Origin: a virus
DNA: 64,000 nucleotides
IMG/VR virus record: IMGVR_UViG_3300008117_000010
Span: 32,001 to 96,000 of that record
Reading direction: 5' to 3' (one strand)
Within the stretch, counting starts at the first letter, position 1. Every line of letters starts with the position of its first letter. The notes below the pieces were generated by a model. That model saw only the letters and a program-made list of their open reading frames with translations. It did no database searches and was not told where the DNA came from. Position numbers and translations under genes: made by a program. This document shows, in pieces, positions 1 through 64,000 of the stretch.

Positions 1-1
1 C

Positions 2-1039
2 ACGGGTTGTTGTGCTGACCCAGCAGCAGCACCTACTGCAGTAAATCCATTAATCGTTTATGTTCAATGGGCATATAACTTATTAAGGAACCAAACCATT
101 AATCCATTTATCAGTGTTACTCCTACGTATACAACTGACAATGGTGTTAACTGGACTGCAATTGGTGATGGAACTAGCTCTGCAGCTAACTTACAAACTC
201 TTTTAGATTTTATCACTGGAGTTACTCCTTATCCTGCGGTAAGTGACTGTGTTACAGATCCTACGCATGGTGCAGGTCTTATTATAGATGGTGCTTATGT
301 AGACACCCGCTTCGCAGATTGTACTTTCTATCCTACCGATGGAACTAAAGCTTTCTTAGAGCCTGTTGTTGTTCTTGCATCTGAAGTTGATTTTAACGGA
401 GATCCTTGTGCATTTACTGGTATCTGCGTTGTTGATCAGTGTGATCCTATTCAATTAAAAGGAAGTGGTGAAAAAGTAATTCGTGAAGTAATGCTTACCG
501 AAGCTTATCGTCAACAACCTACTCATACTGGTAAAGATCTTCGCATTCGCGAAATTACTGGTGGTACTGATATTTTCACTGCTATTCCACGTAATGCATT
601 CTATACCCGTTATTTTATCGAGCACGTAGTTCCACGTTTCAACAATCCTTCTGGAGTATTTGATAACGATCGTTACTTACTCGAAATTGTTGCTAACCCA
701 AGCGTTACAACTTTTGCAACCGGCGTATCTATTGATACTACTCCTCCTGTAGCAGATGAAACTGGTATTGGTATCGGTGATGTTGTTTACTTGAATGGTG
801 TTGATACGACCTTAACTGTTGCTAGTGTTGGACCTCTTACATTAAGTGGTAACATAGTTGTTGCAGCAGGTGATGTATTAACCTTCCTTGAAGCCAACCT
901 TCATGAATTTGAAGTTGACGTAAATGGATGGTTAGCATGTGCTAATGGTGGTCAAGAGTGTGTACAGTTAGAAATTATTAACTGTAATGGAATTTGTACT
1001 CCTGCTGATCCTGAAGTGATAGTAGAAGGTATAGGTTAA
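2..1039 (+). CDS. Partial (5'-truncated) virion structural protein, probably a capsid auxiliary/stabilisation protein
   Basis: The frame is open from nt 2 (TGCCADPAAAP...GAYVDTRFADCTF...ASEVDFNGDPCAFTGICV...), so the track ORF at 491 is only the C-terminal part. It is followed by a strong terminator and lies upstream of the tail genes, as in crAss-like phages. Confidence 0.6.
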   Translation, partial: TGCCADPAAAPTAVNPLIVYVQWAYNLLRNQTINPFISVTPTYTTDNGVNWTAIGDGTSSAANLQTLLDFITGVTPYPAVSDCVTDPTHGAGLIIDGAYVDTRFADCTFYPTDGTKAFLEPVVVLASEVDFNGDPCAFTGICVVDQCDPIQLKGSGEKVIREVMLTEAYRQQPTHTGKDLRIREITGGTDIFTAIPRNAFYTRYFIEHVVPRFNNPSGVFDNDRYLLEIVANPSVTTFATGVSIDTTPPVADETGIGIGDVVYLNGVDTTLTVASVGPLTLSGNIVVAAGDVLTFLEANLHEFEVDVNGWLACANGGQECVQLEIINCNGICTPADPEVIVEGIG

Positions 1040-1061
1040 TTTTCATTTACTAACTAATAAA

Positions 1062-1098
1062 AAAAGGGAGAGTGAGATCTGTATCTCCTCTCCCTTTT
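1062..1098 (+). terminator. Rho-independent terminator (possibly bidirectional)
   Basis: AAAAGGGAGAG-T-GAGAT-ctgt-ATCTC-CTCTCCCTTTT hairpin with an A-tract before and a T-tract after. Confidence 0.85.
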
Positions 1099-1111
1099 AA
1101 TCTTTAAAATT

Positions 1112-1672
1112 ATGGCTCAACATAAATTATCATTAGAAGTACCAGATACATTAAATAAATGTATATTCAGAATAATTGATACAAGTATCTATTCTGATCT
1201 TGTACCTTTGGAATGTGGTCTATTACAAATTACTCCTCCAGGATTTACTGAGTCATATTCTCTTGAGTTAGATCCTGGGTTTATTGAAAATATTACACTT
1301 TGTCAATTAGGTGTACAAACTACTAATTGTAGTAATTATAATAATGACTTTTCTGATGGTGTATATGTTATAAAATATAGCGTTGCACCAAATGAAACTG
1401 TATATGTTGAATATAATCATTTACGAATTACTTCAACATTAAATTTATTAAATGACTTATTATGCTGTATTGATGTGCCAAATTGTGCGCCTCAAGGTAA
1501 AATAAAAGAAGTTTTAAAAGAAATACATATATTAGATGCAATGTTAAAGGCTGCAAAAGCCCAAGTAGAATATTGTCAAAAACCAAATAATGGCACTAAC
1601 ATTCTTAACTACGTACATAATAGATTAAAGAAATTATACGGAGAAGCAGGATGTGGATGCTTAACATGTTAA
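1112..1672 (+). CDS. Cys-rich hypothetical virion protein
   Basis: 186-aa ORF with a beta-rich N-part (DGVYVIKYSV), a helical C-part and a CGCLTC end. Located in the structural module. Confidence 0.6.
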   Translation: MAQHKLSLEVPDTLNKCIFRIIDTSIYSDLVPLECGLLQITPPGFTESYSLELDPGFIENITLCQLGVQTTNCSNYNNDFSDGVYVIKYSVAPNETVYVEYNHLRITSTLNLLNDLLCCIDVPNCAPQGKIKEVLKEIHILDAMLKAAKAQVEYCQKPNNGTNILNYVHNRLKKLYGEAGCGCLTC

Positions 1673-1692
1673 ACTTTTAAAAACCAACAACA

Positions 1693-1827
1693 ATGGCTTC
1701 AAAATGCGGAAACTGTGGAAATCGTTTAGGATGCGGATGTCAAAAAAGAACAACTGCTGATGGTAGAACGGGATGTGTTAAATGCATTAATAAATTACAG
1801 CAAGAAAAACCCAAAGAAAAGGAATGA
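1693..1827 (+). CDS. Small Cys-rich (Zn-ribbon-like) protein, 44 aa, missing from the ORF track
   Basis: MASKCGNCGNRLGCGCQKRTTADGRTGCVKCINKLQQEKPKEKE*. It has an A-rich leader, fills the intergenic gap, and its TGA overlaps the next ATG (ATGA at 1824-1827). Confidence 0.8.
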   Translation: MASKCGNCGNRLGCGCQKRTTADGRTGCVKCINKLQQEKPKEKE

Positions 1828-3887
1828 GTTTAATACAAACATATGCTCAGTTTGCTAGTGTAGCAGGAGATACAAGTTCAATATACAGTAGTCCTGATAA
1901 TGGTGTTACTTGGAATCCTATAAATAGTTTTAATCCACACATTTTTGTGGATGGATCATTTATTCGTGGATCTCTTCACACTCATAAGTATAATCATAAT
2001 AAAGTATTTTTTGCTGGTTGTAGTTCTCTTGGAACTACACGAATTGTTAGATCCTTTAACCAAGGAATATCTGCTTTTATTGCAGGTGGAAACTGGAGTA
2101 TCGTAGCTACAAATGATTTTACAAATGGGTCATTTTTAAATGGAAGATTTTCATCTGCTAGTATAGATGATATATACTTAATAGGAGATCAATATTTATA
2201 TAAATCATCTAATAAGGGATTTACATTTAATTATGTTGGTCTTTTAAATAATATTTTAAATACTACTATAACTCTAGGTACATATAGAGATGTCTTCTTT
2301 GCAAACCAAAATGTAGGTATAATTTCAGTATACGATGAAGTTTATACAACAATTGACGGTGGAACAACATGGAATATTTTACCAGTAATACCTTCAGTTA
2401 TTATTCGTAGTGCAATTATTGATTCAACTGGTCTTAATATTAATTTATTAGAAGAATCAGGATTAAACTTTACTGTATATAATAGTATAGATGGTGGTGT
2501 TACTTGGACATCTTTTACAGCTGTAGGAAGTGCAAGAAGATTTTTACCGTGTCTTGATGATCCAAATACACTCTATATAGAAAAAAGAACACCACAAACT
2601 TCAATATATAAATCTGTTAACTTTGGAATAAATTGGGTACAAATAGTTGGAAGTGCCTCAACTACAGTTAATTTTTTTAATAATGATTGTGCTTCAACAG
2701 GTACTGGTCTTGCAGATTTTTCTACGTATAGAACAATAAATGGTGGTGTAACATATACTCAACAACTTGCAGGACTTTCGAGATTATATGCTGCTACAGC
2801 TACGTCATATGAATGTGGTTGTCCACCTGATAGTATTACAATAGATAATGAATGTATTTGGGGAGAACCATCGTGTTATACAACAACTCCTCCATATTTA
2901 GAGGGAACTGAATGTTATTCAGAAGCTCCTATACCTTGTTGTTATTCATTAATTCCATGTATTCTTAATGGAGGACCAATACAAACTAATGAAGTATTAA
3001 CACCAGGAATTGGTCAATACGTTGGTCAAGTTGTTAAAATAGAAAGTTCAAATAGTTGTTATCAGGTAACAGTTACTGATTCTATTTGTGATGAAGGTAT
3101 TGCAGTAGTTGTTGAATCTGTATATGAAGATTGTTATGGTTGTAATCCCGTTTATATGTTAACTGCATGTAACGATGTTGAACCACCAATTATTTCACCA
3201 TTATATACAACACAAGTTGAATTTGCTGATTACTTAGGTCAAGTCGTTTGGATTGATAGTAGTAGTACTCCAGCATTTAGAACATGTTATTTTGTAGGTA
3301 TTGGACCTTATGATGCAACAGTTGGTACATTACCATCAGTAACTCAAAGTTTTGATTCATGTGAACTTTGTGGATACTATAGACTTATTAACTGTCTTGA
3401 TCAAAATGATATATTATATAGTCTAGATACTACGCTAAATACATATTTAGATAAGGTAGGTAAATATAATGACGCTTGTTATCAAGTAGAGTTTGTAAAT
3501 GGATATATTGATGAGGAATTTATTAATAATCCGTTTACTGAAAATCCATATGAAGATTGCGCATGTTGTACATATACGCCTCCTGAACCAGAATTTAAAA
3601 AATATACCCGTGTAATTCCAGAACCAGTACGTGAGTTTTATAGAATCGCACAAAGTAAATGTCATATTGAAACATATGTAAAATACGGAGTAGCATGGTA
3701 TTCAGAATACATGAAAATTGCTCAAGGTATAAATACTTGTGTTGATGTTGACGTTGATAAAATCTGGTTAAAAATGAAATTACAAGAGCTTAGTTTATTA
3801 AATGATGAGACAGCTTGTACAACAACATCAATAATTCCACCAGAAGAATGTGATGAACCAACTGGATGGCAACCGACATTTCAATAA
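1824..3887 (+). CDS. Asp-box (BNR) beta-propeller plus Cys-rich repeat protein; putative receptor-binding/fibre protein
   Basis: Seven Asp-box-like motifs (SPDNGVTW, SFNQGISA, SSNKGFTF, TIDGGTTW, SIDGGVTW, SVNFGINW, TINGGVTY), followed by three ~70-aa Cys repeats. Confidence 0.65.
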   Translation: MSLIQTYAQFASVAGDTSSIYSSPDNGVTWNPINSFNPHIFVDGSFIRGSLHTHKYNHNKVFFAGCSSLGTTRIVRSFNQGISAFIAGGNWSIVATNDFTNGSFLNGRFSSASIDDIYLIGDQYLYKSSNKGFTFNYVGLLNNILNTTITLGTYRDVFFANQNVGIISVYDEVYTTIDGGTTWNILPVIPSVIIRSAIIDSTGLNINLLEESGLNFTVYNSIDGGVTWTSFTAVGSARRFLPCLDDPNTLYIEKRTPQTSIYKSVNFGINWVQIVGSASTTVNFFNNDCASTGTGLADFSTYRTINGGVTYTQQLAGLSRLYAATATSYECGCPPDSITIDNECIWGEPSCYTTTPPYLEGTECYSEAPIPCCYSLIPCILNGGPIQTNEVLTPGIGQYVGQVVKIESSNSCYQVTVTDSICDEGIAVVVESVYEDCYGCNPVYMLTACNDVEPPIISPLYTTQVEFADYLGQVVWIDSSSTPAFRTCYFVGIGPYDATVGTLPSVTQSFDSCELCGYYRLINCLDQNDILYSLDTTLNTYLDKVGKYNDACYQVEFVNGYIDEEFINNPFTENPYEDCACCTYTPPEPEFKKYTRVIPEPVREFYRIAQSKCHIETYVKYGVAWYSEYMKIAQGINTCVDVDVDKIWLKMKLQELSLLNDETACTTTSIIPPEECDEPTGWQPTFQ
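2943..3569 (+). repeat. Three tandem ~70-aa Cys-rich protein repeats
   Basis: The pattern Y-x-L-x-x-C...Y-(V/L)-(G/D)-(Q/K)-V...C-Y-x-V...(Y/F)-(E/D)-(D/S)-C-x-x-C occurs at ~2943-3143, 3153-3371 and 3378-3569. Confidence 0.75.
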
Positions 3888-3912
3888 AATTTATTAAATT
3901 ATAATAGAAGAT

Positions 3913-5376
3913 ATGTTACCAATTAAAAATACAAATGATCAATCAGGATGTAATCCTGTATCATCCAACTGCGTAATATGGCAAGGACCAGATATTCCTT
4001 GTATTCAATTATGTCATGGAGATTCTATAAGTGATGTTACGGCAAAACTAGCGACAGAGTTATGTGAAGTATTAAATCTTCTTGATTTAACACAATATGA
4101 TATTTCATGTTTTAGTCCTGTTTGTCCAGCATTTACAGATTTTAGCGATCTAGTTCAATTCATAATAAATAAATTATGTGAATTAGAAGCATGCTGTAAT
4201 CAACAACCAGCAACTCCTCCAGGATGTCCTGATTGCATTTTAAATATTGCAACATGTTTTCAATATATAAATGAATTGGGTGATAAAATCACCACAATGC
4301 AACTTGATGATTATGTTACTGCTATTGGTAATAAAGTATGTACATTAGAAGCAGCTTTAACTGCATTACAAGCAACTGTTGCAAATCATGAAGCGCGTAT
4401 TACATATATTGAAAATAACTGTTGTGATAATGGAGGTGGAGGAGTATCTCTTACTATTCCAGACAGTTGTTTAGATCCTACGCTTTCAAATATTCCAATA
4501 GATGATTTTGTTGAAGATTTAGAATTTGCATTTTGTCAATTACAGAATGCAACAGGAACTCCTTCTGTAATACAGTCAAATATAACTCCCGATTGTTTTC
4601 CACCTTCACAAGGACAATTACCACCTGCACTAGATCCAGCAAATGCTGGTAATCCAGTAGATGGATTTGCTTTTGCAAATTTTGCTACTATGGCAGGATC
4701 ACTTGGAAATGCTTGGGCAATGATATGTGATTTATATTTAGCAGTTCAAGATATTAAAAATAATTGCTGTAGTGTTGGTTGTAATGATATTGATTTTACA
4801 TATCAATCAGTTACATTCAATGATCCAAACATATTAGTATCAACAATTGGTAATATACCAAGTGGATTTAACCAATGTGGTACTGGTTCACAAGTTACAA
4901 TAATTGATGCATACGGAACAACTGCAAATGCAACTTGGACATATGATATAACTGGAAATCCAGTATCTATACCATTACCATTAACTCTTTCAAATAGTAT
5001 TAAATATAACTTATCATTTAATGCTTGTATAACAAATGGTACTGAGACATGCTATCAGAATCATTTTCAAGTAGTTAATGGAAATATAACTTGTGCATCA
5101 TTAGCTCTTGCTATAGGTGATAACACAGATGGAACAGCTACAATTTCATTTACTATGCCTATTGCAGCAAATAATATTAATTATAATTTAACGGCAACAG
5201 CAGGTAATGGTGTTGTATTTACAACCAGTGGTTCTACACAAGGTGTTCCTATTATTTGGAATACAGGTGCTTTCTTAGGTGCTCCTGGAAATACATCCGT
5301 AACTGTAGTTTTACAGTTGGATCAAAATGGTTATGCTTTATCATGTAGTACTAATGGATTAATAACAAGAATATAA
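3913..5376 (+). CDS. Cys-rich fibre-like virion protein with coiled coil
   Basis: N-terminal CNPVSSNCVIWQGPDIPC motif, a heptad segment (LEAALTALQATVANHEARITYIE) and beta-rich Ig-like C-terminal regions. Confidence 0.6.
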   Translation: MLPIKNTNDQSGCNPVSSNCVIWQGPDIPCIQLCHGDSISDVTAKLATELCEVLNLLDLTQYDISCFSPVCPAFTDFSDLVQFIINKLCELEACCNQQPATPPGCPDCILNIATCFQYINELGDKITTMQLDDYVTAIGNKVCTLEAALTALQATVANHEARITYIENNCCDNGGGGVSLTIPDSCLDPTLSNIPIDDFVEDLEFAFCQLQNATGTPSVIQSNITPDCFPPSQGQLPPALDPANAGNPVDGFAFANFATMAGSLGNAWAMICDLYLAVQDIKNNCCSVGCNDIDFTYQSVTFNDPNILVSTIGNIPSGFNQCGTGSQVTIIDAYGTTANATWTYDITGNPVSIPLPLTLSNSIKYNLSFNACITNGTETCYQNHFQVVNGNITCASLALAIGDNTDGTATISFTMPIAANNINYNLTATAGNGVVFTTSGSTQGVPIIWNTGAFLGAPGNTSVTVVLQLDQNGYALSCSTNGLITRI

Positions 5377-5385
5377 ATATAAATA

Positions 5386-6171
5386 ATGGCAACTTGCTCT
5401 AACTGCGGAAATACAACAATAAAATGTGGATGTAAAGATACACCGCTAACAACTCCACCATCATATACTTGTCCACCAAGTGATTCATGTCCTGATCCAA
5501 CACCGTGTTTTGAAACTATTCAAGATACTTGTGTTGTTCATAGCTTAAATTATGGATTACCATGTTTAGGTGTAGAACCAGGAATGACACTTGAAGAAAT
5601 AATTCAATTACTTAACATTGAATTAAATTCAATAAACAATACTATTCCAACTATTACTACATATGGTTTATTTGCTCAAACAGCAAATAGCACACCAGTT
5701 ACAAATACTGCTGTAGAAACTACATTAATAAATGGCGGTGTAGGAACATTAACTATTCCAGCTAATGGATTTGATGTAGGACATAGTTTTAGAGCAGTAA
5801 TGGGAGGTGTTATGAACGCAGCAAATAATCAAACTATAAGAATAAAAGTTAAAGCTGGTTCTATTATACTATTGGATAGCGGTATTCAATCTTTAACAAA
5901 CTCAATAATAAGTGATATTTGGAGTTTAAATATAGACTTTACCATAAGACAATTAGGAGCAGCGGGTGTTGCTTCACTAGTAACATTAGCAACTTTTCAT
6001 TATACAAAAACAAATAATGCTACAGTTGAAGGATTTGCTTTTAATAATGTTAATAATACCACATTTGATACAACAATTAGCAATACATTAAATATTACTG
6101 TTCAATGGGGAGCCGCTAATCCAAGTAATAGTATATATAGTGATATATTCGTTTTAAATAAAGTTTATTAA
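5386..6171 (+). CDS. Cys-rich fibre-like protein with beta-sandwich C-terminal module
   Basis: The N-terminal Cys motif (CFETIQDTCVV...LPCLGVEPGMTLEEIIQLL) is paralogous to ORF 3913. The C-terminal module is Cys-free and beta-rich. Confidence 0.55.
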   Translation: MATCSNCGNTTIKCGCKDTPLTTPPSYTCPPSDSCPDPTPCFETIQDTCVVHSLNYGLPCLGVEPGMTLEEIIQLLNIELNSINNTIPTITTYGLFAQTANSTPVTNTAVETTLINGGVGTLTIPANGFDVGHSFRAVMGGVMNAANNQTIRIKVKAGSIILLDSGIQSLTNSIISDIWSLNIDFTIRQLGAAGVASLVTLATFHYTKTNNATVEGFAFNNVNNTTFDTTISNTLNITVQWGAANPSNSIYSDIFVLNKVY

Positions 6172-6182
6172 AATAAAATACA

Positions 6183-6521
6183 ATGTCAGGATTATCAATA
6201 GATATATGTAGTGAAATTCCATTATATAATGAGAATTGTCTACCACCGTATGATGTTCACCCTTCTTATATAGGGACATCATCAATTATAATAACATGGA
6301 GCAATACAGGTGCTGATTCATATACTTTATATATAAGTAATGATGGCTCTACATGGACAACAACAGCTGTAACTGCTCCTTCTAGTACATTAATAAATCC
6401 AAGTCAAACAATTAGTGGATTAAGTCCAAATACTACTTACTATTTTAAAGTTAGAACTAATTGTGAAGGACCAATTAATTCAGAAAGTGCAATTATATCT
6501 ATATTAACAAAAACTAGTTAG
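6183..6521 (+). CDS. Fibronectin type III domain protein
   Basis: FN3 signature: SIIITW...YTLY...TISGLSPNTTYYFKVRTNC. Confidence 0.8.
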   Translation: MSGLSIDICSEIPLYNENCLPPYDVHPSYIGTSSIIITWSNTGADSYTLYISNDGSTWTTTAVTAPSSTLINPSQTISGLSPNTTYYFKVRTNCEGPINSESAIISILTKTS

Positions 6522-6560
6522 TCGAGATGTTTGTTGGTTTTTTACCTTGACTACAACAAG

Positions 6561-6591
6561 AGAAAGCTCTGGATAAACCAGAGCTTTCTTT
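6561..6591 (+). terminator. Rho-independent terminator
   Basis: Perfect 12-bp stem AGAAAGCTCTGG-ataaa-CCAGAGCTTTCT followed by TT. Confidence 0.85.
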
Positions 6592-6636
6592 GTAATTAGA
6601 AACATTTGTATTAGTTTTATTACAATAAAAAATTCC

Positions 6637-6650
6637 GTATCTTATAATAT
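6637..6650 (+). promoter_or_regulatory. Putative late promoter element (TAnnTTRTAATA-like)
   Basis: GTATCTTATAATAT lies just after a terminator and before an operon start. Similar words occur at 3894, 18029 and 55264. Confidence 0.4.
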
Positions 6651-6660
6651 AAATACAATT

Positions 6661-7170
6661 ATGATCAAGTTCAAAAAACCAGATTTAAATGCACCTAGAT
6701 TTAAAAAGAAAAGAGAAAGTATTTTAAAAGATGATTTTTACAAAGAATTAAAATTAAAATATTCTAAATGTAAAGATCTAACAAAAGAAGATATAAGAAC
6801 AATAATAGAAGCATTTAATAATGAAATAGTTAATACTATTATTGAAGATCCAAATGGTTTTGAATTACCTGAAGGACTAGGATATATATTTATTGCAACA
6901 ACAAAAGTTAAAAAAAAGAAAGTTGTTGACTATAAAAACTCACATGCTTATGGTGTATTAGTTACTCATAAAAATTGGGAGACAGATGGATATGTAGGTA
7001 AAATAGTTTATACAAACTATAAAGCTAAATATAGATTTAGAAATGCACCTATATGGGGATTTACAGCTTCTAGAACATTTAGTAGAAAAATGTCTAAAGC
7101 CTTTAAAGAAAAATGGAATACATATAGAACCTTAATACCAGGAATAAAACCCTCGGTATACAAAAATTAA
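6661..7170 (+). CDS. IHF/HU-like DNA-binding protein
   Basis: Basic protein with an HU-like pattern (IRTIIEAFNNEIVNTI...GFELPEGLGYIFI...WGFTASRTFSRKM). It precedes the tail ring genes, as in crAss-like phages. Confidence 0.7.
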   Translation: MIKFKKPDLNAPRFKKKRESILKDDFYKELKLKYSKCKDLTKEDIRTIIEAFNNEIVNTIIEDPNGFELPEGLGYIFIATTKVKKKKVVDYKNSHAYGVLVTHKNWETDGYVGKIVYTNYKAKYRFRNAPIWGFTASRTFSRKMSKAFKEKWNTYRTLIPGIKPSVYKN

Positions 7171-7174
7171 AGTT

Positions 7175-7843
7175 ATGAATAGTATTGGTGAAATTATTTC
7201 AAGAGTAAGAGGTAGTATAAGAGCCATTGATATGGACTCTTTTATTACGGATAGATACATATATAGTCTAATAACTAAATATGCAAAACTCTATATAAAA
7301 CAAAATAGTGGACAAGGATTTAATACCAAGTTTAATAGTTTGTTTACTCGTATTCCTTGTATGAATCTAATTGAAGTAGATAAGATAGAAGCATGTTGTG
7401 ATGTTCAATCTGGTTGTAAATTAAAAAGAACTAAAGAAAAATTACCAGGAGTAATGGAAGGACCTGAGGGTCCACTATTACGTGCTGTAACATCATTAGA
7501 TGGGAGTTCTATTATATATAGAACAACTCCTCAGCTTTATAATTCAATGTCTCAAACAAGTGGATTTAAGTATAATAAAAACAAATACTATTGGATTATC
7601 AATAACTATATCTATTTAGGTAATGTGCCCTGGGATGGAATCTCTATTGAAGGAATATTTGATGGTAATCTAAATAACTTTTTATGTGATAATGAATGTG
7701 CATTTGCACAAGATCAAACATTTAATATTCCGCCAGAATTATTTTCTCAAGTTGAGCAACAAGTTGTACGTGAAATAGCTTTATCTCAACAGATAAATAT
7801 TGATATGGCACCTGCTGACAATCAAAGCCCTGTAAGACCATGA
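7175..7843 (+). CDS. Putative tail ring/adaptor protein
   Basis: 222 aa with a helical N-terminus and ...YYWIINNYIYL...IEGIF...FNIPPEL motifs. Synteny matches the crAss-like tail module. Confidence 0.55.
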   Translation: MNSIGEIISRVRGSIRAIDMDSFITDRYIYSLITKYAKLYIKQNSGQGFNTKFNSLFTRIPCMNLIEVDKIEACCDVQSGCKLKRTKEKLPGVMEGPEGPLLRAVTSLDGSSIIYRTTPQLYNSMSQTSGFKYNKNKYYWIINNYIYLGNVPWDGISIEGIFDGNLNNFLCDNECAFAQDQTFNIPPELFSQVEQQVVREIALSQQINIDMAPADNQSPVRP

Positions 7844-8742
7844 ATTATAATTATACACTTAAGTATAGATCTTTTGATTCTTTATTAGAAGATGTCAAAA
7901 CAGATTTAAGATCAATATCAACTGAAGGTAATATAGAACCTGCACAACTAATTAAAGTTGCAATGCGGGTTAACTATGATTTAGGACTTCGTATTTATAA
8001 GACTAAAGAAAAAATGCTTTGTGTTGAAGATGGCAGAGTACGATTACCAGATGACTTTTATGTAATGAATTATGCATTAGTCTGTGGTGAATATGAATAT
8101 TCTGTACAATTACCACAAGGTACTAATATACAAGAAGTAGTTCCTGAATATAGACCTTGGATTGATCAATTAAATTGCACTGATGAAATTAACATGGGTG
8201 AATTAACATGCTTACAAAAGTGTGGAAATAACTATGGTATAATTCAAGTAATTAATACAGAGCATAGATTTTTTAAAACCTTAATGCCTGTTCGCTTTAA
8301 AAATTCTGAGTATATAGATTGCGATTGTCCTAATCTTAGAACACATGGATTAGATGAGGCATATATAAAAGACGGATTTATTTGGACATCTTTTAAAGAT
8401 GCTAACTTATATATAAACTATCAAGGATCACTTGAAGATGATAATGGTAATCTATTAGTACCAGATCATCCTTTTCTTAATGAGTATTATGAATACGCAC
8501 TTAAAAAACGTATTCTAGAAAATGCAGTCATGGATGGTGCAAATGTAGTTCCCCAATTACAATTAGTAATGCAAGAATATAGAGGTGCTAGAAATAATGC
8601 ATTATCTGTAGTTAATACTCCCAATTTTTCTGAAATGCAAAAACTTTGGGCAGCAAATCGTAAAGCAATGTACAGTAAATATTATGATATGTTTAAGTCG
8701 TATTTCAGACCTATTGATTATAGAATTAATAACGCTGTATAA
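7840..8742 (+). CDS. Tail tubular/ring protein (P22 gp4-like, crAss Ttub)
   Basis: VEDGRVRLPDDF...YIKDGFIWTSF...INYQG..EDDNGNLLVPD motifs. Lies immediately before the tail stabilisation gene. Confidence 0.7.
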   Translation: MNYNYTLKYRSFDSLLEDVKTDLRSISTEGNIEPAQLIKVAMRVNYDLGLRIYKTKEKMLCVEDGRVRLPDDFYVMNYALVCGEYEYSVQLPQGTNIQEVVPEYRPWIDQLNCTDEINMGELTCLQKCGNNYGIIQVINTEHRFFKTLMPVRFKNSEYIDCDCPNLRTHGLDEAYIKDGFIWTSFKDANLYINYQGSLEDDNGNLLVPDHPFLNEYYEYALKKRILENAVMDGANVVPQLQLVMQEYRGARNNALSVVNTPNFSEMQKLWAANRKAMYSKYYDMFKSYFRPIDYRINNAV

Positions 8743-8744
8743 AA

Positions 8745-11700
8745 ATGTCAGAAATAAATTCAAATACATCATCATTAGAAGCAAGAACCTTTAGTAAGGG
8801 ACTTGTTAAAGATATAAGCGATCTCTATACTCCAGATGGAGTATGGAGTCATGCAAGAAATTTAAATAATGTTAATGAAGTTAATGGTGATATTGGTACA
8901 GTAAGTAGTGAGCCCGCCAATGAATTTTGTAATCAAGCACCTTATACAATTATAGGTGCTATTAATATATATCAAGATTATTGGGTAATCTATTCTACTG
9001 ATGATGTTAATTCTGAAATAGGTTTATTTGATGAGTCAGCTTGTCAATATTATAAAATTGTTAATGATCCTTGTTTAGGTTTTAATCGTAATAATCTTAT
9101 TATTGGTCGATCAAGAGAAAATTTTGATTGTTCATATCAAGTATATTGGGCAGATGGTTTAAATCCAGATAGAACGTTAAATATTGGTGATATACGTAAT
9201 GCACCATTTGCTCAACCATGGCCTGGTGTACCATACGTATGTGTTGATCAACAAGCTGGATTAAATGAAGAATGTCAAGTATGTGAACCAATATATCCAT
9301 TACAATTAGATTGTGAAAAAATTAGATTAGCTAAACTAACTAAAACACCTTGTGTTAAAGTAGAGTTAGGTTTAGCAGGTGGTAACTTAAGAAATGGTTC
9401 TTACTTTGCTGTAATTGCTTATGCAGAAAATGGATTAAAAGCAACAAACTGGTTTGCACCTGGTAATATCCAATCGATTTTTAATCATAGTGATAATGGC
9501 GGTTCTATTCAAATTCAATTTTCTAATCTAGAAACATCTAATTATGATGAATTTATATTAGCAGTTGTTCGAGTAGTAAACAACCAACTTGAGGCAAAAC
9601 AAATTGGTATTTATAGTACAGATACATCTGTAGTTAATATAGATTATTTAGATCCTGAATTACCTACAATCAATGCGGGTGAGATTTTAATCTTACCAAT
9701 TTATTATGAAAAGTCAAACGGTATATATCAAGTCAATAATTATTTATTACGTGTAGGACCAACAAGTAGATTCGATTTTAATTACCAACCGCTTGCAAAT
9801 CAGATTGATACAGAGTGGGTAATGATTGAACAACCTGTAGATTACTATCGTAAAGGTGGTAATATGACAGGATACATGCGTGACGAACAATATGCTTTTT
9901 TCATAAGATGGGTTTATAATACAGGTGATAAGTCATCATCATATCATATTCCAGGTAGAGGTAAAGAATTAAATAGAGAAATTGATAGTAATGGAAATGA
10001 TATTCTTTATAATGCTGCTAATGGATTTAATGAATCCTCTCCTGATAATTTTGAATTAGCAGCTTCACAAGCAGTTCAAGGTTCATATCAAACACCAGCA
10101 ATATATGATGTTATAAATACAGCATATGTATTATCAAGTAATTTACCTGCAGCAAATGATCCTGTAATACCTGGTAACGTTATTGCTCGTGGTAAAATGG
10201 GTTATTGGGAATCAACAGAAATTTATCCAGATAATAAACCTGAAGTGTGGAATGCAAGTTACTGGCCTTGGTCTCAAACAAGTAGTAGCAATCATGATCT
10301 ATGTGGAAAACCTATTAGACATCATAAATTTCCAGCAGATATTTTAGATACTAGTCCTAATAGTAATGGTGCTAATGGATATTCAAGAGTTCGTATTGGA
10401 ACAACTAGTTGTAACAATAAAGAAAATCCAAAAGCTATAAGAATACTTGGTGTAAGTTTTAAAAATATTAAAGCTCCTGTTGATAATAATGGTGTTCCAA
10501 TTCCAGGTATTGTTGGTTATGAAATATTACGTAGTTCGAGAGAAGGTAACAAAACTGTTATTGCAAAAGGAATAATTAATAATGTTCGACAATATGTAAG
10601 TGCAGACGGACAAAATATTTATTTTCAAAACTATCCTTATAATGATCTTACTCCAGATCCATTTATACAAGGAACTAATAATACGCATAAAGACAAAGTT
10701 ACATTTCACTCTCCAGATACAAACTTTACCGATCCATTTTTAAATCAAAGTGAATTAAAGTTATATGGTGAACTTGGTCAATCAGATAATACATTCATGC
10801 AATTAACTGAAGTACCAGGTCACCCAAAACATAAATTAATTACTAATCTTGCTTTCTTAGTTGCTACCTTTCTTGGATATGCAATTGCTGCAAGAAACTT
10901 AAGAGGTAAAAAAGTTTATCAATTCCAAGGATATCAACCATTTAATATAGGTATTCTTGGAACACCTCCTACTAGTAGTACAACAGAACCAGCTCAAAGT
11001 ATTAATATTACTACAAGAAATACAATATATAATACTGCAAATAATATTACAAATAGTGCACTTGGAGGTAGACTTGAAAATAAAGTTCCCGTATTTTTTG
11101 CATCATTATTTAGTCCATTAGGTACTAACCAAGGTGAGAAAGCAGATGAGACAAATTTAAGTCAGGGTGGATCAGGTATTATGCAAAAAGTTCGTTCATG
11201 GACTAATGAATATTCTGATATAGATTATTTAGGTGGAACATATAGAGCAATAAGTTCTGCAATTACATTTGGTTACTATTTAACTGAAGGTGCAGATTCA
11301 ATGTTAGAACTTATAAAAAGTTTAAGTCCTTATCGTCAATATGCTTATAGATACTTATCAGTTGCACATTTACATAATCATAACTTAGGTAATGCAAAAT
11401 TCTTAAATTCTAATTCACGTAGATATATAACTGGATCAGAGTATTTAGATAGTTCATATCAGAATGTTGAAGGTCTTAGATATAATAATTTATTAAGACC
11501 AAGGACAGTTTCTTTACATTTAAATAGTGCTATACAAGATCCTAGCTTAGTTGATAATACTCGAGTTTTAATATCAAATCAATATAATAATTGGAAAGAT
11601 AGAAGTAAACCCTTTTGTAAAACAGCTAGTTGTTATTATGCAGGAATTAAAATAAGAAATAGAAATCAATATGGACAGTTACAAAATATAAAACAAATAT

Positions 11701-13805
11701 TTACAAACTGTTCTATTAATGTTCCAAATAACTTTGGAGTTAATAATCCTATAGTTCAGTCTCCAGATATATTTGGCGGTGATGTATATGTTACAAGATA
11801 TACTGAAAAGAATACATTCTTTTATTTCTATGATTGGTTATATGATCAACCTGATGGATATGAGTTTGATTATACATTAAGATATATGATTAATGAGCCA
11901 AGATTCTGGGCAAACTTTAATGCATTTGCTACAGAAGATTTTGTTCGAGGAATGATTGGAAGTATTTTATCACTTAATTTTGGTCAAATATTAAATGCTG
12001 CACCAAGTTCATTATATAAACTTGATGATTTTGATGCAATAGATTTTAGTGATTTAGCTAATCTTAATATTGGTAACTTTGTTAATTCATTAGTCAGTAA
12101 ACTAAAGTTTCTAAAGCAAAATGCATTATTCTATTTATTTAATTCAGGAGTTAGAGAATTTTTTGTTGAATCAGAATATAACTTAGATAGTCGTGATTGG
12201 GGTGAGTTAGATCAAGAACGTCATTACGATCCTTATAGATTTAGAGATCTTAATACATTATTTGATACTCCAATAATTAAGTTTGGAAACTTCTATAAAT
12301 ATGATAGGTCATTAAGTGTTGCTTACTTACCATCAAATAAATCACCATGGGGAGTTATTCAACCTAGATCATATGATCCATTAACTGCGGAAACATGCTT
12401 TACAAATTTTCCAGATAGAATTATTTATTCATTACCACAAGATCAAGAAGGTAAAAAAGATTATTGGAAAATCTTCTTAGTTAACAACTATAAAGACTTT
12501 GGAGATGTAGTTACTTCTGTTAAACCAATAAGTAAATCGGGATCAATAATATTATTCCAGTCTCAAGCACCAATAATGTTTATGGGTGTTGATGAATTAG
12601 AAACCACAGGTGGAGTAAAATTAACTATTGGAGATGGAGGATTATTTAGTCAACCATTACAGAATTTAAGTAATGCGGATCCTGCTTATCAACATGGAGC
12701 ATGTCAAAGTAGATTAAGTGTAATTAATACTCCTCTTGGATTATATTACATGAATCAAGCTCAAGGTAAAATATTCCATGTACTATCTTCAGGAATAGAT
12801 GAGATATCAGCTAGATATATGCGGTGGTGGTTTTCAACATACTTACCGTTTAAGATACTAGAAGATTTTCCAAATTTTGAATTAATAGATAATCCTGTTG
12901 TAGGTGTTGGATGTCAATCAATATATGACAATAAAGCAATTATACTTTATTTCTGTAAGAAGGATTATAAGTTAAAACCAGAATTTAAGAATAGAATTAC
13001 ATATATAACTGGTAATGACTTTTTATTAGATAACCTAAATAAAATTAAATTAGGTGATTCTAATTATTTTGACGATGCTTCTTGGACAATAAGTTTTGAT
13101 CCAAAAGAAAAGATGTGGTTATCATTCCACGATTGGCATCCCGAGTTAACATTAATTGCACGTAATAATTTATTAACTACAATTACTGCACCAACCGGTG
13201 GACAAATTTGGAGACATAATGATAGAAATGATTTATTCTGTAACTATTATGGAAAAGATTATCCGTTTGAAATAGAACAAACGTTTTCAACAGGACAAAC
13301 AGTTAATACAATAAGAAGCATTGAATATGTTCTAGAAGGTTATATCTATAATCAAGAAACAGAAGATAAGTATCATGTGCTTGATGCAAATTTTGATAGA
13401 GCAGTCGTTCATAATTCAGAACAAGTATCTGGTGTATTACGTTTAAATCTCACACCTAAAAATAATAGTGTTGATATTATTAACTATCCAGTTATTAATC
13501 CAAGTAACATAGATATATTATATTCAAAAGAAGAACAAAAATATAGATTTAATCAGTTCTGGGATATTACTGCAGATCGTGGTGAGTTTACATTTCCAAA
13601 CGTTCAAAGACCAATTTGGACAACTGCTTATAATGGTTATGTAAGAATATTAAATCCAAATAATTTGAATTATAATAAATCGCCATTTGAAAGAAAGAAG
13701 TTTCGACATTATACAAATCGCATTTTATTATATAAACAGATCTCTGGAAATGTTCAATTGATTTATAAAATTCAAAATACAAAACTTTTATATTCTCCGC
13801 GATGA
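8745..13805 (+). CDS. Tail stabilisation / muzzle protein (P22 gp10-like, crAss Tstab)
   Basis: 1686 aa with FSKGLVKD at the start, GYMRDEQYAFFIRW, IFGGDVYVTRY and WTISFD...WLSFHDWHP. Size and position are typical of crAss-like phages. Confidence 0.8.
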   Translation: MSEINSNTSSLEARTFSKGLVKDISDLYTPDGVWSHARNLNNVNEVNGDIGTVSSEPANEFCNQAPYTIIGAINIYQDYWVIYSTDDVNSEIGLFDESACQYYKIVNDPCLGFNRNNLIIGRSRENFDCSYQVYWADGLNPDRTLNIGDIRNAPFAQPWPGVPYVCVDQQAGLNEECQVCEPIYPLQLDCEKIRLAKLTKTPCVKVELGLAGGNLRNGSYFAVIAYAENGLKATNWFAPGNIQSIFNHSDNGGSIQIQFSNLETSNYDEFILAVVRVVNNQLEAKQIGIYSTDTSVVNIDYLDPELPTINAGEILILPIYYEKSNGIYQVNNYLLRVGPTSRFDFNYQPLANQIDTEWVMIEQPVDYYRKGGNMTGYMRDEQYAFFIRWVYNTGDKSSSYHIPGRGKELNREIDSNGNDILYNAANGFNESSPDNFELAASQAVQGSYQTPAIYDVINTAYVLSSNLPAANDPVIPGNVIARGKMGYWESTEIYPDNKPEVWNASYWPWSQTSSSNHDLCGKPIRHHKFPADILDTSPNSNGANGYSRVRIGTTSCNNKENPKAIRILGVSFKNIKAPVDNNGVPIPGIVGYEILRSSREGNKTVIAKGIINNVRQYVSADGQNIYFQNYPYNDLTPDPFIQGTNNTHKDKVTFHSPDTNFTDPFLNQSELKLYGELGQSDNTFMQLTEVPGHPKHKLITNLAFLVATFLGYAIAARNLRGKKVYQFQGYQPFNIGILGTPPTSSTTEPAQSINITTRNTIYNTANNITNSALGGRLENKVPVFFASLFSPLGTNQGEKADETNLSQGGSGIMQKVRSWTNEYSDIDYLGGTYRAISSAITFGYYLTEGADSMLELIKSLSPYRQYAYRYLSVAHLHNHNLGNAKFLNSNSRRYITGSEYLDSSYQNVEGLRYNNLLRPRTVSLHLNSAIQDPSLVDNTRVLISNQYNNWKDRSKPFCKTASCYYAGIKIRNRNQYGQLQNIKQIFTNCSINVPNNFGVNNPIVQSPDIFGGDVYVTRYTEKNTFFYFYDWLYDQPDGYEFDYTLRYMINEPRFWANFNAFATEDFVRGMIGSILSLNFGQILNAAPSSLYKLDDFDAIDFSDLANLNIGNFVNSLVSKLKFLKQNALFYLFNSGVREFFVESEYNLDSRDWGELDQERHYDPYRFRDLNTLFDTPIIKFGNFYKYDRSLSVAYLPSNKSPWGVIQPRSYDPLTAETCFTNFPDRIIYSLPQDQEGKKDYWKIFLVNNYKDFGDVVTSVKPISKSGSIILFQSQAPIMFMGVDELETTGGVKLTIGDGGLFSQPLQNLSNADPAYQHGACQSRLSVINTPLGLYYMNQAQGKIFHVLSSGIDEISARYMRWWFSTYLPFKILEDFPNFELIDNPVVGVGCQSIYDNKAIILYFCKKDYKLKPEFKNRITYITGNDFLLDNLNKIKLGDSNYFDDASWTISFDPKEKMWLSFHDWHPELTLIARNNLLTTITAPTGGQIWRHNDRNDLFCNYYGKDYPFEIEQTFSTGQTVNTIRSIEYVLEGYIYNQETEDKYHVLDANFDRAVVHNSEQVSGVLRLNLTPKNNSVDIINYPVINPSNIDILYSKEEQKYRFNQFWDITADRGEFTFPNVQRPIWTTAYNGYVRILNPNNLNYNKSPFERKKFRHYTNRILLYKQISGNVQLIYKIQNTKLLYSPR

Positions 13806-16800
13806 AAAAGTATATAGGCAAATTTAAAAAGGAAGGATTACCCGGTGGACCTAATGAAGTGCAAACAACTATGCATGGATTTATATTTACTGAAGATGGT
13901 CAATATGATTTTCCAGGAATGAAAACAGTAGTACCTGGAGATACTATGACAATGGAAAATGTACTGCATAATCTATTAGGTATTAGTGATAATGGTATTA
14001 TGCAATTCATGGAACGTGATGGTGGAGAATATTATTTTCCTGGTGCAAACATGGTATATGAAATACCTCTTGCACAATTTGGTTTATCATATGGATTAGA
14101 AGGGACAGAAGATATGAATGGAAGTCTTGTTCCCTCATTAAACTTTGATACTAACGGTCTAAGTCTTAATGCTTCATCAAGTTTACCTATAGAAAGTTTA
14201 AAAGATTATTATAAAAATTTAAGTGTTAATGCAGCCTATAGAAAAAATTTAGGAAGACTAGGAAATTTAGAACTAACAGGTAGTGGTTATTATAATAAAG
14301 GTAGTAAACCAGATTATAATGTTGGTTTTAATTATAATAACAGATTTAAAGATCGATTAGGTGTAAATGTTTCTGCTAATTCTCCATTACAAAATATTAA
14401 AGATAATACTAATGTAAATGTTGGTTTAACTTATAATTTTCAAGATGGTGGAATTAGAGGACCAAGAATAGTTAATGACCCTGAATCAGATAGATCATAC
14501 TATGATCCAATTTCAGAAACAATAACTATGAGTGCTTTACCATTTGGTGTAGATCCAAAATATGTTAAGGAGCATGAAATGTTTCACCATCTGCAAAACA
14601 TGACGGGTAACTTACATTATGGTACACCTGTAAAAAGAGCTACTATTCCATCAACCGATGAATTTGCGGCAGACTATTATAACAGAAAAGGATTAGAAGT
14701 AGGAGATCTTACTGATGAATTTAGATATTATAATCCTGAATTTGGTTTTGTACCAGATGATGTTATATATAACACGTATATTGACTACGAACAATATAAT
14801 AGACCGTATACTGTAGAGGGTGAAGCTCAAGATTATGAAAACTATATACGTTCTGGTGGCAACTCTATATTTAGAAAAAATGGTGGATCATTAGATAAGT
14901 ATCAATTTGGTAGACAATATAAAAAATTCAAAGAAAGCTTACCAGAAAACTTAAGAAATACAAATGAAAAAGATTATAATTTAAAGTATTTATGGAAAAA
15001 AGCTGGTAGACCTAGTGATATATTTGAAGCACAACAATGGGATAGAAATAAATCATTTGAAGAAAATTATAATCAAGATATAGCAAACTTAAAAGCTGGA
15101 ACATATGATTATACAAAAGGTCTTTTTCCTTTAGTAGAGGATGTAGAACAAGACGGTAGTATTAGTTATAATTATCATGGTTCAAGTATTGAACCAACAA
15201 CATTAAAGTTTTTAAAATCAAAAGATCATCCATCTTTAATAAAGGAATTAGAGTGGTATTATTCTAATGACCCAACTGCTGTTGATTTTAGAAATCAATA
15301 TGATTTAGATAAAAGTGGTAAATTTTATCAGTATATACCAAAAAAACAAAATATAAAAAAGAAAGGTGGTACAACTCTAAAAAAATATCAAACCGGAAAA
15401 ACAGTTTCACAAGAGTGGACTGAAATTACAGGAACACCTTGGGCACAAGCCAAAAAACTTGGACTAACTAAAGGAAGTGAAAAAGAAAATCTTAAACTTT
15501 TAAATGAAATTAAAAAAGATCCTGAAAAATATAGAACACTTGCAAGAGGTAATTCTAATTTGCAACCAATAGAAAGGATAGAAGTTCAACCAGAAGCTAT
15601 AATAACAGAAGATGTAAAACCTGTTACTACAGCTAAAAGTGTAACACAACCATTTGATCAAACATATAGAGAGTTATACGGAGAAGAAAAACAAGCACCA
15701 CAAGATGTAATGAGGGTACCTTTAATAGATGCTCCAAAATATACTATAACAAATCCTGATTTATTAAGTGTTCCTTTTGTATATGAAACGGGAGTTCAAC
15801 CAGACTATTCATATGAAGATAGAGCATTTGGTGAATCTGAGTGGAATAAACTTGCGGCTGTTGCATTACCTTCTCCAACTGGAGAATTTGCTCAAGAAAT
15901 GTTTAATCCATTAAGTCAAGAAGCGATAGGAGAATATATTCCTATGGTACAATCAACGCAATTAACAACTCCAGGACCAAATGCATATAAACCAGATTTA
16001 TCTAATTGTGATCAAGAGCAATGTTCTGCAGGATTACAATATAACCTAGCATCACAATTAAAAGGTGGTTTTAACGAAGCTCATAATAAATTAGGACTTC
16101 AAGGTAATGCTTGGACAATGGGTGAAAATATTATAAAACATGGTGGACAAAGAATATATGGTCTTGGTTCTGAAATGAATATAAATAGAAGTAAAAATTA
16201 TGATACTAAAGATATAAGGAAAAAATTATATGAGGCAAGAAAATCATATGACTTAGATAAAATATACGAAACCTCACAGGTAGGTGATATTGTTGAAATG
16301 TATTATCCCGGTAGTGACTATCAAACCGAAGCAATACGTGATGGTAAAGATAATACTGTTACAACACATATAGGACATATTACTGAGAAAGATGGCGTTA
16401 AATATGTTACACATAATGTCCATGGTACATGGCATACAGATAAATTAGAAACATTATTATCTAGATCAGGAAATAATAAAGGTACAAAAGGAACAGTAAT
16501 TTCAGGTATTGTAAGACCAGATTATGGTTGGAGAGATAAGCAAGATGAAAATAGAGCTGTATCTATATCTCCAAATCCTGTACAAGCAATATCTGCTAGT
16601 GGTGATAGAAACTATTATCAATTTGGACCTGCTGATACAGATAATGATGGTAAAGAAGATGTAGTATCTAGATGGCAAAACAAAGCTATTAATCCGACAT
16701 CTCAACAATTTGTTAAAGGAATAGAAGCTGTAGCACCAACTATTGCTAAAGACTTTGGATTATCAAATGATCAACTTGAATTAGTAATGAGAACATCATT

Positions 16801-18022
16801 TGGTGCATTAGGTAAAGAAAGTTCATTCGGTGTAGGAGAAGGATATCTTAAAAAAGCTCGAGCAAGAAAACCTTTAAGAGAATATAAAAAGACTGCTCCA
16901 GATTGGTTTCTTGAAGGTGATCCATTAAGTGAGGGTCTTTCCCAAATAAAATATGATGAGATTTTTAAAGATCCAAAAACAAAATCTCTTCTAAATAAAT
17001 ATGGAATTAAATCAGAAGATCAATTATATGATCCAATGTATGCATCTATTGCAACTATGATATTAGGAGCAATGAATTATAAACAATTTGAATTAGCAAC
17101 AGGATTAAAAGCAGAAGATGTTGATCCAATAACATTACAAAATATAATGTTACTTGGTCATAATAAAGGAATGCAAAATGTAATAAATAAAGATTTTACA
17201 AATGAAGGTGAATTAAAAACTTTTAGTTTCTTAAATAGAAAAGGTAATAAATATAAAGAGGGTAAGGAACCAACAATATCAGATGCATCAATTATAAGAG
17301 GACTCGAAACGTACTCCAATGCGCATATGAATCGAAAATCATATACTAATGAAGGTGGAGATTTTGCAGCCTCTTTAAATATTGATATGGATAAATTAAT
17401 GGGTCCAAGCAATAATGAAAACTTAGTTGAATATACTCAACAAGAACTTCCTGAAGAATATGGTCTTGGTGAAGCTCTTCTTGCTGGTGCATATGATAAA
17501 GCTTCAGGTAGAGATTATCAAAAAGATAGAGATAAAATAAATGCTGAAATTGAAGCAGCTAAATTAAAAGCAATAAAAAATGCAGAAAAATTATATAAGG
17601 GAAGTAAAAGAAAATTAAGACAAGCCGTAAATAAAATTGAAAAAGAAGCTGCAATAGCCAAATCAACAATTTTAAATCAAGCAAGAAAAGTTAAAAGAAA
17701 AGTATCTTCTTTTGAAGAGGGTGGACAAATTGATAAAATATATATAGGTAAATATACAATGACACCAAAGATGGAAGATGGTGGTGGATTGAAGAGATGG
17801 TTTGCAGAAGAATGGACAGATATTAAAACAGGTAAAGAATGTGGTAGATCTGGAAAAGAAAAAGGTTCACGTCCATATCCTGCTTGTAGACCAAAAAATA
17901 GAATAACTTCTGAAACTCCTAAAACAGTAAGTGAATTATCTTCTGCTGAAAAAGCTAAATTTAAAAAAGCAAAAAGAGGAAAAGAAAGAATAAAATACAA
18001 TCATCAAAGGAAAAATAAATAA
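13802..18022 (+). CDS. Multidomain virion cargo protein (beta-strand module, HExxH zincin-like, CHAP/NlpC-like amidase, lysozyme-like domain)
   Basis: HEMFH at 14573; C(16022)...GNAW...VGDIV...THIGH; GKESSFG(16811)...GLSQIKY...HNKG. Domains are separated by xxxGG linkers. Confidence 0.65.
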   Translation: MKKYIGKFKKEGLPGGPNEVQTTMHGFIFTEDGQYDFPGMKTVVPGDTMTMENVLHNLLGISDNGIMQFMERDGGEYYFPGANMVYEIPLAQFGLSYGLEGTEDMNGSLVPSLNFDTNGLSLNASSSLPIESLKDYYKNLSVNAAYRKNLGRLGNLELTGSGYYNKGSKPDYNVGFNYNNRFKDRLGVNVSANSPLQNIKDNTNVNVGLTYNFQDGGIRGPRIVNDPESDRSYYDPISETITMSALPFGVDPKYVKEHEMFHHLQNMTGNLHYGTPVKRATIPSTDEFAADYYNRKGLEVGDLTDEFRYYNPEFGFVPDDVIYNTYIDYEQYNRPYTVEGEAQDYENYIRSGGNSIFRKNGGSLDKYQFGRQYKKFKESLPENLRNTNEKDYNLKYLWKKAGRPSDIFEAQQWDRNKSFEENYNQDIANLKAGTYDYTKGLFPLVEDVEQDGSISYNYHGSSIEPTTLKFLKSKDHPSLIKELEWYYSNDPTAVDFRNQYDLDKSGKFYQYIPKKQNIKKKGGTTLKKYQTGKTVSQEWTEITGTPWAQAKKLGLTKGSEKENLKLLNEIKKDPEKYRTLARGNSNLQPIERIEVQPEAIITEDVKPVTTAKSVTQPFDQTYRELYGEEKQAPQDVMRVPLIDAPKYTITNPDLLSVPFVYETGVQPDYSYEDRAFGESEWNKLAAVALPSPTGEFAQEMFNPLSQEAIGEYIPMVQSTQLTTPGPNAYKPDLSNCDQEQCSAGLQYNLASQLKGGFNEAHNKLGLQGNAWTMGENIIKHGGQRIYGLGSEMNINRSKNYDTKDIRKKLYEARKSYDLDKIYETSQVGDIVEMYYPGSDYQTEAIRDGKDNTVTTHIGHITEKDGVKYVTHNVHGTWHTDKLETLLSRSGNNKGTKGTVISGIVRPDYGWRDKQDENRAVSISPNPVQAISASGDRNYYQFGPADTDNDGKEDVVSRWQNKAINPTSQQFVKGIEAVAPTIAKDFGLSNDQLELVMRTSFGALGKESSFGVGEGYLKKARARKPLREYKKTAPDWFLEGDPLSEGLSQIKYDEIFKDPKTKSLLNKYGIKSEDQLYDPMYASIATMILGAMNYKQFELATGLKAEDVDPITLQNIMLLGHNKGMQNVINKDFTNEGELKTFSFLNRKGNKYKEGKEPTISDASIIRGLETYSNAHMNRKSYTNEGGDFAASLNIDMDKLMGPSNNENLVEYTQQELPEEYGLGEALLAGAYDKASGRDYQKDRDKINAEIEAAKLKAIKNAEKLYKGSKRKLRQAVNKIEKEAAIAKSTILNQARKVKRKVSSFEEGGQIDKIYIGKYTMTPKMEDGGGLKRWFAEEWTDIKTGKECGRSGKEKGSRPYPACRPKNRITSETPKTVSELSSAEKAKFKKAKRGKERIKYNHQRKNK

Positions 18023-18064
18023 TATTTATTATCTTGTAATATAATTCTAACTATAAATATAACT

Positions 18065-18433
18065 ATGGCAACTTTAAACGCAACCTTGGTATTAACTAGC
18101 ACCACAACTTCATCCGCTAGTTTAAATTTAAATGTATCAAAAGTACTTACTGTAGATGTTGATCTTGTAAATACTGGACGCATTTCTTGTCCAACAGTTA
18201 CGAATACAACTTTGATTCCTAATACTGTAACAGACAATAAATATGTTTATTTAAAAAATCTTGACCCTGTTAATTTTATTACTGTTAAAGATGATGACCC
18301 TATAGCAATTGGTGACTTTATGGAATTAAAAGCTGGGGAGTTTGCATTCTTTGTAGTAAAAGGTGGCATAGGATTAAACATTGAATCTGATACAGCTCCA
18401 TGTATCGTAGAGTATGGTTTTTGGAATGAATAA
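18065..18433 (+). CDS. Small beta-rich (jelly-roll-like) putative structural protein
   Basis: 122 aa with YVYLKNLD...LKAGEFAFF. Preceded by a promoter-like word at 18029. Confidence 0.55.
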   Translation: MATLNATLVLTSTTTSSASLNLNVSKVLTVDVDLVNTGRISCPTVTNTTLIPNTVTDNKYVYLKNLDPVNFITVKDDDPIAIGDFMELKAGEFAFFVVKGGIGLNIESDTAPCIVEYGFWNE

Positions 18434-18435
18434 TT

Positions 18436-21246
18436 ATGGCAAATGAACCAATAAATAAAGCTCTTTATAATAGAGTTAAAAGTGAAGCCAAACGAAAATT
18501 CGATAGATGGCCAAGTGCTTATGGCTCTGCGTGGCTAGTAAAAGAATATAAAAGACGCGGTGGCAAGTATAAGCAAGATGGTGGTGGTATGTCACAAGAC
18601 GCACTTAAATCAATGCAATCTTTCTATGAAGATTTTCAATCAAATAAATTTGATGCTGATGCATTTAAAAAGACTACAAATAATCTGTATGATTTAGGTT
18701 TAAAAAATGAAGGTACTAAAACCAGTTATTTAAAAAGTGTAAAAGGTCCTGGTCTTTTTGGAACAGGATTGTTTGGTAAAAACTATTATAAGAGACCTGG
18801 TCTTTTTTCTAAGGATACATACTATACAGATGTAAATGTTCAAAAAGGTTTAGATCAAAAAGGTAATCCTTATTATGTTCCTTTCGATGAATATAATAAT
18901 GAAAATCTTATTGAACCTATAAATGATTTACCTGAATTTCCAGAAATGGCACAAGGTGGCGGTATACCTGAAAGGTATCGTAATATGGGCTTTAATAAAG
19001 TTGGTGCTAAAAAACAATCCAATCGTCCAGGTAAAAAATGGATGGTACTCGCAAAGAAAGGTGATAAATATAAAGTTGTTCATGGTGGCTATAAAGGAAT
19101 GAAAGATTTTACTCAACATGGTAATCCTAAAAGACGTGAACGTTTTTGGGATAGAATGGGTGGTCGTGATTCCGCAAAAGCAAAGGATCCATTTTCACCA
19201 TTGTACTGGCACAAACGCTTTGGTACTTGGCAAGAAGGTGGTCAATATAATTATGATATAAATAATCCAATACCCCAATTTGAAATGGGAAATTCAATAT
19301 TATCTAAAATGCAAAATGAAGCTATGAGAAAAGGATATCTCAAACAAGGTGGAACTCCATGCTATGAATGTGGTGGTTCTTATGCTAAAGGTGGAACAAA
19401 TAATCCAGGTTTTAAAGCACTACCGCCTTACGTTCAACAAAAGATTAAATCAAATATGCAAACAGGAGGAATGACTCCTTTTAATGCAAATCCAGATTAT
19501 TATAATGAGCGTCTACGCAACTTTATTGATTTGGTTAATGGCACCGCTAGTGATAGTCTTTTCTCTGAAATGGAACAAGAAGGTATGATGCCACAAGCAC
19601 GTTACGGAATGTCATATCTTCCATTAGCACAAAACGGTAAAGAACAAAAAGTACCCTACGTTTATTACAAAGGTAAACTAATGCCCTATGATGAAGCTGA
19701 TAGAATGTTACCACAGTTTAACCGCTTTCCGAAAGGAACTAAAATATATAATGAATATGGTGATGAAATTGGAACTATAAGAGATTATGGTCAAACTGTA
19801 AAAGGTGGTAAACCAAAGTTTGAATTTAAAGCTGCTGATCCAAATCTTACTCAAGAAAAATTAGAAGAGTTTGCAAACTTATATGGACAAGAAGCGTTAG
19901 CTAACGCAATGGCTGAAGGATTAATAGACGAGTACACACCTGTTTCACGTTTTATAGATCAGACAATGGGAAGAGGAGTTACAGCGGCAACTAATCCTTT
20001 TGCTGAAGCATCTACAATAAATTATAATAACATTGCTGATGATAACATATTAACAGATCCAGATATAAAACGTGCATATGCAGATAATAAAGCTGCAAAT
20101 AATCAAAATAATAGTAGAACTGGTAGCGGTACAGGTAGTAATACTGGAAGTGGTGCAGCAACAAGTACAGGAGCAAGTGGTGCACGTGCAACTGTTAAAC
20201 AACAATTTGAAGAAATCAATGGTCCTGGTTCTTGGCAAAGAGCAAAAGATGCAGGATTAACAGATGGAAGTGCAGAAGCTAATTTAGCTCTTCTTGAACG
20301 CGCACAAAATAATGAAGATGTTTTCGCAGATGTAGATGAAATAGAAGAAACAACTGTTCCAGAAACAACTGATGAAACAGTAGAAGGAGAAGTAGAAACA
20401 AAAGCAGAAGGAGAAGCAGAAACTACACCAGGTACAAGTGGTACAACAGATCAAATTGGATTACAACAAGCACCCGAATTTGCTAATATTAGCTCCTGGA
20501 CAAATTTTGGAAATGAACCAGTAATGTATTCAGATCCAGAAACTGGAATGGTAATGAATGTTCCACAAGAAATGCTTAATCAAGGTGCTGGTCAAATGTA
20601 TGGTCAACAGTTTCCTGTTTATCTTAAGAAATTTCGTCAAGGACCTTTTGGTACTGTTGCTAAATTTAGACCATATCCAACAGCAGGTGGTTCAGGTAAT
20701 CTATTTGATAGAATAGCTAATGTATTTAGCCCTAATCAAGCAGGACCTCAAGTACCACCAAATATAATGGAAGGAGATGAAGATATAATATCTCAATTAC
20801 AAGAGCAAAAATTATTACGTCCAAGAGATGTTCGTAAAATGCGTCGTCAAGAATCAAGAGAAATGCGTAGAGATCAACGTGGAAATTTAAGAGAGATGCG
20901 TAATGCTGCAAATGATATTATCAAAGGTAGTAATATGCAAAAAAGAGGAGAGATGTTTGATGCCAGAATGGATATGCGTGATGAGCGTTTTAATGATAGA
21001 ATGGATAGAAGAGCAAATAGAATTAATGAAAGATTTGATAGAAGAATAGAAAGAAATCAAGATCAACTTGAACGATTCCAGGATAGAATGCAAAGAAAAG
21101 AAGAAAGAAGAAATAGAAAAGCAGAATATGGTGGTATGTCTAATCCATATCTTTATATGTATAAAGAAGGCGGTGAATATTATATGGATGAAAATACTAT
21201 TAATATGATACTTGCAATGGGTGGTAATATTGAATTTATAGATTAA
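18436..21246 (+). CDS. Modular virion cargo protein with small basic domains and low-complexity tracts
   Basis: N-terminal WPSAY...YKRRGG module, a KKWMV...DFTQH...RRERF...SPLYW module, many xxxGG motifs and an R/D/E-rich helix. Confidence 0.6.
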   Translation: MANEPINKALYNRVKSEAKRKFDRWPSAYGSAWLVKEYKRRGGKYKQDGGGMSQDALKSMQSFYEDFQSNKFDADAFKKTTNNLYDLGLKNEGTKTSYLKSVKGPGLFGTGLFGKNYYKRPGLFSKDTYYTDVNVQKGLDQKGNPYYVPFDEYNNENLIEPINDLPEFPEMAQGGGIPERYRNMGFNKVGAKKQSNRPGKKWMVLAKKGDKYKVVHGGYKGMKDFTQHGNPKRRERFWDRMGGRDSAKAKDPFSPLYWHKRFGTWQEGGQYNYDINNPIPQFEMGNSILSKMQNEAMRKGYLKQGGTPCYECGGSYAKGGTNNPGFKALPPYVQQKIKSNMQTGGMTPFNANPDYYNERLRNFIDLVNGTASDSLFSEMEQEGMMPQARYGMSYLPLAQNGKEQKVPYVYYKGKLMPYDEADRMLPQFNRFPKGTKIYNEYGDEIGTIRDYGQTVKGGKPKFEFKAADPNLTQEKLEEFANLYGQEALANAMAEGLIDEYTPVSRFIDQTMGRGVTAATNPFAEASTINYNNIADDNILTDPDIKRAYADNKAANNQNNSRTGSGTGSNTGSGAATSTGASGARATVKQQFEEINGPGSWQRAKDAGLTDGSAEANLALLERAQNNEDVFADVDEIEETTVPETTDETVEGEVETKAEGEAETTPGTSGTTDQIGLQQAPEFANISSWTNFGNEPVMYSDPETGMVMNVPQEMLNQGAGQMYGQQFPVYLKKFRQGPFGTVAKFRPYPTAGGSGNLFDRIANVFSPNQAGPQVPPNIMEGDEDIISQLQEQKLLRPRDVRKMRRQESREMRRDQRGNLREMRNAANDIIKGSNMQKRGEMFDARMDMRDERFNDRMDRRANRINERFDRRIERNQDQLERFQDRMQRKEERRNRKAEYGGMSNPYLYMYKEGGEYYMDENTINMILAMGGNIEFID

Positions 21247-21250
21247 ACTA

Positions 21251-24073
21251 ATGAGAAAAGTAAGAATAAAAAAACTAGCATATGGGGGCAATACTATTGC
21301 CCCTCCATATATGCCAGATCAATATAGCGTACCCGAAACTAAATTTAATAATACATTAACTAAGGTACCAATACCTGAAGCAAATATAGAAGCTGAAGGT
21401 GGTGAAACTGCATTGTTGCCTGATGTTGGTGGAACTAGTGCATTATATAATATTCGTGGACCTCGACACAGCGAAGGTGGTGTAGCTTTAAATGTACCTG
21501 AAAATTCATTTATATATAGCGACACTGCTAAAATGAAAATTAAAAACGAGGAGATATTAAAAATGTTTGGATACTCTGATGGTGAAATTAAAAAGATTAG
21601 AAAATCAAAAGGAATTACACCAGCAGAAATTTCTAAGAAATATCAAATAAATAAATTTCGCGAAGTATTACAAGATCCTAATAGTAATAAAAGAGAAAGA
21701 AAAACTGCAGAGTTAAATATTAAAAATGCTAATATTAAATTAGCTATTCTTGCTCTTTATCAAGAATCAATGAAAGGTTTCCCTGATGGTATTCCTATTG
21801 TTGCTTTACCATTTATTGCTAAATTCGGAATAGATCCTTCAAGCTTTTTACCTGTTACACCAGAATCCATAAATCAAGCTCAACCTAATCAACCAATGAT
21901 GGAAGAAGAGGAGAATGAGGAAATGGAAAACTATGAAGAAGGTGAAGAAGAAGAATATGAAGAGGAGGGAATGGAAGAAGAATATAATGAAGAATATGAG
22001 GAGGGTGAAGGAATGCCAATGGCAGAAGATGGAATGGCTAATGCAGGTAATCTTTTAGATTTTTTAGCTAACTTTGATCCAACTGTAACACAACAAGAAC
22101 CTGATATTACTATACCCGATGCTAATTTTAATGTTAAATTAAAAGAAATAGGTAAGTATGATGCAGATATGATGTTAGCTGGTTTAGATCTAGCAAATAA
22201 TTTAGCACGACTACCAGAAGAAAAAAGAAGAGAGGAAGCATTTAGAAAAAAAACAGGAGCAGATGAATTATATGCGGATGCTGAAGGAAGTCAAGGATCA
22301 TATGATGTTAATACAGGAGAATTTATACCTACTACAGAAGAACAAACACCTGTACAATTTACAGGTGATGCAACATACGGTAAATATGGTGGAGGTTTAA
22401 GAAAGTTTGTTTATCAAGATGGAGGAGAATTTGACCCAGAACTAGGAGTTTATATGACATACCAAAACGGTAGAGAAGTTTATATGGATGCTAATGATGT
22501 ACCTGCACCTGCGGGTTGGAGTCCTGATGATTATAATAGAATTCTTGAAGATGAATATGAAATGCCTCAAGCTCGATATGGAATGCAAATAGCACAAAAT
22601 GGTGCAGAAAAAAAAGGAATGTATAATCGAGTAGAAGAAACTTTTAAAGGGAATGAAAAACTAAAACAACTATTGTATGAAAAAACTTTAGCTGCTTTAA
22701 AAAATGAATCATATATAAATAAAAATGCCCTTAAAAGAAAAGGAGTAGATATAGATAAAGCAATTAAAGAACTTACTCCCGAAAAAGCACTTGAAGCATT
22801 TTTAGCAATGCAGAAAAGAAACTATGGGGTAGTAGAAAATAAAGGAGCTGAATGGATACGTTCACAATCACAATCAAATAGTAAAGCATTTGATGATGCA
22901 TATGGTGAATTAGAACTTGGTTCTGCTGATCCATTAAATGTAGCACTTGGTCAAGCTTCTTATTTAGGATATCGTGACTTGTTAGAAGATCGTGATGCAG
23001 GAAAACTTGAAGAAGATGTTAATGCTGATCTTGCTCCTTTTATTGTAAGACAAGTAGGTAAACAAGATGAAAAATATGGATTTGATCCAGAACAAGATAT
23101 AAGTAAAATTGATGCAATTGGTACTAATACTACTGTAGGACAGTTAGCAGGGATTAAACAAGATGAGGATGTAGAAGAGACACCTGAAGCAACAACACCA
23201 AAAACTCCTGCTCCAGAATTAATGCCTCAAACTTTAGGTGAAGCAGCAGCTGCACCACCATCAGTAGGACCATATCCACAAGATGTTCTTAGCATGGGTG
23301 AAGCATTTGCTAATCGTATGGGATTGCGAAGAACTTTTCCATGGGCTCCTAAAATTGAACCTGTATTACCTCAAGCAACATTCTTTGATCCACGTAGAGC
23401 AGAAGCTAATACAATGGCAGCATATAATACTGCACTTAATGAATTAGGTGCATATGCAACACCACAGTTTTTAAGTTCACGTGCAGGTTCCGTTGCAGCA
23501 AATGCAATGAACTCTGCTGCAGATATCATTAGTCAAGTACAAAATAATAATGTACAAATAGCAAATTCATTTGAAACTCAAAAAGCTAGTATATTAAATA
23601 ATGCTAACTTAACAAATGCAGCACAAGCAAAACAATTGTATGATGACACAACAATGTTAAATCAACAATATGAAAATGCTAAAAGAGATACAAGAAATAA
23701 ACTTTTGAGTACTATTAAAAATAGTATAACCAATATGGCTACTACGGATGTAATAAACCAAATATATGGTGATAGGTTTATGATTGATCCGACAATAGGC
23801 GGTGGATTAAGATTTTATAATCCACCTGAATCTATTTCTCCTGCTGCTCAAACACAAAGCATGGGTGAACAATTTGCTCAATTTGCAAAACAGTTTGAGG
23901 GACTTGATATTGAAGATAAAACTTTATTAGAATTGTTTCTTAAGGGACAAACTGGTACAGCTTCTACAAATAAAGAAGTTGATGCTCTGGCAGCAATGAG
24001 TTCAATACCACAAGCAGCATACGGAGGTAGTAGAAAACTTAGAAAAGTTAGAATAAAAAAAGCACCTAGATAA
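21251..24073 (+). CDS. Putative virion cargo/ejection protein
   Basis: ANIEAEGGE...GPRHSEGGV motif (21458), an acidic tract, an A/N/Q-rich helical C-half and RKVRIKK at both ends. Confidence 0.6.
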   Translation: MRKVRIKKLAYGGNTIAPPYMPDQYSVPETKFNNTLTKVPIPEANIEAEGGETALLPDVGGTSALYNIRGPRHSEGGVALNVPENSFIYSDTAKMKIKNEEILKMFGYSDGEIKKIRKSKGITPAEISKKYQINKFREVLQDPNSNKRERKTAELNIKNANIKLAILALYQESMKGFPDGIPIVALPFIAKFGIDPSSFLPVTPESINQAQPNQPMMEEEENEEMENYEEGEEEEYEEEGMEEEYNEEYEEGEGMPMAEDGMANAGNLLDFLANFDPTVTQQEPDITIPDANFNVKLKEIGKYDADMMLAGLDLANNLARLPEEKRREEAFRKKTGADELYADAEGSQGSYDVNTGEFIPTTEEQTPVQFTGDATYGKYGGGLRKFVYQDGGEFDPELGVYMTYQNGREVYMDANDVPAPAGWSPDDYNRILEDEYEMPQARYGMQIAQNGAEKKGMYNRVEETFKGNEKLKQLLYEKTLAALKNESYINKNALKRKGVDIDKAIKELTPEKALEAFLAMQKRNYGVVENKGAEWIRSQSQSNSKAFDDAYGELELGSADPLNVALGQASYLGYRDLLEDRDAGKLEEDVNADLAPFIVRQVGKQDEKYGFDPEQDISKIDAIGTNTTVGQLAGIKQDEDVEETPEATTPKTPAPELMPQTLGEAAAAPPSVGPYPQDVLSMGEAFANRMGLRRTFPWAPKIEPVLPQATFFDPRRAEANTMAAYNTALNELGAYATPQFLSSRAGSVAANAMNSAADIISQVQNNNVQIANSFETQKASILNNANLTNAAQAKQLYDDTTMLNQQYENAKRDTRNKLLSTIKNSITNMATTDVINQIYGDRFMIDPTIGGGLRFYNPPESISPAAQTQSMGEQFAQFAKQFEGLDIEDKTLLELFLKGQTGTASTNKEVDALAAMSSIPQAAYGGSRKLRKVRIKKAPR

Positions 24074-24087
24074 ATCTAGATTAAATT

Positions 24088-27000
24088 ATGGCAACTTATA
24101 TACAAGGAGTAACAGATTATATTCCTGAAATTCAACCGTTTCAACCTGACTATAATATTTTAGCACAGGCGCTTAGTACAAAAGAAGCGCAATATCAAGC
24201 AGGCTATGATAAAATAAGTGGAATATACGGTACACTTTTGAATTCAAATATGACGCACTCAGAGAATATTGAGAGGCGTAATAAATACTTTACTCAAATA
24301 GAAAATGAAATTCAAAAGATTGCAGGTCTAGATCTTAGTAGACAAGATAATGTTATAAGTGCTCAACAAGTTTTTAAACCATTAATAAATGATAAGTACA
24401 TTCATAAGGATATGTCCTTTACTAAATCATTTGAAGATAGTTTATTAGCTTCTGAAAATTATAAAAGATGTGTTGGAGAAAATTGTGGTGGTCAATGGTG
24501 GGAAACTGGAGATTTAGAATTAGCATATAAAAGGGAAGAGTTTGCAAATGCATCACTTGACCAAACCTTAGGTATGCAAAATTTAAATTACACTCCATTT
24601 CAGAATGCTTACAAAATGGGGATGGATTTTGCAAAAGAAATGAATTTTGAATCACAATCAGTAGAAATAACACCTGATGGTAGATATCAAATAACGAGGA
24701 CAAATGGTCAACAAATGGTTCCCGATCTATCTCAATATATGATGGCAACTGTAGGTAATGATCCTAAAGTAGCTGATACATATAAAACACAAGCATATGT
24801 AGATAGAAAAAATTATATAAAAGCAAATGCACAACAATACGGTAGTGAAGAAGCTGCTGAGCGTCAATACTTTACAGAAGTATTTACTGCAGTTGAAGAA
24901 TCAAATGCACGACGCCAAGCAGAATTAGAAAAACAAAATCAACAAATTGATAATAAGAAAAAACTTGTTGAAGAAAATAAAAAGACAGGAATTAATCCTG
25001 CATATGATACAGATCCAGAAGCTTTATTATTAGGTCTTGATACTCAAAAAGAAGTTGTTAGTATAAATAAAAAACAAGCAGATGATATAGCTGATTTATC
25101 AAATCCAAGTATTGTTCCAAATCTTCCAATAGATGTACTAAGAAGTAGAGTTGATGCTATTACTGCAAGTAATTCATTACAAGAAACTTTGATTACTGCA
25201 GCATCTAACTATGCTAACCTCACTCAAAAGGTTGAAATAAAAGCCGATGAGTATGGTAAAATGCAAGTACAGCATCAATATAATATGGCTGAAATTGCAT
25301 ATAAAGCACAGCTTGATGCAGAAAAAGAAAAAAAGGAAAGTGAAACAATGGCAGATGCTTTAGGCATTACTGATGGTGTTATTGTTCCTGGAGATGTGGG
25401 TCAAACAGATCCCAATTATAATGTTCAGGAAGAAATGATTAAAAGAGAAGAATCATTGCGTGGAGATGGAACTGCTAAAACTGAACATTTAAGCCAAGTA
25501 GTAGTAAGTCAATTACAATCAGTTGCTAATGATCCAAATGCAAGTCCAGAAAGAAGACAAGAAGCAAGAAGATTATTAGAAGATACATATGGTGTATTAG
25601 AAACCTCAACTACATATAAAGAAAAAACTTATTTAGATGAGTTTGTTGAGGAAATGAAACAAGATTGGGAATCTGATGATGAGTTTACATGGTATAATCC
25701 ACTAGATTTATTTGATATTGCTAAACAAGCTGCTGATGCCAGTTGGGATTATATGTTTGATGATGAAAAAAAGGAATCAGTAAAAGTTGAAAAAGAAGGA
25801 TACTTAAGAAAAGATGCAAGTGGTAATTTATCACTTGTAAAAGATTGGCAAAATAAAGCTAAAACACCTTTCATAAATGATATGAAAAGTGCTAATAATG
25901 TTTTAGAACTTCAGGGAAGAATTAAGAATTTAATAACAAGTGAAGATTTTAAACAAGTAATTAAAGGTCGTGAAGATGTTATTTTACCCGATCTTTATCA
26001 AGCTTATAATGATATACAAGGAACGGAAGCAGAATTACTTGCAGTGCAACAAGCACATTTAAATAATAATAAAGCTGTTTTAAGTTATATTCAATCAACA
26101 CCAACAGATGAATATGATCCATTTATAATGGAAGCACGCGAACAGTTTTTAGATGATAAAGGAAACATAAGATCATTAGAAGAATTTGCACAAGCAGTAA
26201 TGCCTGTTGTTGCTAATCATCCAGATAGAGAAGTATGGGATTGGTCTAGTGCAGCAAAAGGTGCTATGACTGCTAATCTAATACCAATTGTTGGACCAGT
26301 AGCAGGAGTAGTAAGTGGATATAGATCTGGAAAAGTTCCAATGGGTGAATTAGATCAAGAAGATATGATGGATGAAATCGAATCTATATATGATGAATTT
26401 AAAGAAGACTTTAGTGATGCATATGCAAACAAAGATATTCCAGGTATTACAACAGAGTTTAGTCCGTTAGGTGGACACACTGGAGCATTTTCACAAGGTG
26501 TAAGTTATCAAGTTGATTCAATGCTTGGTGGTATGGCTCCATCAAATAGAGCAGCTGGTGAATTATTATCAGCAATAAATCAAAGTGGTGCATTAGCTAA
26601 TCCTAAAGCAGCTGAAGCAACATGGATAATGGGAGATGGTTCTATGATTACTCCAGATGTAATTGATGATCAATATAGTGAAGATAAAGAAAATGCTATT
26701 AGAGCAATGATGCAACAAATGAGCATGGATTTTTTAAGTAGTAATCCAAAAAATACCACAGACGGTAGACCAAGATTTAAAATAACTAGTTATGGTACCG
26801 GAGCTCAAAATCGTAATAATGTTGCAATAACCTTTACACCGTCTCAAGCATATTTAAAAGGATTAATAGGTTCAGAAAATTTACCTGGGGTATATAGATC
26901 TGCCTTTGGTAAAAATATGGATCAAGCTACATTCACATTAATTATACCACGTGAAAAATTAGCCCAACATACTGGTTCTGATGGTAGACCTCGTGAAACA

Positions 27001-27303
27001 GCTATTATTTCTAGACATACTAATACGCGTGTTGAAAGAGTATTTAACTTAACAAATCAATATAACATTGATTATGGTAATTTAGGTGGTAGTTCTTCTA
27101 TAAGAAGAGATTCAAATGGTAATGTTTTCTTATATCAAACATCTGCAGAATATGATCCACAAACAGGAAGAATAATAAATACTCCGTTAGCACCTGTTTA
27201 TTTAAAAGATTTTGATATTAATCAAACTGTGGAAACGTTAAATCAAACCCATAAAGAAATCTTACAAGACAATAGTATTAACATAAAAAGAGATAGAAGA
27301 TAA
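24088..27303 (+). CDS. Putative virion cargo/ejection protein
   Basis: 1071 aa, mostly helical/coiled-coil, with a glycine-zipper-like hydrophobic segment (26251-26322). Lies upstream of the giant RNAP-associated genes. Confidence 0.55.
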   Translation: MATYIQGVTDYIPEIQPFQPDYNILAQALSTKEAQYQAGYDKISGIYGTLLNSNMTHSENIERRNKYFTQIENEIQKIAGLDLSRQDNVISAQQVFKPLINDKYIHKDMSFTKSFEDSLLASENYKRCVGENCGGQWWETGDLELAYKREEFANASLDQTLGMQNLNYTPFQNAYKMGMDFAKEMNFESQSVEITPDGRYQITRTNGQQMVPDLSQYMMATVGNDPKVADTYKTQAYVDRKNYIKANAQQYGSEEAAERQYFTEVFTAVEESNARRQAELEKQNQQIDNKKKLVEENKKTGINPAYDTDPEALLLGLDTQKEVVSINKKQADDIADLSNPSIVPNLPIDVLRSRVDAITASNSLQETLITAASNYANLTQKVEIKADEYGKMQVQHQYNMAEIAYKAQLDAEKEKKESETMADALGITDGVIVPGDVGQTDPNYNVQEEMIKREESLRGDGTAKTEHLSQVVVSQLQSVANDPNASPERRQEARRLLEDTYGVLETSTTYKEKTYLDEFVEEMKQDWESDDEFTWYNPLDLFDIAKQAADASWDYMFDDEKKESVKVEKEGYLRKDASGNLSLVKDWQNKAKTPFINDMKSANNVLELQGRIKNLITSEDFKQVIKGREDVILPDLYQAYNDIQGTEAELLAVQQAHLNNNKAVLSYIQSTPTDEYDPFIMEAREQFLDDKGNIRSLEEFAQAVMPVVANHPDREVWDWSSAAKGAMTANLIPIVGPVAGVVSGYRSGKVPMGELDQEDMMDEIESIYDEFKEDFSDAYANKDIPGITTEFSPLGGHTGAFSQGVSYQVDSMLGGMAPSNRAAGELLSAINQSGALANPKAAEATWIMGDGSMITPDVIDDQYSEDKENAIRAMMQQMSMDFLSSNPKNTTDGRPRFKITSYGTGAQNRNNVAITFTPSQAYLKGLIGSENLPGVYRSAFGKNMDQATFTLIIPREKLAQHTGSDGRPRETAIISRHTNTRVERVFNLTNQYNIDYGNLGGSSSIRRDSNGNVFLYQTSAEYDPQTGRIINTPLAPVYLKDFDINQTVETLNQTHKEILQDNSINIKRDRR

Positions 27304-30300
27304 TGGCTGAAGTAAATAGTACTCCAAATACTTTTGAAGTAAAAAGTGATTCAGGAAATACAATTAATGTTATTCCAAAAACACCAAGTACTTCATCCTC
27401 TAAATTATATGATGAACAAGCAACAGTTGGTAATAGTGTAAGTGGACCTAATCCTTCACCTACAGGTGTATCATCTACTGATCGTCTTAATAATGCGGTA
27501 TTAAAAATAAAAGATACTACCGATCCATATGCATATGCTAAACCATCAGCTTTTAATTCAACTCATACAGGATTAAACTTTGATAGATATTCAAATCATA
27601 GTCAATTTAGAAATTTAGGATTCAGTCCCTTTAGGGATAATGAAACTATTTATAATAATAATAGTTCATGGTTTGATGATTTTGGAAGAGCAGCGAGTCA
27701 ATATGGAACATTGTTTTCTGCAGGTGCAACATCCCTTTTTAAAAACTGGGGTTCATTAAGTAATACCACTCCAGACTTTGATTCTGCAAATACTATGGAA
27801 AAAGCCATGGCAATTGGTAGTTCTAGTAAATCAGGATTTGGAGCAAGCTTTACAAATTTCTTTTTAAATTCAGCATACACTGTTGGTGTAATTGCAGAAA
27901 TAGCTGCAGAAGAAATTGCACTTGGATTAGCAACGGGTGCATCTGGTGGTGGTGCTGCACCAGCAGCACTAACAAGAACAGGATTAAATATTGGTCGATT
28001 TACAAAAGCAATTGGTCAATTATTTAAAGGTGCAAATAATATTTCTACCGCTCGTAAAGTTTGGAATGTTGCAAAAAAGATAACACCCTTTGGTGATACT
28101 GCTGATTTAGCACGTGGATTAATAAAAGGAGAACGTGCAACATTAAGAGGAATTTATAAAGACTATAACTCTCTAGATAATTTTGCAAAATCAAAAGCAT
28201 TATTTGGTCAATTCTATCGTGATGTACGCGAAATAAATGCTGCCTCATCAGAATCTAAATTAGAAGCAGGAATGGTTAGTAATGAAGTTTCTGCTAAACT
28301 AATTGATGAATTCTACAGAGATAATGGTAGAATGCCTAACTTTAATGAATCACAAGTTATTCATAGTCAAGCACTTCAAGCTGGATCAGAAGCATATTTA
28401 TATAATATGCCTGCTATATACTTTAGTAATAAATTAGTTTTAGAAGGTGCTCTAAAAGGTATTAAACCTTTTAGATCAATAATGAATAAAGTACCTAATA
28501 ATCTTAGACCTGTTATTAAAACCGTGGATGGTAAAAAAACAGCAAAGGTTTATGATATGAATAATATCAAGAGTTATTTAAATCTTGATTCAATAAGAAT
28601 GTTAGGTAAAGCTTTACGTCCTAAAAATTTAGTTGGTACTGGTATCAGATATACTAGTGCAAATTTTGCAGAAGGTTTACAAGAAGTTTATCAAGAATCA
28701 TTATCTGCTGGACTTATAGATCACTATACAAATAAAAACTTTGGTCAAGAACGTCTTGGTCAAGCTGGATTATTAAATAGTTTAAGATTAGGTGCAGCAG
28801 AACTTGATAAGCAAAATATGGCTTTAGAAACATTTTTATCAGGTTTCTTTATGGCAGCTCCTATTGGAGGACTTCAAACAATTGCATTTAAGAAAGCTCC
28901 TAGATTATATCAAAAATATAGAAATCCAGAAAAGTATAAGCAATATATTGATGATAGAAAAAATGCAATTACAAAATTAGAAAATTCATTAAATGCAATT
29001 ATTAATGATCCAGCAAAATTTGCAAATGATTTTTATGCAAATGCAACTGAACAAAATAATTTAATTACAAGACAATTAGAATCAGAAGAAGCAGGAGATA
29101 TCGCCGGAGCAAAGAATATTAAAGAGCAATCTTTCTTTGAGCATGTTCACACTTTACTTAAACATAACATGCTTGATGAGTTTCAAACTCAAATGCGTGA
29201 TTTATTAAAGTTAGATGATACTTCATTAAAAGAAGCATTTGGTAATGGTCGTGAAAGCATAGAAGGGGATTCATTTAATGCTGGATTACGTGATCGTATA
29301 AATAAAGCTATATCACGTGCAGATCGTCTTAAAGAAAGATATGAAGAATCAAATGAAAAGTTTGTTAATGATTATAATCCAGATACTGAACGTGATTTAT
29401 ATGAGGCATTTGAAGAAGGAAAGAAAGCCTATTTATTTAATGAGTTTATGTTTGAACGAGTTGGCTCTAGAATACAATCAATGACTGGTTCATTAGCTAG
29501 TAATCCAAAACTATCACAAGTATTAGGTGGTGATATTGCAATATTATTTGATACAACTGCAGGAGGAGCATTACAAAGCAAAATAAAAAACTTAGAATCT
29601 GAAATTAAAATATACGAACAAGCAACTACAGCCGAAGACAAAGAAATTTTAAAACAAAAACAAGAAGAATACGAAGGGTTAAATACTTGGTATTCAGCTA
29701 TAACTGCATTTGAAAGAACATATGATGAAAGTGTTAAGTTAGAAAACTTTGATCCAAGCAAAGCAGAAAAATTTGTATTACAATTTCCAAAGGGATCTCC
29801 TATTGAATATACAAATACTAAAGGTGAAAAGGTTGAAGGTAAATTTGTAGGTGTATTAGGTAAAAATATATTAATTGAAATAGTAAATAAGAAAGGTAAA
29901 AAACAAAGAGTTGCAGTAGATAGATCAAAAACTGCATTTATGGGTGAGCAAGATATTGATTTATCAGCTCAAGAAATACAGTTTGGTGATCAAACTACTT
30001 TAGTAGATTCAATGGTTTATATGCTTGAAGCTTTATTTGGGCAAGTAGATAGCAGTTTTCAAATTAAAGGTATTGAACCATTAAAAGGATATCTTAATAC
30101 TCTTGCTGGACCCAATGGTCTTAATATGACCAAAGATGAAATGGGTGAGATATTTGCTAATGTTTTAGACATTGTGCGTTTAAGAAAAGATTCAGCACGA
30201 CACATTAATGCATTAAATATATTAACTGATCCTGATTACTTTAATTCAAATGTTGAAAAAATTGGCCAATTAATTAGTACAGCAAATCGCTTAGCTAAAA

Positions 30301-33300
30301 TAAAAGTAAAAGCTATGCTGGATGATTATGAAAGAATGATGGATAATCATCACTTACTACAAGAACTTTATGAGATTGGAATATTTTTAGATCCAAATAA
30401 CGTTGATGCTCTTGTTAATAAAAATAAAATACCATCAAGTTTTTATGCAGCAACAAATCTACCAAACATTCCTGAACTAACACAAATTGATCCTAGTAAT
30501 CCTCAGCACAAAGATATATATAATAAAATCTTAGAAGTTCTAGAATCATATGAGGCTTTAAAAGGAATTGAGTTTGTAGGTAAAGTTGATCCTACAGCAA
30601 TTAGTCAAACAATTCCTTTAGGACAACAGTTTCAAAAACAAAAAGGTGATGAAAGAACTATTCTTGATTTAGCTACTGAATATGGATTTAATAAAGATAA
30701 TCCTACAGATATAAGTGCAAAGGAGTTATTACAAAAAATAATAGACAGTCAATTTGGTTATTTACCTGATAAACAATTAGCACGTAGATTATTATCTGTT
30801 ATAAAAGATGATATTAATATTAGCTTTAATAGAAACCATCCTGTCGCAGTATCATATGATACTACTAACGGTATAGTAATCAATCCTAATTTCAGTGCTG
30901 CTAATTACAGAACTGGAATATTAAATATTGAAAAAGTTATTCTTAATGGATTGATGCAAAAGTTAGTTAATGATAATTTAACTAATGCAAAATTTAAAGC
31001 AGATATTGAAAATATTAAAACCAAGGTTCAAGAAGCTATTGTTAGTGGTAAATTAAATGCTATTATTGAACAGCTTGAACAACAATGGAATGTTGTATTT
31101 CCAAAAAATGAAAAAGGAGATATTATTATTGATGATGTAGTTGGATTAAAAAGCATTGAACAGTTTGTTGCAATGGCAATGACTGATCTCTCATTTCAAT
31201 CTATACTAGCTAATACAATTACTGAAGAAACAAATAAAAGTGTATGGCAAGAATTTTTGGAGTCACTCAGAAACTTGCTTGAACAAATAACTGGATTATA
31301 TAAAGGTGGTAATGCATTAGAAGAAACATTAAGAATTACTTCTACTGCAATACTTGGTGAACAAATAACTGAAACTCAAACAACTGCTGAAGAAATAAAT
31401 GTCGCTACACCTTTACAACAACTACCAGAAGATTTAACAGATGCACTTAATGTTGCATGGAATGAATTATCACCTGAAGATAAACAAAGTTACGGTAGCA
31501 TTGATTCATGGATTCAAGGTTCATCTGCAGCAGCAACCATAATTAATAATTATAAAAAGAAGAAAGAAAAGAAAGAAGTTGGAGATGATAAAAAAGGATT
31601 GATACAAAATACATTAACAGTTGCACAGTTAAGTTATCTTAGAAATAAGTCGGGATTAGAAGAGAGTGACATATTTTCTATGGAACTTCCCGAGTTAATT
31701 GAAATTGTTAATGGTAAATTTAGAGTTCTTGCTCCAAATGAAAATCAAAATTTAACTAGTGCCCAATTACAAGAAGGAAGAATAATCAAAACCTTCAATG
31801 GAATTACAATGACTAATGTTCCTATTGGAACGCAAAATGTTGTAAATCCTGCAGTTCAACAACAACTCGTACAAATTGGTTCAAAGCTAGAAGCAATCTT
31901 TTCTAATGTATTAGGTAGAGGAGATGCTTCAAAAGTTGCACTTCTAAAAAATCAAGCAAAAGCGGTTGGTGATAATATTATAAATCAAATTAAACAGATC
32001 TATAATATTAATCAATTACAATATGATGAGAATATTAGTTCTAAAATAAGAACACTTTTAAGTGATCCTAGTAAATATTTCTTTCGAGTAACAAGTCTAA
32101 ATAATATTGTTGAAGAAATAAGAAAATCAACAAAAGATAATATTCAAGCTAAACTTAGTGAAGCTATTGAAAAAGTTTTAAAAGAACCAGACTTAAGCGA
32201 AACTTCAAAAAATTATACAGATAGAGGAACAGTTATAGATGAGTTTTTTAGAATGGGTTTACGTGGTATGTTAGACCAAGAAATTAATGACACATATGTT
32301 AATCGATTATTAGATCTCGCATATCAAAATGTTCAATCTAAACTTAATGTTCAAACGCCTATTATCTTTTCAGATAAATTTAAAAAGGATTTAACTAAAA
32401 CATTAAAGCATGTTGTTGATTACATGCGTATTAATAATTATCGTGCATTAACAGATACTAATGAGCTCTTTGGATCTATAGGTATAATTCCTGTTAGTGG
32501 TCAAGTAGACTTAGTGCTCTATAATGATAAAGGTGATTTATTGATTTTAGATATTAAAACAATGATGCCTAAAAATGATAGAGCTAAATTTAAAGGGTAC
32601 GCAGAATCATTTGAAGAAACATTAGTTGAAGATAGAGTAGGTTATGTAGAAAAAGATACAGCACAATTAAACATCTATAGAGAGTTAATACAATCTTTAG
32701 TTGGTACTGAACTCAATAAGAACAATATGAGAATTCAAGGAATGGGTATTCTGCCTTTACTTGTTAATATGTCTATTGCGGGTAATGGTACTAGAACTAT
32801 CAGTTCAATTGAAATATCTCCTAGCGTAAGTAATGTCAACAATAAAAATAAACCTATTGGTTTATATATTCCTATAATAGAAAAGACAACAGTTGAATTA
32901 TTCCCAGAACTTTATCCACAAGCTCCACCTGCTACAGGTATTGATGCAACTGAATTAGCTCGAAGAAAAAAATTAGTTGGATGGACCGCATCATATGAAC
33001 TAGCTACAATTGCAAAAAGAGAAGGTATAGATTTATCTAAATTATCTAGAGAAGAATATGCTAACTACGCTATTAAAAACGGATTAAAAATAGATGACTC
33101 ACAGCTTAGAACAAATCCTAAACATAGAAATGCAACTAGTTCACAAGAGGTAGGAGAGATGCTGAAAGCTGATAGAGCATCATTATCTGATGTAACAAAG
33201 AAAGCATTTAATTCTTTTTACAATGCAATAATGGCTATTGTGAATAAACCTCAAGCAGAGAGGTACTTAGCTCAAAATGTAAGACTATATTCAGATACTA

Positions 33301-36300
33301 AAAATTCTAACTCATGGTTATACTTTGGTATAAATAATGGAACTAATACCAATGAATCTTTTACTCATAAAAGTTATTTCTCATTAAAAAATTTAAATGA
33401 TTTTTCTCCAGAACTTTTTAGAGACTTTATGATAGAGCTTCAAAAAAGAGGTTATAATGGAGGAGTTAAAATATTTCAAGATTTAGAAGTTCAAGGTCCT
33501 GCTTTAAGTGATCAGGTAGTAATGCATGGTTATTCAGAAAATGATGCTAAACTAGCTTTACAAGTAGCTAAAGAGTTTTATGGAGATAAAATATTAGAAT
33601 CATCTTATGGTAAAGATGAAGTTATAAACGGTAAAAATATGTCTTATAGTCAAATTCTTTCTGATAAAATAAAAGAAAGAGTTGACTCTGGAAATACACA
33701 ACCATTAGAAGGAACTACACCACCACCAGCAGCTCCTGTTGTTGATGTTGTAACTGTTTATCATCATACAAATGTAAAACCTGAAGATTTTAATTTTGGA
33801 ACTTTTCAAAGAGGTAAAGAACAAGTTAGCCAATTTGGTGATGGTTTAAACGCATCTTCTACAACTACTCCTTTTTTAGTCCAGAGATACGGTCAGCCAA
33901 TACAAGGAGAAATTAAAGATTCTGATTTTATTGTAATTGATGCTAATAAAACAGAGAAAGAACTGTATAACGAACTTAGAGCTAAAGGATATAATTTTAA
34001 TAATCCAGCTACAGGTTCTTATATTGGAAATGATCCAGCTAAAGAATATGATGGAACTGAAAAAGCAAATGAACAACCTGCCATAATATCTTTATTTAAT
34101 GATTTTCAAAAATCTAATCCTGAAGTAAAAGGAGTTAAAGTTGTAAATCATATTATTGGTAATCAAAAAGTTGATCCTTTTTACGTCATATATGATGCTA
34201 AGTCATTTTATGGACCAGGTTCATTATCTAAAAAAGCTCCTGTTTCTGATCAAGCTAAGAAAGCTGATATAGAAATAGGCAAAATAGCAAACACAGAATA
34301 TGAAGTTAAATCTGATGGAGTTTATTATCAAGGTAAAAAACTTAATAATCCTCAAAATAAAACACACAGACAACTTATTGAAACTGATATAGAAAGAAGA
34401 AAACAATCAGAGCTTAAGTTTTATACTGGAAATGATTTAAAACAACAAATAACAGACCTTCTAAATTCTGAAGTACCAGTTCCTGAAATAACTGTAAAGA
34501 TTAATAATCCTCTTTGGAATAAGCAAAGAGCTGCACAATTAGAAGCTTTAGATAATAATGCAAGAATACCAAAAAAAATAATCAGAGCTGCGTTTATAAA
34601 CACACAGTTTATTGTTAATGGTGAAAAATATATTATTGAAAAAGATTCTAAGTATGCTTATAGTAATGTAAGAAAAGAGTCTAATAATGAGATTATAGGT
34701 AAAATAACTGATGGTGGATATGATTATGATGGTGAAACAATAAACAAAGATGCTTTCTTAAAACTCTTAAAAAATGTAGATTCTCCTAAGATTAGTGAGT
34801 TCATGGAGAATAAAATTAACGCTAAGTATAAAGCAGAACTAGCTGCTTTAGAAGGAGCTAAATCTACAACTCCTGTTTCTGATATAGAAAGAAGAAGACA
34901 AGAGTCTATAAACTCTATTGTAGAAACTTATAATAAGGGAAATGATTTAATTATAGGAAATGCAATAATTACTAAAGCAGATGGTACTACAGAATCAATA
35001 TCTGATTTAAAAGATGTTGTTACAACCGGAGATCCTTTTCAAAGATTAAAAGATAAAATTAATTCTAGATACAAAGAACTAGCTGCTTTAGAAGCTTCTG
35101 TTTCTAATGTAGAAGTTAAAAATACTATATCAAATGGTGATAAAATTATTAGTGTACAAACAAAACCTGTTACAGATGAAATAACAGATACAGCAGAAGA
35201 TTTATTTATTCTTCCAGACAATAATCCAGAAGGTAGAATCCATATAAATATGGAACCCTTAAAAGATATTTTAGTTGTTCCAAATAATACTCTGACTATT
35301 ATAGACAAAAAAACAGGTAAAGAAATAATTAATAAAGAGCTTAATCCAGAGGGAGCTGTAATATTTGAAGCTATGCAAGGAAGACTCTTTGTTGTAGCTA
35401 ATATTAATGGACAACTCGTTCCATTTTATAAATCATCTGCAGGTACATCTGGTAAAACACAAGGTGCTTGGTATCCTTTCTTTGGTTATACAGGAGCTTG
35501 GTTAGTAAAAGGAGGTATTGATAAAGCTACTGGTAAAATGTCTTATTCTCCTGAGATTGATAAAGTTACAGATCTTTTAAATGAAAATTTAGTATTTCCT
35601 GATAAGTATATAGACAGAGCTACAAATAGTATAAAAAATACAAAAGGTGAGATAATTATTGATATGAACCAAGCTTTCAAAGTAAATAGACTTTGGCAAA
35701 AAGAGTTTGGATCTCAAACAGGTACAGGAACTAATTATGAAATAAAAGGGTTAAAAGAAAATACAAGAAGTGAATCAGGACTAGTTGCTCTTATTACAGG
35801 ACTGAATACTACAGAATTAGATAGTTCTAAAACACCAAAAGAAAACTCTGAGTGGTTTAATCTTATAAGTAAAAATGCAGAACTAGCTACTTCAGAAGGT
35901 AAAAAAGAAGAACCCATACCAAGTATTATTAATAGTAAAACATTAAGAGATAATAAAATCATTTACATATCACCAGTATTAACTATTCCTAATGAAATTA
36001 AAGATGATAGTGCAGTATTGTTTTATGATGATTATGCAATTGCAGCAATTAATAATTTAGGATTTTTAAAGGAAGCTGTAACTCGTGATAATTATTATCA
36101 AGTTATTAATGATGTCTTTTATAGTGGCGGATATACATCAGAACAAGTATTAGCATTTAGAAATGCTATAAATGAGACAGCATATAATTCAATAATTAAT
36201 GCATTAAATGAATCTCCTGAAAAAGTTATTATTACAAGTAATATAACATTTTTAGATGCTAGAGCAAAAGATGTATCAATTGCTATTGTATATGATAATA

Positions 36301-37022
36301 TTGAAGAGTATCCACAAAAGAAATTAGCCGTACTAGAACAAACTTTTAAGAAACAAAATCGTTTACGAGTTGCAGATTCAAAGAATATTGTCGATATTCT
36401 TGATAAGGACTTAGATACACTTCCAAGTCAAAGAAAGGAAACAGTTAAAATATCTGGTGAGAATTATGAATCATGGATAAAAACTGCTGAACTACCTTCT
36501 TTGTTTTTATTAATTAATGAAATAGATTCAATGGAAGATCTTGATTTTCAATTTGAAAAAACAGATTTAGGTAATTTATCGGAAAAAAATTATCTTTATC
36601 TATTAGTTCGAAATGAAATCATTAGTAGAATGAAAAAGGGTATTGTAGATAAAAAGACATTAAAGAGTTTAGCACCTGCAGGTTCAGTAGTTATAATGGA
36701 AAATAGTCAGCTTTATCCTAGAGGATTTGGGTATGTTACAAAATCAGGCAATGTTATGCCTTTATATCCTGAACAATCTTCAGGAGATACTGATTTTAAA
36801 ACATATGGTAAAGCCCCATCTAGTTCTAATAAAGTAATTGCAATAATGCAATCTATGGAATTAGGTGAAGGAGAAACTACCACTGATGAAAATATACAAG
36901 CAAAAGAAAACTTAGAATCAATAAAAGGTAATCCTTTATCTACTGATGAGCTTAGTGAAATTGCTAATAACCCAGAGGATATAACAGATGCCCTAAATAA
37001 TTTTAAAGATAATCTTTGTTAA
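27303..37022 (+). CDS. Giant polyvalent virion protein (membrane-like N-region, PD-(D/E)XK nuclease, variable effector cassette)
   Basis: 3239 aa with an Ala/Gly-rich hydrophobic segment (27873-27971), GQVDLVL...LDIKT...QLNIY, and repeats ADIERR / ELAALE. Coupled to the previous gene by TAATG. Confidence 0.7.
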   Translation: MAEVNSTPNTFEVKSDSGNTINVIPKTPSTSSSKLYDEQATVGNSVSGPNPSPTGVSSTDRLNNAVLKIKDTTDPYAYAKPSAFNSTHTGLNFDRYSNHSQFRNLGFSPFRDNETIYNNNSSWFDDFGRAASQYGTLFSAGATSLFKNWGSLSNTTPDFDSANTMEKAMAIGSSSKSGFGASFTNFFLNSAYTVGVIAEIAAEEIALGLATGASGGGAAPAALTRTGLNIGRFTKAIGQLFKGANNISTARKVWNVAKKITPFGDTADLARGLIKGERATLRGIYKDYNSLDNFAKSKALFGQFYRDVREINAASSESKLEAGMVSNEVSAKLIDEFYRDNGRMPNFNESQVIHSQALQAGSEAYLYNMPAIYFSNKLVLEGALKGIKPFRSIMNKVPNNLRPVIKTVDGKKTAKVYDMNNIKSYLNLDSIRMLGKALRPKNLVGTGIRYTSANFAEGLQEVYQESLSAGLIDHYTNKNFGQERLGQAGLLNSLRLGAAELDKQNMALETFLSGFFMAAPIGGLQTIAFKKAPRLYQKYRNPEKYKQYIDDRKNAITKLENSLNAIINDPAKFANDFYANATEQNNLITRQLESEEAGDIAGAKNIKEQSFFEHVHTLLKHNMLDEFQTQMRDLLKLDDTSLKEAFGNGRESIEGDSFNAGLRDRINKAISRADRLKERYEESNEKFVNDYNPDTERDLYEAFEEGKKAYLFNEFMFERVGSRIQSMTGSLASNPKLSQVLGGDIAILFDTTAGGALQSKIKNLESEIKIYEQATTAEDKEILKQKQEEYEGLNTWYSAITAFERTYDESVKLENFDPSKAEKFVLQFPKGSPIEYTNTKGEKVEGKFVGVLGKNILIEIVNKKGKKQRVAVDRSKTAFMGEQDIDLSAQEIQFGDQTTLVDSMVYMLEALFGQVDSSFQIKGIEPLKGYLNTLAGPNGLNMTKDEMGEIFANVLDIVRLRKDSARHINALNILTDPDYFNSNVEKIGQLISTANRLAKIKVKAMLDDYERMMDNHHLLQELYEIGIFLDPNNVDALVNKNKIPSSFYAATNLPNIPELTQIDPSNPQHKDIYNKILEVLESYEALKGIEFVGKVDPTAISQTIPLGQQFQKQKGDERTILDLATEYGFNKDNPTDISAKELLQKIIDSQFGYLPDKQLARRLLSVIKDDINISFNRNHPVAVSYDTTNGIVINPNFSAANYRTGILNIEKVILNGLMQKLVNDNLTNAKFKADIENIKTKVQEAIVSGKLNAIIEQLEQQWNVVFPKNEKGDIIIDDVVGLKSIEQFVAMAMTDLSFQSILANTITEETNKSVWQEFLESLRNLLEQITGLYKGGNALEETLRITSTAILGEQITETQTTAEEINVATPLQQLPEDLTDALNVAWNELSPEDKQSYGSIDSWIQGSSAAATIINNYKKKKEKKEVGDDKKGLIQNTLTVAQLSYLRNKSGLEESDIFSMELPELIEIVNGKFRVLAPNENQNLTSAQLQEGRIIKTFNGITMTNVPIGTQNVVNPAVQQQLVQIGSKLEAIFSNVLGRGDASKVALLKNQAKAVGDNIINQIKQIYNINQLQYDENISSKIRTLLSDPSKYFFRVTSLNNIVEEIRKSTKDNIQAKLSEAIEKVLKEPDLSETSKNYTDRGTVIDEFFRMGLRGMLDQEINDTYVNRLLDLAYQNVQSKLNVQTPIIFSDKFKKDLTKTLKHVVDYMRINNYRALTDTNELFGSIGIIPVSGQVDLVLYNDKGDLLILDIKTMMPKNDRAKFKGYAESFEETLVEDRVGYVEKDTAQLNIYRELIQSLVGTELNKNNMRIQGMGILPLLVNMSIAGNGTRTISSIEISPSVSNVNNKNKPIGLYIPIIEKTTVELFPELYPQAPPATGIDATELARRKKLVGWTASYELATIAKREGIDLSKLSREEYANYAIKNGLKIDDSQLRTNPKHRNATSSQEVGEMLKADRASLSDVTKKAFNSFYNAIMAIVNKPQAERYLAQNVRLYSDTKNSNSWLYFGINNGTNTNESFTHKSYFSLKNLNDFSPELFRDFMIELQKRGYNGGVKIFQDLEVQGPALSDQVVMHGYSENDAKLALQVAKEFYGDKILESSYGKDEVINGKNMSYSQILSDKIKERVDSGNTQPLEGTTPPPAAPVVDVVTVYHHTNVKPEDFNFGTFQRGKEQVSQFGDGLNASSTTTPFLVQRYGQPIQGEIKDSDFIVIDANKTEKELYNELRAKGYNFNNPATGSYIGNDPAKEYDGTEKANEQPAIISLFNDFQKSNPEVKGVKVVNHIIGNQKVDPFYVIYDAKSFYGPGSLSKKAPVSDQAKKADIEIGKIANTEYEVKSDGVYYQGKKLNNPQNKTHRQLIETDIERRKQSELKFYTGNDLKQQITDLLNSEVPVPEITVKINNPLWNKQRAAQLEALDNNARIPKKIIRAAFINTQFIVNGEKYIIEKDSKYAYSNVRKESNNEIIGKITDGGYDYDGETINKDAFLKLLKNVDSPKISEFMENKINAKYKAELAALEGAKSTTPVSDIERRRQESINSIVETYNKGNDLIIGNAIITKADGTTESISDLKDVVTTGDPFQRLKDKINSRYKELAALEASVSNVEVKNTISNGDKIISVQTKPVTDEITDTAEDLFILPDNNPEGRIHINMEPLKDILVVPNNTLTIIDKKTGKEIINKELNPEGAVIFEAMQGRLFVVANINGQLVPFYKSSAGTSGKTQGAWYPFFGYTGAWLVKGGIDKATGKMSYSPEIDKVTDLLNENLVFPDKYIDRATNSIKNTKGEIIIDMNQAFKVNRLWQKEFGSQTGTGTNYEIKGLKENTRSESGLVALITGLNTTELDSSKTPKENSEWFNLISKNAELATSEGKKEEPIPSIINSKTLRDNKIIYISPVLTIPNEIKDDSAVLFYDDYAIAAINNLGFLKEAVTRDNYYQVINDVFYSGGYTSEQVLAFRNAINETAYNSIINALNESPEKVIITSNITFLDARAKDVSIAIVYDNIEEYPQKKLAVLEQTFKKQNRLRVADSKNIVDILDKDLDTLPSQRKETVKISGENYESWIKTAELPSLFLLINEIDSMEDLDFQFEKTDLGNLSEKNYLYLLVRNEIISRMKKGIVDKKTLKSLAPAGSVVIMENSQLYPRGFGYVTKSGNVMPLYPEQSSGDTDFKTYGKAPSSSNKVIAIMQSMELGEGETTTDENIQAKENLESIKGNPLSTDELSEIANNPEDITDALNNFKDNLC
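34237..35898 (+). repeat. Dispersed direct repeats bracketing insert domains
   Basis: AGAACTAGCTGCTTTAGAAG is exact at 34835 and 35075 and 18/20 at 35879. CTGATATAGAAAGAAGAA is exact at 34384 and 34879. CTCCTGTTTCTGAT occurs at 34237 and 34870. Confidence 0.85.
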
Positions 37023-37032
37023 TTAAAAAACT

Positions 37033-40000
37033 ATGCAACTTTGTAATATTGATAAGAGTCAAAGAGAATTACTATATAGAGCTATTGCAGCTATAATTAA
37101 CGACGCAATACAAAATAAACAACCAATTGATACTAAAAAAATTGGTAATCAAATATATGATATAGTTTATAAAAAATCTCAGGATAATGCAAAAGCCTTG
37201 TCATATGTTTTATTAGTTCCAAAAGCAATAGATCAAATATTATCATTCAATGATAATTTCAAAGACTACGCCGTAGATAACAAGTTCGAATTTGATGAGT
37301 TAGCTAAATTAGTATCATCATTAAATAAGTCTTCAGAAGAAACTATATTAAATGATATATCTACTTTCTTAGGAAAGATGTCTAATAAAAATTCATTTGA
37401 AGATGCACAAAAGGATTTACAAAATCTTCAAAGTGAACAAGCTAAAAATAAAAACTCTAAAATATTAGTACCATCATCTTATTTAGCTAAGCCCGAATCT
37501 CTTTATACAACAACTGGTCAACAAGGTTTGCGTGAAGATATCAATATACCAGATCCTTCAATGCAATTTTATTATGATATCATAAAAAAATTAAATACTA
37601 ATTATATTAATGAAGAGGGCGGAGTAGTATATCCAAATGTTAAGAGCGGTTTATTTCTAAGTATAATTTCAGGAGTAAATATTGCTGATAATGAAATGTA
37701 TACTAGAGATGCTGGAAATCGTAATGAGTATAATAAAAATTTCTTTCTAGCACTTACCGATAACCTTGGTAAAATAATGTATTTCGACACTAACTATAAT
37801 GTAGTTGAAAGGAGTGCTGGTAAACCTATATACTTTCCGTTAAGAACTAATCTTGATTCTATTGTTGACAAATTAAATATTGGGCAATCACAACTAGAAT
37901 CATTAAGAGAAGCCGCTAAATTTATTAATCAAGATAAGGTTAATAATAGAGTAGTAAATAAAATAACATTTAAGAGTGACGGATATCTTAGTACAAGTAA
38001 TAGTCTACCTAAAGTAGATATAGCTAGTATTAAAAATAATAATATACTAACTTTTGTTACCGTACCAGGTAGCAATCAATTATATGTAAGCTCTAAAGGA
38101 GAATATCATTTTACAGTAGATGTTTCTTTTAAAGATTTTACAACAGTAAGAGCTAATCTCATTGCTGATTTAATTCTTAATCCAGTTTATAAAGATGGTA
38201 AACTGTTAAGTAATAATGATAAATATAATATTCTAAGTAATTGGCTCTTTCAAAGAGAAATGAAATTTGGCCAAAAGAATAAAAAGTTTTATGTAACCCT
38301 TAATGGTCAATCACTTAATCTAGAGGATAAAGAAGATTCAAAAGAAAAGATTGTTAACTTCTTAACTAGAAAGATTAAAACAGATAAAACAGAATATCAA
38401 AATAAATTTACATGGCAAAGCCGCTTACTTGAAAATAATGAAACAATATCATTATTTAGTTTAAGTGTTGAAGACGGTAAATATATTTATACAGATAATC
38501 CAGTCTCTTATCAAGAATATTTAAAGCAAATAACATTTGCTAAAATTCAAACTGTTGATGGAGAAATATTTCCAATGAATGGATATATTGGTTATGAGCT
38601 TGGTAATAGAATTAGTAAGCCAAAACCAGTTGAAACAAAAGTTGAAATAAAAAAACAAACTCCAGTTACATTAGATACGAATGAATATAATCGTGCAGTA
38701 AAAGAAGCAGATAGTAAAAAACCAATTGAACAAAACTTCTTTGATGGTTATAGACCTAATTCAGATAAAACAAAAATCCATACCATACGACCTGAAATCA
38801 CATCTATATATGGTAAAGGTGTAAAAACACTTAAACTTGTTCAAGAAGGTATTAGAACAAGATCAACTCGCTTAGCTAATTGGATGAAAGAAAATAATCC
38901 CAAAGTAGGTGATTATTTTTGGCAAATAAATAAAAAGAATCCAAGTGAAAAAGTACTAACTCGAATTACTGCAGTTTATGATAAAACTGATCCCCGCTTT
39001 AAAAACAATTGGTTTAAAGAAGGATGGGTTGATTCAGATTTTAAATATGTAGAAGACTATGCAGGTGCTATAGAATTTGAAGTTATTAAATCAGTTGTTG
39101 CAATAGGTGTTCAACCTCAAGTTACTACTGAAGAAAAATTCGATTTAATACCAACTCGTCCGATTTCAGAAATAGAAAAGGAAATTGAATCATTTGAAAG
39201 TGAAATTAGATATGCAGCTGGCCAATTAGAACAGCTTCAAACAAAAATGGAGCTTGTAGAAGATGAAGAAACTATTGAATCTTTTATTTTATCTCAATTT
39301 ACTCCTGTTAATCCTGAGTCAGCTAGAAAAGAAACAGGAACAAACATTGGAACAAAACAAGATATTAATCCAGCATTATTAAATAAAAGAGGTCCAAGTG
39401 TTGAAAGACTTGCTGAAGAAATTGGTTCATTAGCAAGAGGAGTACCTTATCATTTTAGAGCAGAGGATGATTATATCCGTGATCAAATTATTGAAATTTT
39501 AGTAAAAGGTAAAGCTAAATATAAAGAAGAATTACAAGGTGGTAATCTTCAAGATATAAAATATTATGAAGAAAGAATTAATGATATATCAAAAAAACTT
39601 GATGAGTTAAATGTTGAATTAGAAAATGCTAAACTAGCGCCACCAGTTTCTACTCCTCAAGAAACAGTTCAAATAGAATCAATTGAAGAATCAATTGTTA
39701 ATGAATCTGAGACTAAAGAAGAAGACATTGATTTAGGTGAAATTGATCCTAATGATTTAAAGAATTTATTAGAAAAAAGAATTCTTCAAAAAGAAAGCGA
39801 AGTAAAAGCAACAAATGAAAAAATTAAAAAAGCACTACCGTGGTATAATAGTATAAAAACTAAGAGCGGTAAAAAACTCTCTAGTTTTTTACCAATTAAA
39901 GAAATGTTTGATGCAGTTAATACATCAAATCCAAATGCTGTTGCACACTGGTCAATGTCCGGTATAACATTATTTAATGGTAGTGATTACTCTGATTTAT

Positions 40001-43000
40001 ATCATGAAGCTTGGCACGCATTTACTCAGCAGTTTTTAACTACTGAAGAAAGAAATAATTTATATAATGCTGTTCGTGGTAAATCAGGAACATTTGAAGA
40101 CTACAATGGAAATATTGTTGAGTTTTCATTAGCCTCAAAAAAACAAATAGAAGAATTTCTTGCAGAAGAATTTAGAGAGTTCATGTTGCGAGATGGTAAA
40201 GGTATGTATGAAAAGAAATCAATCTTTTCTAAAATCTTTAATAAAATTCGTGAGTTACTATTATGGTTATTTGATCGTACAACTTATTATGATGTCTACA
40301 ATAATAGTAAAGCAACTAGAAATATTTCAAGACTTTTTAATGAACTTCGTATTGGAGAGTTAGCAGAACCTGTAAATGAAGTTGATCCAGACTTTGCTAT
40401 TAAAGGTTTAGATAGAGTAATTAAAGTAAAAGATAGTAGCGATACATTTACAATAGAGGAGAGTAAAACTATAAGTGATACAATAGATAGTTTATTTAGT
40501 GAGTATAGTGATAAAGTAAATAACGCAACAAAAGTTAAATCAGCATCTATTCAATTACAAATAAGTCCAACATTCCAATTAAATGCATATAAGTATGCAA
40601 AGAATAGATTAATTCAAAGGAAAAATGAATTAGTTCAAAAAGTAAAAACAAAACTAAGTGAAAAGAAAATTGATGATCTTAATACAGAAGAACTCAATTT
40701 ATTTCGTAAAGACATTAAAAATATCAACTTATTAAAAAAAGCGATTAAAGCTTTTATAATTCCTGAGAATCTTAACAATGTAAAAAGTGCAAAAGAAATT
40801 GATGGAATTATTAGTAGTCACCAACAATTATCTGAATACTTAAAAGATATTGTTCAATTAGAAGAAGAATATAACATTCTTAATAATAATGTTATTGCAG
40901 ATAGAGCAGGTAATGCAAACTCATTTGAACAACTTACAGATCCCAAACTCTTATATACATTTGGTGGTGTATTTGAAAGAGATGAGAAAGGAGAAATTAT
41001 AAAAAATTCTTTAGGTTTTAATAAAACAATGGCTCCTAAGCGTGTATTTAACAAGCTTAGTAACATACTGGAGACAAATGATAATGAAAAAAGACCGAAT
41101 AATATAACGGCGCTTTATAAAAAAATGGAATCTTTACAAAAAACAGATCCATTTATTAAGGACATACTAAATAAATTAGGTAGTCCATATACTACTAATA
41201 CAAATGTTAATAGCTTATGGTCAGCTTTAGAAGTTTTAATCTTACCTGTAGCACATGTAATGCGTGCTGAAATTGTAAAGGGAGATAACAATTCTATATC
41301 TGCTGTATTTGTAACAAATGCTTCGCTTGAAACAGAATCAGCAATCCGTTCATTTGCAAACTATACTGCTGTACTTGACTCCTCAGATCCAAATAACTTT
41401 TTATTTGAGAATGCTGATGGTGTTAATATAATAGACCTGAGATCTATTTTTGTACCAACAGAGGGTAGACCAAAAAATTATGGTAACAGTAAAGCTGCTC
41501 AAGAAAACCCTTTAGAATTTTTAAGAGCCATTGGTATATATTTACCAAATGATCCTAATGTCATAAAAGAGTTAATGACAGAGGAAGCACAGGAATATAT
41601 AAATCGTTTATATAATGCCGCTTTAGAAATTAAAAATTATAATTATAGTAAAGGCACTAAAGAAAGTGACAAAATAGAAGTCTTTAGTATTAAAGAAATA
41701 CTAAAAGATTATTCAAAAGATCCAAAATATAAAAATGTTAAGAAGCTTCCTAAAGGACAAAGCGTTGCCAAAAAATTCTTTACAAAACTTTACTTAAAGT
41801 ATTCTGATCAATCAAATAACTTAAGTATTACAACAGTTGATGATAAAACTGTATTCCAAAGATCTTTGCCTAATACATTAATGATGAAAGCACAAATTAT
41901 AAATAGTGCTGATTCATTTAATAATTTAGTAAGTATTCCTGAAACTGAAGATTTAGCAAAAGAAATAAACGGTAAAACAAAAAACCCTTGGTCAAAGGCA
42001 TCTCAATTATTAAACAAAGTTTTGTTTGATGAAAAGGGTAATAAAAGAGAAGGTGCTAGAATAGATATTGCTTCTTTAGATGGATTAAAAATAAGATTAG
42101 ATGAAGTAGATTTAGCTGCCATTAAATCATCAGACTCAGATCCATACTCAAAACAATTATTAGATATTATTTTCACATTAGAATATGGTGTATCTGAAGC
42201 AACACGACACGCGGGTAAAAGTTCAACATTCCTTTTTGAGATAACAAGAAGTGATGGCTCTAAACATTATATTAATCTTGAAAAGTTTACAAGAAATATT
42301 AGTAAAGGTGAAAATATATTTAATAGTGGTATTGTAGATGCCGTAAATATTTTTGTAAATTATTTAGCTTCAGAATATGAGCGCATTCAACTTGCAACCA
42401 ATGATCCAGAAAATAAAAATATAAGAACTGGTAATGGTAAATCCATGGCCGAAGTAGGATCAGAATTTTTATTGTTTAAAGATATTATACCTAAATCAAT
42501 ACTAGACAATATTAAGTCTATTGAAGGTGTTGAAACATATGAAGATTTTTTACAGCATTTAGATAATAATGTTTCTTTAAGAGACTCTATAAAGAAAAAC
42601 ATATATAATTACTTAAACAACGTAGTTAAACAAGAATTAAATGATTTCAATAAACTAAATGTTAAAAAAGAATTCAATGATATTCTTCATAAGAAAATGA
42701 AATCAGCAAGTCAAAGAGCATTAAAGGGTGGTAAAATAACTAAAGAAACAGAACTCAATTATAATCAATTACGCAATAGTGCTATTACTGCTTATACAAT
42801 AAATTCATTAATACATAACATTGAGACTGGATTACTTTTTTATGGTGATCCAGCAATATTTAATAATAATAAACAGGATTATCAGAAACGAAATTCGGGT
42901 GCAGGATCAACAGGTATTGTAACCCGTACAGATGATGCCTATTTACAATTCATTAATAGCAAAGGTGGTCTAGGAAAAGTAAAGAATGAACAAAGAAATT

Positions 43001-46000
43001 TTGATGGTACCTTAAATACGGTAGTATTAAATGATCCTAAGACTACTGCAAAACTATATAATGAATATATAAAAGCAGCTAAAAATAAAGAAAGTGAAAG
43101 ATTAAAAAAGCTTAAAAAATCACAGAAAGAAATAGATATAGCACTTAAAAAAATAGAAGAAAAGTTTTCTGAGGCATATGAAAATATGAAAGAAGCAGAT
43201 GCCCAAGGATATATTTCTTTTTCTGCATATAGAGCTTTGTCTTGGGGTATGAATAAATGGACCCTAGCTCAAGAGCTTGGATATCAAAAAATAATGAATG
43301 GTGAAAAAATAGATAATGCTGATATTCTTTATCCTGTTCGTAAATACCAATATTGGGGATCTTTACAAACAAAAGGATTACCAGCAACAGCCTTTCATAA
43401 ATTCTCATTATTACCACTAATTCCAACATTAACGGAGAATGCACCACACCTGAATGCACTTCGAATGAAAATGGAAAATGAAGGTATTGACTACTTAACA
43501 TTTGAAACAGGATCTAAAGCAGGTACAATCGCAATAGATAATAAACTTGATAATCTTTATAAGGGAGATTCAAGCGATCGTATTTTAGATTTACCAGTAG
43601 AGTTTACAAAGAATGTAGTATTTGCAAAATTTTTAAAGGAACAGTTATCTATTGCTCCTCAATTTAAAGAGACTGTTACCTTCTCTACGCAGTTAAGAAA
43701 ACTTGTGATTGAAGGTTTATGGGAAGAAGGGGAACCTGTTGGTAAAAATGAAGAAGAAAAAAATAATGTAAAACAAAAAACTGCAGCATATATTAATGCA
43801 GTTAATAACTTAACTGAACTTCTATTTATAGAATTAAAAGATAAAGCAGGTATAAATCCAGAGACAAATAAGGTTGAAAATAAAGTAAAACTTATTGATT
43901 ATCTAACTAATGCTCTTGAAAATAAGGATACACCTTATCATATAATTGAACAAATAGCAAGTCTTAAGACTCGATTACAAACCGGAATATCATTTGACTA
44001 TTTAATTCAAGCAAGTGATATTGAAAAACTTATAACAGGTCTTGTATATAAGAAAGTTATTAATCAAAAAGTATATGGTGAAGGACTTATTCAAGTTTCA
44101 ACTGCAGGATGGGCAGTTAAAAAAGATGACAACCTAAAATTCTATCGAACAGAAAATGGTGTTGTTAAACCAATGCAAGTTAAAATTGCAATGCAAGGTG
44201 AGTTTCTTAATCTTCTACAACATCCTGATGTATTAGATATAGTTAGTGCAGAAGAAAATATAACTGAATTACAAGCCTTAAATCGTTTATTAAAAGATGA
44301 AGCATGGGTAAATAAAAACCGTGAGATGATTACTTTAATGGGTCCTCGTATTCCAGTACAAGGATTGAACTCCATGGAAGTAATGGAAATTGCTGAATTC
44401 TTACCACGCAATTATGGAAACGTTATTGTTGTGCCATCAGAAATTGTTGGTAAAGCAGGTTCAGACTTTGACGTTGATAAACTTAGTATTGTATTCCCAG
44501 GAATTAAAGTATATAATGGAGTACCACAAGTAGTTAATTTTAATAAAAATTTATTTAAGCAAACAACTAGAAGTCAATTAATAAAAGAAAAAGTAAGATT
44601 AGAAAAACTTGTTGATGTTACATATGAAACTCGTCGTGGTCTTTATGAAATGATAAAAGACGATGCAATCTTTACAGATGAACAAAGAGTAGCACTTGAA
44701 AGATTATACGCAGAACATAAAGAACAAATGGCTGAAGTTAATATACGTATTAAAGAACTTGAAGCACAATGGGAAGAAACAGGAGGAGCTGAAGTATTAT
44801 TAAAGGGAACTATTCCTGATGACTATTCATTACAAAATACTCTTTTAAATACCTATGCTGAAAGAGCTAGAATACGAAAGCAATTCCAAAATAATAGATA
44901 TCTATATAAGTCAACGTTTATTGACGAAGATTTTAAGAATGATTTAGAAGCAATTGAAAATAAGATAGATGATGTTACTAAGCAGATTGATTCTATATCT
45001 ATAGCTGCAGCAGAATATGATGTATTAAAATCTACAATTGATATACTATTATTACCACAAAACTTTGTAAGCTTAATTACTCCAAATACAACCATAGACG
45101 CAAAAGGATTATCAAAAGAAATGCGTAAAAGAGTAGACTTTGGATATTCTACAGAAGATAACTTTCTTAAAGAGAACAAAGGGTTTTCACCTACTCGTAT
45201 ATATGAACCAAAATATAATAGAGAAAAATTAGATTACAATAAAGTAGGTAAAGATTCACTTGGTATTGGTGCAGTAGATAATACCTTTAATGTATTATTA
45301 AATTATGTTGGAGCATATTTAAACAATGATGTCGCTATAACAAAGGATTATTCCCGTAGAATTGTAATTCGTGGTTTAAAGCATAATAAATATAAGGATA
45401 CAGAAAACATATCATTAAGTAAAATATACGATGCTAACAATGAATTTAAAATATCTGATATTATAAGCCAGTTTATTAATGGTTGGGTGGATGTTGAAAA
45501 GGATGAGTGGATATTCTTTATTCAAGGTAATAAAGAATTAAGTAGTACACTTCTTTTTATGATACAGGCAGGTATCCCATTAAACGATGCTGTGGTATTT
45601 CTAAATCAACCAATTATACGAGATTATTATAATCGTGTAAGATTAGCACTTTCACCAGCTTCTGAAATTTTAGAAGAAGGTAAAAAAGATAAGTATGTTC
45701 GAAATAAAGTATTTGATGACTTAATGTATAATAATGATATATACAGAAATATTTATGATGGTGAAAAGGAAAAAACAAAAAAATCATTTTCAAAAGCAGG
45801 AAGATTTTATGCAATATCAACTATAGCAGAAAAATATAAGTTTAATAAAGAGTCTTTAGAGAGCAAGCTATCTAATCCAATTGGTACTTATAGTCAAGAC
45901 GACTATGCTATTTTAGGACACTTTTTTGAATTAAGAGAAAATGCCAATTCATTAACAAATATTAAAATGGCATTAAACTTTGATACAAAAAGAGAAACAA

Positions 46001-49000
46001 GTATTGACGAAGTAAAAGAAAAACTAAATAAAAGAGGTCAAATATACGGATCAATTTTACCTAAAGAGATTATTAATAAGTTATTAAATGAATCTCCAAT
46101 ATCTAGCTTTAATATCCAAAAAGATATTGTAGCAATGATGGAAGCATTATTTCCAGTAAGAATGAGTGACGTAGTTGAGGATGCAATAAATGATACAGAT
46201 GAAACTGTATGGAAAAACATTGGTGAAAATTTAAACTTTGATGATAGAACAAAAATTGTTGATGCAAAAAATGCATTCAGAAATGCTTTAATTCCCTATT
46301 TGTTTCAAGAATCATATTATAGTCTAAATGAAGAAGAGTATAGAGGATATAAAATAAAATATACTTCAGACTATGCAGATAGAGTTGTTGTTATTTCTCC
46401 TACTGAACCAGATGTAATATTAATTAATCAGACTGCAGTAGATAACTTAATTACTAGTACAAATAATAATTCTAAGAAATTATATATGCCAGAGTTTATG
46501 CTTACTGCTTACGGTGTAGCATCACTTCCGGTAAATACATTTAAAAACATTAATGAAAATATTGGTTTAAGAAAATATTTAATTGAAAGAGAAATTCAAA
46601 GAACGTTAGATGAAAACAGTTTTGAAAAAATTTCAAAGTCATTATTATATAAGACATATAAAAATAAGCTTAAAATAGAAGATGTAAATAATCCATATCT
46701 GTCAGTAAATAATCAATTAACTTCTTTAACTAGTCAATTAAATATTTCTAAAGAAGAAGCCTATAATTTATTAGCATATGAATTAGTGTTAAGAGATAAA
46801 AGTCTTAATAATCTTAATTTCCCAGGCTGGCTTTTCTATGATACTAAGAATGAACAAACTTCATATGGTTCTCAATTAAATTATATTAAAAGAAAATATA
46901 ACTTTTTAGAAAGAGAATTTTCTGTATTAGATGCACTTGAAGTTAGAAGAAATAAAAATACTAATGAAGTTAATATAAAACTGAAAGACACACGTATTAC
47001 TGGTAGTGAAAAGAATATATTCCAAAGCCAGATTAATATGTTAAGTGATCCTCAAAAACTGCTAGAAATAAAATCAAGTCTAAGTGAAGCAGATATAAAT
47101 GAAATAACATCTTTCTTTAAAAGGTTTCATGTATTTGCTTATTTGCAAAGTGCTGCAAATTCAACTAGTAGCACATATAATTTATTACCAATTGCTAACC
47201 CAATGGTAATTGAAAATTTAATTGCACAACCAATTCAAGACTTTGCTAGTTTTGAATATGATCAGTTTTCGGAAAATAATGAGGAAGTAACAAATTACAT
47301 TATTGAGCGGGATAATAAAATAGAAACAGTTGAAACTGCAATTAAAAATTATAATAATATATTATCGGCTCAATTTAAAACTAATCATGTCACATTAATA
47401 AAACAACGGTTTGAATGGAATGCTGATACATTATCACTACAAGAACAACAAGCTGCTGAAGAAGATAATCTAAAGTTATTAAAAGCTCAAAATCCTTTAG
47501 GATTAGTTGAAGTACCAACTAAAGCTGAAAAAAATATTATTAAAAATAAAGGTAAAAAAACAGTATTTTCTTTAATTACTAATTCGCTTGGTCAAGCTTA
47601 TTTATATGAATCAGAAGCTAAAGGTTTAGATGCTGTAGTAATAGAAAATCTAGATACCTTAAAAGATGATTATTTATTTATTGGTAATACTGGAACTGAA
47701 ACTTTTACTGATGGAACTATTTCTAAAGTAGATGATGGAAAGTTATTACAGAGTCAAGCATTTCTTGGTGTTCCCTCTAGAAAAATCAAAGGAGATTTAA
47801 CTGATGAAACTCTTGAGGAAAATAAAAAATTAATAGATGATGCTATTCAAAATATACTTAATCGTAGGTCTAATAAGCTTTTAGTATTTAATAAAAACGG
47901 ATACGGTCAAAACTTAATTGGAAGAAATCCAAATAATGCATCAGAACTTAAAGGTAAAGTTACAGCACCAAAAACTTTCCAATACTTATCTCAGAAATTA
48001 GCACAACATTTTGGTTTTGTAAATCCAAATTCAACTTTACAATCAACAGTTGATGAGTCCAAAGTAAAAACTATATCAACAGATTATGGGGTAGTTCAAG
48101 CTGAAACTAATCCTACTAAAGAATTTGATCAAAAATTAGCAGATGCTATTTATCAAGATGTTAAAGATAATTCTTATGTTGAAAATGGTAGTAACACTGC
48201 ACAAAGAATGTGGGCTAATGGATTGATGTGGAAAGGTAATAACACTAAAAAACCAACAGGTCAAGTTTTAAAGGTTCAACCAGCACAAGTAGATTATAAT
48301 GCTAATGGTAAACTTACTCCTGTAAAAACCCCGTATTTTTATGATTCTGAGTACAATGATGGAACACCGGTAGCACCAATAACTAACTTAGATTTCTTAA
48401 AAAAACACATTGAAAATACTTTGGGTATTGATATGTCAGACTATGATGTAAGCTTAAATAACATATATGAAGAAGGTCATGATTTATTTAGACATACTGA
48501 CATTGATGAATCAAACACAGCTAAAAATTATCCTGTAATTGTATACGTTTTTGGCAATAATCATAAAGTAAGATTTGATGATAACGGTGGTAAAAGAGCG
48601 ATGGGTAAAATGGTAAATCCAAAAACTCTTACATTAAAAAATGGAGATATATATGCTTTTGGTGTAAATGGTAAAGGTAGATTTGAAACTGTTCATGATG
48701 TAGTGGCTTCACCAAAAACAAATGATAATTTTCCTGAATTAATAGGAAGTGATGGTAAACCAACTAAAAAATATACTGTTACTTTTACATTTAGAAGAGC
48801 TGCTGATTTAGAACCGGGTATGCCTAAAACACCCGCTAATTTTAATACTACAAATACTAATACAACAGTAACTGTAAATAAACCTAGTGAATATACTAAT
48901 CATTCAGGTGGTGCTAAAGGTGCAGATACTGCATGGGATGTAGAAGCTAAAAAATTAGGATACCTTACAAATGATGTTCATTGGCGTGAACCTGGTAAAA

Positions 49001-49578
49001 CTGAAATTGATAGTCTAGAATTAAAAAAACTTGGACGAACAGCTACTCCAATGTCTCCTGAACTATATGCTAGAGGTAAACAAATAGCAGATATAATTGA
49101 TGAATCATTTGGTGAAGATCCAAATAGAGCAGGTTCTCATTATAGATATCGTAATTATGCTCAAGTTGCAAATTCAGATGCCATATTTGCAATATCACAA
49201 GGTTTTGGTGTAAGACCTAAGGATCCTAAAAAACGATATGCACCATTAGATAGAGGTACTTTATATGCAATTTACGGTGCTATTTATGATGGTAAACCAG
49301 TATATGTATATGATCAGATGGCAAGTGTTTGGCGTACATTTAATAGAGAAACAAAAAAATGGCAAGAAACAGGTATTCCAAAACTTACTCAAAATTTTGC
49401 TGGTGTCGGTTCAAGAAATTTAGAAGAAAATGGTAGACAAGCAATAATAGATGTACTAAAAAATACATTTGGTCAAAACGCTCCATCCTCAATAACTCCA
49501 TCAAAAATTTCAGTACCTTTAACATCATTAGAAATATACAATGCAATAATTAACGATATTAAATCCTGTGGAATATAA
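37033..49578 (+). CDS. Virion-packaged two-barrel DNA-dependent RNA polymerase with fused accessory domains
   Basis: 4181 aa with EADAQGY, PRIPVQGLNSM and catalytic GSDFDVDK (44464-44481), matching the DFDxD motif of crAss-like virion RNAP. Zincin HEAWH at 40003. Confidence 0.9.
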   Translation: MQLCNIDKSQRELLYRAIAAIINDAIQNKQPIDTKKIGNQIYDIVYKKSQDNAKALSYVLLVPKAIDQILSFNDNFKDYAVDNKFEFDELAKLVSSLNKSSEETILNDISTFLGKMSNKNSFEDAQKDLQNLQSEQAKNKNSKILVPSSYLAKPESLYTTTGQQGLREDINIPDPSMQFYYDIIKKLNTNYINEEGGVVYPNVKSGLFLSIISGVNIADNEMYTRDAGNRNEYNKNFFLALTDNLGKIMYFDTNYNVVERSAGKPIYFPLRTNLDSIVDKLNIGQSQLESLREAAKFINQDKVNNRVVNKITFKSDGYLSTSNSLPKVDIASIKNNNILTFVTVPGSNQLYVSSKGEYHFTVDVSFKDFTTVRANLIADLILNPVYKDGKLLSNNDKYNILSNWLFQREMKFGQKNKKFYVTLNGQSLNLEDKEDSKEKIVNFLTRKIKTDKTEYQNKFTWQSRLLENNETISLFSLSVEDGKYIYTDNPVSYQEYLKQITFAKIQTVDGEIFPMNGYIGYELGNRISKPKPVETKVEIKKQTPVTLDTNEYNRAVKEADSKKPIEQNFFDGYRPNSDKTKIHTIRPEITSIYGKGVKTLKLVQEGIRTRSTRLANWMKENNPKVGDYFWQINKKNPSEKVLTRITAVYDKTDPRFKNNWFKEGWVDSDFKYVEDYAGAIEFEVIKSVVAIGVQPQVTTEEKFDLIPTRPISEIEKEIESFESEIRYAAGQLEQLQTKMELVEDEETIESFILSQFTPVNPESARKETGTNIGTKQDINPALLNKRGPSVERLAEEIGSLARGVPYHFRAEDDYIRDQIIEILVKGKAKYKEELQGGNLQDIKYYEERINDISKKLDELNVELENAKLAPPVSTPQETVQIESIEESIVNESETKEEDIDLGEIDPNDLKNLLEKRILQKESEVKATNEKIKKALPWYNSIKTKSGKKLSSFLPIKEMFDAVNTSNPNAVAHWSMSGITLFNGSDYSDLYHEAWHAFTQQFLTTEERNNLYNAVRGKSGTFEDYNGNIVEFSLASKKQIEEFLAEEFREFMLRDGKGMYEKKSIFSKIFNKIRELLLWLFDRTTYYDVYNNSKATRNISRLFNELRIGELAEPVNEVDPDFAIKGLDRVIKVKDSSDTFTIEESKTISDTIDSLFSEYSDKVNNATKVKSASIQLQISPTFQLNAYKYAKNRLIQRKNELVQKVKTKLSEKKIDDLNTEELNLFRKDIKNINLLKKAIKAFIIPENLNNVKSAKEIDGIISSHQQLSEYLKDIVQLEEEYNILNNNVIADRAGNANSFEQLTDPKLLYTFGGVFERDEKGEIIKNSLGFNKTMAPKRVFNKLSNILETNDNEKRPNNITALYKKMESLQKTDPFIKDILNKLGSPYTTNTNVNSLWSALEVLILPVAHVMRAEIVKGDNNSISAVFVTNASLETESAIRSFANYTAVLDSSDPNNFLFENADGVNIIDLRSIFVPTEGRPKNYGNSKAAQENPLEFLRAIGIYLPNDPNVIKELMTEEAQEYINRLYNAALEIKNYNYSKGTKESDKIEVFSIKEILKDYSKDPKYKNVKKLPKGQSVAKKFFTKLYLKYSDQSNNLSITTVDDKTVFQRSLPNTLMMKAQIINSADSFNNLVSIPETEDLAKEINGKTKNPWSKASQLLNKVLFDEKGNKREGARIDIASLDGLKIRLDEVDLAAIKSSDSDPYSKQLLDIIFTLEYGVSEATRHAGKSSTFLFEITRSDGSKHYINLEKFTRNISKGENIFNSGIVDAVNIFVNYLASEYERIQLATNDPENKNIRTGNGKSMAEVGSEFLLFKDIIPKSILDNIKSIEGVETYEDFLQHLDNNVSLRDSIKKNIYNYLNNVVKQELNDFNKLNVKKEFNDILHKKMKSASQRALKGGKITKETELNYNQLRNSAITAYTINSLIHNIETGLLFYGDPAIFNNNKQDYQKRNSGAGSTGIVTRTDDAYLQFINSKGGLGKVKNEQRNFDGTLNTVVLNDPKTTAKLYNEYIKAAKNKESERLKKLKKSQKEIDIALKKIEEKFSEAYENMKEADAQGYISFSAYRALSWGMNKWTLAQELGYQKIMNGEKIDNADILYPVRKYQYWGSLQTKGLPATAFHKFSLLPLIPTLTENAPHLNALRMKMENEGIDYLTFETGSKAGTIAIDNKLDNLYKGDSSDRILDLPVEFTKNVVFAKFLKEQLSIAPQFKETVTFSTQLRKLVIEGLWEEGEPVGKNEEEKNNVKQKTAAYINAVNNLTELLFIELKDKAGINPETNKVENKVKLIDYLTNALENKDTPYHIIEQIASLKTRLQTGISFDYLIQASDIEKLITGLVYKKVINQKVYGEGLIQVSTAGWAVKKDDNLKFYRTENGVVKPMQVKIAMQGEFLNLLQHPDVLDIVSAEENITELQALNRLLKDEAWVNKNREMITLMGPRIPVQGLNSMEVMEIAEFLPRNYGNVIVVPSEIVGKAGSDFDVDKLSIVFPGIKVYNGVPQVVNFNKNLFKQTTRSQLIKEKVRLEKLVDVTYETRRGLYEMIKDDAIFTDEQRVALERLYAEHKEQMAEVNIRIKELEAQWEETGGAEVLLKGTIPDDYSLQNTLLNTYAERARIRKQFQNNRYLYKSTFIDEDFKNDLEAIENKIDDVTKQIDSISIAAAEYDVLKSTIDILLLPQNFVSLITPNTTIDAKGLSKEMRKRVDFGYSTEDNFLKENKGFSPTRIYEPKYNREKLDYNKVGKDSLGIGAVDNTFNVLLNYVGAYLNNDVAITKDYSRRIVIRGLKHNKYKDTENISLSKIYDANNEFKISDIISQFINGWVDVEKDEWIFFIQGNKELSSTLLFMIQAGIPLNDAVVFLNQPIIRDYYNRVRLALSPASEILEEGKKDKYVRNKVFDDLMYNNDIYRNIYDGEKEKTKKSFSKAGRFYAISTIAEKYKFNKESLESKLSNPIGTYSQDDYAILGHFFELRENANSLTNIKMALNFDTKRETSIDEVKEKLNKRGQIYGSILPKEIINKLLNESPISSFNIQKDIVAMMEALFPVRMSDVVEDAINDTDETVWKNIGENLNFDDRTKIVDAKNAFRNALIPYLFQESYYSLNEEEYRGYKIKYTSDYADRVVVISPTEPDVILINQTAVDNLITSTNNNSKKLYMPEFMLTAYGVASLPVNTFKNINENIGLRKYLIEREIQRTLDENSFEKISKSLLYKTYKNKLKIEDVNNPYLSVNNQLTSLTSQLNISKEEAYNLLAYELVLRDKSLNNLNFPGWLFYDTKNEQTSYGSQLNYIKRKYNFLEREFSVLDALEVRRNKNTNEVNIKLKDTRITGSEKNIFQSQINMLSDPQKLLEIKSSLSEADINEITSFFKRFHVFAYLQSAANSTSSTYNLLPIANPMVIENLIAQPIQDFASFEYDQFSENNEEVTNYIIERDNKIETVETAIKNYNNILSAQFKTNHVTLIKQRFEWNADTLSLQEQQAAEEDNLKLLKAQNPLGLVEVPTKAEKNIIKNKGKKTVFSLITNSLGQAYLYESEAKGLDAVVIENLDTLKDDYLFIGNTGTETFTDGTISKVDDGKLLQSQAFLGVPSRKIKGDLTDETLEENKKLIDDAIQNILNRRSNKLLVFNKNGYGQNLIGRNPNNASELKGKVTAPKTFQYLSQKLAQHFGFVNPNSTLQSTVDESKVKTISTDYGVVQAETNPTKEFDQKLADAIYQDVKDNSYVENGSNTAQRMWANGLMWKGNNTKKPTGQVLKVQPAQVDYNANGKLTPVKTPYFYDSEYNDGTPVAPITNLDFLKKHIENTLGIDMSDYDVSLNNIYEEGHDLFRHTDIDESNTAKNYPVIVYVFGNNHKVRFDDNGGKRAMGKMVNPKTLTLKNGDIYAFGVNGKGRFETVHDVVASPKTNDNFPELIGSDGKPTKKYTVTFTFRRAADLEPGMPKTPANFNTTNTNTTVTVNKPSEYTNHSGGAKGADTAWDVEAKKLGYLTNDVHWREPGKTEIDSLELKKLGRTATPMSPELYARGKQIADIIDESFGEDPNRAGSHYRYRNYAQVANSDAIFAISQGFGVRPKDPKKRYAPLDRGTLYAIYGAIYDGKPVYVYDQMASVWRTFNRETKKWQETGIPKLTQNFAGVGSRNLEENGRQAIIDVLKNTFGQNAPSSITPSKISVPLTSLEIYNAIINDIKSCGI

Positions 49579-52500
49579 TGGCAACATGTGTAATAAATAC
49601 TCCTGAATTTGAAGCAATAGAAAAAGTAACTAATAGTGCTACCGCATGGAAAGAATTTGCTAGATCAAAAATTACTGGAGAAGCAATGCGCTCTCCAGAA
49701 ACAGTGCTAGAAGAATCATGGTATAGAGGACAATTTCTAAATAAAAAACCAGGTGAACCATGGATAGATAGAATGGATGGTTTTCAACAACAAATGAATT
49801 CATGGCCTGAGTATAATCTTTTAGCTAATCCAATTAAATATGATTTTAAAGGTCATAATGATGCAGTTAGTCTTTCTGCTATAAGACAATTAGCAGATAG
49901 GCTAAAAGAAAAAACTGGAATTAATTATGAAATTATTTCACAAGAACAAGCAATTGAGTTAACAAAGCATTTAGATATTAAACAACAATATGTTACTGGT
50001 AAGCCAGCATTTTATTTAGGAGGTGTAGCTTATTTAGTTAGTGATTTTGTTTCTGCAACTAATGTGCTACACGAATTTGCACACCCTATTATTAAAGCAA
50101 TTGCTGTAGATAATCCAAAACTATTCAATAATCTTTATACACAGATACAAAATCAATATCCTGATATAATAGAATACCTTAAGAGTGAATATGATTATCT
50201 AGATATTAATTCAAGTGAATTTAAAGAAGAAGCAATTGTTACTGCACTTGATTTATTTCATAGCATAAAACAAGAAAATCCTAAAGCAAAAGGTCCATTT
50301 ATAGATTTATTAAATGATATACTTTATGCTATAAGAAAATTTTTAAGAAAGATTACTAATAATAAAGTAAAGGTTGAAAATATAAATGAGTTCTCAACTT
50401 TAGAAGACCTAGCTAATCTAATGACTGATGATACTACATTTGAGTTAGATGATCAAATAATTACTAATAGTGACTTTGCAGCATATGCTTCGACATATAA
50501 TGATTATTTAAATGAATTGAGAAAAGCTGCTAGTCCTGCGGATATACAGGGGGCATTACTTAATACATATGATATTGTAATTGAGCAATTAAAAGCATTA
50601 GAAAATAATCCTAATTATCGTTTTGCAGCTGAAATATTAAAAGATAAATATGGTGAATTAGAAGTTCAAAATATTGTTAAAAATATTAATCGTGTTAAAG
50701 ATGATGCAAAAGCTTTAAAAGATCAGGCTAAAATGGATAGAGCTCGTGCTAGTGAGTTTCTTAAATCTATTTTACTATTAGAAGAAATGATTAAAAAAAC
50801 TAATGCTAGTTTAAGAACACTCGAAAAAGAAGCAAAAGAAAACGAAAATAATAATAGAGATAACCGAGATGTTCTTCAGAATGTTTATTATCTCAATAAT
50901 CTTTTAAACGGTTGGAATGAATTAATAAACGAATATATAAATACACTTGAAGAGAATAATGTAGATATAGAAAATGATTTCTATAAAATGCTTAGTGCAA
51001 TAAAAAGAAAAATAGAAAACACACAATCAATTGCAAATAACATATACACATATAAAATTACCGATGTTTTAAGTGCTGAAATTCAACCATTGATGGAAGC
51101 TATTGACATGCGTTATGAAGCTCTATTAAAATTTTATAAAGATCGTAATGCGCCACAATGGAAAATAGCAGATGTAGAAAAAGAATATGCAGAAATAAAA
51201 CTTAATCCTGGAAAAATCCAGGAAATGCTAAAAGGAGATTTAGGAGATGCACATTTCTTGAATTCATTTTTAGAAGGTTATATGAATAACCAAGATCCGG
51301 TTGTATTTGCATTTGCTTCTTATGTTAAAAATGGATTGAATGATCTTAATTCTAATTCATTAGAAAAAATGAATAAGTTTCTAGTTGAGCTAGAACCATT
51401 ATTACAAGCAGCTGGATTTAATCGTAACAGATTATCTGATTTAGGTGAGCGTTTAACTCAAATAGATTCAACACCATATAGAGAAAGAAAAGAATTAAAA
51501 TTTAAAAAGGTATATAAGTTCATTAATCCTTGGAAAGGTCAAGATGAAGCAATTGCAAAAATGAACGAGGCAATTAATAATGCTCGTAACGTAGCAAGAG
51601 AGTCAGGTGATTACACAGAAGTTCAAAGATTAATGCAAGAGAAAGAAGACTTTCAGCGTAAGTATTTTTATACAGAGTACACTCAAAAATATTACGATAG
51701 ATATAACATCTTAAATAAAGACGAGTTAGGTAGAGAAGCAAAAGATTTATTAACTACAATTGATTTTAAAATAAAAGAATTACAAAACTCTATTCTTTCA
51801 CCAACTCAAGATATTGTTGGACTAGATGAACTTGATGCATTACAGCGTGAGAGAAAATATCTTTTTTCTCTTACTGATGAGAATGGTAAACTAAAGTCAG
51901 GTAGAGATCTTGAAATTGCAAAGCGTTTACAAGAGTATAATGCTTCTGCAAAAGATATGTTTACTAAAATAACTTTTCCAGGATTATTTGAACAAGCATA
52001 TCGTGAAGCAGAAAACTATTTTATCGATCAAGGATATGAAAGAGGTACGCCTGCCTATGAGCAGTTAATGAACGAATGGTTAAAAAAGAATTCTAAAATA
52101 GAATTAAGTTCTGATTTCTATGTAATGCGTGCTAATTTATACGCTGAGATTCAAGAACTTGAAGAACAATATAGAGACCTCGTATCTCAACTTGGATACG
52201 ATCAAGGAATAGCGAGAACAGAAGAAGAAATGCTAGATCTATATAAAGAATTAAATGATATTCTATATAGACATAGAGATGAAAGTGGTCAACCACAGGG
52301 ATCACTAATGAATAAAGAAACACTTGAAAGAGTTTTCTTTTTAGAAAGTGAAATTGAACGTATAAAAACTGAAGCTCCAAGTTTTAATAATCTTACACGA
52401 GATGAAAATTCTTGGTTAAGAGATTACTTTGATCGTATTAAAGCTGGTGAAGAAATATCAGATGAAGATAAAGCTAGAGCAAGAGAGTTAAATAAAAAGA

Positions 52501-55256
52501 AAGTATCATTAAAAGGTAAAAAGTATAATCGTCTTTCTGATGATAAAAAACTAATTGCAGATCAAGCTGAAGAAATTAAAAATTTAATATACTCAAAGTT
52601 TGATGAGCTTCGCGACATGCAAACTAATGTTCCAACAGAAGATTATCTAGATATTATTAATAATCTTACTGCTGGATTACCAGATGATGTTAGAGAAACT
52701 CTTGAAGATCTAACACTTCATAAAGAAATAACTGAAGATATTGCTAATGAACTATTAGAATCCGGTTATGATCTAATAAATACAATGAGAAACGCATCTC
52801 CAGAATTTAAAGAATGGTTTGATGCTAATCACTACTTAAAAGAATATTATGACATAACCTCTGAAACACAAGTTAAGTACTATGTTCGTTCAAAAGCATG
52901 GAATAGAATTGTTCCTACACAATCTAATTTTATAAATAGTACTACAATCACAAATAGTTTAGGTGAAGAAGTAGTTATACCAAGAGTTCCAAATAGAAAG
53001 TATATTACTTATAAGCTTAAAGATAAACCAGAAGATGGTTATGTAACACCAAAGATTTCTATTCTAGATGCTATTAGAATGGGAGATATTACTAAAGCAA
53101 ATTGGGATGGAGATAATTGGTTACCAAAACTTGATGCAGTAGATCCTGAAACAGGAGAACTACTTACTGACTTTGTATCAAATGAATTTTTTCTATTAAA
53201 ATCTACAAAGCCTGCGGAATATCAGCTTTTAATGAAGCTGCTTGAATTTCACTTTGCTAATCAGCAAGGACATAGTAGAGCTGATAGATTAGGATTTGAA
53301 ATTCCTAGATTTATAAGATCAAAGCTTGAAACATTACAACGTAGAAAAAATAGACCGATTAATCCTGATACTGGTGAACCAGTAAAAGATAATCCATTTT
53401 CTATTCTTGCAAACAAGATTAGAAGATTTTTCACTCGTTCTTCTGAAGACATGGAAGAAGGAATGAATCCTATGGATAATGCTAAAGTAATGATCTACAC
53501 CGAATCAATTGATGAAGACACATCAAAGATTAAAGTGCGTGGATTATATGATATGGAATTAGATGTAACATCATTAGATATTCTTACTAGTCTTACTCGA
53601 TATTCATATAGTCTTGACCGTAAAGCAAAGTTGGTTGAAATGAATCCTGTTGCAAGAACATTACAATCAATACTAAGTGATCCTAAAAATGCTGTTAAAG
53701 ATTTAAATAAATATGATAAACGTAAGTTTAAAAATCAAAACGTATTAGTTAATCTTCCAAAAAAAGGAAGATACGTTAGAAAATATGCTATTGATAATTT
53801 TATAGAAAGAGAGTTTGAAAGTATTGTTCAAACTGGATGGGGATCTGAAAACGCATTTCTACAATCATTATCAAATTCAATGATGAAGTTTTCTGCATTA
53901 GGTTACTTTGCATTAAACATTCAGTCAGCAATTAAAAACTCAATGGGTGCTCGAATGCAAGCACTAATAGAAGGTGCTGCAGGTAAGTATTATAATAATA
54001 GGGATTATGCAAAAGGTACATATTGGGCAAATAAAACAATGGCAGAAGTGTCATTTCAAATTTATAAATATGGACCTAAGAGTTTGAATATTCAGATTAC
54101 AGAATTATTTGATCCTGTTCAAGGTAGATTTGAAGAAAAACTTTGGTCAGGAGAAAAAATAATGCGTACCGGTCTTAGCGATGTTGCAAATAATCCACTT
54201 GGATTATTAACTAACACTCGTAAGTGGACCGAATTAAATGCACAGTATAGCATATTTGCTGCAATGATGTACTCACAAAAAGTAGATCAAACAATTAATG
54301 GAGTTACAAAACAGATATCATACATAGATGCATTTGAAATTAAAGATGGTACAATAGTTCTAAAAGAAGGGATTGATAAAGAATGGGGTGCTGGCGGTAA
54401 GAAGTTTAAGATGATGAAGAATAGAATCCATGCAGTATCTAATGATTTGAATGGAGCCTTTGCTAAGTTTGATTATGCAGAAGCAGATAGATATTTCTTA
54501 TTTAGACAATTAATGTTCTTAAGAAGATGGTTCACGCGAATGCTTATGAATCGTTTTCAGGCTTCAGGTTCATTGAATCCAAGATCATGGAGACCAAGAT
54601 ATGATGTTGGTCGTAATGATATTTACATGGGTTATTATACTGAAGCTATTAAATTCTTATTAGTAGATTTACTTGGTACTGGTGGCAAAGCATTTAACAT
54701 GATGACTCCAGAACAGAAAGCAGCATTTAAAAGAATTGGTATGGATGTGGCTATTATAATATTATTTAGTCTACTTATATCTATGGTGTTTGGATTTAAT
54801 GAAGATGATGAAGACAAATATGAAAAACTTCGTGAAAGAAGTGGACCTTTCCCAATATTTTTTACAGCCGATTCTGAACATCCATTTAATTTTGGAGGAT
54901 GGGTAGCTAATAATGCTTTAATTACTATGATGGGTATTAGACAAGAGCAATTACAATGGATACCTATTCCTGGAATTGGACTTTCAAGTTATATGGAATG
55001 GCTTGAATTACAACCACTTGCAATGAGAAATACAATTATCAATATGGCTAAAACAAGTAACCAACTTGTCAATCTAATGACAGGAGATGATAGTGCTTTT
55101 TATGTGAGGAGTGTTGGTCCTTACGCTTGGCAACAGGAAGGTGCACCAAAGATCTTAAATAGCCTAGCTAAATTTATTGGTCTTACCGGATCTCAAACCG
55201 ATGCAGTTAAAGCTACTAAAGATTTTGTTGCTATTCAGAACTTAAAAGGTAACTAA
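49578..55256 (+). CDS. Large virion/ejection protein with N-terminal zincin-like motif and C-terminal transmembrane helix
   Basis: 1892 aa with VLHEFAH (50070), a long helical body and TM segment IGMDVAIIILFSLLISMVFGF (~54734-54796). Coupled by TAATG. Confidence 0.65.
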   Translation: MATCVINTPEFEAIEKVTNSATAWKEFARSKITGEAMRSPETVLEESWYRGQFLNKKPGEPWIDRMDGFQQQMNSWPEYNLLANPIKYDFKGHNDAVSLSAIRQLADRLKEKTGINYEIISQEQAIELTKHLDIKQQYVTGKPAFYLGGVAYLVSDFVSATNVLHEFAHPIIKAIAVDNPKLFNNLYTQIQNQYPDIIEYLKSEYDYLDINSSEFKEEAIVTALDLFHSIKQENPKAKGPFIDLLNDILYAIRKFLRKITNNKVKVENINEFSTLEDLANLMTDDTTFELDDQIITNSDFAAYASTYNDYLNELRKAASPADIQGALLNTYDIVIEQLKALENNPNYRFAAEILKDKYGELEVQNIVKNINRVKDDAKALKDQAKMDRARASEFLKSILLLEEMIKKTNASLRTLEKEAKENENNNRDNRDVLQNVYYLNNLLNGWNELINEYINTLEENNVDIENDFYKMLSAIKRKIENTQSIANNIYTYKITDVLSAEIQPLMEAIDMRYEALLKFYKDRNAPQWKIADVEKEYAEIKLNPGKIQEMLKGDLGDAHFLNSFLEGYMNNQDPVVFAFASYVKNGLNDLNSNSLEKMNKFLVELEPLLQAAGFNRNRLSDLGERLTQIDSTPYRERKELKFKKVYKFINPWKGQDEAIAKMNEAINNARNVARESGDYTEVQRLMQEKEDFQRKYFYTEYTQKYYDRYNILNKDELGREAKDLLTTIDFKIKELQNSILSPTQDIVGLDELDALQRERKYLFSLTDENGKLKSGRDLEIAKRLQEYNASAKDMFTKITFPGLFEQAYREAENYFIDQGYERGTPAYEQLMNEWLKKNSKIELSSDFYVMRANLYAEIQELEEQYRDLVSQLGYDQGIARTEEEMLDLYKELNDILYRHRDESGQPQGSLMNKETLERVFFLESEIERIKTEAPSFNNLTRDENSWLRDYFDRIKAGEEISDEDKARARELNKKKVSLKGKKYNRLSDDKKLIADQAEEIKNLIYSKFDELRDMQTNVPTEDYLDIINNLTAGLPDDVRETLEDLTLHKEITEDIANELLESGYDLINTMRNASPEFKEWFDANHYLKEYYDITSETQVKYYVRSKAWNRIVPTQSNFINSTTITNSLGEEVVIPRVPNRKYITYKLKDKPEDGYVTPKISILDAIRMGDITKANWDGDNWLPKLDAVDPETGELLTDFVSNEFFLLKSTKPAEYQLLMKLLEFHFANQQGHSRADRLGFEIPRFIRSKLETLQRRKNRPINPDTGEPVKDNPFSILANKIRRFFTRSSEDMEEGMNPMDNAKVMIYTESIDEDTSKIKVRGLYDMELDVTSLDILTSLTRYSYSLDRKAKLVEMNPVARTLQSILSDPKNAVKDLNKYDKRKFKNQNVLVNLPKKGRYVRKYAIDNFIEREFESIVQTGWGSENAFLQSLSNSMMKFSALGYFALNIQSAIKNSMGARMQALIEGAAGKYYNNRDYAKGTYWANKTMAEVSFQIYKYGPKSLNIQITELFDPVQGRFEEKLWSGEKIMRTGLSDVANNPLGLLTNTRKWTELNAQYSIFAAMMYSQKVDQTINGVTKQISYIDAFEIKDGTIVLKEGIDKEWGAGGKKFKMMKNRIHAVSNDLNGAFAKFDYAEADRYFLFRQLMFLRRWFTRMLMNRFQASGSLNPRSWRPRYDVGRNDIYMGYYTEAIKFLLVDLLGTGGKAFNMMTPEQKAAFKRIGMDVAIIILFSLLISMVFGFNEDDEDKYEKLRERSGPFPIFFTADSEHPFNFGGWVANNALITMMGIRQEQLQWIPIPGIGLSSYMEWLELQPLAMRNTIINMAKTSNQLVNLMTGDDSAFYVRSVGPYAWQQEGAPKILNSLAKFIGLTGSQTDAVKATKDFVAIQNLKGN

Positions 55257-55292
55257 TTATTTTGTATATTATTTTATATACAAAATAAAATA

Positions 55293-55433
55293 ATGGCAAA
55301 AACAAAAAAGCAATCTGAAAAGGTATTTATTCCAAAGCCAAAAGTTAAGAACCCTAACGTCCACTCCAAAAAAAAGACTTCAAAATTGAAGTCTAGTAAG
55401 AACTATGTAAAAGCTTACAGAGGACAAGGTTAA
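55293..55433 (+). CDS. Small Lys-rich protein ending KAYRGQG (46 aa), missing from the ORF track
   Basis: MAKTKKQSEKVFIPKPKVKNPNVHSKKKTSKLKSSKNYVKAYRGQG*. It has an A-rich leader and a promoter-like word at 55264. Confidence 0.8.
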   Translation: MAKTKKQSEKVFIPKPKVKNPNVHSKKKTSKLKSSKNYVKAYRGQG

Positions 55434-55436
55434 TAA

Positions 55437-56018
55437 CTATTTTTTATTAAGGCTCATAAAGAATTCATATTCTTCAGGATCAATATATTTCAATTGTTCG
55501 AGAAGCTCTGCTTCTTTACGATATGCTTCTGCTTTTTCTTCAGCAGTACTCTCTTTGCCTAGGTTAGCAAAGAGCATTACGCATTGCTTAAATATTTCAT
55601 CTTTAGTTAAAAACGCTGTCTCTTTAATTTCATAATGACTATCAAATATCTTTTGAATATTTGGTTTAAAGTAATTATGACTCTTTAATATTTTACCATC
55701 TTCTCTAAAAATTGGTAAGCCCTCATCATCTAACTTAGACATATTACTTGCATGTATCTCATTAAATACATCTTCAATAATATCTTGCATTCCGTGACGA
55801 AGAATAGTACCAAGTAATATATACAACTGATCACCTAATGAATCAGCAATTTCAATTAGATTTCCATCCTGACAGGCTTTTTTATATTCATCTAATTCTT
55901 CAAGTGCTAAATCATATCTTAATTGATAACCTTTACTTCCAATTAACTGTGGAGTATTGTTATTAATTATTTTAAAGGTATCATGAAATAACTGGACTTT
56001 ATTTATCGCTTCCTTCAT
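55437..56018 (-). CDS. MazG-like all-alpha NTP pyrophosphohydrolase (PRA-PH/DR2231-like)
   Basis: EELDEY...EIADSLGDQLY...EIHASNMSK...DGKILK. Confidence 0.85.
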   Translation of the reverse strand: MKEAINKVQLFHDTFKIINNNTPQLIGSKGYQLRYDLALEELDEYKKACQDGNLIEIADSLGDQLYILLGTILRHGMQDIIEDVFNEIHASNMSKLDDEGLPIFREDGKILKSHNYFKPNIQKIFDSHYEIKETAFLTKDEIFKQCVMLFANLGKESTAEEKAEAYRKEAELLEQLKYIDPEEYEFFMSLNKK

Positions 56019-56391
56019 TGGAATTATTTAATGTATTTGTAATATAATATTTATAAAAATCACAGCTAGAATCATAATATTTATACTTATCTACCGGAGT
56101 ATACATAGTTTCTAGGATTAGCATATATGCTACTACATCTCCAATCTTTTCTTGGATTGTTTCATAACTAGCTTCTTTTCCCTCAACTATATCTTTAATG
56201 GATTGTAAATGCTTTACACAATATTCCCAAAGTACTTTTTGTGGAGTATCATGAAAAGATAAACCAGTTGCAGTTTTAAAATTAATATGAACGTCATCTA
56301 TATTAGCATACTCACTATTTTTTCTAGAGAGTAATGATTTAATTTGACGCAAACGATTTCTAATAATGTTGTTAAAATCTTCTTGTTTCAT
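55999..56391 (-). CDS. DUF1599-like / nucleotide-modification-associated all-alpha protein
   Basis: KNSEYA...NFK...KH...EKIGDVVAYMLIL. Confidence 0.55.
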   Translation of the reverse strand: MKQEDFNNIIRNRLRQIKSLLSRKNSEYANIDDVHINFKTATGLSFHDTPQKVLWEYCVKHLQSIKDIVEGKEASYETIQEKIGDVVAYMLILETMYTPVDKYKYYDSSCDFYKYYITNTLNNSNEGSDK

Positions 56392-56395
56392 AGAA

Positions 56396-56433
56396 TAAAG
56401 TTAATAGTGGGGTGACGAATTGCCACCCCACTA
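56396..56433 (-). terminator. Stem-loop, probable terminator
   Basis: Minus strand reads TAGTGGGGTGGC-aattc-GTCACCCCACTA, then TTAACTTT. Confidence 0.7.
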
Positions 56434-56439
56434 ATATAA

Positions 56440-57375
56440 TTATAAATCTGATAAATTGATCTCGTCTCCTTCGAAATTTAAATCATCAATATCAAAAACA
56501 TCATCATCATTATCATTTGATGTTTCAGTTTCTAATTTTAAAACTTCTAAATCTTGAGATAATTTCTCACTTGTATTCTTTAATAAATCAAATATTGAAA
56601 GCTGATTTGGATCTACAATAATAGGAGTAACAACCGTGTCAACTAAATCAGCATTTTTTCTTTCATTCATATAATTTATTAAGAAGTTATGAATTTGAGA
56701 TTGCTGTACCATCCACGTTTTAGGATGTCCAAATCGTAGTGCATAATTAAAGTGATTATAGAATGACCAAAAAGAATTTGGATCACTGTTATAATCAAAC
56801 TCACACTTGCGTATTTGATCTCGAATGATTCCAAGCTGCTCTTTATTTATATCCTCTAGTTCAATAAAGATTCTTCCCGCAATTTCTGCTTGCTCTTGTT
56901 TAGTCAAGAGGTGTTGCTTCATTACATCTTTATCTGCAACCAGTGTATTAAAATATAGATCAGCTTTACTAATCTGTTGATCAATAGTATTGATAGCTTC
57001 TTGATCAGCATTACCCATATGCTTACGGCTAAATGTATTCAAGTTATTACCAACAATATGACTTGAGTTAGCATGTACATAACCACCTACAACAGATAAG
57101 AATCTTACCATTTTATTATAGGAGTTTGTCCATGACATCATCATAGATATATCTGGATCATTACTACGACTTAACCAATATGTACCTGTGGCAATTTGTC
57201 CATCGTTAGTAGAACGATATAATTCATTTACAATACTTAAACCTGCTGCTTCAAGTTTAGATTTAATGGTATCAATAATTAATCCATGAGTAATTACAGT
57301 ATATCTACCCCCATGATTGGGAGTAGCTACTGCTTTTAATTCTGCTTCTGTTGAAAATAATGTTCTTCTTGGCAT
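56440..57375 (-). CDS. DUF932-like protein with acidic C-terminal tail
   Basis: YTVITH...WTNSYNK...RKH...SFWSFYNHFNYAL pattern, followed by a DDDVFDIDDL tail. Confidence 0.6.
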   Translation of the reverse strand: MPRRTLFSTEAELKAVATPNHGGRYTVITHGLIIDTIKSKLEAAGLSIVNELYRSTNDGQIATGTYWLSRSNDPDISMMMSWTNSYNKMVRFLSVVGGYVHANSSHIVGNNLNTFSRKHMGNADQEAINTIDQQISKADLYFNTLVADKDVMKQHLLTKQEQAEIAGRIFIELEDINKEQLGIIRDQIRKCEFDYNSDPNSFWSFYNHFNYALRFGHPKTWMVQQSQIHNFLINYMNERKNADLVDTVVTPIIVDPNQLSIFDLLKNTSEKLSQDLEVLKLETETSNDNDDDVFDIDDLNFEGDEINLSDL

Positions 57376-57376
57376 T

Positions 57377-59287
57377 TTAAAATAATTTTAATTGTGAATC
57401 TTCGATTACATGAGTAATATTTTCTATTTCTTTATTACACTTTTGTATATAAAAAGCATAGTCAATATTATATTCATGCCATTCTTTTTCTTGATGTAAA
57501 TTATATACCGTTTGCAACCATCTTCCTGCTTCTATTTGAATTTCACGACCATCATTACTAACCTTAACTAACTTACAGCCAGAATTAGATACATAATATC
57601 TAACTGTTTTTTGTAATTTTTTCCTAGTTAGTTCATTGTTTATGAAACTCAATTCATTAAATACCCAACCATGCGTTGCTTTTACTGCACCACAAAAATC
57701 AAAGATATTTCTAGAAGACATTATAGTTTCTTCGATAGGAATGTTATTTATAAAGTAGTTGTAGATAGCTTTACGAATAATAAGAAAACTTTTATTCTTA
57801 TGTAACATTAGATTTTCAAATTCAAATCTACCTTTACATTTAGTCTTACCACTTTTAAAAATTCCAATATAGTTATTTACATCTGCAAGAATAATTTTTT
57901 TATACTCATCATGTTCAAGTTGTAGTTGTGTTATATCTTCCCATTCTTTACAAATACTTAGATATAATTCTTTTTGATTTGTAGGAATTATCATCTCTAG
58001 ACCATCTGTATTCTGCATTAACGGAATAGAATTTGGAATTCTAGTAGATAACATTTCATATAACATTAACAAACTTAACTGACCATTAATAGTAATACTC
58101 ATAGTGAGTTGTGGGTCATATAAGAAAGCATTCTTATCATTACTCAAACCATAAGTACTATTGAGAATAATTTTATATACATAATTACGTGGATCACTTT
58201 TCGGAATCTTTTTTCTTTCTTGGAAAAACCATTCATACTGGGCACAAAATGCTTCTTTTGGAATATGTGCTGGAGACCACCTATTTATAATAGCAAGGTT
58301 AGGATAAAAACTAACAACATCACTAGACATAATAATTGTGTCTTCGCTTTCTTCATATATACCAGAAGTTCTAGCACCATGAAGTCCGCCTAAACCAAAA
58401 TCGGTTACAACATCTTTATGTTTTAGTGAATAATGAAAAGCATTTTTAGTCTCTTCAGGATTAATACATAGCTCTTCAAACTTTTGACGTATTTCATCAA
58501 AGTCCGGTGTGTTAAATTTAATATATGGTAGTATTAAATCTTTGACTGCAATGTTGTATCGTTTAGTTCTTGAGTTACGTAAATCATATTTACTATACCC
58601 TGTTGCCTGACTTAAGAAGTGAAGAAATAATTCTTTTGAAATTCTTGGCTCTGAAGCATTGTACAAATTAATTTTATATTCAGTTGATAAGGCTTTACGT
58701 AAATTAATTTGATCTTTACTTAACTCCATTATTTGTTTAGTACTGAATATATCATTTTTACAATAGTCAATTATTTCTTGTAATTCTTCAAATGTTTGAA
58801 TTTTAGTAGTATGATGTATTGGCATATCTTGTAGATTATACCAATCCATTGAAAACTGAATCCATTTTAAGCTAGATAACTTAGCCTTATTATCCCAATG
58901 ATTTAGTTTAAATACATCTAACTGTTTAATTTTAATATCACTTTCTTTAAAATCAAGAAAGTCATTATTATTTCTAGCAGTAATAATGTATTGTGCTTTT
59001 TGATAAATCCACTCCGCAAATTTTGTAGGAGATAGAGACATCAAATATTCTTGATTCTCAAGTATATGCTGCGTCAATTGAGCATCAAAAGCTAAACCAT
59101 TAAAAGAAATATGCCATTCTGTATAGCGAATATTATTATGTAGAAACTTTATAAAATCCTCTAAATCATTTCTTAGTTCATGAACAACAAACACTTTTGT
59201 ATTATCTGATTTATAATCTACAAATACAGCTACAAAACAATTACTAAGTGTTTCATAGTCCATTACCCAGTTTGTTCTTTTATACAT
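57377..59287 (-). CDS. polB: DNA polymerase, family B, with 3'-5' exonuclease
   Basis: Exo I MDYET, Exo II FNGLAFD, Exo III YCKND; polymerase motifs SDVVSFYPN, KIILNSTYG and QNTDGL. Confidence 0.92.
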   Translation of the reverse strand: MYKRTNWVMDYETLSNCFVAVFVDYKSDNTKVFVVHELRNDLEDFIKFLHNNIRYTEWHISFNGLAFDAQLTQHILENQEYLMSLSPTKFAEWIYQKAQYIITARNNNDFLDFKESDIKIKQLDVFKLNHWDNKAKLSSLKWIQFSMDWYNLQDMPIHHTTKIQTFEELQEIIDYCKNDIFSTKQIMELSKDQINLRKALSTEYKINLYNASEPRISKELFLHFLSQATGYSKYDLRNSRTKRYNIAVKDLILPYIKFNTPDFDEIRQKFEELCINPEETKNAFHYSLKHKDVVTDFGLGGLHGARTSGIYEESEDTIIMSSDVVSFYPNLAIINRWSPAHIPKEAFCAQYEWFFQERKKIPKSDPRNYVYKIILNSTYGLSNDKNAFLYDPQLTMSITINGQLSLLMLYEMLSTRIPNSIPLMQNTDGLEMIIPTNQKELYLSICKEWEDITQLQLEHDEYKKIILADVNNYIGIFKSGKTKCKGRFEFENLMLHKNKSFLIIRKAIYNYFINNIPIEETIMSSRNIFDFCGAVKATHGWVFNELSFINNELTRKKLQKTVRYYVSNSGCKLVKVSNDGREIQIEAGRWLQTVYNLHQEKEWHEYNIDYAFYIQKCNKEIENITHVIEDSQLKLF

Positions 59288-59299
59288 AAATAGAGAAAT

Positions 59300-59321
59300 A
59301 AAAAGGGGAATTGCTTCCCCT
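59300..59321 (-). terminator. Rho-independent terminator
   Basis: Minus strand reads AGGGGAA-GCAA-TTCCCCT-TTTT (GNRA loop plus U-tract). Confidence 0.85.
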
Positions 59322-59344
59322 ATATTTATTGTATGTACTTACAA

Positions 59345-59773
59345 TTATTGTTGAGATACAAGCTTCATCATATTAGGAATAGATCCTAATTGACTCGCAT
59401 CTGGTTGTGGTAGTGGTGCAAAAAATTCTTTGTAATTAAAACCATCCTTATTAACTGCAAAGCTATTTATAAAATAATCTATGTCAGCAGGATCTTCTAA
59501 GTAATATTCCTGGAAGGTTTCAATTGCTCTACGCTCTTCTTTAAAAGGACGTTGATTACCTTCTTTTGAAGATTTACGAACTTCAGGATCACCATTTGCA
59601 TCAATCTTTGGTAACATATGAAATTGTTGTTTTTTAATGTTACCAATAAGAGCAAGTACATTTAATTCCCGGTCATAAATACCTTCCACATAAACACAGT
59701 TTTCAGTTGTTGGAATTAGTTTAAATGTTGGATGTCCTTTCCACGAGGACTTAATTAGCATCATATTGTTCAT
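59345..59773 (-). CDS. Hypothetical protein
   Basis: 142-aa ORF within the replication operon. Confidence 0.6.
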   Translation of the reverse strand: MNNMMLIKSSWKGHPTFKLIPTTENCVYVEGIYDRELNVLALIGNIKKQQFHMLPKIDANGDPEVRKSSKEGNQRPFKEERRAIETFQEYYLEDPADIDYFINSFAVNKDGFNYKEFFAPLPQPDASQLGSIPNMMKLVSQQ

Positions 59774-59785
59774 AATAAATTTTTG

Positions 59786-60349
59786 TCAAAGATAATCAAT
59801 CAAATCAATTTTGACTGCAGGTTCTGTAAATTTTTCTTGATCTAAATCTGGTAAAGCACATAATTCACCTACAGATTTCAACAGTTCTTCAGTAACACCT
59901 AGTAAATTTGCATAGTCTTTAATATACTTTTGTGGATTAAGATAACTATCAATATAAATAAGGCTACTATTATTATTAGAAAAGAACTGTAGAATTTTAT
60001 CTTTATGGTTTTTACTTATTGTGGAATACTTACCAGCGATTATTTTATCAAATAAATCATTTTCATCAGAAAAATCAAAGACATAAAGACCTCTATCTTC
60101 AGATATATAAAAAAAGTTTTCAAATTTTGGATGAGATAGTAAAACCTTCTTTTCAAAGTTCTTAAATTCTAAATCATCCCGTAAATAATACAAGCACAAT
60201 AACTTTCGATCTGTCACTTTGTAAGTATCTAACCATTCCATATAAGTTTGAATTGGTGTAACACTTCCTCCTCTCTTAATTTCTAAAAGTGGATAGAGAA
60301 AGATCTTTGATTTTTGTGCATACTTCGTATACAATTTTTTAATTCTCAT
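59786..60349 (-). CDS. Hypothetical protein
   Basis: 187 aa (KSKIFLYPLL...GKYS). ATGA overlap with the upstream nuclease gene. Confidence 0.6.
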   Translation of the reverse strand: MRIKKLYTKYAQKSKIFLYPLLEIKRGGSVTPIQTYMEWLDTYKVTDRKLLCLYYLRDDLEFKNFEKKVLLSHPKFENFFYISEDRGLYVFDFSDENDLFDKIIAGKYSTISKNHKDKILQFFSNNNSSLIYIDSYLNPQKYIKDYANLLGVTEELLKSVGELCALPDLDQEKFTEPAVKIDLIDYL

Positions 60350-61338
60350 TTAAATTCAATTAAATTGTGAATGACATCGTAGGGTAAACAAAAATTTCTA
60401 TTTGCATAATGCCAATCCGCTTTATTAAAGATATCACTTGCTTTGGCTTGCCATCTCACTAATACATCCTGCGCTACTGGGAAACATTTTATTTGCTTAT
60501 ACTTATCAATCACACAAAAATTAAACTTAATGTTTTGCAAGGGCACATTATAGATTTTTGAAACAAGTGTAACATATATTGCAGCTTGTAACCAATATGA
60601 ATAATATTCAACAGAGTCTGGAAATTCTAATAATGATTTAGATGTAGTCTTGATATCATTAATGTAATAGATTCCATCTTTGATTGTTAAGTTATCTAAA
60701 TAACCATGCAATCCCCAAGAATATTGCAAAAATTTATCAACATTTAAATGCAATTCATTTAGCTTTTCAACGTCTTCATCTAAAAATAAAGTTCGTTTAA
60801 TTTCTAAATTAGATTTCATTTGAGATGCTACATCTTTACATCGATCATATGTCTCTTGGTCAATTACACTTTTATTTTCTTTCTCACATAAGAATTTAAA
60901 ATAGTCTTTATTCTCATCGACCAAGACTTTTTCAAGTCTCTGTTCATCAGTTTTTAATTTCTGATGTAAATTCAAATCAATTAATATGCTTAATAGCTCT
61001 TGTTCATAACTACTTAAGTCTGGATTACTATTACCATATGTTTGATAAATTAATTCAACAACTTTTTTATTATTTGCAGCTGGTAAATTACCTGGCAATA
61101 CTAAATAATTATTATTGAAATTATCTTCTTCAAGAAATAATAAGTGAATAAGTCTTCCTTCAATTAAATGGGCATCGAGCTTTTCTTCTCTTTGTCTTAA
61201 AATATAATATTCATAAAATAATTTTGGTGAGTATAATAGTTTATTTAAACTACTATAACTAAAAGAGAAGTTCTTCGAAAAGAACCTCTCTTCAGCAATC
61301 ACATCACTTAAAATTCCTTGACCTGAATAATCAATCAT
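60346..61338 (-). CDS. PD-(D/E)XK exonuclease (RecB/ExoVIII-like)
   Basis: FSYSSL...GRLIH...E...HGYLDNL...INDIKTT...YWLQAAIY. Confidence 0.85.
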   Translation of the reverse strand: MIDYSGQGILSDVIAEERFFSKNFSFSYSSLNKLLYSPKLFYEYYILRQREEKLDAHLIEGRLIHLLFLEEDNFNNNYLVLPGNLPAANNKKVVELIYQTYGNSNPDLSSYEQELLSILIDLNLHQKLKTDEQRLEKVLVDENKDYFKFLCEKENKSVIDQETYDRCKDVASQMKSNLEIKRTLFLDEDVEKLNELHLNVDKFLQYSWGLHGYLDNLTIKDGIYYINDIKTTSKSLLEFPDSVEYYSYWLQAAIYVTLVSKIYNVPLQNIKFNFCVIDKYKQIKCFPVAQDVLVRWQAKASDIFNKADWHYANRNFCLPYDVIHNLIEFK

Positions 61339-62470
61339 AATTATAATCTAGTTTATTAATTGATACAATATCTGTAATATTACATACTCTATTATTTATA
61401 AAGTCTCTTACTTCTTGATCTAAAAGATCTTGAAACTCATCAGTTAATAACTCCTTTTTTTCTTTTACAATAGTAAGAAGTGTATTTATTCTCCAATGTT
61501 TTGCATCACCATATTTATTAAAGTAATTTAAAAGACTCTTATAATTCTTATGTCTATATGCAGGAAAATTATATATAATATTATTATACTTATAAATAAA
61601 CATTGCTAGGTATAATGCGCTTTGTTCAAAATTACATTGAGTAATAATACCTAAAACAACATTAATATTATCTAAACTTCCTGTTTCAACCATTAAAGCA
61701 ATACTTTGATATGATTCACGAGTTAATACGGTCTCACCAATATGTTTTGAAATTACTGCATCAGAAATTAATTTCTTTCTGTAATTTAATATAGTAGAAA
61801 TTGTATCATTACTTAGTGAATATATTGGTCCACGTGATATTAAACATTTATTATTTTCTTCAAATAAATATATCTCTGAATTGATTGCATTTCTTTCATT
61901 ATATCCAGTACTACTATCACTATATAATAAAAATGAAACATAATGATAGTCCGATATATTAAAGTTTGGACAATCATATTCGATAGTTTTTATTATAGAA
62001 TTATAAGTATGGTTCTTATAAAAATAATTTGAAAATAATTTATATTGTTTTACTTCATTATAAAGCTTACTGGTTACATCAAACATATTTTCTAATTCAG
62101 AAGCTAGAATAGTTATATAATTATATATTTGACTACCATGATATTTTGGGAAAAAATAATCATTCGGTATAACATAAGCCGTTGCCTCATCAATTTTTCT
62201 TGATATTTTCCATCCTTTATTTAAACCATATTCTCTAAACTTAGATCTTGGTATTTTAGAATTTCTATCAAAATAACAATTAGAGAGATCAATATTTTCA
62301 TTACTAACTTTATCTACAATTAGATTAGAAATATCAATTAAATCAGTATAACCTGATGTAAAGGAGTTCTCCTTTACATTATATACACCATAATGATTTC
62401 CGATTTTTTGTGTTGCAACTTTAACTAATTGGAAGTCATCTGTTATATTAATTATCTTGGGCATTAACAT
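61331..62470 (-). CDS. Hypothetical protein with BRCT-like segment (paralog of 62448-63521)
   Basis: SKIPRSKFREY...WKISRKIDEATAYVI and C-terminal DNINVVLGIITQCNFEQS. Confidence 0.5.
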   Translation of the reverse strand: MLMPKIINITDDFQLVKVATQKIGNHYGVYNVKENSFTSGYTDLIDISNLIVDKVSNENIDLSNCYFDRNSKIPRSKFREYGLNKGWKISRKIDEATAYVIPNDYFFPKYHGSQIYNYITILASELENMFDVTSKLYNEVKQYKLFSNYFYKNHTYNSIIKTIEYDCPNFNISDYHYVSFLLYSDSSTGYNERNAINSEIYLFEENNKCLISRGPIYSLSNDTISTILNYRKKLISDAVISKHIGETVLTRESYQSIALMVETGSLDNINVVLGIITQCNFEQSALYLAMFIYKYNNIIYNFPAYRHKNYKSLLNYFNKYGDAKHWRINTLLTIVKEKKELLTDEFQDLLDQEVRDFINNRVCNITDIVSINKLDYNYD

Positions 62471-63521
62471 AAGCTTCTATTTTTTGAAAATCCACTTTAA
62501 AATTTATATCCACACCATTATAATACTTATCGCTTATTCTATCTAAATCATATTGAATCTCATCATTTAATTCTTTTATTATTATATTTTTAACATCATC
62601 TGTTAATACTTTTCTTTTTATACACTCCCCTATAAATTTTAGTACTGTCATATATTGAAAATCTGAAATTTCACAAGCTCGTTTTTCAAATGATTGATAT
62701 AATTTAAGTTTTTTAAACCTATTTAATCTCCAACCATCTTCCTTTATTAATTTCCAGAGATAATAAAATGATTTATTAATATCACATGTAAATATTAAAG
62801 AAGCAGCAGTTGATTGATCATCAGGTTGTCCACGCAACATATTTCTTATTGTGTAATAATTCTCTTCATTAATATAAAAAGTTGCACAATTATTAAGAAA
62901 ATCGTTTTCGTTAATAACCTTAAGTTTATTCTGAAGTAAATTATATAATATAACTAATCCTTCACTGGTTAAAAAACAATAAGAATTATCACAACGATTA
63001 TTATAGTTGTTATTTTTAATACTATAACTATAATTATCTGAGACATCTTCTGAATAAAATAAACCAGAACTAATATCTAAATCTGATATTAATATATCTG
63101 ATTTTCTATATACCGCTTGATTAAATGAATCAATTTCTTCAGTTACATTAAAATGAAGATTAACTCCATTAGATTCTATAATATAGTTACAAGTAGATTG
63201 ATATGTATTAGTATTACCAATAGTATTATTACTTAGTATAACTGTAGCTTTTGTAATATTATTTGTAATTCTAGCTCCAGCTTGTCTAATATATTCTTTT
63301 AAATCTGATTGTTTGGAATTATATCCATCTAATATATACACCCTATCATTTGTTGAAATAGATTGTGACCCGCCTTTTAAGCGAGCCACAATCTTATCAA
63401 TAGCATCTTTAGAAACTTTATGAATAACCTTAGAGTATAAGTGATTATTCATTGTTTCTAAATACCAATATGATCCTTCAACAAACTTTAGTTTTTTAAC
63501 TAAAGCATTATCTATTGTCAT
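62448..63521 (-). CDS. Hypothetical protein with BRCT-like segment
   Basis: DRVYIL...DLKEYIRQAGARITNNITKATVIL and C-terminal DDQSTAASLIFTCDINKS. Confidence 0.55.
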   Translation of the reverse strand: MTIDNALVKKLKFVEGSYWYLETMNNHLYSKVIHKVSKDAIDKIVARLKGGSQSISTNDRVYILDGYNSKQSDLKEYIRQAGARITNNITKATVILSNNTIGNTNTYQSTCNYIIESNGVNLHFNVTEEIDSFNQAVYRKSDILISDLDISSGLFYSEDVSDNYSYSIKNNNYNNRCDNSYCFLTSEGLVILYNLLQNKLKVINENDFLNNCATFYINEENYYTIRNMLRGQPDDQSTAASLIFTCDINKSFYYLWKLIKEDGWRLNRFKKLKLYQSFEKRACEISDFQYMTVLKFIGECIKRKVLTDDVKNIIIKELNDEIQYDLDRISDKYYNGVDINFKVDFQKIEAYVNAQDN

Positions 63522-64000
63522 TGAATTGTCATTTCTACAATTTTTGGATCAAGTAATAATTTTTGAAACTTATTCTTATTACCATTAACAATACCACGAA
63601 TCAAATAATATTTCAGATCATTTGTAAAGATGTCCTGATCATTAATTAATTCTTTTACTCTATCAATAAATGATTGATTGATTGTATTATCTTTTGCATA
63701 TGTCAATGCCGTATTTAGTATACGGGTTGTCATTATGCTTGCAATATCTGCACGATAACTACCAAATTCATTTACAGCTTTCATCAATTGACCTTTGATA
63801 CTTGGCCAATCTTTTTCAGTCAAGACTTTTATTGGCGTAATAAGTTTATCTAGTTTATTATTAATAAACATATTAAACATAGTAGTAAACTCTGGACCAA
63901 CAGAACCTTCACCAATCATTTGAATCATAGGAAGATTGCTTTCAAAAGTTTCAAATGAACTAATAGAATTAAAGAAAGTGGTAATACTACGAGCATTAGT
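63518..64000 (-). CDS. Partial MoxR-like AAA+ ATPase (C-terminal part)
   Basis: The frame is open to the window edge: TNARSITTFFNSIS...IGEGSVG. NARS corresponds to the sensor-II (PRS-like) motif. Confidence 0.6.
   Translation of the reverse strand, partial: TNARSITTFFNSISSFETFESNLPMIQMIGEGSVGPEFTTMFNMFINNKLDKLITPIKVLTEKDWPSIKGQLMKAVNEFGSYRADIASIMTTRILNTALTYAKDNTINQSFIDRVKELINDQDIFTNDLKYYLIRGIVNGNKNKFQKLLLDPKIVEMTIQ

Follow-up and report, generated by a model that had tools for sequence, protein, structure and literature searches.

A short Gly-Gly peptide marks the edges of small modules and terminal handles in three large proteins of a marine crAss-like phage. In these proteins it is enriched and conserved, and cassettes are exchanged at it. 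This seam motif is real and widespread, and it is absent from the literature searched. We give roughly even odds (about 50%) to the explanation that it is an uncut seam or hinge that tethers mini-modules and docking handles and is the point of cassette exchange.

The complete genome of the phage (110.5 kb, 105 ORFs) was searched together with the window, by which we mean the whole stretch of 64,000 nucleotides that was analyzed; all coordinates below refer to the window, and all features lie on the plus strand. Pfam revealed a crassvirus virion module (Crass_capsid, 4e-29, upstream of the window; CrAss_Ring_2, 1.6e-20; CrAss_Ring_1, 7e-12) and a weak P22_portal match. With a crass-type major capsid protein, rings R1 and R2 and a portal, the phage belongs to the Crassvirales. 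An unassigned 487-aa ORF at 3913-5376 had no match in GenBank phages by tblastn. The genes of the three proteins, P0001 (ORF 13802), P0002 (ORF 18436) and P0003 (ORF 21251), are located between the gene at the muzzle position, which encodes a 1686-aa protein and is followed first by the P0001 gene, and the virion RNA polymerase block. In crAss001, the cargo genes gp45 and gp46 occupy the corresponding gene position (PMC10172136). Because of this synteny, P0001 to P0003 are probably packed into the particle as cargo, a prediction from gene position. At about 20 syntenic loci, the motif was found at the same three gene positions, and the muzzle and polymerase genes there had 0 to 1 copies.

We defined the strict motif as [FYWMLIVA][AQKER]xGG, that is, a hydrophobic residue, A/Q/K/E/R, any residue and two glycines. 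Genome-wide, 18 strict copies were detected in the 3282 aa of the three ORFs versus 7 in the 31518 aa of the other 102 ORFs, a 25-fold higher density (Fisher p = 8e-14). The shuffle test that the sequence-only reading had proposed for each ORF was performed with 1000 composition-preserving shuffles, and the strict motif exceeded expectation in all three: 5 observed versus 1.1 expected in ORF 13802 (p = 0.006), 10 versus 1.1 in ORF 18436 (p < 0.001) and 3 versus 0.7 in ORF 21251 (p = 0.03). That reading had listed about 28 copies, and every one that we checked was found at its nucleotides, including PLAQFG (14066), FQDGG (14438), KKYQTG (15380), MEDGGG (17771), YKQDGGG (18568), WQEGG (19228), KLAYGG (21272) and AAYGG (24014). 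The strict Gly-Gly form is strongly enriched, but the looser single-Gly version that is needed to reach about 28 copies is enriched only weakly (observed/expected 19/12.7, 20/10.8 and 13/9.7 in ORFs 13802, 18436 and 21251, respectively). Similar enrichment had not been seen by eye in the tail and RNA polymerase genes. The downstream proteins of 1071, 3239, 4181 and 1892 aa have no strict copy, and the 1686-aa muzzle-position protein has one versus 0.6 expected.

The peptide extends beyond the strict core, with the seam consensus [L/I/F]-P-[K/Q/M]-[Y/F/M]-[Q/A/K]-x-G-G-x-[I/V/L]. This sequence context recurs around 1494 GG sites, spread over 148 unrelated and non-redundant proteins, and differs from that of the 90 GG sites in the other ORFs of the phage. 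Conservation covers both sides of the GG, from -6 to +3, with variation inside residue classes at -3 and -2, so that there is no one fixed peptide. We also considered GGAGG-like words or internal starts as the relevant feature, and dropped them because GGA-GGN is avoided. A literature search found no published description of the seam motif.

P0001 (13802..18022) is a 1406-aa multi-module cargo-type protein; P0244 and P0245 are homologues. Its N-terminal handle, MKKYIGKFKKEGLPGG (13802..13849), ends in GG and is identical in both homologues; related N termini of the type ...GLPGGPNE are present in unrelated zincin-bearing proteins. Comparison with the two homologues showed a lineage-specific insertion that falls exactly between the seams PLAQFG (14066..14083) and KKYQTGK (15380..15400). 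In P0244 and P0245, ELPMAQSGK runs straight into the TVSQ module, and the block of about 432-440 aa (14084..15379) is absent. The inserted block comprises three cassettes, namely a beta-rich module, a zincin-like module and one without assignment, and its internal seams are FQDGG (14438), FRKNGG (14870), KYQFG (14897) and KKKGG (15356). It is followed by a helical mini-module of 44 aa (15401..15532), which P0001 has in common with P0002 (BLASTP, 40% identity over 45 aa to P0002 residues 586-630); the P0002 copy reached a pLDDT of about 95 with AlphaFold2 (AF2). Further downstream, the seams FEEGG and MEDGGG surround a small IYIGKYTM unit (17711..17788), a site at which homologues hold extra cassettes, and a DUF5872 C-terminal half ends the protein (17789..18019; Pfam PF19197, E = 2.5e-13, profile positions 16-114). 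Searches of eight P0001 segments and of the whole proteins against Pfam and PHROGs yielded only DUF5872, DUF5754 (both Pfam) and two weak PHROG matches, the latter over the DUF5754 region of P0002. NlpC/P60-like and lytic-transglycosylase-like regions that had been recognized by eye in P0001 were not confirmed by Pfam or PHROGs.

The highest motif density was found in P0002 (18436..21246), a 936-aa cargo-type protein with 802 homologues. It starts with a DUF5872 N-terminal half followed by RRGG and KQDGGG (18448..18588; Pfam, AF2), and its residues 1-45 were modeled with a pLDDT of 83-97. The seams MAQGGG and WQEGG enclose a DUF5754 module (18946..19242; Pfam PF19058; AF2 module 177-265). The WQEGG seam is an insertion hot spot, with homologues bearing many different cassettes after W-x-E-G-G. 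Next comes a tandem seam array of LKQGG, CYECGG, YAKGG, a helix and MQTGG (19333..19470), and the homologue P0016 lacks one unit between YAxGG and xxGG. Finally, the KAEYGG seam, which comes after a 100-aa helix (AF2 helix 796-897), leads to the conserved C-terminal end module YKEGGEYYMDE...LAMGGNIEFID (21118..21243), present at the C terminus of 90 of 120 family members. According to AF2, P0002 is made of small confident modules, and 5 of its 15 GG sites lie 1-2 residues past a helix end. The overlay that had been suggested as a check of linker position gave a mixed answer: 9 of the 15 GG sites are in stretches with pLDDT < 50, but this is only modestly above chance, as such stretches make up 44% of the chain.

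P0003 (21251..24073; 304 homologues; alignment A2) is a cargo-type protein of 940 aa whose two ends carry basic handles that mirror each other, both defined by family comparison. Its N-terminal handle is MRKVRIKKLAYGG (21251..21289), and a peptide of the K-V-K-I-K-x-L-P type starts 82 of 120 family members. At the other end, AAYGG precedes the C-terminal handle SRKLRKVRIKKAPR (24014..24070), and this peptide, with the GG before it, ends 17 other proteins. Altogether, three handle types (KVRIKxLPK, WLDKY and GLPGG) were found outside a GG at protein ends. The conserved, GG-tethered terminal peptides, which occur at either terminus in hundreds of relatives, agree with a handle-plus-hinge design.

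The sequence-only reading had pictured the three proteins as beads on a string with the motif at the seams, and had suggested a comparison of domain gain and loss at homologous loci. This comparison bore the picture out, since module insertions and deletions start and stop at GG seams. The GG columns do not vary in 121 homologues with 35-50% identity. Of 120 clean indels, 83 place an edge no more than 2 residues from a GG, versus about 11% for a random boundary; most of the others are these events again, displaced by about 4 residues. These counts use a clean-flank test, as the raw test on the 3645-column alignment was too noisy (18% versus 11%). Some indels look like an insertion that duplicated its junction, as KEGGEF...QEGGEF in P0016 does. 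P0001, P0002 and P0003 have modules in common, and the zincin-like, DUF5872, DUF5754 and other cassettes vary in order and number across homologues. Internal C-edges of the zincin-like cassette have a GG within 12 residues in 91% (n=139) and internal N-edges within -20 to +4 residues in 56% (n=135), compared with 19% for a random 24-residue window. A position at domain boundaries, which that reading had noted for many copies, holds for most of them, but several are inside folded units, such as VVHGG in DUF5754, the zinc knuckle CYECGG, and two copies (EAEGGE, HSEGG) within the conserved N-domain of ORF 21251.

We infer the following mechanism. The conserved seam peptide would join autonomous mini-modules and short terminal handles; its hydrophobic and helix-favouring residues would most likely close a preceding short helix or peptide, with the Gly-Gly as a two-residue hinge. 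The chain would probably stay uncut, and no conserved protease partner was found for the motif proteins. As a flexible string of small beads, it could be stored near the portal and threaded through portal and tail when the cargo is ejected from the particle. Handles at the two termini, attached through a hinge of the same kind, would anchor the chain inside the particle. All cassettes end in the same peptide, which makes the seams the sites of cassette gain, loss and swap. A point against this reading is that plain linkers are rarely invariant at such divergence, so something more specific than flexibility has probably been selected at the seams.

An alternative is polyprotein processing, in which a protease would cut after Gly-Gly, in the head or after ejection. 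The candidates would be the P0001 zincin-like cassette itself, some other enzyme of the phage or one from the host. Processing would free mini-effectors and strip the terminal handles, as the T4 prohead protease does with the capsid-targeting sequence. The conserved context on both sides of the GG and the position of handles just outside a GG at both protein ends are consistent with it, and so is the zincin-like module itself (HEMFH, 14453..14890), identified by its HExxH motif, alignment and AF2. This module is represented by 186 clusters. HExxH is kept in 140 of 148 members, and H41, E42, H45, Q48, R78, Y115 and E122 are invariant, giving a conserved HExxH...E arrangement. In Foldseek and VIA searches, the AF2 model (pLDDT 89.9) had top fold matches that are almost all zincins, but weak (Z <= 4.7, Foldseek E >= 0.1), and some members had weak Pfam matches to DUF6782, M91 and SprT-like. 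The predicted metallopeptidase-like module of P0001 is probably active. In proteins with this module, the motif occurs at six-fold the expected level (660 copies versus 104 expected). Stand-alone copies of the module also begin ...KYQKGG, and zincin peptidases have been proposed to process polyvalent proteins (PMC5512222).

However, none of 25 related loci has the zincin cassette within 10 kb. Nor does any of the 240 proteins in the P0002 and P0003 families contain it, and crAss001 lacks it too, although gp45 of that phage has the motif. The module is an accessory cassette, and the idea of a dedicated seam protease is weakened because of these absences. Furthermore, a search of the complete genome for Peptidase_C48, the clan CE family covered, was negative at E <= 1, and Pfam found no protease family among the scanned virion-module ORFs, a subset of the 105. 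Cutting at tandem copies 6-8 residues apart would give hexapeptides, and several copies lie inside folded domains. A literature search found nothing on cleavage of crassvirus cargo, and the crAss001 structure paper, in the part of its text available, has gp45 as one chain with no cleavage mentioned (PMC10172136). We regard it as unlikely that the packaged zincin cassette, or a host enzyme elsewhere, cuts dozens of seams after loading or ejection and frees mini-proteins; processing by any of the candidates is equally doubtful.

Similarly tentative is multivalent docking, in which the aromatic/Met-x-x-Gly-Gly peptides would bind a virion component (portal, inner capsid protein, scaffold or tail rings) or each other and so gather the cargo into a cohesive but fluid body within the procapsid. 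Such stickers would suit the abundance of copies in each chain, frequently arranged in tandem, the aromatic residue or Met next to Gly within low-confidence stretches, and the conserved terminal peptides. Encapsulin cargo-loading peptides on flexible linkers at either terminus offer an analogy, and in crAss001 the cargo is stored next to the portal, in a discrete zone (PMC10172136). Against this, the motif is no one fixed peptide, its residues varying by class at -3 and -2. The RNA polymerase block proteins have no copies although their crAss001 counterparts gp47, gp49 and gp50 are also cargo, so the motif cannot be a universal loading tag. Very improbable is a DNA-level recombination signal only, with GGT-GGN microhomologies driving cassette exchange and the peptide having no role of its own: the indels are in register with the motif, some apparently with a duplicated junction, and GGT starts 28 of 34 GG pairs, but the DNA word common to GG sites is only about 5 nt, the second-Gly and flanking codons vary, selection acts at the amino acid level on both sides of GG columns that stay invariant at 35-50% identity, and GGAGG avoidance explains the GGT bias equally well.

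Crassviruses are among the most abundant phages known, and their loading of several megadaltons of protein and its passage through a narrow tail now have a concrete experimental handle. The seam peptide is short, conserved and easily mutated, and three handle families are common to proteins of hundreds of sequence clusters. The motif accounts for the evolution of cargo-type proteins by cassette exchange and provides a practical rule for where to split giant phage proteins that lack annotation, so that structures can be predicted module by module. Should the seams be cut after all, the ejected proteins of a tailed phage would be following a polyprotein strategy for which no case is known so far; it would strip the targeting handles and free mini-proteins such as the DUF5872, DUF5754 and zinc-knuckle units.

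The seam motif and its proteins can be compared with several known systems. Adenain, ASFV pS273R and Ulp1-like proteases of clan CE cut virion precursors after a Gly-Gly that has a hydrophobic residue ahead of it. In adenain sites a single residue separates this hydrophobic residue from the Gly-Gly, and in the seam motif two residues do; moreover, the clan CE systems encode the cysteine protease, and C48 was not detected in the complete genome here. The T4 capsid-targeting sequence, which is cut off by a protease after loading, and the encapsulin cargo-loading peptides are short, terminal, flexibly tethered and load an HK97-fold shell. They have no sequence similarity to the seam motif, which is also internal and present in many copies.

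In crAss001, gp45 is cargo protein C1 and gp46 is C2 (Bayfield et al. 2023, PMC10172136), and their genes have the same position, behind those for the rings and the muzzle and ahead of the virion RNA polymerase block. The gp45 protein carries the variant copies SAYGG, FAEGGG, KAFGG, NAFGG and FAYGG, which flank its two virion-resolved segments (residues 214-245 and 425-552), and has basic N and C termini outside Gly-Gly; parts of it lie on both sides of the portal in the virion (PMC10172136). There are no motif copies in gp46, and no mention of the motif was seen in the available portion of the structure paper. P0003 was rejected as a gp45 homologue: BLASTP of P0001 to P0003 against gp45 was not significant, a PDB sequence search (single and profile) was negative, hhalign of alignment A2 with gp45 gave a probability of 0.1, and a search of the whole genome with crAss_CARG1 (PF25725, the gp45 portal-binding domain) was negative at E <= 10.

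The polyvalent proteins of phages and conjugative elements (Iyer, Burroughs, Anand, de Souza and Aravind 2017, PMC5512222) are likewise large and DNA-codelivered, with many unrelated domains, including zincin-like peptidases, and extensive mosaicism. They also contain cell-wall hydrolases, which in P0001 were recognized by eye. MPTase-PolyVal and LPD Pfam models had no match at E <= 0.01 (whole proteins) or E <= 1 (segments), and the protein Atlas gave a lead to LPD23 at 0.82, with no named family above 0.9. By a word search, "linker" and "glycine" are absent from PMC5512222, and no mention of a seam motif or handle was seen there; for DUF5872 and DUF5754, nothing on function was found in the literature. 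The phage proteins share the defining traits of polyvalent proteins, several unrelated effector-type domains per polypeptide and an architecture that varies among relatives; unlike in polyvalent proteins, their modules are mostly tiny, 20-90 aa.

The window lies in a complete viral genome of 110.5 kb with direct terminal repeats, and Pfam matches to a crassvirus major capsid protein and a P22-like portal are located slightly upstream of it. Ring proteins R2 (window 7175-7843) and R1 (7840-8742), also detected by Pfam, are followed by a 1686-aa gene at the muzzle position and then by the three motif-rich ORFs P0001 (13802-18022), P0002 (18436-21246) and P0003 (21251-24073). Downstream of P0003 are a 1071-aa gene and giant genes of 3239, 4181 and 1892 aa. 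In Bacteroides phage crAss001 (PMC10172136), the cargo genes gp45 and gp46 are located between the rings/muzzle and the virion RNA polymerase proteins, and their products are stored in head and tail and presumably ejected. Since the position of P0001-P0003 matches that of these cargo genes, we infer by synteny that the three proteins are probably packaged. The 3239-aa protein (27303-37022) has a faint PD-(D/E)XK nuclease match under the curated cut-off (E = 0.002), and the 4181-aa polymerase-block protein (37033-49578) a weak, sub-threshold 2OG-Fe(II) oxygenase match at residues 3720-3891 (E = 1.8e-5).

The sequence-only reading had counted about 28 motif copies in P0001-P0003, and the coordinates were correct for every copy checked. 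When the strict form [FYWMLIVA][AQKER]xGG was compared with composition-preserving shuffles, observed copies exceeded expectation in all three ORFs (P0001, 5 vs 1.1; P0002, 10 vs 1.1; P0003, 3 vs 0.7). The looser single-Gly form was only weakly enriched, so about 18 copies, not 28, are well supported. As had been supposed, there was no comparable enrichment elsewhere: the strict motif was absent from the downstream proteins of 1071, 3239, 4181 and 1892 aa, and occurred once in the muzzle-position protein (0.6 expected). Among all 105 ORFs, its density was 25x higher in the three proteins (18/3282 aa vs 7/31518 aa; p = 8e-14). At about 20 syntenic IMG/VR loci, the corresponding gene positions hold 6-14, 2-5 and 1-4 copies (10-11 in two loci), and the muzzle and polymerase genes hold 0-1. 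The motif observation is confirmed, and it is general beyond a single genome.

The AlphaFold2 model of P0002, built with 121 sequences (mean pLDDT 60), contains a 100-residue helix and small confident units (1-45, 177-265, 320-343, 405-450 and 586-630), with low-confidence stretches between them. Nine of its 15 GG sites fall in stretches with pLDDT < 50, which make up 44% of the chain, and five lie one or two residues past a helix end, resembling a Gly helix cap. Two (VVHGG and RMGG) are inside DUF5754. Furthermore, CYECGG forms a turn resembling a zinc knuckle, and EAEGGE and HSEGG of P0003 belong to its most conserved domain. The motif class is thus heterogeneous: most copies are seams between modules, as expected from the proposed placement at domain boundaries, but some are ordinary turns.

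Comparison of homologous loci revealed that modules are gained and lost at the motif. We scored 120 distinct indels that were 10 residues or longer and flanked by well-aligned sequence; in 83 an edge was no more than 2 residues from a GG, vs approximately 11% for a random boundary, and most of the remainder were the same events four residues out of register. At the internal edges of a zincin-like cassette (described below), GG was found within 12 residues for 91% of 139 C-edges and at -20 to +4 residues for 56% of 135 N-edges; by chance, 19% of 24-residue windows contain one. An invariant W-x-E-G-G closes DUF5754, and across homologues at least a dozen different cassettes are inserted after it, each terminating in another x-x-G-G. 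A cassette of about 40 aa, E-F-x-P-H-M-M-Y-x-P-x-T-G-x-G...G-Y/F-x-H, recurs there in many P0002 relatives, including P0016, P0017, P0068 and P0075; this phage lacks it. In P0001, PLAQFG and KKYQTGK exactly bound a three-cassette block of about 432 residues that its homologues P0244 and P0245 lack; these join ELPMAQSGK straight to the next module and carry extra cassettes between FEEGG/IYIGKYTM and the GG preceding the DUF5872 C-half. Between PLAQFG and FQDGG (14084-14452), this lineage-specific insertion includes a beta-rich module, about 120 aa long, that had no family match. P0001 and P0002 have a 44-aa helical unit in common, and P0002 and P0003 a MPQARYG...AQNG unit. DUF5872 itself is split in reversed order, with its C-half ending P0001 (17789-18019), its N-half starting P0002 (18448-18579) and a 122-aa gene (18065-18433) in between; P0254 and some other relatives have the C-half at their start.

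Protein ends carry short conserved peptides of three families, which we call handles and which always lie outside a GG. M-x-[KR]-V-[KR]-I-K-x-L-P...GG starts 82 of 120 P0003 relatives, and the same peptide, following GG, ends 17 proteins. Both ends of P0003 carry the basic peptide RKVRIKK outside an AYGG (21251-21289 and 24014-24070); it is kept in close relatives and is also C-terminal in unrelated proteins. Among 148 representatives, a W-L-D-K-Y type peptide is C-terminal in 37 and N-terminal in 13, and it is also found internally as GG-WLEKY-xx-GG. The P0001 start, ...GLPGGPNE, is found again in unrelated proteins, and the P0002 end is a conserved module after GG, C-terminal in 90/120 relatives. 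Upstream of the window, a gene between those for portal and capsid (genome 25534-26739; L001:12534-13739) encodes an acidic 401-aa protein whose C terminus is basic; it looks like a scaffolding protein and is a candidate receptor for the basic cargo handles. Two very basic ORFs of 84 and 65 aa (genome 26774-27028 and 30515-30712; L001:13774-14028 and 17515-17712), located between the window and the portal/capsid genes, contain AAAAGGGEKGK or end in ...MKKKGGSTKKK; they may represent additional small internal proteins with the same kind of seam.

We favor, at a probability of roughly one half, an uncut Gly-Gly hinge that would tether modules and docking handles, with the seam serving as the site of cassette exchange. 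That the motif itself acts as a multivalent docking tag or sticker ranks below this and is doubtful, and we rate proteolytic processing of the cargo proteins at the motif as equally improbable. The one point found for cleavage, which echoes the zincin processing proposed earlier for polyvalent proteins (PMC5512222), is a 146-aa zincin-like cassette in P0001 (14453-14890) whose H-E-x-x-H, Q, R, Y and E residues are invariant. It is represented in 186 clusters (AF2 pLDDT 89.9), its weak fold matches (Z <= 4.7) are almost all zincin peptidases, and it occupies any position within the proteins that carry it, which are 150-3100 aa long and show six-fold motif enrichment. However, none of 25 related loci had the cassette at a distance of up to 10 kb from the P0002 homologue, and it was also absent from all 240 P0002 and P0003 family members and from crAss001. 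Moreover, the complete genome had no Peptidase_C48 match, Pfam found no protease family among virion-module ORFs, and cutting at tandem seams 6-8 residues apart would yield hexapeptides. PMC10172136 treats gp45 as a single chain that passes through the portal, and cleavage goes unmentioned in its accessible text. A host protease, or removal of the terminal handles alone, may be compatible with this evidence.

The 802 P0002 homologues have the DUF5872 and DUF5754 start in common but differ widely in length and tail. When 121 of them were aligned (35-50% identity), the invariant or near-invariant columns included G42/43, G174, G217/218, G242/243, G268/269, G344/345 and G912/913. In the independent, non-redundant set of 148 cluster representatives, recruited via the zincin cassette, 1494 GG sites have one common context: L/I/F at -6, P at -5, K/Q/M at -4, Y/F/M at -3, Q/A/K at -2, D/K/N at -1 and I/V/L at +3. 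This context was absent at the 90 GG sites of this phage's other ORFs. The motif is therefore a property of a large class of phage multi-module proteins and is selected at the protein level. A purely DNA-level signal is very improbable. In the DNA, GGT-GG is the only common word, with GGT as first codon in 28/34 Gly-Gly pairs of window 13802-24073 vs 57% GGT for Gly overall, and GGA-GGN is avoided, such pairs being rare in these genes, where the GGAGG word is thus shunned.

Among known concepts, the cargo proteins of crAss001 and the polyvalent proteins described by Iyer et al. (PMC5512222) come closest. The seam motif and handles were found neither in the latter paper, nor in the accessible text of PMC10172136, nor in the other literature searched. 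In crAss001 gp45, as here, basic ends lie outside Gly-Gly, and internal SAYGG, FAEGGG, KAFGG, NAFGG and FAYGG bracket the two segments that PMC10172136 resolves in the virion.

What the first reader, a model, noticed from the sequence alone, without database searches (positions are those of the whole stretch)
32930..35900. Repeat-bracketed, swappable effector cassette inside the 3239-aa virion protein
Seen: recurring brackets PVSD/(A/T/S)DIERR(R/K)Q and KIN(A/S)(K/R)YK(A)ELAALE, with 14-20 bp exact DNA identity (34237/34870, 34384/34879, 34835/35075, and 18/20 at 35879), each enclosing an unrelated 50-250 aa insert. Pro-rich linkers (PQAPPA, TTPPPAAP) delimit further inserts, and codon choice looks shifted toward GCT/TCT by eye. 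Inference: the brackets form a helical-hairpin stalk displaying a variable domain, while their DNA identity provides in-frame recombination sites. This would be a recombinase-free array for exchanging injected effectors, analogous to polymorphic toxin cassettes.
Basis: partly seen in the sequence, partly recalled or inferred. Interest (0 to 1): 0.8.

Follow-up and report, generated by a model that had tools for sequence, protein, structure and literature searches.

The report
Swappable domain cassettes in phage protein
The middle of a giant protein that this crAss-like phage probably packs into its particle is a string of foreign, interchangeable domains joined by short conserved "adaptor" peptides whose DNA is almost identical in many unrelated phages, and near-identical phages in lake metagenomes differ by whole domains cut out exactly at these adaptors.

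Summary
The exact DNA repeats, the Pro-rich linkers and the GCT/TCT codon shift all sit at the stated coordinates.

Residues 1878-2866 of the 3239-aa protein, encoded just upstream of the crAss-type virion RNA polymerase, form a mosaic of six modules.
- Each module recurs at 60-92% identity at different positions in dozens of other giant phage proteins.
- 91 of 107 homology ends fall within 15 aa of the junctions (chance: 22).
- Two orthologs that are 98.8% identical on both sides carry unrelated central cassettes.
- Metagenome contigs 98-100% identical to the window lack 501 nt (M2) or 633 nt (M3+M4), in frame, with joints in the APV(V/S)D repeat.
- The junction peptides KINAKYDAELAALEG and ADIERRRQEEL keep rare codons across unrelated contexts (CTA 22/33 against 0.10 expected). 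This fits recombination at these tracts.
- Module M2 has an ART-PolyVal-like fold.

Not shown: the helical-hairpin structure (the AF2 model failed), virion packaging, the recombination machinery, and whether the caps are also protease sites.

This is a new variant of the known "polyvalent protein" class. This scan reached the same reading on three other genomes. I found no paper that describes the junction motifs.

The parts
27303..37022 (+). Gene for the 3239-aa giant protein (P0001). It lies immediately upstream of the virion RNA polymerase gene.
   Evidence: The gene order matches phi14:2 g067-g066-g065.
27303..32933 (+). Conserved N-terminal scaffold (aa 1-1877). It includes a sub-threshold PD-(D/E)XK nuclease-like stretch at aa 1632-1765 and ends in the PQAPPA linker (32916-32933).
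   Evidence: P0002 and P0003 are colinear at 54% identity over exactly aa 1-1877. Pfam PF12705 scores E = 0.0023, below its cut-off.
32934..33713 (+). Module M1 (aa 1878-2137), function unknown.
   Evidence: It occurs at 70-84% identity at positions 1022-1514 of five other giant proteins. No Pfam or PDB match.
33714..33746 (+). Linker TTPPPAAPVVD. It contains the first copy of the APV(V/S)D repeat (33731-33746).
   Evidence: It holds the left joint of the 501-nt skip in a contig of run X15.
33738..34238 (+). Module M2 (aa 2146-2312), an ART-PolyVal-like ADP-ribosyltransferase fold. It is absent, in frame, from a near-identical contig.
   Evidence: AF2 pLDDT 86.7. ART-fold matches: ParT Z 6.8, cyanophage A4 pre-ejectosome Z 6.5, diphtheria toxin, PARPs. 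BFVD 'PolyVal ADP-ribosyltransferase' at E = 1e-5. About 35 copies at 56-85% identity in other giant proteins. The X15 contig skips 33734-34234.
34239..34415 (+). Split N-cap, PVSDQAKKADIE | mini-module M3 (aa 2325-2360) | DIERRKQSEL.
   Evidence: The same mini-module is 79-85% identical in P0112, P0041, L088 and L121. Weak DKNYY match, E = 0.003, below the cut-off.
34416..34811 (+). Module M4 (aa 2372-2503). It contains a degenerate internal C-cap (WNKQRAAQLEALD, aa 2405-2417).
   Evidence: Together with M3 it is skipped (34235-34867, 633 nt, in frame) in a contig of run X8.
34812..34856 (+). C-cap 1, KINAKYKAELAALEG. It matches the 45-nt consensus DNA at 39 of 45 positions.
   Evidence: About 35 otherwise unrelated loci share only this island of 41-91 nt (mostly 45-65) at 79-94% nt identity. 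Contig depth spikes here in all four metagenomes.
34857..34910 (+). Linker AKSTT plus N-cap 2, PVSDIERRRQESI.
   Evidence: It holds the right joint of the 633-nt skip.
34911..35054 (+). Module M5 (aa 2537-2584), a small insert of unknown function.
   Evidence: 87% identity to P0020 over aa 2516-2599.
35055..35096 (+). C-cap 2, KINSRYKELAALEA.
   Evidence: Homology of L003 and of an 8335-nt X9 contig to M6 starts right at or after this 19-mer.
35097..35873 (+). Module M6 (aa 2599-2857), function unknown. It is shared with MS-annotated structural proteins of cultured Cellulophaga phages.
   Evidence: 65-92% identity at positions 442-1947 of about 20 giant proteins. phrog_32390 at E = 8e-103. phi17:2/phi4:1 gp039 at 63% and phi14:2 g067 at 43%. 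An X9 contig holds only 35093-35900, at 93% nt identity.
35874..35900 (+). C-cap 3, decayed (NAELATSEG). Most other M6 copies have NAELAALEG here.
35901..37019 (+). Conserved C-terminal region (aa 2867-3239), ending in the protein's only cysteine.
   Evidence: P0002, P0003 and P0075 resume colinearity here at 35-41% identity. Cys count.
37033..49578 (+). Neighbouring 4181-aa crAss-type virion RNA polymerase (context only, not part of the array).
   Evidence: DFDVD at aa 2478 and similarity to phi14:2 gp66.

Best explanation
Residues 1878-2866 of this giant protein are a horizontally acquired string of self-contained domains. The gene sits directly upstream of the crAss-type virion RNA polymerase, so the protein is most likely a capsid-packed, ejected 'cargo' or polyvalent protein.

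Each domain circulates on its own among the giant virion proteins of many uncultured phages. The domains are joined by short Pro/Thr/Ala linkers and by two conserved, helix-forming caps:
- a C-terminal cap, (K)INAKYDAELAALEG;
- an N-terminal cap, (PVSDIEAKK)ADIERRRQEEL.

The DNA that encodes these caps stays nearly identical in otherwise unrelated contexts, rare codons included. It therefore offers 20-45-nt homology tracts that are always in the same reading frame. General homologous or short-homology recombination, between co-infecting phages or between copies within the gene, can then add, delete or replace whole domains without breaking the frame.

The peptides themselves probably also serve the protein. 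An amphipathic helix that ends in Gly closes a domain ahead of a flexible linker. At least one module (M2) has an ADP-ribosyltransferase fold, so the modules are probably host-directed or anti-defence effectors.

Shown here: the mosaicism, the breakpoint positions, the DNA-level conservation of the caps, natural in-frame presence/absence variants, the foreign codon usage, and the predicted ART fold.
Inferred: packaging and ejection, the recombination mechanism, and the effector roles.
For: 1. Mosaic structure. The closest orthologs are colinear only for aa 1-1877 and from about aa 2866 on. Between these points, six modules match dozens of other 1.8-5.4-kaa proteins at 60-92% identity and at different positions.
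2. Breakpoint positions. 91 of 107 ends of HSPs with at least 55% identity lie within 15 aa of seven junctions. Random placement gives 21.6 on average and at most 39 in 2000 trials.
3. A natural swap. P0002 and P0003 are 98.8% and 98.7% identical on the two sides but carry unrelated central segments of 232 and 267 aa. The breakpoints lie at the QAPP linker and inside LAALGQQTP.
4. Natural indels. Logan contigs from two studies are 98-100% identical to the window on both sides of a joint. One skips 501 nt (M2) and one skips 633 nt (M3+M4). Both skips are in frame, with joints in the APV(V/S)D repeat. An 8.3-kb contig holds only M6, at 93% nt identity, with unrelated flanks that start right after the two ELAALE-type 19-mers.
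5. Codon conservation in the C-cap. In 33 unrelated IMG/VR contexts found with a fully degenerate pattern, synonymous sites are nearly fixed, rare codons included. CTA is used 22/33 times against an ORF-wide frequency of 0.10 (p = 6e-15). ATC is used 16/26 times against 0.11 (p = 8e-10). GCT is used 33/33 times and TTA 33/33 times.
6. Independent sample. The same holds in loci chosen only by the N-cap pattern: CTA at 27 of 43 ELAAL sites, and at 9 of 12 sites that lack the YDA prefix.
7. Islands of identity. Pairwise identity of the 45-nt C-cap is 0.84, with a median exact run of 20 nt. The flanks are at 0.33, which is random.
8. Foreign composition. Codon usage shifts sharply across exactly this block.
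9. Diverse inserts. 48 distinct N-cap...C-cap units in other phages enclose 35 unrelated insert families of 22-190 aa.
10. Breadth. A 32-position profile centred on the 15-aa C-cap finds 152 clusters (50%-identity representatives) at E <= 0.001 among 1.84 billion proteins. Of the 143 new representatives, 80 are 1000 aa or longer and 100 also carry the N-cap.
11. Effector and context. M2 has an ART fold. The neighbouring gene encodes a polymerase with a DFDVD motif. The products of g065 and g067, the genes that flank the polymerase gene in phi14:2, are virion proteins (bioRxiv 10.1101/2020.03.07.982082). PhicrAss001 polymerase-associated proteins are capsid cargo (PMC10172136).
Against: - No recombination event was observed directly. 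The variants are short, low-depth (about 4x) Logan contigs, so whole-genome near-identity is not shown. The joints do lie in repeats far shorter than the assembler's word, so a repeat-induced mis-join is unlikely.
- The joints sit at the edge of the 10-14-nt APVxD repeat rather than inside the longer caps. The X15 variant also differs by one extra Ala codon, so it is not a simple one-step deletion product.
- M1, M2 and M6 are bounded on the N-terminal side by Pro-rich linkers of low DNA conservation, so not every joint has a long homology tract.
- Conservation of synonymous sites could instead reflect recent spread of the cap together with its module, or selection on the DNA or RNA for another reason.
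- Choosing sites by a perfect peptide enriches for young copies. partly answer this.
- Virion location rests on gene order. Only the M6-like domain resembles phi14:2 g067.
Confidence: 0.62

Rival explanations
1. The caps are mainly protein signals. ELAALE|G would be a cleavage site for a virion-packed zincin-like protease, so the giant protein would be a polyprotein cut into separate effectors in the capsid or in the host. Under this reading the DNA conservation is only a by-product of recent common descent. This does not exclude recombination at the caps.
For: - The peptide is strongly conserved at the C-terminal end of many unrelated domains and is always followed by a flexible linker.
- A-x-E followed by a small residue resembles the S/A/G-x-E sites of the phiKZ prohead protease. 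This rests on my own knowledge and was not tested.
- HExxH motifs occur in the neighbouring 1892-aa protein (aa 165) and in the 4181-aa protein (aa 991).
- Orthologs of phi14:2 gp65 carry a zincin-like protease, and fused polyproteins are 'likely cleaved'.
- Polyvalent proteins are proposed to be processed autoproteolytically (PMC5512222).
Against: - A protease site does not explain the retention of rare codons (CTA, ATC) at synonymous positions.
- It does not explain a conserved 45-nt DNA island between unrelated flanks.
- No cleavage data exist.
- No MPTase-PolyVal, S77 or S78 protease was detected by HMM in the genome.
- The window's own third cap has decayed to ELATSEG while the module is retained.
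Confidence: 0.2
2. This is ordinary phage mosaicism. Illegitimate recombination happens anywhere, and selection keeps only joints in tolerant linkers. Under this reading the caps are structural domain ends and play no part in recombination.
For: - Several module borders (M1, M2 and the N-terminal side of M6) are Pro/Thr/Ala linkers with variable sequence.
- The observed indel joints lie in a short 10-14-nt repeat, not in the long caps.
Against: - Random joints plus selection predict no conservation of synonymous sites and no retained rare codons in the caps.
- They do not predict joints that fall repeatedly in the same short direct repeat.
- The right breakpoint between P0002 and P0003 lies inside the LAAL motif itself.
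Confidence: 0.12
3. A dedicated sequence-specific enzyme (a homing-type nuclease or a site-specific recombinase) recognises the conserved cap DNA and actively moves cassettes, in an integron-like or shufflon-like way.
For: - Nucleotide conservation over about 45 nt, with rare codons kept, is what a protein-recognised DNA site would show.
- The core contains the generally under-represented CTAG.
Against: - No tyrosine integrase, RecT or RecA hit was found, and the only ERF hit is weak and below the curated cut-off. Serine recombinases and HNH nucleases were not searched.
- The repeats are direct, and no excised circles or inversions were seen.
- No strong DNA or RNA structure is predicted in the cap (-5.4 kcal/mol).
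Confidence: 0.05
4. The repeats are leftovers of tandem duplication of one ancestral domain inside this gene, and the inserts are its diverged copies.
For: There are direct repeats with regular-looking spacing (240, 495 and 633 nt).
Against: - The inserts are unrelated to each other. Each has its own closest relatives in other phages at up to 92% identity.
- The same caps bracket 35 unrelated insert families elsewhere.
- The block has foreign codon usage.
Confidence: 0.01

Closest known systems
Polyvalent proteins of phages and conjugative elements (Iyer, Burroughs, Anand, de Souza, Aravind 2017, J Bacteriol; PMC5512222)
   Same: It is a giant multi-domain protein of a phage with a mosaic, rapidly changing domain content. 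It is presumed to enter the host with the DNA. It carries an ART-PolyVal-like domain. Relatives carry YbiA/DUF1768, SprT-like, histidine phosphatase and helicase domains. That paper already raises cassette-like recombinational variability.
   Different: The paper's text has no occurrence of 'linker' or 'shuffl' and does not describe conserved junction peptides. Added here: two conserved caps delimit the modules, their DNA is conserved at synonymous sites, and natural in-frame variants are joined at these repeats. No MPTase hub domain was detected in this protein.
Crassvirales RNA-polymerase-associated cargo proteins (phi14:2 gp67/gp66/gp65; PhicrAss001 gp47/gp49/gp50; PMC10172136; bioRxiv 10.1101/2020.03.07.982082)
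   Same: The gene order is the same: giant gene, then a polymerase with DFDxD, then another giant gene. phi14:2 g067 carries an IERR...INAKYDAKLAAL bracket in front of an M6-like domain.
   Different: Sequence similarity to gp67 is limited to the M6-like domain, 43% over 74 aa. The cited papers do not describe the variable cassette region.
Polymorphic toxin systems (Rhs, CdiA): conserved pre-toxin motifs such as VENN or PxxxxDPxGL followed by variable toxin ends and orphan cassettes
   Same: A conserved junction motif, at both peptide and DNA level, marks where variable effector domains are exchanged by homologous recombination.
   Different: The cassettes here are internal and arranged in series, not a single C-terminal tip. 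No immunity genes are evident. The genome holds no silent orphan cassettes. Delivery would be by phage ejection, not by bacterial secretion.
Conserved boundary ('linker') sequences proposed for modular exchange between lambdoid phages (Susskind and Botstein's modular theory; cited from my own knowledge)
   Same: Short conserved DNA tracts between exchangeable modules are proposed to guide homologous recombination.
   Different: Here the tracts lie inside one open reading frame, encode a conserved peptide, keep the reading frame, and exchange protein domains rather than genes.
Cyanophage A4 pre-ejectosome protein (PDB 9k3a chain B)
   Same: It is a solved phage ejection protein with an ART-like domain (residues 1418-1600) that matches the M2 model at Z 6.5.
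   Different: There is no detectable sequence similarity. I do not know whether it has bracket motifs.

Membership tests
Polyvalent proteins (Iyer et al. 2017) | Very large phage or plasmid protein that combines several unrelated domains in one polypeptide | tested here: met
   3239 aa with at least six independently distributed modules plus N- and C-terminal scaffolds.
Polyvalent proteins (Iyer et al. 2017) | Contains hallmark effector domains of the class (for example ART-PolyVal or MPTase-PolyVal) | tested here: inconclusive
   The M2 fold matches ART-PolyVal proteins in BFVD at E = 1e-5 and ART folds in the PDB at Z 5-6.8. The PF18760 and PF18818 HMMs give no hit.
Polyvalent proteins (Iyer et al. 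2017) | Domain architecture varies among close relatives (mosaicism) | tested here: met
Polyvalent proteins (Iyer et al. 2017) | Delivered into the recipient cell together with the DNA | not testable with these tools
   Only gene order next to the virion RNA polymerase and published virion proteomics of phi14:2 g067.
Crassvirales polymerase-associated cargo protein (phi14:2 gp67 position) | Encoded directly upstream of the DFDxD virion RNA polymerase gene | tested here: met
   The 4181-aa ORF 37033..49578 has DFDVD at aa 2478 and matches phi14:2 gp66.
Crassvirales polymerase-associated cargo protein (phi14:2 gp67 position) | Sequence homology to gp67 along its length | tested here: not met
   BLASTP finds only the M6-like domain, 43% over 74 aa. 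PHROGs finds only phrog_32390, over M6.
ART-PolyVal (Pfam PF18760) | Score above the family's gathering threshold | tested here: not met
   No hit at E <= 5 with the module alone or at E <= 10 in the whole genome.
ART-PolyVal (Pfam PF18760) | ADP-ribosyltransferase fold with a conserved His ... Glu | tested here: inconclusive
   The model (pLDDT 86.7) aligns to ParT, RES toxins, diphtheria toxin and PARPs at Z 4-6.8. H9, H10, the F33-G34-D35-G36 stretch and E58 are invariant in 35 copies. The residue after the G-x-G is Asn where PARP-type enzymes have Tyr (sequence reading; PARP comparison from my own knowledge). Activity is untested.
Polymorphic toxin systems | Silent orphan cassettes that share the junction sequence, plus cognate immunity genes | tested here: not met
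   The junction DNA motifs occur only inside this gene in the 110-kb genome. No immunity-like small ORFs lie within the array.
Integron- or shufflon-type cassette systems | Dedicated site-specific recombinase encoded nearby | tested here: inconclusive
   No PF00589 (tyrosine integrase) hit in the genome. Serine recombinases were not searched.

The most novel reading that the evidence does not exclude
The two caps are a community-wide 'standard interface'. In this reading a roughly 45-nt DNA adaptor is itself kept by selection, beyond the needs of the peptide, because it lets unrelated phages (crAss-like and others) trade injected effector domains in frame. That would be a natural plug-and-play system for protein domains, possibly helped by an enzyme that recognises the adaptor.
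Probability: 0.3. Interest if true: 0.85.

Novelty: new variant of a known kind. Interest (0 to 1): 0.66.

Why it matters
- It would give a concrete, testable mechanism for how phages reshuffle the proteins they inject: short in-frame homology adaptors at domain borders.
- The caps are a practical search handle. Anything bracketed by them in metagenomes is a candidate phage-delivered domain. Here 35 unrelated insert families turned up in a small sample, almost all of unknown function.
- It bears on the old question of whether phage mosaicism uses conserved linker sequences or only random joints.
- It suggests natural design rules for building modular fusion proteins.

Tried and rejected
- AF2 of aa 2500-2875 (alignment A3) gave mean pLDDT 42.9. 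It is unusable for the hairpin question or for the M6 fold. The N-terminal third of that alignment was largely misaligned.
- Alignment A2 of aa 2300-2610 was too noisy to fold.
- The predicted 240-bp deletion 34835->35075 was not seen. Only short-sided joints (22-25 nt) from other organisms fall near it.
- Pfam on the whole protein and on each module gave nothing above threshold. PDB sequence searches for M1, M2 and M6 gave nothing. The ESM Atlas gave nothing usable for M6 (best score 0.80).
- Foldseek of M2 against the PDB gave no hit at E <= 0.001, although the weak hits were nearly all ART folds.
- The 65-nt cap region found no match in 50,697 GenBank phage records at E <= 0.01. The query is short, so this says little.
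- The search for related loci gave only one viral locus for M6 and four metagenome loci for M2.
I could therefore not fetch DNA for P0002, P0003, P0012 or P0020. The comparison of that ortholog pair is at protein level only.
- HMM searches of the genome for RecT, tyrosine integrase, S78, S77, RecA, MPTase-PolyVal and ART-PolyVal gave no hit. ERF gave only a sub-threshold hit inside a 1690-aa ORF.
- No convincing RNA or DNA structure is predicted in the cap sequences.
- The tandem-duplication origin of the repeats was rejected.

Full report
**Context.** The window is bases 32001-96000 of a complete 110,526-bp IMG/VR virus record with direct terminal repeats and about 30% GC. ORF 27303..37022 (+) encodes 3239 aa (P0001). 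A 4181-aa ORF follows; it has a DFDVD motif at aa 2478 and resembles the virion RNA polymerase gp66 of the crAss-like Cellulophaga phage phi14:2. A 1892-aa ORF comes next. This is the gene order g067-g066-g065 of phi14:2. The products of those three genes are in virions (bioRxiv 10.1101/2020.03.07.982082). In PhicrAss001 the polymerase-associated proteins are capsid cargo expected to be ejected (PMC10172136). 'Virion protein' is therefore a reasonable inference from gene order, not something shown here. Runs that hold the sequence are recorded as lake-water, freshwater and 'fungus' metagenomes.

**Observation.**
- The 19-mer GAACTAGCTGCTTTAGAAG lies at 34836 and 35076, with a 17/19 copy at 35880. 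Chance expectation is 0.01.
- The 18-mer CTGATATAGAAAGAAGAA lies at 34384 and 34879.
- CTCCTGTTTCTGAT lies at 34237 and 34870.
- None of these occurs elsewhere in the genome.
- The peptides and the two Pro-rich linkers are at the stated residues.
- The codon shift is real and sharply bounded. GCT/Ala and TCT/Ser rise from 0.2-0.4 and 0.1-0.3 to 0.6-0.75 and 0.57-0.74 across aa ~1880-2870 only. The block is compositionally foreign.

**Mosaic structure.** A search of 5.8 billion proteins returned 113 other giant proteins (1.8-5.4 kaa), most of which match small parts of the query at high identity. Mapping the HSPs gave the following picture.
- The closest orthologs, P0002 and P0003, are colinear at 54% identity for exactly aa 1-1877 and resume near aa 2866 (P0003; P0002's second HSP starts at aa 2694).
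- M1 (aa 1878-2137), M2 (2146-2312), M3 (2313-2371), M5 (2516-2599) and M6 (2601-2866) each have their own relatives at 60-92% identity. These sit at very different positions in other proteins; M6, for example, lies anywhere between residues 442 and 1947. In P0041 the order of M2 and M3 is reversed. M4 (2372-2520) has only more distant relatives, about 35-45% identical.
- 91 of 107 ends of HSPs with at least 55% identity lie within 15 aa of seven junctions. Random placement gives 21.6, with a maximum of 39.
- M6 is 63% identical to part of the MS-annotated structural protein gp039 of the non-crAss Cellulophaga phages phi17:2 and phi4:1.

**Natural experiments.**
- P0002 and P0003 are 98.8% identical over aa 1-1896 and 98.7% identical over the last 382 aa. 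Their central 232 and 267 aa are unrelated. The left breakpoint is at '...ELYAQAPP' and the right one lies inside '(E/K)LAALGQQTP'.
- I laid Logan contigs of four runs from four studies on 32900-36000.
  - An X15 contig has 7 and 5 differences in 389 and 122 nt. It joins 33733 to 34235 and so skips 501 nt (167 codons), which is M2.
  - An X8 contig has 1 and 0 differences in 140 and 236 nt. It joins 34234 to 34868 and so skips 633 nt (211 codons), which is M3 plus M4 with one cap set.
  - Both joints fall in copies of the APV(V/S)D repeat. Neither run has any cover over most of the part its contig skips. The repeats (10-14 nt) are far shorter than the assembler's word, so a repeat-induced mis-join is unlikely.
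  - An 8335-nt X9 contig matches only 35093-35900 (M6) at 93% nt identity. Its Pro/Thr-rich flanks are unrelated and begin right after the two ELAALE-type 19-mers.
  - Locus L003 gives the same picture: M6 at 83% nt identity, preceded by an identical 20-mer cap although the sequence upstream is unrelated.

**The brackets are conserved as DNA.** In the homologous giant proteins, 86 of 114 have (E/K)LAAL and 71 of 114 have IE(R/K)R(R/K).
- A fully degenerate scan of IMG/VR for YDAELAALEG gave 37 loci, 33 of them distinct contexts. GC ranges from 24 to 46% and the flanking peptides are unrelated.
- Synonymous positions are almost fixed. The consensus is AAA ATC AAT GCT AAA TAT GAT GCA GAA CTA GCT GCT TTA GAA GGT.
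- Rare codons are retained. CTA is used 22/33 times against an ORF-wide 0.10 (p = 6e-15). ATC is used 16/26 times against 0.11 (p = 8e-10). GCA is used 27/33 times against 0.32. GCT and TTA are used 33/33 times.
- Selecting perfect peptides could enrich for young copies, so I repeated the count on loci chosen only by the N-cap pattern. At 43 ELAAL sites CTA is used 27 times (ORF-wide 0.09). At the 12 sites without a YDA prefix it is used 9 times.
- The window's own three copies and both L003 copies, none of them chosen by pattern, also use GAA CTA GCT.
- The N-cap ADIERRRQE gave 101 matching stretches (84-90 distinct contexts). It shows the same trend more weakly, because its codons are the common ones.
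- Pairwise identity of the 45-nt caps is 0.84 and 0.755, with median exact runs of 20 and 23 nt. Their flanks are at random level, 0.33.
- About 35 loci share with the 3.3-kb region nothing but an island of mostly 45-65 nt at 34806-34903. Contig depth spikes there in all four metagenomes.
- The caps are therefore either young everywhere, which means they spread and are homogenised by recombination, or are selected as nucleotide sequence. Both readings make them recombination-relevant tracts.

**What the brackets enclose.** In the fetched loci, 48 distinct ADIERRRQE...ELAAL units enclose inserts of 22-190 aa that fall into 35 unrelated families. The smallest whole unit is 48 aa: helix, loop, helix. 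A 32-position profile centred on the 15-aa C-cap finds 152 cluster representatives at E <= 0.001 among 1.84 billion proteins. Of the 143 new ones, 80 are at least 1000 aa long and 100 also carry the N-cap.

The C-cap also ends domains that have no N-cap. Examples are M6, and M2 in other phages, where it reads '...KKIEQESNAELAAL'. It is thus better described as a general domain-closing amphipathic helix ending in Gly than always as half of a hairpin. The hairpin model could not be tested. The AF2 model of aa 2500-2875 predicts helices at each cap, but at pLDDT 42.9.

**Module functions.** M2 folds with pLDDT 86.7.
- Its structural neighbours are almost all ADP-ribosyltransferase folds: ParT at Z 6.8, residues 1418-1600 of the cyanophage A4 pre-ejectosome protein at Z 6.5, RES/NatT toxins, diphtheria toxin and PARPs.
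- In BFVD the neighbours are 'PolyVal ADP-ribosyltransferase' proteins at E = 1e-5. The ESM Atlas gave the same lead.
- The Pfam HMM PF18760 does not match. M2 is therefore a divergent ART-PolyVal-like domain, and its activity is untested.
- M1, M4, M5 and M6 have no recognisable family. M3 weakly resembles DKNYY.

**Mechanism and rivals.** The best reading is in-frame exchange of domains by general homologous or short-homology recombination at the cap and linker tracts, between co-infecting phages. The genome holds no spare cassettes.

The main rival, which is compatible with the best reading, is that ELAALE|G is also a processing site. HExxH motifs sit in the two neighbouring giant proteins, and gp65 orthologs are zincin-like. 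A protease site does not explain the synonymous conservation.

Random joints plus selection explain the linker borders but not the conserved DNA. A dedicated enzyme is not excluded, but no recombinase was detected.

**Comparison and novelty.** This is a member of the polyvalent-protein class of Iyer et al. 2017 in architecture and mosaicism. That paper suggests cassette-like recombination but does not describe junction peptides. Full-text searches for the motifs found no relevant paper, and no paper combines Crassvirales with polyvalent proteins.

The same scan has reached the same reading on three other crAss-like genomes (e1-5944327, e1-5944316, e1-5767621). I saw those notes after my own tests.

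Noticed in passing
window 37017-37019 (last codon of the 3239-aa ORF); also 37042-37044, 49567-49569 and 49587-49589: The 3239-aa protein has a single cysteine, and it is its last residue. The polymerase has Cys only at residues 4 and 4179 of 4181, and the 1892-aa protein only at residue 4. Among 183 fetched giant relatives, 56 end in Cys and the median Cys count is 1. This could mean end-to-end disulfide linkage of cargo proteins, or avoidance of Cys in ejected proteins.
   Followed up: partly
window 50070-50084 (aa 165 of the 1892-aa ORF) and 40003-40017 (aa 991 of the 4181-aa ORF): There are HExxH motifs (VLHEFAHPI and LYHEAWHAF) in the two giant proteins next to the array. They are candidate zincin-like proteases, as reported for phi14:2 gp65 orthologs. 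The MPTase-PolyVal HMM does not match.
   Followed up: partly
window 32196-32597 (aa 1632-1765 of P0001): A sub-threshold PD-(D/E)XK nuclease match (PF12705, E = 0.0023) lies in the conserved scaffold just before the cassette array. Several relatives carry precomputed PF12705 hits.
   Followed up: no
L001 (Cellulophaga phage phi17:2 gp039) 7001-7747; L002 (phi14:2 g067) 9001-9222: Module M6 is shared with MS-annotated structural proteins of cultured marine Cellulophaga phages from two unrelated groups (a 145-kb Lightbulbvirus and a crassvirus). The domain pool therefore crosses phage families and the freshwater/marine divide.
   Followed up: partly
window 34250-34251: Contigs of all four metagenome runs insert 3 nt (ATA, GTA or TAG) right after the PVSD codons. 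This gives the commoner form PVSD-I-EAKK. The window's QAKK version is the odd one.
   Followed up: no
window 34239-34415: The mini-module M3 lies inside a split N-cap (KKADIE | insert | DIERRKQ), flanked by a DIE/DIE direct repeat (34264 and 34384). The same arrangement is conserved in several other phages. N-cap 2 lacks the 'IEAKKAD' segment, as if it had been deleted between the same short repeats.
   Followed up: partly
window 13802-24073: Other first-reader notes on this genome report a hydrophobic-x-x-G-G motif punctuating three further cargo-type ORFs. I did not examine it. The ELAALE and IERRR caps are absent from those ORFs.
   Followed up: no
literature (PMC7906330): The heptad AELAALE-G is also the repeating unit of a de novo designed helix-loop-helix peptide. 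This is a coincidence, but it fits the cap being a strong amphipathic helix former.
   Followed up: no
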